In this document: positions 1-36,704 of the stretch, one piece after another
Numbering within the stretch: the stretch's first letter is position 1
How the letters are laid out: each line of letters opens with the position of its first letter
Source: Ornithinibacter sp.
Lineage (GTDB): Bacteria; Actinomycetota; Actinomycetes; Actinomycetales; Dermatophilaceae
Direction: 5' to 3'
Assembly: GCA_035458265.1 (NCBI GenBank)
Contig: DATIAB010000251.1
Location: 1-36,704, forward strand
Length of the DNA: 36,704 nt
Notes under the pieces: model-generated
Seen by the model: the letters and a program-made list of their open reading frames with translations, nothing else
Databases searched by the model: none
What the model was told of the DNA's origin: nothing
Translations under genes and position numbers: made by a program

Positions 1-2763
1 AGAGATCCGTTGGAGCTCGGGTTCGTCGAGGACTCCGACGACGGCACCGATGGCCCGGTCGGTCTCCGGGAGCGGTGTCGGCGCCACGTGGGGAAGCAGG
101 CTCGGCAGGGGCGGAAGCCACGGGGGTCGGGGCTCCGGTCCACCGAGCAGGCGATGGGCCCGGCACACGGCCTCGATGATCGGCGCCACGCCGACCTCGG
201 CACCGGCGGCGGCACCGGCGGCCCCGGCGGCCCCGGCATCCGACGATGTCGCGGTGAGGGGGCGCGGGCCGGGCTGGTGCAGGGTGAGGTGGGGTGCCGG
301 GTCGGCAACCGCATCGCTCACGGTCGCGGCCTGGAACGTGACGAGGGACCCCTCGCCCCCGCGGCACAGCGCACGCCCGGGAGTGCTTGACCGGATGCCG
401 GCTGCCGCGGCGTCCTCGAGGATGTCGACGGAGTCGGCCCGGTCCCGGACCCGGAAGGCGATTCGCAGGTTGACGTTGGCCTGGATCTCCGCGGTGACCG
501 CCCCGGCGGGGCGCTGCGTGGCGAGGACGAGGTGGATGCCGAGCGAGCGCCCCAAGGCAGCCAGCCGCACGAGGCCGCTCACGAAGTCGGGCACCTCGTC
601 GACCAGTGCCTTCAGCTCGTCGACCACGACGACGAGCCGCGGCACGCTCTCGGCACCGGAGGGTTGGTTGCGGCGGTAGCCCTCGAGGTCGCTGGCCCCG
701 ACCGCCGCGAAGATGCGCTCGCGCCGCCTGAGCTCGGCGCCCAGCGAGCGCAGTGCCCGGGCCACGAGGTGGTCGTCGAGGTCGGTGACCAGCCCGACGA
801 CATGGGGCAACCGGGCGCAGGCACCGAAGGCGGCACCGCCCTTGAAGTCGACGAGCACGAAGGTCAGCTCGTCGGGTGGGCAGGACGTCGCCAGGGAGGT
901 GACGAGAGTGCGCAGGAACTCCGACTTCCCCGATCCCGTCGTGCCGCCGACGAGCACGTGTGGGCCGTCGTGGACGAGGTCGATCGAGAAGGGCCCGTCG
1001 GGCGTCACGCCGACGACGGCCGCGGGGGTCGCGGGACGTCCGGCCCGGTCGCGCCAGCGGGACGCGACCTCGGTCGGCGCGAGGTCGCGCCCACCCCACG
1101 CCTGTGTCAGCGACAGCGCCAGTGGCAGGCCGCCGCGGGCGCCGTCGCTCGTGCGCAGCGGGGCCAGTGCTCTCGCGACGCGATCAGCCCACCACCCTCC
1201 GACGAGGTCCAGGGTCACGGCGGTGCCGGTGGGCGAGTCCGCGCTCTCGAGCACGTGCCTGCCGTCGGGCCCCGGCGTCACCACGGTGACAACGCCGCCG
1301 GGCACGCCCGAGCGCTCGGTGGCGGCGACGATCACGTGCACCCCGGCATCCAGTGCTCGTGTGACCAGGGCGAAGGCCCCGCCCACGACGGCCTCCGCCT
1401 GCGGCACGACGAGGACGCGGTGCCGGGCGGTTCCCGGGCTGGGTCCCTCGGGTGAGAGGAGATCCGCCAGGTCGGCGCTGTGGGGCAGGAGCCCCACCCA
1501 TTCCCATGGCTCGCCGGAAGCGGCAACGGAGAGGGCCAACCGGTGCGGGGGAAGGACGGCGCAGAGCTGGCCGATGAGCATCCGGAGGTGTCCGTCGGTC
1601 GTCTCCGGGTCTCCGACCACGGCCAACCCTCGGCATCCAGCGAGGTCGATGATGACGGGGACGTCCTCCACTGTGGGGTGCGTCCTGCCGGTGCCGTCGA
1701 GCCAAGCCACCCGGGTGGCCGCGGCCCCCGTGCCCGTGCGGAGCGGGATCCCGTCGCCGTCGACGCCACCGGCCCAGAGTCCGGGAAGCACGTGCTCCAC
1801 GGTCGTCAGCACGGTGTGGGGGTCGGGGTGGGCCTGACGCAGCCGAGCGGTCTCGTCACCCAGGGCGAGGCGCAGCCGCCCCCGGGCCACCTCGACGTCG
1901 AGGGCGTGAGCGGCGAGCGCCAGCCGTTGCGACCGCCCCGAGCCCCACCGGTCGCCGAGGGCGCTGGCCAACAGCACGAGGGGACCCATCAGCGCGAACA
2001 CGAGCAGGTAGGGCCCCAGCACGAAGGCCAGTCCCACACCGACGGGCACGGGCACGAGGGCCGCGATCCAGGGGATCCGGACGCGGTGCCGCTCCGGGGG
2101 AGGGGGCGGGCACGCGATCTCGACGGGTCCGAGGTCCGGCCGAGCCCCGGTGGACGGCCGCACGACGAGGGTGCCGTCGCCGGGCTGGTCGAGCGGGAGT
2201 CCCCGACCCGCGACACGGCGCAGGCGCAGCGACGACGAGCCGACGACAATGGTGGACGCGGCGTCAACGGGTGTGGCGCCGGTGATCGGGGCGCCGTCGA
2301 CGGACACGCCGTTCGTCGACCCCTCATCGCGCACGCTGACTCCGGCCGGGCCGACCTCGAAGACGGCGTGCACGCGGCTGAGGGCATCGTCGGCCAGAGC
2401 CAGCCCGGCATCCGGTGCCCGGCCGACGGACACCCCCGGCGGCAACAGCGGGTGGGAGCGCCCGGCATCCGGCCCACCGGTCACGACGAGCTCGAGGACG
2501 CCTGGGGTCACCACCACCCGGCGCGATGCACAGGCCGCGGGGGCCACGGCGATCGAGGCACCGTGGACGAGCGGGGGCCTCCCCACGGCCGCGTCCGGCT
2601 CCACGCGTTGCCCGCGGCTGGTGAGGCCGGGAACGGGCTCACCGAGGTGGTCGGCCAGGGCTCGGCAGAGGTCGGCGGCGCACTGGTCGCCCGCCCACTC
2701 GACGACGACGTCGACGACCAGCGGCCGACGGCGCGGCACGTGCACCGTCAGAGTCATCTCCAT
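1..2763 (-). CDS. FHA-domain, membrane-anchored FtsK/SpoIIIE-family ATPase (EssC/EccC-like architecture), 3' end outside window
   Basis: Not in the ORF track (no stop inside the window). Manual translation from ATG 2763 gives MEMTLTVHVP..., FHA motifs (VGRAPDA, DDALSRVHA, DEGSTNG) and a hydrophobic hairpin near 1960-2070. Walker A GGTTGSGKSE starts at 948 in the same frame, followed by VDFKGG, VVVDE and HLVLATQRP. Confidence 0.9.
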   Translation of the reverse strand, partial: MEMTLTVHVPRRRPLVVDVVVEWAGDQCAADLCRALADHLGEPVPGLTSRGQRVEPDAAVGRPPLVHGASIAVAPAACASRRVVVTPGVLELVVTGGPDAGRSHPLLPPGVSVGRAPDAGLALADDALSRVHAVFEVGPAGVSVRDEGSTNGVSVDGAPITGATPVDAASTIVVGSSSLRLRRVAGRGLPLDQPGDGTLVVRPSTGARPDLGPVEIACPPPPPERHRVRIPWIAALVPVPVGVGLAFVLGPYLLVFALMGPLVLLASALGDRWGSGRSQRLALAAHALDVEVARGRLRLALGDETARLRQAHPDPHTVLTTVEHVLPGLWAGGVDGDGIPLRTGTGAAATRVAWLDGTGRTHPTVEDVPVIIDLAGCRGLAVVGDPETTDGHLRMLIGQLCAVLPPHRLALSVAASGEPWEWVGLLPHSADLADLLSPEGPSPGTARHRVLVVPQAEAVVGGAFALVTRALDAGVHVIVAATERSGVPGGVVTVVTPGPDGRHVLESADSPTGTAVTLDLVGGWWADRVARALAPLRTSDGARGGLPLALSLTQAWGGRDLAPTEVASRWRDRAGRPATPAAVVGVTPDGPFSIDLVHDGPHVLVGGTTGSGKSEFLRTLVTSLATSCPPDELTFVLVDFKGGAAFGACARLPHVVGLVTDLDDHLVARALRSLGAELRRRERIFAAVGASDLEGYRRNQPSGAESVPRLVVVVDELKALVDEVPDFVSGLVRLAALGRSLGIHLVLATQRPAGAVTAEIQANVNLRIAFRVRDRADSVDILEDAAAAGIRSSTPGRALCRGGEGSLVTFQAATVSDAVADPAPHLTLHQPGPRPLTATSSDAGAAGAAGAAAGAEVGVAPIIEAVCRAHRLLGGPEPRPPWLPPLPSLLPHVAPTPLPETDRAIGAVVGVLDEPELQRIS

Positions 2764-2858
2764 ACGTCCCCCTCGCGCTTCCCCCGAACCCCACGTGAAC
2801 CCACCTGGGCAGCCCCGTGCCACCCACCGTAGACAACCGCCCCGACGGCGCCGCGGAG

Positions 2859-2891
2859 TTTTCCACAGGGGTGCTCGCCCAATCGTCCACA
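2859..2891 (+). promoter_or_regulatory. Two DnaA-box-like 9-mers (TTTTCCACA 2859-2867; TCGTCCACA 2883-2891)
   Basis: Each is one mismatch from the actinobacterial box TTGTCCACA and both are followed by GG. They lie upstream of the FtsK-like gene. Confidence 0.35.
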
Positions 2892-3258
2892 GGCCCCGCC
2901 CTCCCCGGTTCGGCAGACTAGTTTCATGTTCAACCACCCGCGGCGAGGTGCCGGTGAGCCCTGAACCGGAGCGCGGGACGCCGAGGCCCGCGAGGGCCAG
3001 CGGGACAGGCGGATCAGTCCGGCCGGCGAGTTCGTCGTCGTGCAGGTGCGCCAACGCACCGCCGGTGGTCGCTGACTCTTCTCGGGCGCCCCGGGCCGAG
3101 GCCCGTCTGCGGTCCTGCTGACAGGAAATGCTCATCCGGGACCGACCGCGCCGGCACGGATCTCGGTTACCCATCGCGTCGGCCGGACCATTGCATGTCC
3201 GGGAGGCCGCTCGTCGAACAGAAGCCTGGCGTCGGCGGTCCGGGCGTAGCGTTGGTGC

Positions 3259-4122
3259 GTGCCCGACCCGCTGCTCATCGCGCGCAACCCCGACCCGGCA
3301 TCCAGCCTGCCGTTCCTGGTGCGCATCCCCCTGGGTGAGGGGATCGTGCTGCGAACCAAGGAGACCTGGCCGCGCACGAGCAAGGTCTACTGCTACCGCC
3401 ACGACGAGCCATGGAGCCAGGACGCGGAGATCGTCGAGGAGGTGCCGCTGCGCTCGGTGACGCGGCGGGGCGCGGCCATCGAGATCGTCGCCGACCGCAC
3501 GCGGGAGTCGCGCAGCCAGTTCGTGCTGACGCGGGCGCGGGGCAGGGAGATGATCTTCTGGCAGAGCCCGCGGGTGACGAAGGCGGCCCGCCCGAACGTC
3601 GCCCTGCCGACAGCCCGGGCGGCGGGGGTGACGGACCTCGAGATCGTGGTCGACACCCGCGAGCGCTACGCGTGGAAGTTCACCCACCAGCAGGCCAGTA
3701 CGCGCAAGGCGGCGCTTCCGGTCGGGGACTACGGCTCGTTCGTCGACGACGAGCTCGTGGCGGTGGTCGAGCGCAAGTCGCTCGCCGATCTCGCGGGGTC
3801 GCTGACCTCCGGGCGCCTCGCGTACCGTCTGGCGGCGCTGGCCGAGACGCCACGGGCGGCCGTGGTCGTCGAGGACCGGTACTCGGCGGTCTTCAAACTC
3901 GAGCACGTGCGGCACTCGCTCGTCGCCGACCAGCTGGGGGAGTGCCAGGTGCGGTGGCCCTCCGTGCCGATCATCTTCGCCGAGAACCGATCGCTGGCGG
4001 AGGAGTGGACCTTCCGCTTCCTCGGCGCCGCCGTGCAGGAGCACGCGACGGGGCAGGAGGCGCGCCGGCTCCTCCCGGACGGCGCTGACGAGGCGGGTGC
4101 TCGGGCCCGTGACGTGCGCTAG
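3259..4122 (+). CDS. ERCC4-domain (XPF/Mus81-like) nuclease
   Basis: Motifs IVVDTRE, LPVGDY, VERKS, VVVE. TAGCGT (-10-like) ends 6 nt before the GTG, suggesting a leaderless mRNA. Confidence 0.85.
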   Translation: MPDPLLIARNPDPASSLPFLVRIPLGEGIVLRTKETWPRTSKVYCYRHDEPWSQDAEIVEEVPLRSVTRRGAAIEIVADRTRESRSQFVLTRARGREMIFWQSPRVTKAARPNVALPTARAAGVTDLEIVVDTRERYAWKFTHQQASTRKAALPVGDYGSFVDDELVAVVERKSLADLAGSLTSGRLAYRLAALAETPRAAVVVEDRYSAVFKLEHVRHSLVADQLGECQVRWPSVPIIFAENRSLAEEWTFRFLGAAVQEHATGQEARRLLPDGADEAGARARDVR

Positions 4123-4131
4123 GTACCTCCC

Positions 4132-5064
4132 GTGACCCGTCAGTGGACCGACGAGGCCTGGCTGGCGCAGGTGCACGCGTGGATCGATGGGCGGCTGGAG
4201 GCCCTCGGGGTGACCCGGACGGGCGAGATCGAACAGCCACACGTCGAGGTGTGGTCGACCGTGCTGCGGGTGCCGACGCAGGGTGGGCCGGTGTGGTTCA
4301 AGGCCAACCACGCTCCGCTGGTGCATGAGGCCGCCCTGGTGAACCTGCTCGCGGCGCGGGTGCCTGACCGGGTGCAGGCACCGCTGGCGTGCGACACCGA
4401 TCGCGGCTGGCTGCTCATGAGTGACGCCGGGGACCGGCTGCGAGAGGTCGTGGAGTCGGAGCAGAGCCTGGACGGATGGTTGGAGGTGCTCGACGGCGCA
4501 GCCCGCATCCAGCTCGCCCTCGAGGACGACGTCGACGTGCTGCTCGGCCTCGGCGTGCCGGATCTGCGACTGGACGTGCTGCCGGCGAGGTACGACGCGC
4601 TCATGGACGAGATCGGCGCCGAGCCGCGCTTCCGCAAGGCGGCCGCGCTCGTGAGGGTGCTTGCTCGCGACCTCGCGCCGTACGGCATCCGGGAGACGGT
4701 GCAGCACGACGACCTCCACGACGGGCAGGTGTTCGTGCGAGACGGCAGGCACTGGGTCATGGACTGGAGCGACGCCTGCGTGTCCCACCCGTTCTTCACC
4801 CTGGCGGTGACCCTCGAGGGCGTGATCGCGTGGGGGATCGACGACGTGGAGGCATCGGTCGACGTCACGCCGTTCCGTGATGCGTACCTGGCGCCGTACG
4901 CCAACGCCTACCCGTTGCTCTCGTCCTCTGACCTCATCGAGGCTGCTCGCCTCGCCACGCGCCTGGGCTGGGCGTGCCGGGCGGTCAACGGCCACGTCGT
5001 CGGGCACAACGCCCACACGATCAGGCGGCTGACGATGTTCCTGGACGGTCGCGTCGGCGACTGA
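4132..5064 (+). CDS. Aminoglycoside phosphotransferase/choline-kinase-like protein
   Basis: VWFKAN Lys motif, WLLMSDAG hinge, HDDLHDGQV catalytic loop, MDWSD metal-binding motif. 9 nt after the ERCC4 gene. Confidence 0.8.
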   Translation: MTRQWTDEAWLAQVHAWIDGRLEALGVTRTGEIEQPHVEVWSTVLRVPTQGGPVWFKANHAPLVHEAALVNLLAARVPDRVQAPLACDTDRGWLLMSDAGDRLREVVESEQSLDGWLEVLDGAARIQLALEDDVDVLLGLGVPDLRLDVLPARYDALMDEIGAEPRFRKAAALVRVLARDLAPYGIRETVQHDDLHDGQVFVRDGRHWVMDWSDACVSHPFFTLAVTLEGVIAWGIDDVEASVDVTPFRDAYLAPYANAYPLLSSSDLIEAARLATRLGWACRAVNGHVVGHNAHTIRRLTMFLDGRVGD

Positions 5065-5157
5065 TCCGCACGCGGGCTCGAGGATCGTCGCCGGTGGTGA
5101 TGTGGACGAACTCCATCGGATGATCTCAGGGTCGCGCCGCACTGGTCGGCCGCATGC

Positions 5158-6633
5158 CTAGCGGGCAGGCGTGAGCCATTGCAGCAACGACTCCGACACC
5201 GCGGGCTGTGAGAACAGCGAGCAGTGCCAGGTGCGGCTGGTCGAGCCGAGCTCGAGGCGGTGGCCGGGGGCGATGCGGAACTCGGGGCGCGAGGCGACGG
5301 CACACACGCCGCCGGTGGGAACGACGATGTCGTTCGCCTCCCCCTCGAAGACGCGATCGACCACCCCGTCCACGCCGCGCACGAGCTGAAGCAGGCGCCC
5401 GGTCGGCTCGAACTCGACGTCGATCCCATACTGTTCGGTGCCGTCACCGGCGAGGAAGCCCAGGGTTTTGACGTCAGTGCCGAGTGGCTGCATGGCCACC
5501 AGCCCAGGCAGAGTGCCCACGGCGCCGACAGCCAGCACCTGAACCAGCGTGAGCACCCCTGCCATGACGTCCGTGACGACAGACCACGGACCGTCCGGGA
5601 TGAGGTTGATCATGGTGCTGATCCGGTCAAGGAACTCCTTGAGCCGATCCGGGTTGGCCAGCGCCGTGCCCCCGTTGGGCGTGGCGACGTAGACGATCTT
5701 CCGCACGTCGAGCGGCGCGTCCGGGCCCTGCATCTCTTCCGCCAGCTTGCGGGCGACGAGCCCCCCACGGCTGTGGCTGATGATGTCGACGGGCCAGCGT
5801 CTGCCGGGCGGCAGCAGAGGAAGGAGCCGCTTGACGTTGTCGTCGAGGCTCGCGGAGAGGGTGTGGTGGTCGAAGGCCATCACGTGACCGTCGTAGGCGG
5901 CGTGCAGCTTCATGAACGTTTCGTCGGGCAGCCCCGCGAACGCGCCATGGCTGCTGCTCGCAGTGCCGTGCAGGAACAGGAGCACGCGACCGTCGCCGAT
6001 CCGGCCCCAGTTCGGCAGTGAATCGGACCCTGCCTTCCGGAACGCGTTCGGGGTGAGCCGGCGCAGGCCGTACGGGTGGCTCTTCTCCTCGAAGTGCCGG
6101 GCTACGACCGTCGCCGCGCGCCCGACCAGCTTCTCCACGAGCGGCACCACGAAAACCGACAGGAGCTTCGCCCCGATGGCGGCTGCGAGGCCGCGCTCAC
6201 CGCCCTCCGTGCCCTCGGGCGGATCCACCGCCACGGTGCGATCGACGGTGAAGGCGGCAACCCCTGGCGCCTCGAACTCGGTGCTCGGCAGGTGCCAGGT
6301 CACGACCCCCGCCTCGTCGACCATCATCAGGACCTGCGGTTGCTCAGGCCCCAGGTCGGGCACCCGAAGCGTCATCCCCGGGGCACCATCAGGGGCGCGC
6401 AGGTCCTCGCCGAGCACCGGTGCTTCGGTGGCGCGCACCTCGAGTGCGTACAACTGCTGGAAATCGCTGGTGTCCAGTGCCGCGATGAACGCGTCGGTGG
6501 AGTTGGACTCGGCCCGCGTTCCGCCCAGCACCCCATCCTTGAGCTCCGCCGTTCCGACGAGGTTGGGCGCCTGAAGGGAGACGCCGGGCTGCAGCGTGAC
6601 GGGGCTCGAACTGCCGTTGAGTATCTCTGCCAC
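5158..6633 (-). CDS. Alpha/beta-hydrolase (lipase-like) with about 150-190 aa N-terminal extension
   Basis: FLHGT oxyanion region, nucleophile elbow ISHSRGG (Ser codon 5770-5772), ATPNGGT, NDIVVP (Asp), TWHCS (His). GAGGAG RBS before GTG 6633. Confidence 0.85.
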   Translation of the reverse strand: MAEILNGSSSPVTLQPGVSLQAPNLVGTAELKDGVLGGTRAESNSTDAFIAALDTSDFQQLYALEVRATEAPVLGEDLRAPDGAPGMTLRVPDLGPEQPQVLMMVDEAGVVTWHLPSTEFEAPGVAAFTVDRTVAVDPPEGTEGGERGLAAAIGAKLLSVFVVPLVEKLVGRAATVVARHFEEKSHPYGLRRLTPNAFRKAGSDSLPNWGRIGDGRVLLFLHGTASSSHGAFAGLPDETFMKLHAAYDGHVMAFDHHTLSASLDDNVKRLLPLLPPGRRWPVDIISHSRGGLVARKLAEEMQGPDAPLDVRKIVYVATPNGGTALANPDRLKEFLDRISTMINLIPDGPWSVVTDVMAGVLTLVQVLAVGAVGTLPGLVAMQPLGTDVKTLGFLAGDGTEQYGIDVEFEPTGRLLQLVRGVDGVVDRVFEGEANDIVVPTGGVCAVASRPEFRIAPGHRLELGSTSRTWHCSLFSQPAVSESLLQWLTPAR

Positions 6634-6658
6634 GCGTGCTCCTCGGGTTGGTGCGGGT

Positions 6659-9040
6659 CTACTCGGTTCGGGTCAGGCGCAGCTTGGGGTGTCCGTAGAA
6701 GACGTACGCGAGCGGGGTCGCCGTGCGGACGCCCCCGTCGGTGAAGGACCGGCGCATCAGCCGCAGCGCCTCGCCCACGCTCTCCCCCTGGTCCAGCACG
6801 CGGTTGTAGAAGCCCGAGCTGAGCTCGAGAGCAAGGTCGTCGTCGACGTTCCACAACGGCGCAACGAAGCCACGCGCACCGGACCGGATGAACGCTCCTG
6901 CCAGCCCCCCGTAGCCGTTCAGCGTGTAGGCCGCCGCGCCCACCTGACAGGCATTGAGGAAGACGAATGGCTTGGCGGAGCGGCCAAGGGCGGACCCCTC
7001 GATGGCCAGCGGCCCGAGGAGCCGCCGGTCGTCGAGCAGGATGCCGGTGTGCTGGAGGTTCGTGCTGTCGGCCTGGCCGTGGCAGGCGAAGTGCAGCACC
7101 ACGGGGCGGTAGGGCTGCCCGTGGTGCTCAATCTGGTCATCGAGCAGCCGCGCCACGGAGGACTCGTCGATCGGGACGATGACGGCGTCGTAGGCAAGGG
7201 CCAGTTCCTCCGCCTCGCGCACCGCGCCCGGCAGCGCCTTGACGCCGGCCTTGGTGTAGTCGCCCTTGACGACCGCCATGGTCGGTGCTTCGACCACCTC
7301 CTGCGGCGGGGCGGGTGGCCGGTCCGGCCCGAAGGCCTGTGGCACCGGTGACAGCCAGCGGCCGATCGACCACTGCGCACCAAGCAGCAACGGGCCGTCG
7401 AGCGCCTTCGCGCGTTGACCCGTGATGAACCGGTCAGGCTCGAGGTAGGCGAGCTCCCACGGAACGAAGGGCTCACTGGTCATCAGCAGGAGGGTGGGCA
7501 CAGTGCCCTCCGGGACGGCATCCCAGATTGCATCAAGGAGGCGCCAGAACTGCGTTGGATACGCCGATGCCACCTGCACACCCAACCCGGTGACGTCTGC
7601 GAGGAGCAGAGGCCTGCCCTTGTCAGCGGGAAGCTGGGCCATCAGGGCGTTCGCGAAGGCCTCGGCAGTACCGTCTCGGAACTCGGTGGTGACCCGTTCA
7701 CTGGGCTGAGCCACGTGGTGCGGGGTCGTGAACAGCCACTCGACCTCAGGGCGGCCGGGGGTCGTGCGAATGGTCACGGTGAGGTCGGGGTTGGTGGTGG
7801 GAGCTGCTGCGACGAGCCCTGTCCCACCCCAGCGCGCACCCCGATCGGGAGTGTCGGCGTCTTCGAGGGGCTGATCACCCTCGGGGATCACATCGAGCTC
7901 GCACCACGCGTCGCCGACGATGGCGCCCTCGTGCGCATAGGTGACTCGCAGCCTGCGAGTGGTCCGCGTCGGGACCGGCTGCGCCACGACCGGCACCTTG
8001 ACGGTCCCCGTGGGTGCTTCACGATCCACCACGAGCGGGAACTTGATGCCCTTCGGAAAGTCGAATCCAAGACCCGCGACCTGGACCTCGAACGTCACCG
8101 TGGCCCCCACGCGGAACAGCACGACCGGGCCGGCCCCTGCTGGTTGAACCGGTCGCTCGGACGTGAAGCCCACTTCGAGGTCGAATGGCATTCTCGCTGC
8201 CACGATCGCCGGGGCGTTGGTGCGGGGGAAAGCGTGGAACCGGCCGGTCGACTCCTCAGCAGACAGTCCTGGGGCGGTGTCGGGGTCCGCGGTGCCCTGG
8301 GCCGCGGACGGTGGGTCGCCGTTGTGGGTCACAGACTCTTCGTCAGCGGTCGCTGACTCGTGCCCGTCCTCGCCCTGACCACTCCAGTCGGGGGCGGCCG
8401 GCGCCACGCCGCGTTCGCCCGTTCCGGCTTCGCCTGATCCACTGCCGCCGTATCCGCCCCGGCCAGCGCCGTATTCGTCGTCGGCATATCCAACCCCGTA
8501 TGCGACGCTTCCCCCGTACCCAACACCGTGAAGGTAGCCCCCCTTGGTGATGGCCTCGCCTTCTCCCTGCCACCCCCGCGGGTCGGAAGGGGGCTGCGGC
8601 TCAGGTTCGGGCGCGGCGGGGGGCGATGGTGCGCTGGAATGCGGTGGAGGTGATGAGTGGCCCCCGGAACCCCGGTCACTGCCGTCAGCGATGACCACCC
8701 CGATCACCTCGGGCCCGCGCACGACCACGGTCCCGGCGGACAACTGTGACTCGGCGTCGACGCCGGTCTGCGTCGCCAGATCCACGACCCTCGAGGGGGT
8801 GAGCGTGTCGAGCCGCAGGACGTCACGTAGTGGCGCGTTGCTGTCGGAACGTCGGGCTGCACGCGCCACCAACCCGGCACTGACGACGGTGTAGCGCACA
8901 GGTTGGCAGGTTCGGTCGAGCACGACTGTGCTCGCCTCAGGCGCCAGCGCGGCCACTGCGCGGAGCGCCACGGCGGCGGTCAGGTCGGCATCGAGCAGAA
9001 AAGCCCCAGTGAGACGCAGATCAGATGCAGCCACGTACAT
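6659..9040 (-). CDS. CHAT-domain (clan CD) cysteine protease with long N-terminal region
   Basis: VPWEL, LHFACHG (His codon 7079-7081), VFLNACQVG (Cys codon 6947-6949), APLWNVDD, AYVFYG. Start probably ATG 9040 or GTG 9034 rather than 9181. Confidence 0.88.
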   Translation of the reverse strand: MYVAASDLRLTGAFLLDADLTAAVALRAVAALAPEASTVVLDRTCQPVRYTVVSAGLVARAARRSDSNAPLRDVLRLDTLTPSRVVDLATQTGVDAESQLSAGTVVVRGPEVIGVVIADGSDRGSGGHSSPPPHSSAPSPPAAPEPEPQPPSDPRGWQGEGEAITKGGYLHGVGYGGSVAYGVGYADDEYGAGRGGYGGSGSGEAGTGERGVAPAAPDWSGQGEDGHESATADEESVTHNGDPPSAAQGTADPDTAPGLSAEESTGRFHAFPRTNAPAIVAARMPFDLEVGFTSERPVQPAGAGPVVLFRVGATVTFEVQVAGLGFDFPKGIKFPLVVDREAPTGTVKVPVVAQPVPTRTTRRLRVTYAHEGAIVGDAWCELDVIPEGDQPLEDADTPDRGARWGGTGLVAAAPTTNPDLTVTIRTTPGRPEVEWLFTTPHHVAQPSERVTTEFRDGTAEAFANALMAQLPADKGRPLLLADVTGLGVQVASAYPTQFWRLLDAIWDAVPEGTVPTLLLMTSEPFVPWELAYLEPDRFITGQRAKALDGPLLLGAQWSIGRWLSPVPQAFGPDRPPAPPQEVVEAPTMAVVKGDYTKAGVKALPGAVREAEELALAYDAVIVPIDESSVARLLDDQIEHHGQPYRPVVLHFACHGQADSTNLQHTGILLDDRRLLGPLAIEGSALGRSAKPFVFLNACQVGAAAYTLNGYGGLAGAFIRSGARGFVAPLWNVDDDLALELSSGFYNRVLDQGESVGEALRLMRRSFTDGGVRTATPLAYVFYGHPKLRLTRTE

Positions 9041-9648
9041 CAGTGTGGGGCGGTTCGGGGGGAACACGCAACCGCGCACGCAATGGAATGTGCCCGGCAA
9101 ATGTGCTTTCCGGTACGGACGGCGAGGTCTGAAGAGCACCACTGCCTCGTGCCATCCCAGCCGCCCCCATAAACGGCTCACCCACCGACGAAGAAGGATT
9201 GAGCCGCGTCGGTGCAGCCCTGTTGGACCGGCTCGCCGTCGGCACGTGGTTCCAATTGCCCCGGGAGGAAGTAGTCATTCGGGGGGGCGGTTGTCCGGAG
9301 TGCGCTGGCGGCGAAGGACCAGCGAGTGCCGCGGCGGACCTGGGTTAATGCCCAGGCCACCGGGGTCTCGTGACAATTGGTTCTCCTGCCCGAGGAGCCA
9401 TTCAGTTCGGGGCGTTCGAACGACGATGAATGGCTACTTCTTCGAGACGTGGGGAAGAAGAATGCAGTGTCGTGCCGCGACACGGCTCGTCCAGGAGTGG
9501 CCGCCACTGGCAATCCACTGGACATGACCCGTCGTGGTCTTTGACGCTGAGGCCCCATATCAGAATTCCTCCGACCAGCTGCGCCAGCAGGTGTAGCCTT
9601 CAGAGAACTGACAACCATGCGCCACATGGGCCCTCTCAGGGGGTAGGC

Positions 9649-9927
9649 ATGACATCGACGATGACGATCCCGAGGCCGGGACGGCGCTCGAAGAAGTGGG
9701 TCGTGCCAGGCCGGGTCGCTCTGGTGGTGGCCGTGGTGGTGGTCACAGCAGGCTGTCGGCACGGGGAGGCGGCTGACGACGACCTGCCATCCGTCAGTCC
9801 GTCCACCAGCCCCACCGCGAGCCCCACCATGAGCAGCACCACGCCGCAGAGCTCGAGCACGTCGACGCCGCCGACCCAGACTCCGACCTTCACGCCGCCT
9901 CAGCCGACCGACCTGTCCGGACCGTGA
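9649..9927 (+). CDS. Small Ser/Thr/Pro-rich putative lipoprotein (92 aa)
   Basis: AGGGGG before ATG 9649; basic N-region, hydrophobic stretch, lipobox-like TAGC, then an S/T/P low-complexity tail. Stop overlaps the next start (GTGA). Confidence 0.65.
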   Translation: MTSTMTIPRPGRRSKKWVVPGRVALVVAVVVVTAGCRHGEAADDDLPSVSPSTSPTASPTMSSTTPQSSSTSTPPTQTPTFTPPQPTDLSGP

Positions 9928-10949
9928 TGTCCCGTCGCGCGAGCGTGACCGCGGGTCTCGCCGCGCTCACGACAGTGGTTGCCCTGACACTGGCAGGCGC
10001 GGGCTGGCTCGTGCCGGGCTTGCGTCAGGACGCCGTGCTGGTTGCCACCCTCGGGACCGTCGCGCGCAATGACATGGGGCCCGGGGAGCTGGATGCCGCA
10101 GGCTCCTCGAACCACACCAACTACCTCGTCGTCGGCACGGACCAGCGGCATGTCCCCGTCGGAGCGCGCCGCGACATCCGCGGCGAGCGCGCCGACGTGA
10201 TCATGCTCTGGTCCGTCAGGGCAGACGGCGGAACACTCGTCCTGAGCATCCCTCGAGACCTGCGTGTCAACGTGCCCGGCCATGGAGACGGGAAGTTGGG
10301 AGGGGCCCTGGAGTACGGCTCGGCCCCGCTGGTCGACGCGGTCCGGGCGCTGACCGGGGCCCCGGTCCACCACTACGTCGAGCTCGAGTTCTCGGCCTTC
10401 GTCGCGGCAGTCGACCGCGTGGGAGGGCTGGAAGTCGACCTCGCCTCGCCTGCCCGCGACCGGGGCACCGCGCTCAACCTGCCGGGCGGCACGCAGACGC
10501 TCGGAGGCACCGAGGCGCTGGCCTTCGTCCGGTCGCGGACCCACGAGGAGCTGGTCGAGGGCCATTGGGTCAAGGACGACTCGGGAGACCTCGGGCGGAT
10601 TGGGAGACAGCACGTCCTGCTCTCCAGCGTGACTGACGCGATCCGGCGCTGCGGGGGGCTCCAGTGCGTCGAGCTGCTCGCCGACCTGGGTGGGGCCGTC
10701 ACCCTGGACCGGACGTTCACCACGGACGACTTGCGCGCGCTCGCGACCGCGGTGACCGGCGAGGCATCCCGGGTGTCCACGGCCGTTCTCCCCACGCATC
10801 CGGCGCGGGCACCGGATGACTCGATGTCACCCTTCCCACCGGCGCACCTGGGCAGTGTCGGCTACCGCCACCTGGACCACCCGGCGGCCCGCCCACTGCT
10901 CGAACAACTCCTTCCGGCTCCAGGGCCTCGGGGGGCGACCGGGTCATGA
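9924..10949 (+). CDS. LCP (LytR-CpsA-Psr) family glycopolymer transferase
   Basis: N-terminal TM anchor; NYLVVGTD, RADVIML, SIPRDL, ALAFVRSR, DLGRIGRQ motifs. Confidence 0.9.
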   Translation: MMSRRASVTAGLAALTTVVALTLAGAGWLVPGLRQDAVLVATLGTVARNDMGPGELDAAGSSNHTNYLVVGTDQRHVPVGARRDIRGERADVIMLWSVRADGGTLVLSIPRDLRVNVPGHGDGKLGGALEYGSAPLVDAVRALTGAPVHHYVELEFSAFVAAVDRVGGLEVDLASPARDRGTALNLPGGTQTLGGTEALAFVRSRTHEELVEGHWVKDDSGDLGRIGRQHVLLSSVTDAIRRCGGLQCVELLADLGGAVTLDRTFTTDDLRALATAVTGEASRVSTAVLPTHPARAPDDSMSPFPPAHLGSVGYRHLDHPAARPLLEQLLPAPGPRGATGS

Positions 10950-13900
10950 CTCGTGTCGACGAGGTCGGCTCAGGGGCAGGTCCCGAGCCCAGCCAGGAGG
11001 CCCCCTGGCGTGCACAGCGCTTCGACGTCTTCGTCGTGCGAGCAGAGGAGGACCGCGACTGGGTCGAGGGCTTCCTCCTGGCTGGCCTGCGGGAAGCCGG
11101 AGTGCGCTGCCTCGACGAGTCCCAGTTCCCTCTCGGACCCCCTGAGCTCAAGATGTTTGCAGACGCGGTGGAGCAGTCCGATCGCGTCCTGCTCGTCGTG
11201 TCGCCCGCCTTCCTCAACGACTCGCGAGCTGGGTTCGTCAAGTGGCTGGCTCTGCACTTCGGCGACGAGCAGTCGACGTGGCCAGTCCTCTCGCTGATCC
11301 GCGAGCCCGTCGAGCGGTTACCTCCCGAACTGGGTCTGGGGCGCCGCCTGGACCTGACCGTGGAGGACCGCTGGGAAGCCGGCCTGCAGCGCCTCGTCGC
11401 GGACCTGCATCGACGGGTGCCTGAACGCACCAGCCAGCCGGAGTGTCCCTACCCCGGCCTGCTGTCCTACACGGGTGAGGACCAAGAACGTTTCCCGTTC
11501 TGCGGTCGGGACGCCGAGATCGATGAGGTGCTGGAGCGACTGCGCGTTCATCCGGTGCTCGCTGTCATCGGCACCTCGGGGAGCGGGAAGTCGTCTCTGC
11601 TGCACGCCGGAGTCCGGCCTCGCCTCACGCGTAGCCACCAGGTCGTCAGGGTCCGTCTCGGCCGAACCCCGACGGCGAACCTCGCTGCGGCACTGACCAG
11701 GGGAGGCCAAACCAGCCAACCGATCGCCCTCGTCGTGGACCAGTTCGAGGAGTTGTTCACGCTCTCTCATCTCCACGCCGACGATTCCGAGGTGCAGTCG
11801 TTCTGCGATGAGCTCCTCGCCCTGTTGGCGGGTTCACCGTCGGACGGACTTCGCTGCATCATCGCCATTCGTGCCGACTACTACCCGCAGCTGATGACCT
11901 GCCCGCTCTGGGAGAGGATCCGGGAACACCGTTTCGAGCTCCTGCCGCTCCGCGGTGAGCAGCTTCGAAAGGCCATCCAGGCGCCGGCGAGTGCGGTCGG
12001 GGTGCACATCGAAGCAGCACTCGTCGAGGCAGTCGTGCGTGACGCGGAGGGTGAACCCGGCAGTCTTCCGCTTGTTCAGGAGACACTGGTGTCGCTGTGG
12101 GGGCATCTGCGACGCCGCTTCCTTCCACTCAGCGCGTACGACGCGTTGATCCTGCCCGGACGGTCGTACGGAGAGGCTCCTCGGACCGGCCTCCAGGTCG
12201 CCTTGGCACGTCACGCGGAGGCGACCTTGTCCTCACTGGACCAGGCCGACCAGGTCACGGCGCGGCGCATCTTCCTGCGGCTTGTCCAGCTCATGCAAGG
12301 TCGTGAGGACGTCCGTCGTCCGCAGCGACGCCGCGAGCTGGAGAGCATCGACAGCAGCTCCGAGTCGGTCGACCGGGTGCTCCAGAAACTCATCGACGCG
12401 CGCCTCATCACACCCACGGCCGACGAAGAGACGGGGGACCCCCGCGAGACCATTCTCGACCTCGCCCACGAGGCGATCATCTCCGGCTGGCCCTCACTGC
12501 GCGCCTGGATCACCGAGCGGCGTTCCGCCGAGGTCTTTCGGCGCAAGCTGGAGGCGAGCGCCTCCGAGTGGGCGCGCTGGGGGCGCGGCAGTGGCGGGCT
12601 GCTCGACGAGGTCGAGCTCACGGAGGCCCGAACCTGGCTCGACGGGCCCGACGCCAGCGAACTCGGTGCGAGCCAGGACGTCATCGACCTCGTGGCGGCC
12701 AGTCGCAGGTCCTTGGACGCGGAGCGAGCTCGCGAGGCGCGACAGAATCGAGTGTTTCGGGTCCTCAGCGCGGCGCTCGCCGTGCTGCTCGTGGCCGTGG
12801 GGGTCGCCGCGATCATCGCCGTCCGAGAGTGGAACGAGGCCGAGGAGGGCCAGCGGGTGGCTCGCTCCGGAGAGCTCGGGGCATCGGCTGAGAGGCTTCC
12901 GCCCGAGCAGCTCGACCGTGCCCTGCTCCTCGGCGTGGAGGCACTGTCGAGCCGGCGCACGGCGCTGTCGGTGGGAGGTGCCCTCGCGTCCCTGAACTCC
13001 AACCCTCGCGTCATGCGCATGTTCCATGCGGATGCCGCCCAGCTTTGCGTTGCGGTCACGAGCGACGGCCAGACGGGGGTGACCGGTGGGCAGGACGGCG
13101 TCGTCCGTGTCTGGGACCTCGGCAAGGGTGGCCCGGGGCGACAACTGGCCGTCTTGGACGGAGAGGTCCGCAGCATCGCCATCAGTCCGGACGGCCGGAC
13201 GGTCGCTGCCAGCTCGAGCGGGGGCACCGTCGGCCTGTGGGACCTCGCGACAGGGACCCGCGTCCCGTGGACCCTCCCCGGCGCGCAGCCGGGCGACCTC
13301 GCGCACCAGGGTTCCGTCCGGTCCGTCGCCTTCAGCCCGGACGGTTCCTTGCTCGCGACCGCCGGTCAGGACGGCGTCGTTATCGTCCGGGAGCCCACCA
13401 CCGGCAGCCCGCGGCAGGTCATCGAGGGGTACAGGGACTGGCTCAACGCGGTCACCTTCACGCCCGACGGCACGCTGCTCGTCGCTGCCGGAGGCCGGAC
13501 GGAGGGGCGAAGTGTGGACAGGCGGATCCTCCTGTGGGACGTCGGCGCAGGCCGGCTGCGTGCCCAGTTGCCGGGACACGACGACGCAGTGCGCGCCCTC
13601 TCCGTCAGCCCCGACGGCAAGACGCTCGCCTCGGCCGGCGCAGAGGGGAGCATCAAGATCTGGTCTCTGCCCGAGGGCCGGCTGATGCATCAGCTGGACG
13701 GTCACAAGGATCGCGTCTTCGGGGTTGCCTTCTCACCGGACGGGACCCTCCTCGCGTCCGCTGGCCGCGACCACACCGTCCGTCTCTGGGACCCCGCAAC
13801 TGGGGCGCCGACGACGGATCCCCTTCGAGGCCACGGCGACTCGGTGCGCGGCTTGGCCTTCGCGGGCACCGGACAGGTCCTCTCCGCGGGCACCGACGGC

Positions 13901-14959
13901 CGGCTCGTCCTATGGCACGCGGGCACGGGTGAGCAGGCTCGACTCGCCCTGCCGTTGGGCGACCAGGCCGTCACGACTCGCGCCCTGGGCGTCGATCCCT
14001 CAGGAACGCTCGTCGCGACCGGTGACGACTCCGGCCGGGTGGTCGTCCGGTGGGCGGACGATGGTCGACCGACCGGGGTGGTCGTGGACACGGAAGGGCC
14101 GGTCAGTGACGTCGTCCTCGGCCCCGACTCCATGCTCGTCACCGCGAACTACGCGGGTCAGCTGCGGGTCTGGGATGCGATCAGCGGGGCTCCGCGGACG
14201 CCGTCGATACAAACGGGGGATGGCTCCTTGGTCCTGGCCGTCTCGGCAGACGGTCAGACCATCGCGACGGGCGGCGACACGAACGTCATCCGGCTCTGGG
14301 ACCAGGGCCTGCGCCAGACCGCCCAGCTCGTTGGCCACCGCAACTGGGTCCGCGCGCTCGCCTTCATCCCGCGGGACGAGGGTCAGGGTGGGGGTGCGGG
14401 CGAGGCCCTGGTCTCCGCCGGAGCCGACGGCATGGCCTTCCTCTGGAAGAGCCTCGACACGACTGCCCGAGCCACCGCCCTGGGGCAGCGCTCCAGCCCC
14501 ATGGAGTCGCTCGCCATCAGCCCTGACGGAAAGACGATCGCGACGGGCAACGACGAGGGCCAGGTCCTCCTGTGGGACGCGACCCGCTCCGATGTATCCC
14601 CCGGCGATCAGACGCCTCTGTCGGGCCACGACGGCACGGTGACGGGCATCTCGTACAGTCCCTCGGGCGACTGGATCATGACTGCGGACCTCGGCGGCAC
14701 GGTGAGGATGTGGGCGGCACAGTCCCGACTCGAGCCGTGGGGCACCCTGGGGCGCGTCGGCGAGCTGGCGGCTGTCGTCGTGGTCTCCGACCAGCAGGCG
14801 TTCACTGTCGGGAAGGGAGGCCCGGCCCGTTGGACTCTGGAAGAGGAGCAATGGACTCGGCTCGCCTGCGCTGTCGCAGGCCGCAACCTCGGCGCGGAGG
14901 AGGCCTCGCGTTATGGCTTCCCGCGGCCGCCGCGCACCTGTGCCGGGGCCTCACCATGA
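10946..14959 (+). CDS. TIR - STAND (nSTAND1-like) NTPase - TM - WD40 repeat protein (NLR-like)
   Basis: N-terminal TIR (FDVF..DRDWV..VVSPAF); CPYPGL, FCGRD, Walker A GTSGSGKSS (aa 209), Walker B VVDQFEELF, IRADYY, LPLV, HEAII; hydrophobic helix at aa about 606-626; more than ten GH...FSPDG...WD repeats. Confidence 0.92.
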   Translation: MTRVDEVGSGAGPEPSQEAPWRAQRFDVFVVRAEEDRDWVEGFLLAGLREAGVRCLDESQFPLGPPELKMFADAVEQSDRVLLVVSPAFLNDSRAGFVKWLALHFGDEQSTWPVLSLIREPVERLPPELGLGRRLDLTVEDRWEAGLQRLVADLHRRVPERTSQPECPYPGLLSYTGEDQERFPFCGRDAEIDEVLERLRVHPVLAVIGTSGSGKSSLLHAGVRPRLTRSHQVVRVRLGRTPTANLAAALTRGGQTSQPIALVVDQFEELFTLSHLHADDSEVQSFCDELLALLAGSPSDGLRCIIAIRADYYPQLMTCPLWERIREHRFELLPLRGEQLRKAIQAPASAVGVHIEAALVEAVVRDAEGEPGSLPLVQETLVSLWGHLRRRFLPLSAYDALILPGRSYGEAPRTGLQVALARHAEATLSSLDQADQVTARRIFLRLVQLMQGREDVRRPQRRRELESIDSSSESVDRVLQKLIDARLITPTADEETGDPRETILDLAHEAIISGWPSLRAWITERRSAEVFRRKLEASASEWARWGRGSGGLLDEVELTEARTWLDGPDASELGASQDVIDLVAASRRSLDAERAREARQNRVFRVLSAALAVLLVAVGVAAIIAVREWNEAEEGQRVARSGELGASAERLPPEQLDRALLLGVEALSSRRTALSVGGALASLNSNPRVMRMFHADAAQLCVAVTSDGQTGVTGGQDGVVRVWDLGKGGPGRQLAVLDGEVRSIAISPDGRTVAASSSGGTVGLWDLATGTRVPWTLPGAQPGDLAHQGSVRSVAFSPDGSLLATAGQDGVVIVREPTTGSPRQVIEGYRDWLNAVTFTPDGTLLVAAGGRTEGRSVDRRILLWDVGAGRLRAQLPGHDDAVRALSVSPDGKTLASAGAEGSIKIWSLPEGRLMHQLDGHKDRVFGVAFSPDGTLLASAGRDHTVRLWDPATGAPTTDPLRGHGDSVRGLAFAGTGQVLSAGTDGRLVLWHAGTGEQARLALPLGDQAVTTRALGVDPSGTLVATGDDSGRVVVRWADDGRPTGVVVDTEGPVSDVVLGPDSMLVTANYAGQLRVWDAISGAPRTPSIQTGDGSLVLAVSADGQTIATGGDTNVIRLWDQGLRQTAQLVGHRNWVRALAFIPRDEGQGGGAGEALVSAGADGMAFLWKSLDTTARATALGQRSSPMESLAISPDGKTIATGNDEGQVLLWDATRSDVSPGDQTPLSGHDGTVTGISYSPSGDWIMTADLGGTVRMWAAQSRLEPWGTLGRVGELAAVVVVSDQQAFTVGKGGPARWTLEEEQWTRLACAVAGRNLGAEEASRYGFPRPPRTCAGASP

Positions 14960-15906
14960 GGAGCGCCCGGTGCGCGCGAGGCGTCATCGCCCTGGCGGCC
15001 GTCGTCCTGGGTGGCCCGTGCCTCGGAGTCCTGGCCGGGTGCACCTCGGGGACAGCGCCCGGGGAGGGGATCCAACGGGAGTCCGGGGGGGTGGTGGGAA
15101 GTCGCTTCCACGAAGGCATTCCGTATGCCGGTGACAGGGTTCTCGACATTCACGTGCCGTCACGGCAGGGCTGGCCGAACCCAGCCACCGTACCCGTGGT
15201 GATCCTGCTCCATGGCTGCTGCGGTGACCGATCGGACCTGGGCAAACTGTCCGAGGCGCTCGCCCGAGCACAGCTTGTCGTCTTCAACGCGGACTGGGCG
15301 GGGCTGGACGCAGACGCCACCTTTCCCGCCGCCTACGAGGACGTCGCCTGCGCCATCGACTTTGCGCGGCAGCACGCGCCTGAGTTCGGTGGCGATCCTG
15401 AGCGGCTTGTCGTCGCCGGGTGGTCCGACGGGGCGATGGCCGCCGCGGCGGTTGCAGCAGCACCGGAGAGATTCGATGGTCAGGGGTGCTTGGCCGAGAA
15501 GGCCACAGACGCAGTGGCGCCCGCCGCTGTCGCGGGGATCGGTGGCTTCTACGGCTGGACCGCGCCCGTGGCCGGGGCGTATGTGACACCACGAACGAGC
15601 CGGTTCTTCGGGGGCGGTCCGGAGGAGGCCGCCGAGAACTGGGCGGCGGCAACCCCGTACAGCTGGCTGGCCTCCGCGCCGTCGACCCTACTGCTCGCCG
15701 GGACCACCGATCCGCTGGTCGACGACGCGCGGCGGTACGCCGAGGCACTGCGTCGGGCCGGGAGGTCCGTCCGCGTCGTCGCGATCCCGCCCGACGGTGA
15801 CCAAACCCTGATATCGCCGCGCACGTCGGAAGGTCGGCGCGTGGTCGCGGAGATCGCCGCCCTCGGAGCGGCGACGACACAGCTGACGTCACCACACAGG
15901 AGGTAG
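14956..15906 (+). CDS. Alpha/beta-hydrolase-fold lipoprotein (esterase-like, possibly inactive)
   Basis: ATGA overlap with the upstream stop; lipobox LAGC; LLHGCCG, GWSDG nucleophile elbow, TDPLV. The expected catalytic His position reads GDQ. Confidence 0.8.
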   Translation: MRSARCARGVIALAAVVLGGPCLGVLAGCTSGTAPGEGIQRESGGVVGSRFHEGIPYAGDRVLDIHVPSRQGWPNPATVPVVILLHGCCGDRSDLGKLSEALARAQLVVFNADWAGLDADATFPAAYEDVACAIDFARQHAPEFGGDPERLVVAGWSDGAMAAAAVAAAPERFDGQGCLAEKATDAVAPAAVAGIGGFYGWTAPVAGAYVTPRTSRFFGGGPEEAAENWAAATPYSWLASAPSTLLLAGTTDPLVDDARRYAEALRRAGRSVRVVAIPPDGDQTLISPRTSEGRRVVAEIAALGAATTQLTSPHRR

Positions 15907-15908
15907 AG

Positions 15909-17153
15909 ATGGTCATGCCGACCATGGAGTCCGCTCACGCGCTCATCATCGGGATCGCCGACTATGGTCACGTTCCCAAACTGCCGCCCACGGTCCTCGA
16001 CGACGCACGTGACATTGCGAAGGTCCTGGTGGACCCACAGCACTGTGGCTACCCACCCAAGAACGTGCAGCTGCTCCTCGACGGCGAGGCGACGCGGGAA
16101 GCCATCCTGGGAGCCATGGCGCAGTTGAGCGAACGCTCCGACCCGGAGTCGTCGGTTCTCATCTACGTCTCGAGTCATGGCGCTCGAGTGCCGGGCGGAC
16201 CCCACGAAGGTGAGTACCTGCTCCCCGTCGACAGCGTGCCTGGGGACGGCTTTGTGGATACCGCGATCTCAGGAGACGAGTTCACGCAGGCCTTGAGGGC
16301 GATCCCGGCCCGGAAGGTGCTCGTGATCTTCGACTGCTGCCACTCAGGCGGTATCGGCCAGCCCAAAGACGCTTCGGAGCAGGCGTTCAGGGCCGGCTTG
16401 TCGGACAGTTACTACGCGCACCTCGCCGCAGGCCGAGGGAGGGCGATCCTCTCCTCATCGCGCGACACGGAGTTCTCCTACGTGCTGCCGGATGCGCCGA
16501 ACAGCCTTTTCACGCAGCACCTGCTGGCCGGTCTGCGGGGAGGCATTGCCAGCGAGGACGGCCTCATCCGGGTCTTCGACCTCTTCGAGTTCGTCCAGCC
16601 CAGGGTCACCCACGACCGGCACGACCAGCACCCGATCTTCAAGTCCGACCTCGAGGAGAACTTCCCTGTCGCGCTCTATGGGGGCGGCACCAAAGGCGTC
16701 GTCGCCAAGGACGATGACGGCTTTCGCTTCGACGCGTACGTGAGCTATGCGGACCAGCCACCTGACTCGACGTGGGTGTGGAGCACCCTCGTGCCGCGGC
16801 TGGAGCGCGAAGGCCTGCGAGTCGCTGTGTCCGGGGACTCCTCGGACCCTGGGGTGCCCCTCGTCGTGAGCGCCGAGCGCGGGATCTCGCAGGCGAAGCG
16901 GACGTTGGTCGTGTTGTCCCGGGCCTATTTCGAGGACACGAAGACGGACTTCGAGAACGTGCTTGCTCAGTCCCTGGGGGTCCAGGACCGGTCGTACCGG
17001 CTGCTGCCTCTGGTCATCGAGCCCTTGGACTCCATCGAGCTACCGCTTCGCCTCAGCATGCTCACGACACTGGACCTGACCCGCCCGGGGCAGGGAGAGC
17101 GCCAGTGGGACCGTCTCACCAGGGCGCTGAAGGGGCCGCTGCCCCGCCAGTAG
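15909..17153 (+). CDS. Caspase-like peptidase (C14) fused to C-terminal TIR domain
   Basis: AGGAGG RBS; ALIIGIADY, SSHG (H90), FDCCHSG (C144), SLFT, QHP; then TIR FDAYVSY..D..WV..LVPRLE..G..VLSRAY..FE. Confidence 0.92.
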   Translation: MVMPTMESAHALIIGIADYGHVPKLPPTVLDDARDIAKVLVDPQHCGYPPKNVQLLLDGEATREAILGAMAQLSERSDPESSVLIYVSSHGARVPGGPHEGEYLLPVDSVPGDGFVDTAISGDEFTQALRAIPARKVLVIFDCCHSGGIGQPKDASEQAFRAGLSDSYYAHLAAGRGRAILSSSRDTEFSYVLPDAPNSLFTQHLLAGLRGGIASEDGLIRVFDLFEFVQPRVTHDRHDQHPIFKSDLEENFPVALYGGGTKGVVAKDDDGFRFDAYVSYADQPPDSTWVWSTLVPRLEREGLRVAVSGDSSDPGVPLVVSAERGISQAKRTLVVLSRAYFEDTKTDFENVLAQSLGVQDRSYRLLPLVIEPLDSIELPLRLSMLTTLDLTRPGQGERQWDRLTRALKGPLPRQ

Positions 17154-17221
17154 GTTCAGGAGCCAACCCACACGAACGCCGGCCAACCCCTGACCTGCAG
17201 GGGTGACGAACCAGTCGATGG

Positions 17222-17566
17222 TCAGCGATGCTCCGAGTTCCGCGCCACCTTTCGGATGCCGGCGTCCCCGTCGTCCGACAGCTGACTGATCACGCTTCGT
17301 GCCTGCTCGGGCGGGAGATTCCGCGCGGCCGCCGCGGCGGCCACCCGTACCACCGGATCCTCGGAATCTGCGGCAGTCGCCACGGTCTCTGCTCCGCCCT
17401 GGATCAGGCTGGCGGCGTAGGCGGCCTTCGAGGCGAGCATCACATCGTCTCCTCGGACGAGCTGATCGAGATGTGGCAGCGCCTCTTCCCCGAGTTCGGC
17501 TGCGGCCGCGTAGTCTGGTTCGTCCGGGTCCAGGACCTTTCGGACTTCCTCCATCGATACCGTCAC
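17222..17566 (-). CDS. Small HEAT-repeat protein
   Basis: AGGAGG RBS; helical repeats EALPHLDQL, DSEDPVVRVAAAAA, LSDDGDAGIRKVA. 9 nt after the metalloprotease stop. Confidence 0.75.
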   Translation of the reverse strand: MTVSMEEVRKVLDPDEPDYAAAAELGEEALPHLDQLVRGDDVMLASKAAYAASLIQGGAETVATAADSEDPVVRVAAAAAARNLPPEQARSVISQLSDDGDAGIRKVARNSEHR

Positions 17567-17575
17567 GTGAACCTC

Positions 17576-18409
17576 CTAGAGATTCCGGGTGTAGTCGCTG
17601 GCCAGCATCTTCGCGACCTCGGTGCCAACGATGTCCGGGGGCGGGTTGGTGATGTTTCCCGTGCCATTGCGGGTCATCAACCGATTGTTGTCATCCACGT
17701 GGCGAAGGCTCAACACATGGCCCGCCTCGTGGGCGAGCGTCCATTGAGTCGCCCCTTGAGCCATCACCAGCGCTGGACGGTTGTCGGGATGGGCGGCGCA
17801 TCCGTTGAACGGTGGCACCGTGGAGCGAACAAAGTATGCACAGATGTCGTCGGCCCCCGCGTTGTTCCGATTGGCGAAGAGGTCGTCCTGCTCGTCGGTG
17901 GTCTGACCCAACAGGCATTGGCCGACGTCGACGTCGTTCAGGTCGGGCAGGTCGAGGGTCTCGGTGCTGGCAAGCTGGACGTTGATCCCCACCGCTTCGT
18001 AGAGCTCCCGCATTCGCTGGACGGCCGTGTTCACACCCACATTCGGGGCTGTGAGGATCTTGACGTGAAGCCTGACGGTTGGACCCGGTGCACCTGCGAA
18101 GCCGCGTGGCCACCCCCAGTTGGTGATGGATGCCGGGTAGCCGGCGTCGACGGTGCCGGCGCCGGTGTCGCCGCGGGTGACCCGGATGTATCGGTTGCCT
18201 TTGAAGAAGTAGCACTTCGACCCGGAGTACAGGGCGGCGTCGATTCCGTTGCTGCCGAATCCGGCGGGCCAGTTCCAGTTGGATATGGGTGCTGGGTAGC
18301 CGGCGTCGACGGTGCCGGCGCCGGTGTCGCCGCGCGTCACCCGAAGATATCGGTTACCGTCGAAGAAGTAACACTTTGACCCCGAGAACAATGCTGCGTC
18401 AACTGTCAT
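17576..18409 (-). CDS. Hemopexin-repeat metzincin zinc metalloprotease
   Basis: Two hemopexin-like repeats (DAAL..GSKCYFF.GNRY.R...VDAGYP..I..W); zinc motif HEAGHVLSLRH and Met-turn NRLM; GGAG before ATG 18409; no signal peptide. Confidence 0.85.
   Translation of the reverse strand: MTVDAALFSGSKCYFFDGNRYLRVTRGDTGAGTVDAGYPAPISNWNWPAGFGSNGIDAALYSGSKCYFFKGNRYIRVTRGDTGAGTVDAGYPASITNWGWPRGFAGAPGPTVRLHVKILTAPNVGVNTAVQRMRELYEAVGINVQLASTETLDLPDLNDVDVGQCLLGQTTDEQDDLFANRNNAGADDICAYFVRSTVPPFNGCAAHPDNRPALVMAQGATQWTLAHEAGHVLSLRHVDDNNRLMTRNGTGNITNPPPDIVGTEVAKMLASDYTRNL
18135..18403. repeat. Intragenic duplication, 159-bp (53-codon) period
   Basis: 41 identical nt at 18135-18175 and 18294-18334, with looser similarity beyond. 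Encodes the two hemopexin blades. Confidence 0.9.
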
Positions 18410-18635
18410 CTGCGTCTCCGGACGCCGGTGAGCCAACACGACGTGGCTCACAATGAATCAAACAACCAGTATTGCCCTGGCTTGCTCTGCCGTCAACCGA
18501 TCTTCGCGGCAACAATCTTGGCGCGCGTGGGCGGCAGCTGCAGTCGACACGTGACGCGTGCAGTTCGCCGTCGTCCGGATGGATGCGGTGGGCGAGGCGC
18601 AACGCTTCGGGCTTCGCGGCCCCACACGTGCTTGC

Positions 18636-19073
18636 TCAAGCGCAGCTGCAGCAGTAGCAGTAGCACATGACCGCTCCCAGCCGACCCACCTCGAAGGAGT
18701 ACTCCTTGCCAGCCGGGACAAACATCCAGTCTCCCGAGGAGAGCTCCTTTCCTTGGTAGTTTATCGATCCCGAAACAATGAATCGAACCCCATCTCCCTC
18801 ATCATGGGAGTGCGTCTCGGCGCGAGCGCCGGCGTCGGCGACAGTGATGTAGAGCTGTGACGGGCAGTTGAGGAAGACCGGCAACTGCCACTTTCGGAAC
18901 CCGTCCGGGACGTTGTCAACGGCCAGGGCCTCGCACACACGTGCCACGTCGTCGTCACGCGAAGTCAGAATGCGACCTGTCGTGTCGAGCCCCGCTTTCT
19001 CCACTGCCTCGCGGATCCGCGCAATGCCCTCGTCGAAGGTCGTGCGGTTTGGATCGAACGTCTTGCTACCCAT
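18636..19073 (-). CDS. Cupin-domain protein with Cys-rich C-terminus
   Basis: THSHDEGDGVRFIVSG and LSSGDWMFVPAG cupin motifs; ends CYCYCCSCA; AAGGGG RBS. Confidence 0.82.
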   Translation of the reverse strand: MGSKTFDPNRTTFDEGIARIREAVEKAGLDTTGRILTSRDDDVARVCEALAVDNVPDGFRKWQLPVFLNCPSQLYITVADAGARAETHSHDEGDGVRFIVSGSINYQGKELSSGDWMFVPAGKEYSFEVGRLGAVMCYCYCCSCA

Positions 19074-19274
19074 ACCAGATCACCCCTTGGTGCCGGCCCC
19101 TGGTCGCCGATCGACGAGCGAACCGACTCTTGACATGGTGCACCCGACACCGCGCTCACGTCCAGGCAGTGACGACGCGAGCACGGTGCAGTCCGTCAAT
19201 TGCACGGCGATGACCGAGGCCCACCCGCAACCAGAAGAACCTCCAGGGGATCCACGCGTGCGCCGATGGACCTA

Positions 19275-19303
19275 TTGACGCTCCGCGAGGGCAGGACGAT
19301 GCT
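19275..19303 (+). promoter_or_regulatory. Possible housekeeping-sigma promoter of the M28 peptidase gene
   Basis: TTGACG-N17-GATGCT, ending 48 nt before the start codon. Confidence 0.35.
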
Positions 19304-19351
19304 GGACGTCGGCTCTTCCTCGTGGCTCATCAAGAATGTCGGAGGCGGAAG

Positions 19352-20920
19352 ATGAAGCGGTCAATGCCGATCGGTGGCGCACTCCTGGTCAGCGCCGTCC
19401 TGCTCGTGGGCACAGTCCCCGCAGCGGCGAACCCGAACAACAACAACTCTGCAAAGCTCCGTGCGGCAGTGACGGTGGGGGGGATCCTCGAGCACCAGCA
19501 GGCGCTTCAGGCAATCTCTGATTCCGCAGCCGGGAATCGCCTGTCCGGGGCTCCGGGCTACGACAGCTCCGCCGAGTACGTCGCGCAGCAGGCTGCCGCG
19601 GCAGGATTCGACGTCGAGGTGCAGGAATTCGAGTACAACCTGGACTTCCTCGCTGACTACGAGGCGCCGGTGTTGAGCATCGAGGGCGGCACCGAGTTCG
19701 TGGGCGGCATCGCTGGGGCCAGCCTTGGCGGTGACTTCGGCTCGATGTTCAAGTCCACGCCGTACAGCGTCGACGTCACAGCCCCCGTCTGGGCGATCGA
19801 TCTGGCTCTGCCGCCGGTGGGGCCCCCGAACACCAGCACCAGCGGCTGCCAGGACGCGGACTACACCGGGATGCCGCCGGGCGCGATCATCATCGTCCAG
19901 CGGGGTACCTGCACCTTCGCGGACAAGTTCCTGCGGGCTGACGCGTCAGGAGCCGCAGCGATGGTCTTCATCAACGAAGGGCAGCCGGGCCGCACGGAGC
20001 CGTTGTGGTTCAACTTCGACGGCATCAACATCCCCACGTTCGCTGCGACCGTCGAGACCGGGGCGGAACTGGCGAACGGGGTGCTCAGCGGGGACACCGG
20101 TCTGACGGCCCGCTTCAAGATCGAGTGGCGCCCCGGTACCTACACCACCAGCAACATCATCGCCGAGACCACCAGCGGCGACCCCGACAACGTGATCGTG
20201 GTCGGTGCGCACCTGGACTCGGTGGGTGTCGGGGCGGGCATCAACGACAATGGATCAGGTTCGGCGATGATTCTGGAGATCGCCGAGCAGATGGCGAAGG
20301 TGCAGCCTCGCAACCAGGTCCGTTTCATCTGGTTCGGCGCCGAGGAGTCCGGCCTGCTCGGGTCCGAGGCATACGTCGCAGGCCTCTCGGAGGAGGAACG
20401 GTCGCAGATCGCGGCCATGCTGAACTTCGACATGGTCGGGTCGCCGAACTTCGTACGCTTCGTCTATGACGGAGACCTGTCCGACTCCGCCCCACTGCCT
20501 GGCGGTGCGCCGGCTGGCTCAGGGGCCATCGAGACGTTGTTCCTGGACTACTTCGCCAGCGAGGGCCTGGCCACGGAACCCACCGCCTTCGATGGGCGGT
20601 CGGACTACGGGCCGTTCATCGAAGCCGGCATCCCGGCCGGGGGGCTGTTCACAGGCGCCGAGGGCATCAAGACCGCGGAAGAGGCCGCCATCTACGGCGG
20701 CGTGGCGGGAGAACAGTACGACCCCTGCTACCACCTCTCCTGCGACACCATCGACAACCTCAGCCTGTCGGCCCTCGATCAGATGAGCGACGCGGCCGCA
20801 CACGCCACGATCTCCCTCGCTCAGAGCACCCAAGCGGTCAACGGCCAGCGCGGCAAGGGCAACTTCAACGTCAGGAACACCGCGCCGCCAGCGCCGATCA
20901 CGACCACCTCCGGCAGCTGA
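19352..20920 (+). CDS. Secreted M28 aminopeptidase with PA domain
   Basis: GGAGG RBS, signal peptide, QRGTCTF (PA domain), GAHLDSV, NDNGSG, AEESGLLGS, LNFDM, RSDY, DPCYH. Confidence 0.92.
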   Translation: MKRSMPIGGALLVSAVLLVGTVPAAANPNNNNSAKLRAAVTVGGILEHQQALQAISDSAAGNRLSGAPGYDSSAEYVAQQAAAAGFDVEVQEFEYNLDFLADYEAPVLSIEGGTEFVGGIAGASLGGDFGSMFKSTPYSVDVTAPVWAIDLALPPVGPPNTSTSGCQDADYTGMPPGAIIIVQRGTCTFADKFLRADASGAAAMVFINEGQPGRTEPLWFNFDGINIPTFAATVETGAELANGVLSGDTGLTARFKIEWRPGTYTTSNIIAETTSGDPDNVIVVGAHLDSVGVGAGINDNGSGSAMILEIAEQMAKVQPRNQVRFIWFGAEESGLLGSEAYVAGLSEEERSQIAAMLNFDMVGSPNFVRFVYDGDLSDSAPLPGGAPAGSGAIETLFLDYFASEGLATEPTAFDGRSDYGPFIEAGIPAGGLFTGAEGIKTAEEAAIYGGVAGEQYDPCYHLSCDTIDNLSLSALDQMSDAAAHATISLAQSTQAVNGQRGKGNFNVRNTAPPAPITTTSGS

Positions 20921-21088
20921 CCACGGTCACCGGCCCTCAGCGAGGCCGGCCCGCGGCCAACCGAAGCAGCTGACCCGCTCGCCGGCAGACAGGTGAGCAG
21001 TTGATGGACGTGCCTCGCCACTTCGCACCTGCCCGCCGGAGACCTCACGTACGACGGTGCGGGTGGTGAGGCTCCCGGCATCCGAAAG

Positions 21089-21097
21089 TTGTCCACA
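21089..21097 (+). promoter_or_regulatory. DnaA-box-like TTGTCCACA upstream of the tad cluster
   Basis: Exact match to the actinobacterial DnaA box, followed by GG. Function here unknown. Confidence 0.4.
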
Positions 21098-21200
21098 GGT
21101 TGCGGATTTCGGGGTGCGGAATCGCTCGTCATCCGGTTCGATGTGACTCTGGCGGGTCGTCGAGGGGGCGGCTCGGGGGTGACTTCGGGGGAGGGTTGTC

Positions 21201-22430
21201 ATGGATGCCGTCCGCACGCTCGAGAGCGAGGTGCGCGAGCTCATCCGTCGTTCGGGTCTGGACCCGGCGCGCGACGAGGTGGCGGTGCGCCGGCTGGTCG
21301 GCGAGGCGGTGTCGGACTACGACGAGCGCTCGCTCTCCGGTGGGATGCCGGTGCTCGCCGACGTCGAGGCGGCCTCGCGCTCGGTGTGGGACAGCGTCGC
21401 GGGCTATGGGCCCCTGCAGCAGTACTTCGACGACCCGAGCGTCGAGGAGATCTGGGTCAACGAGCCCTCCAAGGTGTTCGTCGCGCGCAGCGGCGTTTCC
21501 GAGCTCACGACGACGCTGCTCAGCCACGACCAGGTGCGCGACCTGGTCGAACGCATGCTCAAGTCGTCCGGGCGTCGCGTGGATCTGTCCACGCCCTTTG
21601 TGGATGCCGTTCTCCCGGACGGCAGTCGGCTGCACGTCGTCATCCCTGACATCACCCGCGACCACTGGTTCGTCAACGTCCGCAAGTTCGTCATCAAGGC
21701 CGACTCGATGGACGACCTCGTGCGTCTGGGCACGCTGACTCGCCAGGCGGCGCAGTTCCTCGAGGCCGCGGTGGTCGCCGGGCTCAACATTCTTGTCGCG
21801 GGCGGAACACAGGCGGGGAAGACCACCTTCCTCAACTGCCTCGGCGCCGCGGTGCCGCCGCGAGAGCGGATCGTCACCTGTGAAGAGGTGTTCGAGCTGC
21901 GGATCCCGCACCGGGACGTCGCGGCGATGCAGTGCCGCCAGCCCTCGCTCGAAGGCACCGGCGAGATCCCCCTACGGCGGCTGGTCAAGGAGGCACTGCG
22001 CATGCGCCCCTCGCGCATCGTCGTGGGAGAGGTGCGACAGGCCGAGAGCCTCGACCTGCTGATCGCGCTCAACTCCGGGCTTCCCGGCATGTGCACCATC
22101 CACGCCAACAGCGCACGCGAGGCCGTGACCAAGATGTGCACGCTCCCGCTCCTCGCCGGGGAGAACGTGTCGGCGCGGTTCGTCGTCCCCACGGTCGCCT
22201 CCTCGATCGACCTCGTCATCCACGCAGCCCTCGAGCGCGACGGACGGCGGATGGTGCGAGAGATCGCAGCGGTTCCCGGACGTGTCGAGGGTGACGTCGT
22301 GGAGATCGCGGATCTGTTCGTGAGGCGCGGCGGCGAACTCCGGCGCGCCGAAGGGTTCCCTCCACACGAGGAGCGGTTCGAGCGTGCCGGCTACGACCTG
22401 TCCGCGCTTCTCGCGCCTGGTGTGTCATGA
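21201..22430 (+). CDS. cpaF: Tad pilus assembly ATPase CpaF/TadA
   Basis: GGTQAGKTT Walker A, CEEVFEL, ALRMRPSRIVVGEVR, CTIHANS. Confidence 0.92.
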   Translation: MDAVRTLESEVRELIRRSGLDPARDEVAVRRLVGEAVSDYDERSLSGGMPVLADVEAASRSVWDSVAGYGPLQQYFDDPSVEEIWVNEPSKVFVARSGVSELTTTLLSHDQVRDLVERMLKSSGRRVDLSTPFVDAVLPDGSRLHVVIPDITRDHWFVNVRKFVIKADSMDDLVRLGTLTRQAAQFLEAAVVAGLNILVAGGTQAGKTTFLNCLGAAVPPRERIVTCEEVFELRIPHRDVAAMQCRQPSLEGTGEIPLRRLVKEALRMRPSRIVVGEVRQAESLDLLIALNSGLPGMCTIHANSAREAVTKMCTLPLLAGENVSARFVVPTVASSIDLVIHAALERDGRRMVREIAAVPGRVEGDVVEIADLFVRRGGELRRAEGFPPHEERFERAGYDLSALLAPGVS

Positions 22431-23296
22431 CTGGGCTGCTGCTCGGGTTGCTCCTGGGCATCGGGTTGTTCCTCATCTGGTGGAGCTGCTGGGTTCCGAT
22501 CCCGCGCGACGCGCAGGAGGTGAGACACATCGGGCCCCTGGTGCGGCTGTCCGACGAGATCGTCCAAGCAGGTTTCGCCGGCTTGTCGGTTCGCACGCTG
22601 CTGGCTGCCTGTGTCATCGCCTTCGTCCTCGTCCTCGCCTTCGTGCAGGCGGCCGTCGGGGTCCTGCCGATCGCCGCATGCTTCGCGGTGATGGCGTCGT
22701 TCGTCCCGATCGCCCTGGTGCGTAGGCGCGCCCGGGTGCGCAGGGCCCGGCTGCGGGACCTGTGGCCGGATGCCGTCGACAACATCACGTCTGGGGTGCG
22801 GGCGGGGATGGCCCTGCCCGAGGCGCTGTCCCAGCTCGGAACTCGCGGACCGGACGGGCTGCGGGAGCCGTTCCTCGCCTTTGCCGACGACTATCGGCTC
22901 AGCGGACGCTTCCACGACTCCCTGGACCGGCTGAAGGAACGCCTCAGCGACCCGGTCGGCGACCGGCTGGTGGAGAGCCTGCGGATCGCTCGCGAGGTGG
23001 GTGGCACTGACCTCGGCCACCTCCTGCGCACTCTGTCCGGGTTCCTGCGAGAGGACGCTCGCACGCGAGCCGAGCTCGAGACCCGGCAGTCCTGGACCGT
23101 CAACGCCGCGCGCCTGGCAGTTGCCGCTCCTTGGCTCGTGCTCGCGATGCTCTCGACCAATCCGCAGTCGGTGCGCGCGTACGAGAGCGGTGTCGGTTTC
23201 GTCGTGCTCGCGGTCGGCGGGGCCCTGACCGCCGTCGCGTACTGGTCGATGCTCCGCATCGGTCGACTGCCCGACGACGAGAGGGTGCTGCGATGA
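22427..23296 (+). CDS. tadB: TadB-like membrane platform protein (T2SS F family)
   Basis: WPDAVD..SGVRAG..LPEAL, GGTDLG; several TM helices; ATGA overlap. Confidence 0.85.
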   Translation: MTGLLLGLLLGIGLFLIWWSCWVPIPRDAQEVRHIGPLVRLSDEIVQAGFAGLSVRTLLAACVIAFVLVLAFVQAAVGVLPIAACFAVMASFVPIALVRRRARVRRARLRDLWPDAVDNITSGVRAGMALPEALSQLGTRGPDGLREPFLAFADDYRLSGRFHDSLDRLKERLSDPVGDRLVESLRIAREVGGTDLGHLLRTLSGFLREDARTRAELETRQSWTVNAARLAVAAPWLVLAMLSTNPQSVRAYESGVGFVVLAVGGALTAVAYWSMLRIGRLPDDERVLR

Positions 23297-24225
23297 GCGG
23301 ACTGGCACGCTCGGGGGCGATCCTCGGTTTCCTGATGGGCTGCGGACTCATGCTCGTGTGGCTGGGGATGCCGCACCACCGGCGGCATGGACTGGCGGGA
23401 CGGGTGGTCCCGTACCTGCGTGACACACCCCGCCCCTCCAGGTTGCTCGACACCGAGCGACCACGTGGGGGTGCGCTCGCGGTGGTGGCCGCACCGGTGG
23501 TCCGCGACCTCGCGGCGCTGGTCGAGCGGGTGATGGGGGGTGCCGACTCCGTCCGACGGCGCCAGCTGAGGGCCGGCCAGTCCGCGGACGTCGACCGTTT
23601 CCGGGCCGAGCAGGTGCTGTGGGGGGGCCTCGGCGCAGCCGTGGGAGGACTCCTCGGAACCACCGCACTCGTCCTGCGGGATTCCGGGGCCTTCACCGTC
23701 GTCATGATGACGCTGATCTGCGCCGGGCTCGGCGTCACGGGTGCCGACTACAACCTGTCCCGTCGTGCCACCCGCCGTGAAGCCCGGATGCTCATGGAGT
23801 TCCCCACTGTCGCAGAGCTGTTGGCGCTCGCCGTGGCTGCCGGTGAGGGGGCGGTGGGGGCCCTCGACCGCGTCTGCCGCCTGTCCGGCGGCGAGCTCGC
23901 CGGAGAGCTGCGCAGGTGCCTCGCCGACGCGCGGGCCGGTGCCAACCTCCCCACGGCGCTCCAAGGCCTTGCGGACCGCACCGGGTTGCCCAGCCTGCGG
24001 CGCTTCGTCGACGGAGTCGTCATCGCCGTCCAACGTGGCACCCCACTGGCGGAGGTGTTGCGAGCCCAGGCTCAGGACGTCCGGGAGGAGGGCCGCCGAG
24101 GGCTCATGGAGGCGGGTGGACGCAAGGAGATCGCCATGATGATTCCGGTCGTCTTCCTCATCCTTCCGGTGACTGTGCTCTTCGCCGTCTTCCCCGGCTT
24201 CAGCTACTTCCAGTTCACGCTCTGA
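23293..24225 (+). CDS. tadC: TadC-like membrane platform protein
   Basis: EFPTVAELLALAVAAGE, RGTPLAEVL, MMIPVVFLILP; ATGA overlap at 23293. Confidence 0.85.
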   Translation: MSGLARSGAILGFLMGCGLMLVWLGMPHHRRHGLAGRVVPYLRDTPRPSRLLDTERPRGGALAVVAAPVVRDLAALVERVMGGADSVRRRQLRAGQSADVDRFRAEQVLWGGLGAAVGGLLGTTALVLRDSGAFTVVMMTLICAGLGVTGADYNLSRRATRREARMLMEFPTVAELLALAVAAGEGAVGALDRVCRLSGGELAGELRRCLADARAGANLPTALQGLADRTGLPSLRRFVDGVVIAVQRGTPLAEVLRAQAQDVREEGRRGLMEAGGRKEIAMMIPVVFLILPVTVLFAVFPGFSYFQFTL

Positions 24226-24247
24226 CCCCGAAGGAAAGGACCGACCC

Positions 24248-24457
24248 ATGTCGATCACCCGCACCCTGTCCGCACGACTCTTCGTGGCGACCCATCACCT
24301 CCTCGCTCGGGAGGCACGCAGATCCGAGCGCGGTGACGTGCCGGGCTGGGTCCTCATCACCCTCATGACCGCCGGCCTGGTGACCGCGCTGTGGGTCGTG
24401 GCCAAGGCCCAGCTCATCTCGATGTTCCAGAGCGCCCTGTCCTCCGTGTCGGGCTGA
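24248..24457 (+). CDS. Flp-like small pilin
   Basis: 69 aa; ERG followed by a hydrophobic helix; AAAGGA RBS; located after tadC. Confidence 0.7.
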   Translation: MSITRTLSARLFVATHHLLAREARRSERGDVPGWVLITLMTAGLVTALWVVAKAQLISMFQSALSSVSG

Positions 24458-24466
24458 CGACGCGCG

Positions 24467-24847
24467 ATGCCGAACCACGACGAGCGGGGTGCTGCCGCAG
24501 CGGACTTCGTGATGGTGTCCGTCCTCGTCGTCGTGCTCTTCCTCGCGGTCCTCCAGCTGGGCCTGACGCTGCACACACGCAACACGCTCATCTCCTGCGC
24601 CTCAGAGGGAGCGCGCCTCGGGGCCAGGCTGGATGCCGCGCCCGGTCAGGGCGTCGCCCGCACCCAGGCGCTCATCCGCCAGTCACTGTCACCTGAGTAC
24701 GCCGGCAGGGTGAGCGCCCGAGAGAGCGTTGTCGACGGGGTGAGGGTGGTCGAGGTCCGAGTCGTGGCGCCCATTCCCGTGATCGGTCTTCTCGGCCCGA
24801 GGGACCGGCTCGACATCGTCGGCCGCGCCTTTCTGGAGTCCCAGTGA
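24467..24847 (+). CDS. TadE-like pseudopilin
   Basis: DERG|AAAADF plus TM helix; ASEGARLGA motif. Confidence 0.82.
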   Translation: MPNHDERGAAAADFVMVSVLVVVLFLAVLQLGLTLHTRNTLISCASEGARLGARLDAAPGQGVARTQALIRQSLSPEYAGRVSARESVVDGVRVVEVRVVAPIPVIGLLGPRDRLDIVGRAFLESQ

Positions 24848-25299
24848 GCCGGCCGTTCGACGGCGTGCGGGTGCCCCGCAACGAGCGGGGGACTGCCGTC
24901 GTCGAGTTCGTCGTGCTGGCGGTCCTGATGCTCATTCCGCTCATCTATCTCGTCATGATGATGGCCAGGCTGCAGGCGGGGTCGTTCGCGGTGAGCCAGG
25001 CGGCGAGGGAAGCAGGTCGCGCCTATGTCACGGCCGACAGCGGCCAGGCCGCCCCGGACCGGGCGCAGGCTGCGGCGCGGATCGCCTTCCTCGACCACTC
25101 CTTCGAGGGCAGCGGGCGCCTGAGCATCGCCTGCGACGGCAACCCGTGCCTGCGGCCGGACGGGCGGGTCGAGACGACCGCCACCGTGCGCGTGCCGCTC
25201 CCACTGGTCCCGGCCTTCGTGCGCGACGTCGTCCCGATGTCCGTGCCGGTCTCGGCGAGCCACCTGTCCACGGTCGACCGCTTCCGGGGGCTGCCGTGA
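24844..25299 (+). CDS. TadE-like pseudopilin
   Basis: NERG|TAVVEF plus TM helix; AAREAGR; Cys pair. Confidence 0.82.
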   Translation: MSRPFDGVRVPRNERGTAVVEFVVLAVLMLIPLIYLVMMMARLQAGSFAVSQAAREAGRAYVTADSGQAAPDRAQAAARIAFLDHSFEGSGRLSIACDGNPCLRPDGRVETTATVRVPLPLVPAFVRDVVPMSVPVSASHLSTVDRFRGLP

Positions 25300-25754
25300 C
25301 CCGGGCTCGAGACCCCGAGGACGAGCGAGGGTCGATCAGCATCTTCGTCGTCGGGCTCACGGTGATCGCCATGCTCCTCATCGCGGGAACGATCGCCGTC
25401 ACCTCGGCTCACCTGTCGCGCATGCGACTGCTGGACGTGGCGGACGGCGCCGCGCTGAGCGCTGCCAACGGGCTCGATGACGGGGCGTACACCACTGGTG
25501 TGAAGACATCCGTGCCGCTGTCCGACGCCACCGTGCGCGAGAGGGCAGCGGCCTACGTCGGGAGCCGGACGCGACCGCGCAGCATCCTCGCGTGGAGGCT
25601 CGCGCCCGGGACCGGCACCCCGGACGGCCGAACCGCCGTCGTGGCGCTCACCGCGGAGGCCGAGCTGCCGATGATCGGGTCAGTGCTGCGTGAGCTCGGG
25701 GTCAGCATCCGCATCTCCGTGGAGTCCAGCGCACGCTCCGACCTCGAGCCCTGA
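25296..25754 (+). CDS. TadG-like pilus-associated protein
   Basis: GTGA overlap; DERG|SISIF plus TM helix; ADGAALSAA motif. Confidence 0.78.
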   Translation: MTRARDPEDERGSISIFVVGLTVIAMLLIAGTIAVTSAHLSRMRLLDVADGAALSAANGLDDGAYTTGVKTSVPLSDATVRERAAAYVGSRTRPRSILAWRLAPGTGTPDGRTAVVALTAEAELPMIGSVLRELGVSIRISVESSARSDLEP

Positions 25755-25779
25755 ACCACCCGTGACCCCGCGGTTCGAG

Positions 25780-25836
25780 CGCCACCACCGAACTTCTCCG
25801 ACGTCCCAGCGACGGCGGAGAAGTCCGGTGGTGGCG
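25780..25836. terminator. 26-bp inverted repeat after the tad cluster (terminator or REP-like)
   Basis: Arms 25780-25805 and 25811-25836 are 24/26 complementary with a 5-nt loop; no U-tract. Confidence 0.55.
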
Positions 25837-25950
25837 GACATACTTCTCCGGCCGAACTGAAGATCCCCGTCATCACGGTGTGGGCGCAGCAGTCCGAGCC
25901 CGGCCGACGACGGGAACCAGCCGTCGCCCATTCGCGTAGGCTTGACTCTC

Positions 25951-27069
25951 GTGGCTGTCGACTTCTCCCAGGAGCTCAAGGACCTCCGCACGACGATGTC
26001 GTCCGTGCGTGAGGTGACCGACCTGTCCAAGCTCGAGGCGACCATCGCCGACTTCGAGCAGCAGGCGTCCGACCCCAACATCTGGGACGACCAGGAAAAG
26101 GCCCAGGTCGTGACGTCCGGCCTGTCCCGCGCCAAGGCCGAGCACGAGCGCGTCACGAGCATGGACTCCCGCATCGACGACCTCGAGGCCCTGGTCGAGA
26201 TGGGCCAGGAGGAGAACGACGCCGAGACCCTGCTCGAGGCCGAGCGTGAGCTCGTCGTCGTGAAGAAGGCGGTCGGCGAGCTCGAGGTCCGCACCCTGCT
26301 CGCGGGCGAGTACGACCAGCGGGCCGCCGTCGTGACGATCCGCGCCGGCGCCGGTGGTGTGGACGCCGCCGACTTCGCCGAGATGCTCATGCGGATGTAC
26401 CTGCGCTGGGCCGAGCGCCACCACTACCCCGTGAAGGTCCTGGACACCTCCTACGCGGAGGAGGCTGGCCTGAAGTCGGCCACCTTCGAGGTCGACGTGC
26501 CCTACGCGTACGGCAACCTGAGCGTCGAGGGCGGCACCCACCGCCTCGTGCGGATCAGCCCGTTCGACAACCAGGGGCGGCGCCAGACCAGCTTCGCCGC
26601 GGTCGAGGTGGTGCCGCTCATCGAGCAGACGGACACCATCGAGATCCCCGAGAACGAGCTCAAGGTCGACGTCTTCCGCTCCAGCGGCCCCGGCGGCCAG
26701 TCGGTCAACACCACCGACTCCGCCGTGCGCATGACACACATCCCGACCGGCACCGTCGTGTCGATGCAGAACGAGAAGAGCCAGATCCAGAACCGCGCCG
26801 CCGCACTGCGCGTCATGCAGTCGCGACTGCTCCTGCTCAAGAAGGCCGAGGAGGCCGCCGAGCGCAAGGAGCTCGCCGGCGACGTCAAGGCCAGCTGGGG
26901 TGAGCAGATGCGCTCCTACGTGCTGCACCCCTATCAGATGGTCAAGGACCTGCGGACGGGCTTCGAGGTCGGCAACACCTCGGGCGTCTTCGACGGCGAC
27001 ATCGACGGGTTCATCGAGGCCGGCATCCGGTGGCAGATCGGCCAGGACAAGGCCGCCGCCGAGGGCTAG
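25951..27069 (+). CDS. prfB: Peptide chain release factor 2
   Basis: SPF and GGQ motifs; continuous frame; TAGGCT 8 nt before GTG 25951. Confidence 0.97.
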
Positions 27070-27071
27070 CG

Positions 27072-27551
27072 ATGAGCCACCTCTCCTGGCCGGATGCCGG
27101 TCGCGGCCTCCTCGAGCGCGTGCTGGCTCTCGCTGACGGCGAGTCGGTGACGCTCACGGCATCCGAGGAGCACGCCCGGCCCGTGCTGGTCCGCAAGGGC
27201 CGGCTCGGCGGCTTCATCCCCGCTCGCCACGAGGTGGTCACCCCGTGGGTGCGCCTCGAACGCGTCGAGGACCACCTGCGCGGGCAGTGTGTCGGTGCGG
27301 TGTCGCGGGGCGGCACCTTCCCGTTCTCACCGGAGGAGGATGCCGCGATCGTCGCGCTGGGGTGGCGCCATCCCGGCCCGGGAGACGGCGAGCACTACGT
27401 CCGTTTCTGGCCGGACGACGTCGCGCAGGCTCCGTACCTGCCGCGCGCCGACGCCGAGCGAGCCGTCGCGATGGTCGCCGCGACCTTCGTCGAGGTTCTC
27501 TCGCCCGAGCCGGGGACGGGTGCCGACGCGGCGGCCGGAACAGCCACCTGA
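27072..27551 (+). CDS. Hypothetical protein, possibly YbjN/T3SS-chaperone-like fold
   Basis: High-GC codon pattern; 2 nt after prfB; pattern W..(L-rich helix)...ALGWRHP. The fold assignment is recollection only. Confidence 0.6.
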   Translation: MSHLSWPDAGRGLLERVLALADGESVTLTASEEHARPVLVRKGRLGGFIPARHEVVTPWVRLERVEDHLRGQCVGAVSRGGTFPFSPEEDAAIVALGWRHPGPGDGEHYVRFWPDDVAQAPYLPRADAERAVAMVAATFVEVLSPEPGTGADAAAGTAT

Positions 27552-27694
27552 GCACCCAGCTCCTGGGCAACCGCGCCGAACGGTGGGCAAACTGGCAGGC
27601 AGCCTCGTGTTGGCCACCTATCCTGCTGGGGGGCCGCGTGCCGCGCGTCACCCCCAGCCGTTGTCATCCGTCCCCGTGAGGCCATCCCCCCGTC

Positions 27695-28390
27695 ATGATC
27701 CGCTTCGAGAAGGTCACCAAGGTCTACCCCCGGTCCACCCGGGCAGCCCTGGACGACGTCAGTGTCGACATCGACCGGGGCGAGTTCGTGTTCGTCGTCG
27801 GGCCGTCCGGCTCGGGCAAGTCCACGATGCTGCGCCTGGCGCTGCGCGAGGAGGCTGCGACGCAGGGCAAGGTCCTCGTCGCGGGGCACGACCTCAACAC
27901 CATGGCGATGCGACAGGTGCCGCGGCTGCGCCGTGAGATGGGCGCGGTGTTCCAGGACTTCCGGCTGCTGCCGAACAAGACGGTCCACGAGAACGTCGCC
28001 TACGCCCTGCAGGTGATCGGCAAGCCGGGGCACGTCATCCGACAGCTCGTGCCCGAGACGCTGGAGATGGTCGGCCTGGCCGGCAAGGAGAAGCGCTTCC
28101 CCCACCAGCTGTCAGGTGGCGAGCAGCAGCGGGTGGCCATTGCCAGGGCCGTCGTCAACCGCCCGCAGATCCTGCTGTGCGACGAGCCGACCGGCAACCT
28201 CGACCGGGCCATCAGCCTGGACATCGTGCGACTGCTCGACCGCATCAACCGCACCGGCACGACGATCGTCATGGCCACCCACGACGCCGACATCGTCAAC
28301 GACCTGCGCCGGCGCGTCATCCAGCTCGAGGACGGCGTCGTCGTGCGCGACGAGCAGGAAGCCACCTACTACCCCACCGCGGAGGTGTGA
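27695..28390 (+). CDS. ftsE: Cell division ATP-binding protein FtsE
   Basis: [32 protein letters not shown]. Confidence 0.96.
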
Positions 28391-28393
28391 CCA

Positions 28394-29299
28394 GTGCAGC
28401 CCCGGTTCCTGTTCTCCGAGGTGCGCTCGGGCCTCCGGCGCAACATGTCGATGGCGATCTCGGTCGTGCTCGTCACGATGGTGTCGATGTTCCTGCTCGG
28501 ACTCGGGCTGCTCGCCCAGCGCCAGGCCGACACCATGAAGGGCTACTGGTACGACCGCATCCAGGTGTCGATCTACCTCTGTACGGCGAACTCGTTGCAG
28601 CCCAACTGCGAGGGGCGCGCCGCCACCGAGGCGCAGAAGGCCGCCATCCAGGACCAGCTCGAGGCCCTGCCGGAGGTCAAGGAGGTCTTCTACGAGTCTG
28701 AGCAGGAGGCCTACGACCGCTTCAAGGAGCAGTTCCGCAACAGCCCCATCGCCGGCAACGTCCAGGTCGGTGACATTCCCCAGAGCTTGCGTGTGCAGCT
28801 GGCGGACCCGACGAAGTATGCCGTCGTGACCGGTCAGTTCGAGGGTGCGCCGGGGGTCGCCACCGTCCAGGACCAGGAGAAGGTCCTCTCCAAGTTCTTC
28901 ACGATCATCAACTACATCACCGCGTTCGCGGTGCTGCTCGCCGCGCTGATGGTCGCCTGTGCCGCCTTGCTCATGGCCACCACGATCCGACAGGCGGCGT
29001 TCATCAGACGCCGAGAGATCGGCATCATGAGGCTCGTCGGGGCGTCGAACTGGACCATCCGGATGCCGTTCCTCGCCGAGATGGTCATCGTCTCCGTGGT
29101 CGGCGTCTCCTTGGCGGTCGGGCTGCTCGTCGCCCTCATGCAGTTCGTCTTCAACGAGGGAGCCAGCCAGATCGCGCTCAGCCAGGCGTTCATCGGCACC
29201 ACCGACGTGTGGCTGCTCGCGCCCTGGATGCTGCTCGGGGTCACCGCCGTCGCCGTGCTCACGAGCCTGGCGACCCTGCGCCGATACCTTCGGGTCTGA
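28394..29299 (+). CDS. ftsX: Cell division permease FtsX
   Basis: GLRRN, RRREIGIMRLVGAS..I..PF, four TM segments; follows ftsE. Confidence 0.95.
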   Translation: MQPRFLFSEVRSGLRRNMSMAISVVLVTMVSMFLLGLGLLAQRQADTMKGYWYDRIQVSIYLCTANSLQPNCEGRAATEAQKAAIQDQLEALPEVKEVFYESEQEAYDRFKEQFRNSPIAGNVQVGDIPQSLRVQLADPTKYAVVTGQFEGAPGVATVQDQEKVLSKFFTIINYITAFAVLLAALMVACAALLMATTIRQAAFIRRREIGIMRLVGASNWTIRMPFLAEMVIVSVVGVSLAVGLLVALMQFVFNEGASQIALSQAFIGTTDVWLLAPWMLLGVTAVAVLTSLATLRRYLRV

Positions 29300-29391
29300 G
29301 GGCTCTGCAGGGCCCGTCGCTCGACGCCGTCCACCGATTGTTCGGGCGAGCCTCTACCCCAAGCGTGTGAAACGTGTTACCAATGGTGATC

Positions 29392-30765
29392 ATGGGACGA
29401 CAGGACCGCGAGGCGATCAGCCGCGCCCACCACCGCGCGATCGCTGTGGGGACTGCGTTGCTCTGTGCTGCCGCACTCGGGGTCACCTCGGCCACGGCGG
29501 TTCCGACGGCAACCCTCGCGGGTGCGTCAACGGCATCCGACCCCGGCGCGGAGAAGCGCAAGGTCGACTCCCAGATCGAGAAGCTGCGCGAGGAGCTGGA
29601 GGACTCCTCGGCCGAGCTCTCGAACGCCTACATCGCCCTGCAGACGACCAAGAGCCAGCTGCCCGCAGCCCAAGCCGCCCTCGCGCAGGCCGAGTCGATC
29701 GCCCTTGCCGCCGACCGGGCCAACACCCTGGCCGCCCAGGAGCTCGAAGCCGCCCGGGCCAGCGAGGCCAAGGCCCAGGCCGAGCTCGAGGCCACGGCCA
29801 AGGAGGTCGCCACGGGCCGGGCCCGGGTGGCCCAGTTCGCCGCGCAGATCTACCAGGAGCAGGGCTTCGGCCAGCTGGACATGGCGTTGTCCAGCACCAA
29901 CCCGCAGCAGTTCGCCGACCGCATCGCCCTCGTCGACACCGTGATGGACGTCCAGGGCGAGACCCTCGACCGCCTCGCCACCGAGCAGGCCAGCCAGACT
30001 GCCCTCGAGGACCACCTGTCAGCTCTTCGGGCCGACTCCGCCGAGAAGAAGAAGCGGGCCGAGGCTGCCCTCGCGGCCGCCGAGAGCGCCCGCGACTCCG
30101 CGGCTCGCGCGAAGGCCGACCTCGACGCCCTGGCCGCACGGCAGGCCAGCCAGGCGGCCGCCGTCGAGTCCCAGATCGCCGCCGACAAGGCCAGGCTCGG
30201 CGTCATGCAGGCCGAGCAGTCGCGCCTGAAGGCCGTCCTGGCTGCACGGGCAGCCGAGGCTCGCCGCAAGGCCGCAGCCGCAGCGAAGGCCGAGGCCGCC
30301 CGTCGGGCCGCCGCAGCCAAGGCCGGCCGGCCGTCCAGCTCGTCCGGGGGTTCGAGCTCCGACGAGGCCAGCGGCGGCTTCCTGAGCCGCCCGATGAGCG
30401 GACGCGTCAGCTCTGAGTACGGCATGCGCTTCCACCCGATCCACCAGTACTGGAGGCTGCACAGCGGCCGCGACTACGCCGCACCCTGCGGGACACCGGT
30501 TCGTGCAGCCGCACCGGGCGAGATCATCATGGCCGGAGACGGCGGTGGGTACGGGAAGCGCATCGTCATCGACCACGGCATCGTCGAGGGTGAGCACCTC
30601 GCCACGACCTACAACCACCTGCAGGGCTACGCCCAGCGCAGCGGCAATGTCTCGCGCGGTGAGGTCATCGGCTACGAGGGCAGCACGGGCACGTCGACCG
30701 GCTGCCACCTGCACTTCGAGACCCTTCAGAACGGCGACTTCGTCGACCCGCGTCGCTGGCTGTGA
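29392..30765 (+). CDS. Coiled-coil M23 peptidoglycan endopeptidase
   Basis: Signal-like N-terminus, long Ala/Glu/Gln coiled coil, HSGRD and HLH zinc motifs. Start could be 29374, 29383 or 29392. Confidence 0.9.
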
Positions 30766-30823
30766 CAGCCGCCCTCGGGTTTTGGGTGGGGTCAGTGCCT
30801 CTGCGGACGGTAACCTCGCTCCC

Positions 30824-31303
30824 GTGGCCAAGGAGACCGGACGAAAGCTCGTCGCGAGCAACCGCAAGGCCCGTCACGACTACCTCATCGAGGACACGTA
30901 CGAGGCGGGCCTGGTGCTGATGGGCACGGAGGTCAAGGCCCTGCGGATGGGCCGTGCCTCCCTGGTCGACGGCTGGGCGGGGTTCGACCGCGATGACGAC
31001 CTCTGGCTGGAGGGCGTGCACATCCCGGAGTACTTCAACGGCACCTGGAACAACCACACGCCCCGTCGCCGCCGCAAGCTCCTCCTGCACCGGCGTGAGC
31101 TGAACAAGATCCTCCAGGCGACACGTGAGACGGGGCACACGGTGGTGCCCCTGTCGCTGTACTTCAAGGACGGCCGGGCCAAGGTCGAGCTCGCCGTGGC
31201 CAAGGGCAAGAAGAACTACGACAAGCGACAGGCGTTGCGCGAGCGCCAGGACAACCGTGAGGCCGACCGCGCCATGTCCGCTCGCACGCGCGGCGAGGAC
31301 TGA
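30824..31303 (+). CDS. smpB: SsrA-binding protein
   Basis: [35 protein letters not shown]; TAACCT 7 nt before GTG. Confidence 0.97.
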
Positions 31304-33385
31304 GTGCCCGGCGCCCGCGGCACGTTGCGGCCTGACGTGCTGCTCGGGCTCCGGGCGTTCGCGTGGGTCGCGGTCGCGGTCGCGGTCGCGTCCGTGCTCG
31401 TGGCCCCCGTCGCGCTCGCCACGCCCCCCTCACTGATTGCGCAGCACCCACCTGCGCAGGCCGCTGGAAGCCCTTCCTGGGTGGCTGGACCGCAATCAGT
31501 CGGGTCCACGCCGGACGTGCTGCCGGTGCTGCCAGGACTGCAGGCCTGGGGGCCGATGGCGGCGCTTCCCACCGAGGAGCAGGCCGACTCCCTCTCCACG
31601 GACTTCGACGTCGACCCCGACGGCTCGGTCCTGGTGACCGAGACGATCCGTTGGCGCTTCCCAGAGGGGGAGGATCGCCACGGCATCCTGCGCAATGTCA
31701 AGGTCCGCGCCGGCTACCAGGACAGCGAGACGCAGTACCGGTACTACGAGCTGTCCGGCGTCTCGGTCACCTCGCCGTCCGGAGCGCCGACCGACATCGC
31801 GATCTCCGACATGGGGGCCTTCCGCCAGATCCGCATCGGGAGCCCGTCGCAGACCATCAGGGGGACCGCCGACTACGTGGTGCGGTTCCGCCTCGCGCAC
31901 ATCGTCAACGACATCGGTGACGGCACGGCCGAGTTCTACTACAACGTCGTCGACGCCTCGAACGGCTTCCCGCAGAAGTCGGTGTCGGCCACCGTGAAGG
32001 GCCCGGTCCCGGCGACGCGAGCCGCGTGTTTCTACGGCGAGCTCGGCTCCACGACCACGTGCGACGCGACCGCCGGGGCCACCTCGACGTTCAGCTCCCC
32101 TGACCTCGAGGCGAGGGAGGGCATCAGCGTGCTCACGTCCTTCCCGCGTGACGCCTTCGGCGACCTGGCCCCCGATCTGCGCGACGGCGATGCCGATGCC
32201 GATGCCGGCTCCCCGGTCACCCCCCAGCAGGCCCGGGCCCTGGGTTGGCTGGCGATGGGCCTCGGGCTCCTCGGGCCCTTGTTGGCCGGCTCGCTCATGG
32301 GACTGCTCGTGTGGACGCGGGGGCGCGACGAGCAGTACGCAGGTCTGACGCCGGGCCTCACTCCAGGGGTCGGCGAGGACGTCCCCGTGGTGGTCGGCGG
32401 CCGCGGTCCCACCGTGGCGGTGCAGTTCACTGCGCCCGACGGCGTCCAGCCGGGTATGGCGGGCACGATCCTCGACGAGGACGTCAACCTCGTCGACATC
32501 ACGGCCACCCTCGTCGACCTCGCCGTGCGCGGCCACCTCACGATCGCCCGGGACGACCGGGGGGTCTTCAGCGCCGACGACTGGGTGCTCACGCGTACCG
32601 CCCCAGCGGCATCCGCCGTTCCCCTTGCCCCGTACGAGCAGGTGCTGCTCGACTCCGTCTTCGCCGGTGGCGGTCGGGTGGCGCTGTCGCAGCTGAAGAA
32701 CCGCTTCAAGCCCACGCTGGATGCCGTGGAGCGGCTCATGTACGAAGAGGTCGTCGAACGTGGCTGGTTCCGTCGCAGTCCCGAGCGGGCTCGCGCCGGA
32801 TGGATGGGGCTGGGTGCCGTGCTGATCGCCGGGTCGGTGTTCTTCGCCCTCTTCGTGGCCCGCCCGATCTCCAGTGTGTTCGCGGACTCGGGGTTCCCCG
32901 TATCGCCGGCGTGGTTCCTCGTCGTCGGCGGGGTCGTGACGGGGCTGCTCGTGCGCGCGATGGGCAAGCGGATGGCTGCTCGCACGGCTCGGGGCTCGGC
33001 GCTGCTGGCTCAGACGCGTGGCTTCGAGCGGTACATCGCGACGGCCGAGGCCAACCAGATCAGGTGGGAGGAGGCGCAGGACGTCTTCAGCCGCTTCCTG
33101 CCCTACGCCATCGTGTTCGGTCTGGCCGATCGCTGGGCCGAGACCTTCGAACAGGTGGCGGCCGCTGCTGCTGCGTCAGGGCACGTCGTCGCGAGCCCGA
33201 CATGGTACGTCGGCGACTGGACCAGCGGTGGCTTCTCCGACGTCGCCTCGAGCATGGACTCGTTCTCGACCGTCGCCGCGGGCACCTTCGTGTCGACCCC
33301 GGGGTCGTCGGGTTCGAGCGGCTTCAGCGGCGGCGGTGGCTTCAGCGGCGGCGGAGGCGGCGGTTCGTCGGGCGGCAGCTGGTAG
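31304..33385 (+). CDS. DUF2207-like membrane protein
   Basis: DGSVLVTETI, HGILR, ATLVDLAVRGHL, LPYAIVFG and Gly/Ser tail ending GGSW. Start uncertain. Confidence 0.85.
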   Translation: MPGARGTLRPDVLLGLRAFAWVAVAVAVASVLVAPVALATPPSLIAQHPPAQAAGSPSWVAGPQSVGSTPDVLPVLPGLQAWGPMAALPTEEQADSLSTDFDVDPDGSVLVTETIRWRFPEGEDRHGILRNVKVRAGYQDSETQYRYYELSGVSVTSPSGAPTDIAISDMGAFRQIRIGSPSQTIRGTADYVVRFRLAHIVNDIGDGTAEFYYNVVDASNGFPQKSVSATVKGPVPATRAACFYGELGSTTTCDATAGATSTFSSPDLEAREGISVLTSFPRDAFGDLAPDLRDGDADADAGSPVTPQQARALGWLAMGLGLLGPLLAGSLMGLLVWTRGRDEQYAGLTPGLTPGVGEDVPVVVGGRGPTVAVQFTAPDGVQPGMAGTILDEDVNLVDITATLVDLAVRGHLTIARDDRGVFSADDWVLTRTAPAASAVPLAPYEQVLLDSVFAGGGRVALSQLKNRFKPTLDAVERLMYEEVVERGWFRRSPERARAGWMGLGAVLIAGSVFFALFVARPISSVFADSGFPVSPAWFLVVGGVVTGLLVRAMGKRMAARTARGSALLAQTRGFERYIATAEANQIRWEEAQDVFSRFLPYAIVFGLADRWAETFEQVAAAAAASGHVVASPTWYVGDWTSGGFSDVASSMDSFSTVAAGTFVSTPGSSGSSGFSGGGGFSGGGGGGSSGGSW

Positions 33386-33685
33386 CCGGCCCCGTGCGCG
33401 CGCTGGATCGAGGTGATACCGCTCGGGAAACCGGGCGCCTGGGAGTCGACTCCACGCAGGTGACCAGGGTCTGGCCCGGCTCAGCGTCGCCTACCGCGCA
33501 GTAAGTGCTGCTGGGGCATCACCTACCAAGCGGTAGGCCACGACTGAGCAGCCCCGGATCCGGATGCCGTGAGGCTGGGACGCGGGACGGGTGCGGATGC
33601 CGCGTGACCGGCATCCGGGATCCGGCCCGTTCGCGCGCTGCATCGAGGTGATACCGCTCGGGAAACCGGGCGCCTGGCGTTCGAC
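33386..33685. repeat. Two about 64-bp direct repeats with an identical 36-bp core
   Basis: ATCGAGGTGATACCGCTCGGGAAACCGGGCGCCTGG at 33407-33442 and 33642-33677. Confidence 0.9.
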
Positions 33686-33696
33686 CGCTGACATGG

Positions 33697-33734
33697 CTGT
33701 ACCCACATCGACCTATTGGTCGATGTGGGTACAG
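33697..33734. repeat. Perfect 17-bp inverted repeat, possible bidirectional terminator
   Basis: CTGTACCCACATCGACC-tatt-GGTCGATGTGGGTACAG, between convergent genes. Confidence 0.85.
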
Positions 33735-33755
33735 GTTCCCTGTGCAGGGCCTTGC

Positions 33756-33931
33756 GGAGCCCCCGGATGCACGTGGTGCGGGGGGTTTCCGGGGGAGCCC
33801 CCGGATGGACGTGGTGCGGGGGGTTTCCGGGGGAGCCCCCGGATGCACGTGGTGCGGGGGGTTTCCGGGGGGCGGAGCCCCCGGATGCACGTGGTGCGGG
33901 GGGTTTCCGGGGGGCGGAGCCCCCCGGATGC
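33756..33931. repeat. Tandem array of REP-like palindromic units (38, 38, 42, 42 bp plus partial)
   Basis: Unit GGAGCCCCCGGATGCACGTGGTGCGGGGGGTTTCCGGG(GGGC); junctions form TCCGGGGG/CCCCCGGA hairpins. Confidence 0.9.
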
Positions 33932-33933
33932 GG

Positions 33934-34107
33934 TCAGTTCTTGAAGGCGTCCTTGACCTTCTCGCCGGCCTGCTTGATGTCGGCTTCGGACTGCTGGGCG
34001 CGGCCCTCGGCCTCGAGGCGCTCGTTGTCGGTCACCTTGCCGGTGGCCTCCTTGCCCTTGCCCATCAGGTCATCCTTGGTGTTGTCCATCTTGTCGCCGA
34101 TTCCCAT
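33934..34107 (-). CDS. csbD: CsbD-family stress protein (57 aa)
   Basis: GKGKEATGKVTDNERLEAEG; GAGGAG RBS before ATG 34107. Confidence 0.9.
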   Translation of the reverse strand: MGIGDKMDNTKDDLMGKGKEATGKVTDNERLEAEGRAQQSEADIKQAGEKVKDAFKN

Positions 34108-34250
34108 GGTGTTCTCCTCGTCCGTGGTGTGGAGCACCGAGCCTTGTCGTGACCGGATGCGGTCCTTCGACGGTACGAAAGTGATCGCGGAAACGGGGCT
34201 TTGCTGACGGACTGCCTGAAAGTGCTGGCCCGGTCAGGGCGTTCTGCCGG

Positions 34251-36704
34251 TCAGCCGGGGGTGACGACGACGATGAGGTCGCCGCCCTCGACCTGCTGGT
34301 GGTGGCCACTGAACGCGAGCCGTTGCACGGTGCCACCGACAGCGCTCGTGATGTTGGCCTCCATCTTCATGGCCTCGATCGTCGCGACCACCCCGCCCGG
34401 CTCGACCGTGTCGCCCTCGGCGACGGTGGGCGTGACCACGCCGGAGAACGGCGCGGGCACGTGGCCCGGTACGGACAGGTCGGCCTTCTCCACGGCCTTG
34501 ACGTCGGCGGTGACCGAGCGATCGCGCACCGTGACGGGGCGGAACTGCCCGTTGAGGGTGCACATCACGGTGCGCATCCCCTGGCGGTCGGCCTCGCCCA
34601 CCGAGCTGATGCCGAGGATGAGGCGCTTGCCGGCCTCGATCTCGGCCTCGTACTCCGCGCCCTGCTCCAGACCGTGGAGGAACTCGATCGTGCCGAGCAC
34701 CGACAGGTCGCCGAAGCTCTCGCGGCTGGCCTCGAACTCCTTGGTCGGCCCGGGGAACAGCAGCTGGTTCAGGGTGCGGCGAGGGTCGGTGCGCAGCGAC
34801 TCCTCCTGCGCTGCGGTGAGCTCGGTCTGGCGAGGCTTGGCCTGGCGGCCCTGCAGTGCCTTGGTGCGGAAGGGCTCGGGCCAGCCACCCGGCGGGTCGC
34901 CGAGCTCGCCCTCGAGGAAGCCGATGACCGAGTCGGGGATGTCGTACTTCGTCGGGTTGGCCTCGAAGTCCGCAGGGTCGGCACCGGCGCCGACCAGGGC
35001 GAGTGCGAGGTCCCCGACGACCTTGGAGGAGGGGGTCACCTTCACGATGTTGCCGAGGATGCCGTTCGCCGCGGCATACATGTCCTCGATGTCCTCGAAG
35101 CGGTCGCCGAGACCGAGGGCGATCGCCTGCTGGCGCAGGTTGGACAACTGGCCGCCGGGGATCTCGTGGAAGTACACGCGGCCGGTCGGTGAGGCCAGCC
35201 CCGACTCGAACGGCTTGTAGATCGTGCGCACGGCCTCCCAGTAGGGCTCGAGCGAGAACACCTTGTCGATGTCCAGGCCGGTGGGGCGCTCCGTTCCGTC
35301 GGTGGCCGCGACGAGCGCTGACAGGCTGGGCTGGCTCGTCGTGCCGGACATCGACGAACAGGCGGCGTCCACGGCATCCACGCCGGCGTCGATGGCCGCG
35401 AGGAGGGTGCCGATCTGACCGCCCGCGGTGTCGTGGGTGTGCAGGTGCACGGGCAGGTCGAACCTCTCGCGCAGGGCCCGCACGAGTGTGGATGCGGCCG
35501 GCGCTCGCAGCAGCCCGGCCATGTCCTTGATCGCGAGGACGTGAGCGCCGGTGTCCACGATCTGCTCCGCCAGGCGCAGGTAGTAGTCGAGGGTGTAGAG
35601 CGTCTCGCGCGGGTCGAGGAGGTTGCCGGTGTAGCACAGCGCCACCTCGGCGACGGCGGTGTCGGTCGCGAGCACCGCCTCGACGGCCGGGCGCATCTGG
35701 GACACGTCGTTGAGCGAGTCGAAGATCCGGAAAATGTCGAGCCCGGTGCGAGCGGCCTCGGCGACGAACGCGTCGGTGACCTTGGTGGGGTACGGGGTGT
35801 AGCCGACGGTGTTGCGCCCACGCAGCAGCATCTGCAGGGGGATGTTCGGCATCGCGTCGCGCAGCAGGGCCAGGCGTTCCCACGGGTCCTCGGACAGGAA
35901 GCGCAGCGCCACGTCGTAGGTCGCGCCACCCCACGCCTCCATCGAGAGCAGCTCGGGGGTCAGGCGGGAGACGTGCCCGGCGACGTGGAGCAGGTCGCGC
36001 GTGCGCATCCGGGTCGCGAGCAGGCTCTGGTGGGCGTCGCGGAAGGTCGTGTCGGTGACGGGCACGTCGGTTCGCGCGCGCAGCTGCCGGGCGAACTCGG
36101 CCGGCCCCACCTCGAGCAACAGGTCGCGGCTCCCGCGCGGGAGGGCGGATGCCGTGTCGAGGGCCGGCAGCTTCGTGCGCGGCTTGAGGTGCGTGGTCGC
36201 CGGTCCGTGCGGCTGGTTGACGCTGACATCGGCGAGGTAGGTCAGCAGCCGGGTGCCGCGGTCGCCGCCCATCCGTGCCTCGAGCAGCTCGGGCCGCTGG
36301 TCGATGAAGCTCGTCGTCGCCTCGCCGGCCTGGAAGACCGGGTCGGCGAGCACCGCCTCGAGGAAGGGGATGTTCGTCGACACCCCGCGGATGCGGAACT
36401 CGGCGAGTGCCCGGCGGGCCCGCCGCACCGCCATCGGGAAGCTGCGCCCGCGGCAGGTGAGCTTCACGAGCATGGAGTCGAAGTGCGGGCTGACCTGGGC
36501 GCCGACGAACACGGTGCCACCGTCGAGGCGCACCCCGCCACCGCCGGCCGAGCGGTAGACGCTGATCTGACCGGCATCCGGCCGGAAGCCGTTCGACGGG
36601 TCCTCGGTCGTGATGCGGCACTGCAGCGCGGCCCCGCGCACGTAGATGTCCGCCTGGGTCATGCCGAGGTCGCCGAAGGACTCGCCCGAGGCGATGCGCA
36701 TCTG
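34251..36704 (-). CDS. pyc: Pyruvate carboxylase, 5' end outside window
   Basis: QCRITTED (end of biotin carboxylase domain), RDAHQSL, IKDMAG, HLHTHD, biotinyl site EAMKM. Confidence 0.97.
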   Translation of the reverse strand, partial: QMRIASGESFGDLGMTQADIYVRGAALQCRITTEDPSNGFRPDAGQISVYRSAGGGGVRLDGGTVFVGAQVSPHFDSMLVKLTCRGRSFPMAVRRARRALAEFRIRGVSTNIPFLEAVLADPVFQAGEATTSFIDQRPELLEARMGGDRGTRLLTYLADVSVNQPHGPATTHLKPRTKLPALDTASALPRGSRDLLLEVGPAEFARQLRARTDVPVTDTTFRDAHQSLLATRMRTRDLLHVAGHVSRLTPELLSMEAWGGATYDVALRFLSEDPWERLALLRDAMPNIPLQMLLRGRNTVGYTPYPTKVTDAFVAEAARTGLDIFRIFDSLNDVSQMRPAVEAVLATDTAVAEVALCYTGNLLDPRETLYTLDYYLRLAEQIVDTGAHVLAIKDMAGLLRAPAASTLVRALRERFDLPVHLHTHDTAGGQIGTLLAAIDAGVDAVDAACSSMSGTTSQPSLSALVAATDGTERPTGLDIDKVFSLEPYWEAVRTIYKPFESGLASPTGRVYFHEIPGGQLSNLRQQAIALGLGDRFEDIEDMYAAANGILGNIVKVTPSSKVVGDLALALVGAGADPADFEANPTKYDIPDSVIGFLEGELGDPPGGWPEPFRTKALQGRQAKPRQTELTAAQEESLRTDPRRTLNQLLFPGPTKEFEASRESFGDLSVLGTIEFLHGLEQGAEYEAEIEAGKRLILGISSVGEADRQGMRTVMCTLNGQFRPVTVRDRSVTADVKAVEKADLSVPGHVPAPFSGVVTPTVAEGDTVEPGGVVATIEAMKMEANITSAVGGTVQRLAFSGHHQQVEGGDLIVVVTPG

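What the first reader, a model, noticed from the sequence alone, without database searches (positions are those of the whole stretch)
9649..17153. Candidate TIR-linked apoptosome-like system: TIR-STAND-TM-WD40 receptor plus caspase-TIR in one coupled operon
Seen: five genes joined by GTGA/ATGA overlaps (9924, 10946, 14956) and a 2-nt gap. The STAND protein begins with a TIR domain, and the C14 peptidase (intact H90/C144) ends with a clearly related TIR. Established: Apaf-1 (CARD-NB-ARC-WD40) recruits caspase-9 through homotypic adaptor domains; TIR domains self-associate; bacterial STAND NTPases (Avs, NACHT) and C14 peptidases act in anti-phage defence. Inference: ligand binding by the WD40 propellers oligomerises the STAND, whose TIR recruits and activates the caspase-TIR, causing cell death or dormancy. 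I do not recognise this five-gene layout as a named system.
Basis: partly seen in the sequence, partly recalled or inferred. Interest (0 to 1): 0.88.

Follow-up and report, generated by a model that had tools for sequence, protein, structure and literature searches.

The report
Toll-like bacterial receptor and caspase pair
This bacterium carries a five-gene cassette whose core, found in many phyla, pairs a predicted membrane-spanning immune-type receptor with a caspase-like protease; both carry Toll/MyD88-like TIR domains, and because the receptor's TIR lacks the catalytic glutamate it likely works as a docking scaffold that would recruit and switch on the protease, much as Toll-like receptors recruit MyD88.

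Summary
Observation confirmed: five coupled genes, TIR-nSTAND1-TM-WD40 and caspase(H90/C144)-TIR, TIRs 31% identical. The pair is conserved: 13 of 17 well-flanked caspase-TIR loci from several phyla have a TIR-nSTAND1 gene nearby, all 17 some TIR gene; 0 of 89 TIR-less caspase controls do. New here: the TIR catalytic glutamate is kept in 120/120 caspase TIRs and lost in 120/120 receptor TIRs; both TIRs score best against animal TLR/MyD88; 115/120 receptors have a membrane helix, so the WD40 sensor probably faces outside. That is Toll-like rather than apoptosome-like. The two TIRs form separate lineages (heterotypic) and co-vary only weakly. The other three genes (lipoprotein, LCP transferase, His-less esterase) are absent from the other phyla's loci but kept in order in three genomes of other genera of this family. 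The logic matches Aravind's predicted EAD-coupled nSTAND1 systems, whose supplement lists the receptor architecture; I found no paper on TIR as the coupling domain. This scan earlier saw caspase-TIR beside a TIR-FGE gene on other DNA. New variant of a known kind; interest 0.66.

The parts
9649..9927 (+). g1: small predicted lipoprotein (lipobox-like TAGC, Cys36) with a Ser/Thr/Pro-rich tail ending FTPPxPTDxSGP; possible substrate of the LCP enzyme (inference)
   Evidence: Sequence; 24 Ser/Thr and 12 Pro in the 56 residues after Cys36; relatives in L174 (49%), L182 (38%) and, read by eye in one frame, L176
9924..10949 (+). g2: LytR-CpsA-Psr (LCP) glycopolymer phosphotransferase with an N-terminal hydrophobic anchor
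   Evidence: PF03816 E 8e-28; TIGR00350 above cut-off; D73, R89, D91, R111, D112, R203, R205, R225, R228 invariant in 3 of 3 aligned copies
10946..14959 (+). g3: TIR-nSTAND1-TM-WD40 receptor, 1337 aa
11027..11398 (+). g3 TIR (residues 28-151), TLR-like, Val98 in place of the catalytic Glu
   Evidence: TIR_2 E 2e-11; best solved relatives TLR15/TLR2, Hydra TRR-2, TLR1/6/10; Glu in 0 of 120 relatives
11447..12586 (+). g3 nSTAND1 ATPase (residues 168-547); Walker A G209-K215-S216, Walker B D265-Q-F-E268-E269
   Evidence: PF20703 E 4e-91; Walker A in 120 of 120, DQxEE-type motif in 119 of 120
12761..12817 (+). g3 predicted single transmembrane helix (606-624), basic residues on the N-terminal side
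   Evidence: Hydropathy >=1.8 after the ATPase in 115 of 120 relatives against 2 of 120 inside the ATPase; mean K/R about 5.2 before, 2.4-2.6 after
13016..14956 (+). g3 WD40 region (about 600 residues, the length of two propellers) with a C-terminal cysteine pair C1308/C1332; predicted extracytoplasmic sensor
   Evidence: 9 PF00400 stretches; two or more Cys in the last 45 residues of 76 of 90 WD40-bearing relatives; least conserved part among distant relatives, 30% against 50% for the ATPase
14956..15906 (+). g4: predicted lipoprotein/secreted HSL-type alpha/beta hydrolase that keeps Ser157 and Asp252 but has Gln283 where the catalytic His is expected; probable pseudo-esterase or ligand-binding protein
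   Evidence: PF20434, PF07859; esterase structures as relatives; among 62 relatives Ser157 57, Asp252 57, column 283 Gln 40/Leu 13, His nowhere conserved in that region; Cys88, Cys89, Cys132 in 62 of 62, Cys178 in 61
15909..17153 (+). g5: caspase-TIR; C14 protease (10-252, H90/C144) plus MyD88/TLR-like TIR (277-403) that keeps Glu349
   Evidence: H90, D142, C144, H145 invariant in 131 sequences; Glu349 in 120 of 120; best solved relative of the TIR is human MyD88, E 5e-9 over the whole domain; model pLDDT 80.6, nearest folds MALT1 paracaspase and TLR1 TIR

Best explanation
g3 and g5 are the conserved core of a two-protein signalling module in which a predicted single-pass membrane receptor likely detects an outside or envelope cue with its WD40 domain, would then oligomerise through its ATPase, and would use its glutamate-less TIR as a scaffold to recruit the caspase-TIR protein, likely switching on the protease and causing growth arrest or death. 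SHOWN: architecture, intact ATPase and protease motifs, gene pairing across phyla, the strict Glu asymmetry, the TLR/MyD88-type TIR sequences, sensor swapping (WD40, FGE, TPR) on a constant TIR-ATPase-TM base. PREDICTED from sequence: membrane topology. INFERRED by analogy: oligomerisation (STAND family), TIR-on-TIR nucleation (TLR2/MyD88), proximity activation of the protease (caspase-9, MALT1; recalled), lethal outcome (type IV Thoeris caspase). The caspase's own TIR may add NAD cleavage once assembled. In this actinobacterial version three envelope proteins travel with the core; they most likely make or present the surface cue (LCP modifying the Ser/Thr-rich lipoprotein, the His-less esterase as co-receptor or decoy), which is the weakest step.
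For: Pairing: 21 of 33 distinct caspase-TIR loci hold a TIR-nSTAND1 gene and 27 some other TIR gene; of 17 with at least 3 kb on both sides, 13 and 17; 0 of 89 control loci of TIR-less caspases (at least 7.5 kb, from 117) hold any TIR. Order, strand and spacing vary, so the link survives rearrangement. Among 72,556 plasmids the only full-length match to each protein lies on the same plasmid, two genes apart. Glu column: 120/120 versus 0/120 in the protein lists, 30/31 versus 0/24 in the wider loci. Profiles of both TIR types rank TLR and MyD88 structures first (45-69 bits for the caspase TIR) above plant (40 or less) and bacterial NADase TIRs (33 or less). TM helix 115/120 with positive-inside bias and terminal Cys pair. 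Related caspases carry EAD1, EAD10 or TCAD2 adaptors (Atlas structure rows), and CASPASE+EAD10 next to EAD10+nSTAND1+TM+BetaPropeller is listed in the PMC8195603 supplement, so TIR sits in an adaptor's slot. The one whole locus with a close caspase but no TIR (L019) has no STAND in 14 kb (a single case).
Against: The two TIRs are not each other's closest relatives within a locus: C-S identity 30.4% within and 28.1% between loci, against 43% and 38% within each type; they form separate groups on the tree; Mantel r falls from 0.61 to 0.23 without five Thiothrix-like loci and is lower than caspase-versus-ATPase (0.88, 0.79), so no partner-specific TIR co-evolution is shown. 4 of the 17 well-flanked loci lack a TIR-nSTAND1 fusion and pair with other TIR proteins. 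Many loci are kin, the 120+120 proteins are close relatives, and the controls are mostly Bacteroidota, not phylum-matched. The cassette's neighbours include no known defence system, and three envelope genes fit a non-lethal role as well. No substrate or ligand is known.
Confidence: 0.55

Rival explanations
1. The main output is enzymatic: receptor clustering switches on the caspase's own Glu349 TIR, which depletes NAD or makes an ADP-ribose signal that activates the protease in cis, a fused and receptor-gated version of type IV Thoeris logic.
For: Glu349 in 120 of 120 and Ser279 invariant. In type IV Thoeris a TIR product activates a caspase (10.1101/2024.10.24.620036, passages). TLR4-type TIRs with the Glu can make cADPR (10.64898/2026.04.20.719644, passages).
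Against: TLR2 and IL-1R9/10 keep the Glu yet showed no activity (same paper). g5 has no domain after the protease other than the TIR to bind a signal. This reading still needs receptor-driven assembly, so it differs from the best one only in the output.
Confidence: 0.15
2. The module is a non-lethal envelope-signalling device: the receptor monitors cell-surface state and the protease clips one regulator; the LCP, lipoprotein and esterase-fold protein remodel or report on the wall.
For: Three of the five genes are envelope proteins kept in order in four genomes. An LCP that glycosylates the protein encoded just upstream is known in Actinomyces oris (PMC6381275, passages). Peptidoglycan-binding TPR or C1-peptidase genes sit in or beside several cyanobacterial loci. 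The nearest protease fold, MALT1, is a signalling paracaspase (role recalled).
Against: Patchy spread (3 of 400 family genomes, 0 of 400 class and 0 of 400 phylum samples), different flanking genes, carriage on a conjugative plasmid and swapped sensors among close Thiothrix relatives are typical of conflict systems. No transcription regulator is conserved in the cassette.
Confidence: 0.18
3. One reading: a cytosolic apoptosome whose WD40 propellers bind an intracellular phage protein; the hydrophobic helix is buried or only tethers the protein.
For: STAND sensors tested so far bind phage proteins inside the cell, and bacterial Apaf-1-like WD40 STANDs are described (10.64898/2026.01.04.697583, passages).
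Against: A lone 19-residue helix of hydropathy 2.9 between ATPase and sensor, conserved in 115 of 120 relatives whatever the sensor, with positive-inside bias and a terminal Cys pair; the PMC8195603 supplement also annotates this architecture with a TM.
Confidence: 0.07
4. The two TIR genes are independent defence genes that gather in the same islands and do not act on each other.
For: Spacing reaches several kb in some loci, strands differ in some, and 4 of 17 well-flanked loci lack the TIR-nSTAND1 fusion.
Against: All 17 have a TIR gene of this type nearby against 0 of 89 controls; many pairs lie within 500 bases; a receptor TIR without Glu (0 of 120) has no effector activity of its own; reciprocal unique co-location on a plasmid.
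Confidence: 0.05

Closest known systems
EAD-coupled nSTAND1 conflict systems (Kaur et al. 2020 PMC7159879; 2021 PMC8195603), e.g. CASPASE+EAD10 with EAD10+nSTAND1+TM+BetaPropeller in Okeania; EAD8-nSTAND1-FGE with EAD8-trypsin (PMC10907252)
   Same: Same ATPase clade, TM, propeller or FGE sensor, a shared domain on receptor and on a neighbouring caspase, many hosts filamentous. TIR+nSTAND1+TM+BetaPropeller and TIR+nSTAND1+FGS are listed in the 2021 supplement. Predicted, not tested.
   Different: The shared domain is a TIR, which those papers' text treats as an NAD-processing effector or signal maker; the string CASPASE+TIR occurs in the 12 searched supplement files only as one TERNS3 fusion. 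The two copies are separate lineages with opposite catalytic status, against the EAD rule that adjacent copies are closest relatives.
Toll-like receptor / MyD88 signalling
   Same: Predicted single-pass receptor with a repeat ectodomain and a cytoplasmic TIR; a second TIR protein that carries the downstream activity; TIR sequences closest to TLR1/2/6/10/15 and MyD88 among solved structures; TLR2 TIR nucleates MyD88 TIR assemblies (PMC11394124, abstract start only).
   Different: Reverse polarity (TIR at the N-terminus), an ATPase between TIR and membrane, WD40 instead of LRR, protease fused directly instead of a death domain recruiting kinases. Here the adaptor-like partner keeps the Glu, whereas MyD88 has Gln at that column. 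Similarity ranking is not a phylogeny.
Apaf-1 / caspase-9 apoptosome and bacterial Apaf-1-like STANDs with fused caspase (10.64898/2026.01.04.697583)
   Same: Adaptor-STAND-WD40 receptor plus separately encoded C14 protease with a related adaptor domain.
   Different: TIR instead of CARD, nSTAND1 instead of NB-ARC, membrane helix, adaptor at the protease's C-terminus, metacaspase/paracaspase-type protease.
Type IV Thoeris (TIR-caspase; 10.1101/2024.10.24.620036)
   Same: TIR and C14 protease in one operon.
   Different: There a short stand-alone catalytic TIR makes N7-cADPR for a caspase with another C-terminal domain; here the sensor-side TIR lacks the Glu, is fused to a STAND receptor, and the caspase has its own TIR.
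CARD-NLR bacterial gasdermin systems (10.1101/2023.05.28.542683)
   Same: The tested bacterial case of an NLR-like protein and a protease that both carry a related adaptor domain.
   Different: Death-fold CARD, two proteases and a separate effector such as gasdermin; no such effector is conserved here.

Membership tests
EAD-coupled STAND system (Kaur 2020/2021) | One copy of a shared domain on the core NTPase, another on an enzyme effector, often in the adjacent gene | tested here: met
   definition read in PMC7159879 section 30
EAD-coupled STAND system (Kaur 2020/2021) | Shared domain is small with no enzymatic features | tested here: not met
   TIR fold; receptor copy lacks the Glu (0/120) but caspase copy keeps it (120/120)
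EAD-coupled STAND system (Kaur 2020/2021) | [quoted passage not shown] | tested here: not met
   Caspase TIRs and receptor TIRs form separate groups; 30% between types against 43% and 38% within
EAD-coupled STAND system (Kaur 2020/2021) | Enrichment in multicellular bacteria | tested here: inconclusive
   Many loci from filamentous cyanobacteria, Thiothrix and Chloroflexota, but also Acidobacteriota, Nitrospirota and this actinobacterial family; no statistical test
EAD-coupled STAND system (Kaur 2020/2021) | The two copies bind each other | not tested
Apaf-1/caspase-9 apoptosome | CARD on receptor and caspase; NB-ARC ATPase | tested here: not met
   TIR_2 and nSTAND1 are the Pfam hits
Apaf-1/caspase-9 apoptosome | Soluble cytosolic receptor with WD40 sensor | tested here: not met
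   WD40 present, but behind a predicted TM helix in 88 of 90 WD40-bearing relatives; prediction only
Apaf-1/caspase-9 apoptosome | C14 protease with His-Cys dyad | tested here: met
   H90 and C144 invariant in 131 sequences
Type IV Thoeris | Short stand-alone TIR with catalytic Glu as signal maker | tested here: not met
   Sensor-side TIR is fused to a STAND receptor and has Val98
Type IV Thoeris | Caspase activated by N7-cADPR | not testable with these tools
   Needs biochemistry; g5's C-terminal domain is a TIR
Avs / TIR-STAND single-gene defence | Active effector domain fused to the STAND N-terminus | tested here: not met
   Receptor TIR lacks the Glu in 120 of 120 and 24 of 24; no Avs model among PADLOC hits
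CARD-NLR gasdermin systems | Death-fold CARD on protease and NLR, two proteases, gasdermin or other effector gene | tested here: not met
   One C14 protease, TIR adaptors; no such family among Pfam and PADLOC hits of the window ORFs scanned; gasdermin was not searched for with its own model
EACC1-caspase two-gene system | EACC1 gene upstream and EACC1-type caspase | tested here: not met
   NF047832 108.5 bits, under the cut-off of 140; upstream gene is an alpha/beta hydrolase
TLR/MyD88 pathway (works-like comparison) | Single-pass receptor with ectodomain and cytoplasmic TIR of the TLR type | tested here: met
   Topology predicted; TIR ranking; order of domains reversed and ATPase inserted
TLR/MyD88 pathway (works-like comparison) | LRR ectodomain and death-domain adaptor | tested here: not met
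   WD40 sensor, caspase fused to the TIR
TLR/MyD88 pathway (works-like comparison) | Receptor TIR nucleates a partner TIR assembly | not testable with these tools
   Needs purified domains

The most novel reading that the evidence does not exclude
Bacteria have a true counterpart of Toll-like receptor to MyD88 signalling: a cell-surface receptor family with exchangeable outside sensors whose catalytically dead, TLR-type TIR nucleates an assembly of a MyD88-type TIR fused to a caspase, and this bacterial clade is the nearest relative of the animal scaffolding TIRs, so non-enzymatic TIR signalling arose in bacteria. In Actinobacteria a His-less esterase would serve as co-receptor and an LCP-modified lipoprotein as the guarded surface mark.
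Probability: 0.27. Interest if true: 0.9.

Novelty: new variant of a known kind. Interest (0 to 1): 0.66.

Why it matters
In the papers read here, bacterial TIR domains in defence act as NAD-consuming enzymes, while the adaptor role is described for animals. This family offers a compact two-gene test of whether bacteria also use TIRs as scaffolds, with a built-in prediction (receptor TIR dead, caspase TIR live) and cultured carriers (Calothrix brevissima NIES-22, Planktothrix sp. PCC 11201, Thiothrix eikelboomii ATCC 49788). It also bears on an open question: what membrane-spanning STAND receptors sense outside the cell, since the STAND sensors tested so far bind phage proteins in the cytoplasm. 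The actinobacterial cassette supplies candidate ligand-side components.

Tried and rejected
No RNA holder was listed for the cassette; this says nothing on expression. The single-sequence model of g4 was unusable (pLDDT 38), so the missing His rests on alignment only. Promoter/terminator scan: nothing above shuffles. PADLOC gave only partial domain hits (a caspase model, a HEAT-ARM model on the WD40 part); these are HMM hits, system rules and DefenseFinder were not run. Viral contigs: 75 loci, all remote caspases at 21-35% identity, no orthologue. No full-length g5 orthologue in 60 near relatives, 400 class and 400 phylum genomes. Strict TIR-TIR co-evolution: not shown. EACC1, type IV Thoeris, Avs and CARD-NLR membership rejected (see membership test). 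Literature: nine searches; eight concerned the TIR-caspase-STAND pairing and none listed a paper describing it; two searches returned mostly unrelated papers. PMC7685563 (Burroughs and Aravind 2020) is not held, file 13 of the PMC8195603 supplement was not searched, only occurrences 1-32 of 83 of TIR+nSTAND1 and all 16 of TIR+nSTAND1+TM were viewed, bioRxiv supplements (notably the 589 STAND clades of 10.64898/2026.01.04.697583) could not be seen, and subscription journals are missing, so prior mention cannot be excluded.
Full report
Observation. All five genes are present at the stated coordinates with coding-type GC3 of 0.81-0.85 and the stated junctions. Pfam gives an LCP domain for g2, TIR_2 + nSTAND1 + WD40 for g3, an HSL-type alpha/beta hydrolase for g4 and Peptidase_C14 + TIR_2 for g5. 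g1 has no family; it shows a lipobox-like TAGC and a Ser/Thr/Pro-rich tail. H90 and C144 are as stated. The two TIRs align at 31% identity. The window is a whole contig of a 2.5 Mb, 72% complete assembly; that the host is an actinobacterium is inferred from its GC content and from the source names of the closest caspase-TIR proteins (Intrasporangium, Dermatophilaceae).

The core is two genes. The caspase-TIR family is large: 1247 relatives at E 1e-30 or better among 7997 scored, the best 120 all 63% or more identical and all with both domains. Scans of genome and metagenome contigs returned 43 loci with close relatives (L001-L020, L091-L113; 39-64% identity) and 117 with remote, TIR-less caspases. 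With HMMs built from the window's domains, 38 of the 43 have caspase and TIR in one frame; five of these were dropped as duplicates, leaving 33. Of the 33, 21 have a TIR-nSTAND1 gene in the fetched DNA and 27 have some second TIR gene; many of the misses are short contigs. Of the 17 with at least 3 kb on both sides, 13 have TIR-nSTAND1 and all 17 a TIR partner (L015 and L110 are near-copies; several others are kin). The four exceptions pair with TIR-FGE (L003, L004), TIR-AAA_35 (L007), or a separate TIR gene in front of a TIR-less nSTAND1-WD40 (L010). None of 89 control loci of 7.5 kb or more has a TIR; three have a STAND. The controls are mostly Bacteroidota, so they are not phylum-matched. 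An independent check: in 72,556 plasmids, 1 of 15 matches to TIR+ATPase and 1 of 11 matches to g5 cover the whole query, and both are on AP018209.1, separated by one TPR gene. Hosts include cyanobacteria, Chloroflexota, Acidobacteriota, Nitrospirota and Thiothrix.

The five-gene layout is a real actinobacterial variant. g1, g2 and g4 have no match in the loci from other phyla. In the window's family, 3 of 400 genomes carry g5 and the same 3 of 300 carry g4; all three, from three other genera, keep the order g1-g2-g3-g4-g5 at about 55-85% protein identity for g2-g5 (one is split over two contigs that overlap by 127 bases; g1 in G194 was recognised by eye), and DNA similarity is confined to window 9552-17153. 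No copy was found in 400 class-wide and 400 phylum-wide genomes or in 33 congeners. This is the pattern of a mobile cassette. Source names place both a g3 relative and a g4 relative in Geodermatophilus sp. URMC 60.

The two TIRs differ in a fixed way. At the column that aligns with the Glu of TLR alpha-C (CQYEL) and with Gln in MyD88, caspase TIRs have Glu in 120 of 120 proteins and receptor TIRs in 0 of 120 (Thr, Val, Ile, Ala, Leu; Val98 in g3). In the more diverse loci the counts are 30 of 31 and 0 of 24; the other TIR partners have Glu in 1 of 9. So the receptor cannot be the signal-making TIR of a Thoeris system or the NADase effector of an Avs-like protein, yet its TIR is conserved (45% to distant relatives against 50% for the ATPase). 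A binding role is the simplest reading. Against solved structures, g5's TIR matches human MyD88 best (E 5e-9, whole domain) and g3's TIR matches TLR15/TLR2, Hydra TRR-2 and TLR1. Profiles of 15 and 14 sequences rank TLRs and MyD88 above plant TIRs and above AbTir, TcpB and other bacterial NADases. This is a similarity ranking on a biased library, not a tree.

Results against a simple homotypic model. On a 62-row tree the caspase TIRs and the receptor TIRs form separate groups. Across 21 pairs, within-locus identity between types is 30.4% against 28.1% between loci (permutation p 1e-4, inflated by kin); the Mantel correlation of the two TIR sets is 0.61, and 0.23 without five Thiothrix-like loci, lower than caspase against ATPase (0.88, 0.79). 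Both caspase-TIR subtypes pair with both main receptor-TIR subtypes. The genes are inherited together, but partner-specific TIR co-evolution is not shown; a weakly specific, heterotypic contact like TLR-MyD88 would fit, and so would contact through other domains.

Topology. 115 of 120 receptor relatives have a 19-residue window of hydropathy 1.8 or more within 200 residues after the ATPase (2 of 120 inside the ATPase), with about twice as many Lys/Arg before as after; 76 of 90 WD40 forms end in a cysteine pair. TIR and ATPase are therefore predicted inside and the sensor outside. The sensor is exchangeable: 90 of 120 have WD40, others FGE or TPR, and close Thiothrix relatives differ in sensor. 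Walker A is intact in 120 of 120. The protease model (pLDDT 80.6) is nearest to MALT1 paracaspase and metacaspases; invariant acidic residues D32, D142 and E188 suggest cleavage after basic residues (inference from metacaspases, recalled).

Accessory genes. g2 keeps the LCP Arg and Asp motifs (their role from PMC6381275 passages, and recall). In Actinomyces oris the LCP gene lies directly downstream of the gene whose product it glycosylates, the same order as g1-g2; this is an analogy only. g4 belongs to a 62-member family that keeps Ser157 and Asp252 but has Gln or Leu where HSL esterases have the catalytic His about 30 residues after the Asp (position recalled for EST2; alignments end just before it), has HGCCG in place of the usual oxyanion motif, and four near-invariant cysteines. 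It is probably a secreted binding protein rather than an esterase; 21 of 62 show a lipobox pattern. All three accessory proteins are on the same side of the membrane as the predicted sensor.

Mechanism. Most likely (0.55): an outside or envelope cue binds the sensor, the ATPase oligomerises under the membrane, the dead TIRs form a seed on which caspase-TIR assembles, and the clustered protease cleaves cell proteins, with NAD cleavage by its own TIR as a possible second output. Rivals: signal through the caspase's own TIR enzyme (0.15), non-lethal envelope signalling (0.18), cytosolic apoptosome (0.07), unlinked island neighbours (0.05). No step from ligand to outcome was tested.

Prior knowledge. 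PMC7159879 (passages, section 30, two supplement files searched with no hit) defines EAD coupling. PMC8195603 (passages, section 7, supplement searches) coins nSTAND1, counts TIR among NAD-processing effectors, and its supplement lists TIR+nSTAND1+FGS, TIR+nSTAND1+TM+BetaPropeller and CASPASE+EAD10 next to EAD10+nSTAND1+TM+BetaPropeller; in the rows viewed no caspase-TIR neighbour appears. PMC10907252 (passages) describes EAD8-nSTAND1-FGE with EAD8-trypsin. 10.64898/2026.01.04.697583, 10.1101/2024.10.24.620036, 10.1101/2023.05.28.542683, 10.64898/2025.12.03.692087, 10.64898/2026.04.20.719644, 10.64898/2026.09.21.753143 and PMC7075850 were seen as passages; none of the passages describes this pair. 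PMC11394124 was seen as a listing with the start of its abstract. Earlier AI notes of this scan record a caspase-TIR with TIR-FGE in another genome and TM helices in related caspase-STAND-WD40 proteins; they are leads, not support.

Verdict. A real, conserved and mobile module. It works, most likely, like an EAD-coupled or Toll-like receptor-protease system, but fails two of the defining EAD features and is not a member of any tested system. New variant of a known kind; the Glu asymmetry, the TLR/MyD88-type TIRs and the outside-facing sensor with three envelope partners make it unusually testable. Interest 0.66.

Noticed in passing
window 5158-9181 (-) and 1-5142 (-): Divergent from the cassette: a CHAT protease with a weak TCAD7 hit, a DUF7379 lipase-like gene, and a large FHA-FtsK protein cut by the contig end. 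The CHAT/DUF7379 pair has a second copy on contig C48 of the same genome. Not shared with the three related cassettes.
   Followed up: partly
window 17222-18451 (-): Hemopexin-repeat metallopeptidase and a small HEAT-repeat gene converge on the cassette's end; not present beside the related cassettes.
   Followed up: partly
L001:11659-14532, L011:11557-14094, L006:15803-18679, L262:10302-13334: A peptidoglycan-binding TPR gene lies between caspase-TIR and receptor in two cyanobacterial loci (a TPR gene at the same place on the Calothrix plasmid); a peptidoglycan-binding C1 peptidase follows the receptor in L006. Accessory genes in different phyla may point to the cell wall.
   Followed up: no
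L015, L016, L018, L020, L108, L109: Thiothrix-like loci have a second stand-alone caspase upstream (Pfam-checked in L015 and L108) and swap the receptor's sensor between FGE and TPR; a gene after the caspase-TIR in L016 has a weak GH19 hit.
   Followed up: partly
L003/L004:5147-9887 and L007:6965-9853: Caspase-TIR loci without nSTAND1 carry a superfamily 1 helicase (with a PLD-like domain in L003) beside TIR-FGE or TIR-AAA_35 partners.
   Followed up: partly
L014:5322-6142; L097:1-1353; L001:16446-18235: Broken copies: L014's caspase gene lacks most of its TIR, L097/L098 have an in-frame stop inside the caspase domain, and L001's first receptor has its WD40 part split over several frames while a second receptor copy follows.
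   Followed up: no
L176:8941-9504; L008:15873-17138; L092:6732-7958: A Trypco2 adaptor gene directly follows the caspase-TIR in G194; patatin genes lie next to the receptor in two loci.
   Followed up: no
G000:C289:8789-11932: A second nSTAND1-WD40 gene (30% identity) in the same genome, with no TIR match at the threshold used.
   Followed up: no
plasmid hits H17-H22: Rhizobial, Skermanella and Enterobacter plasmids carry caspase domains 40-45% identical to g5's with no match to the TIR part; their C-terminal partners were not examined.
   Followed up: no
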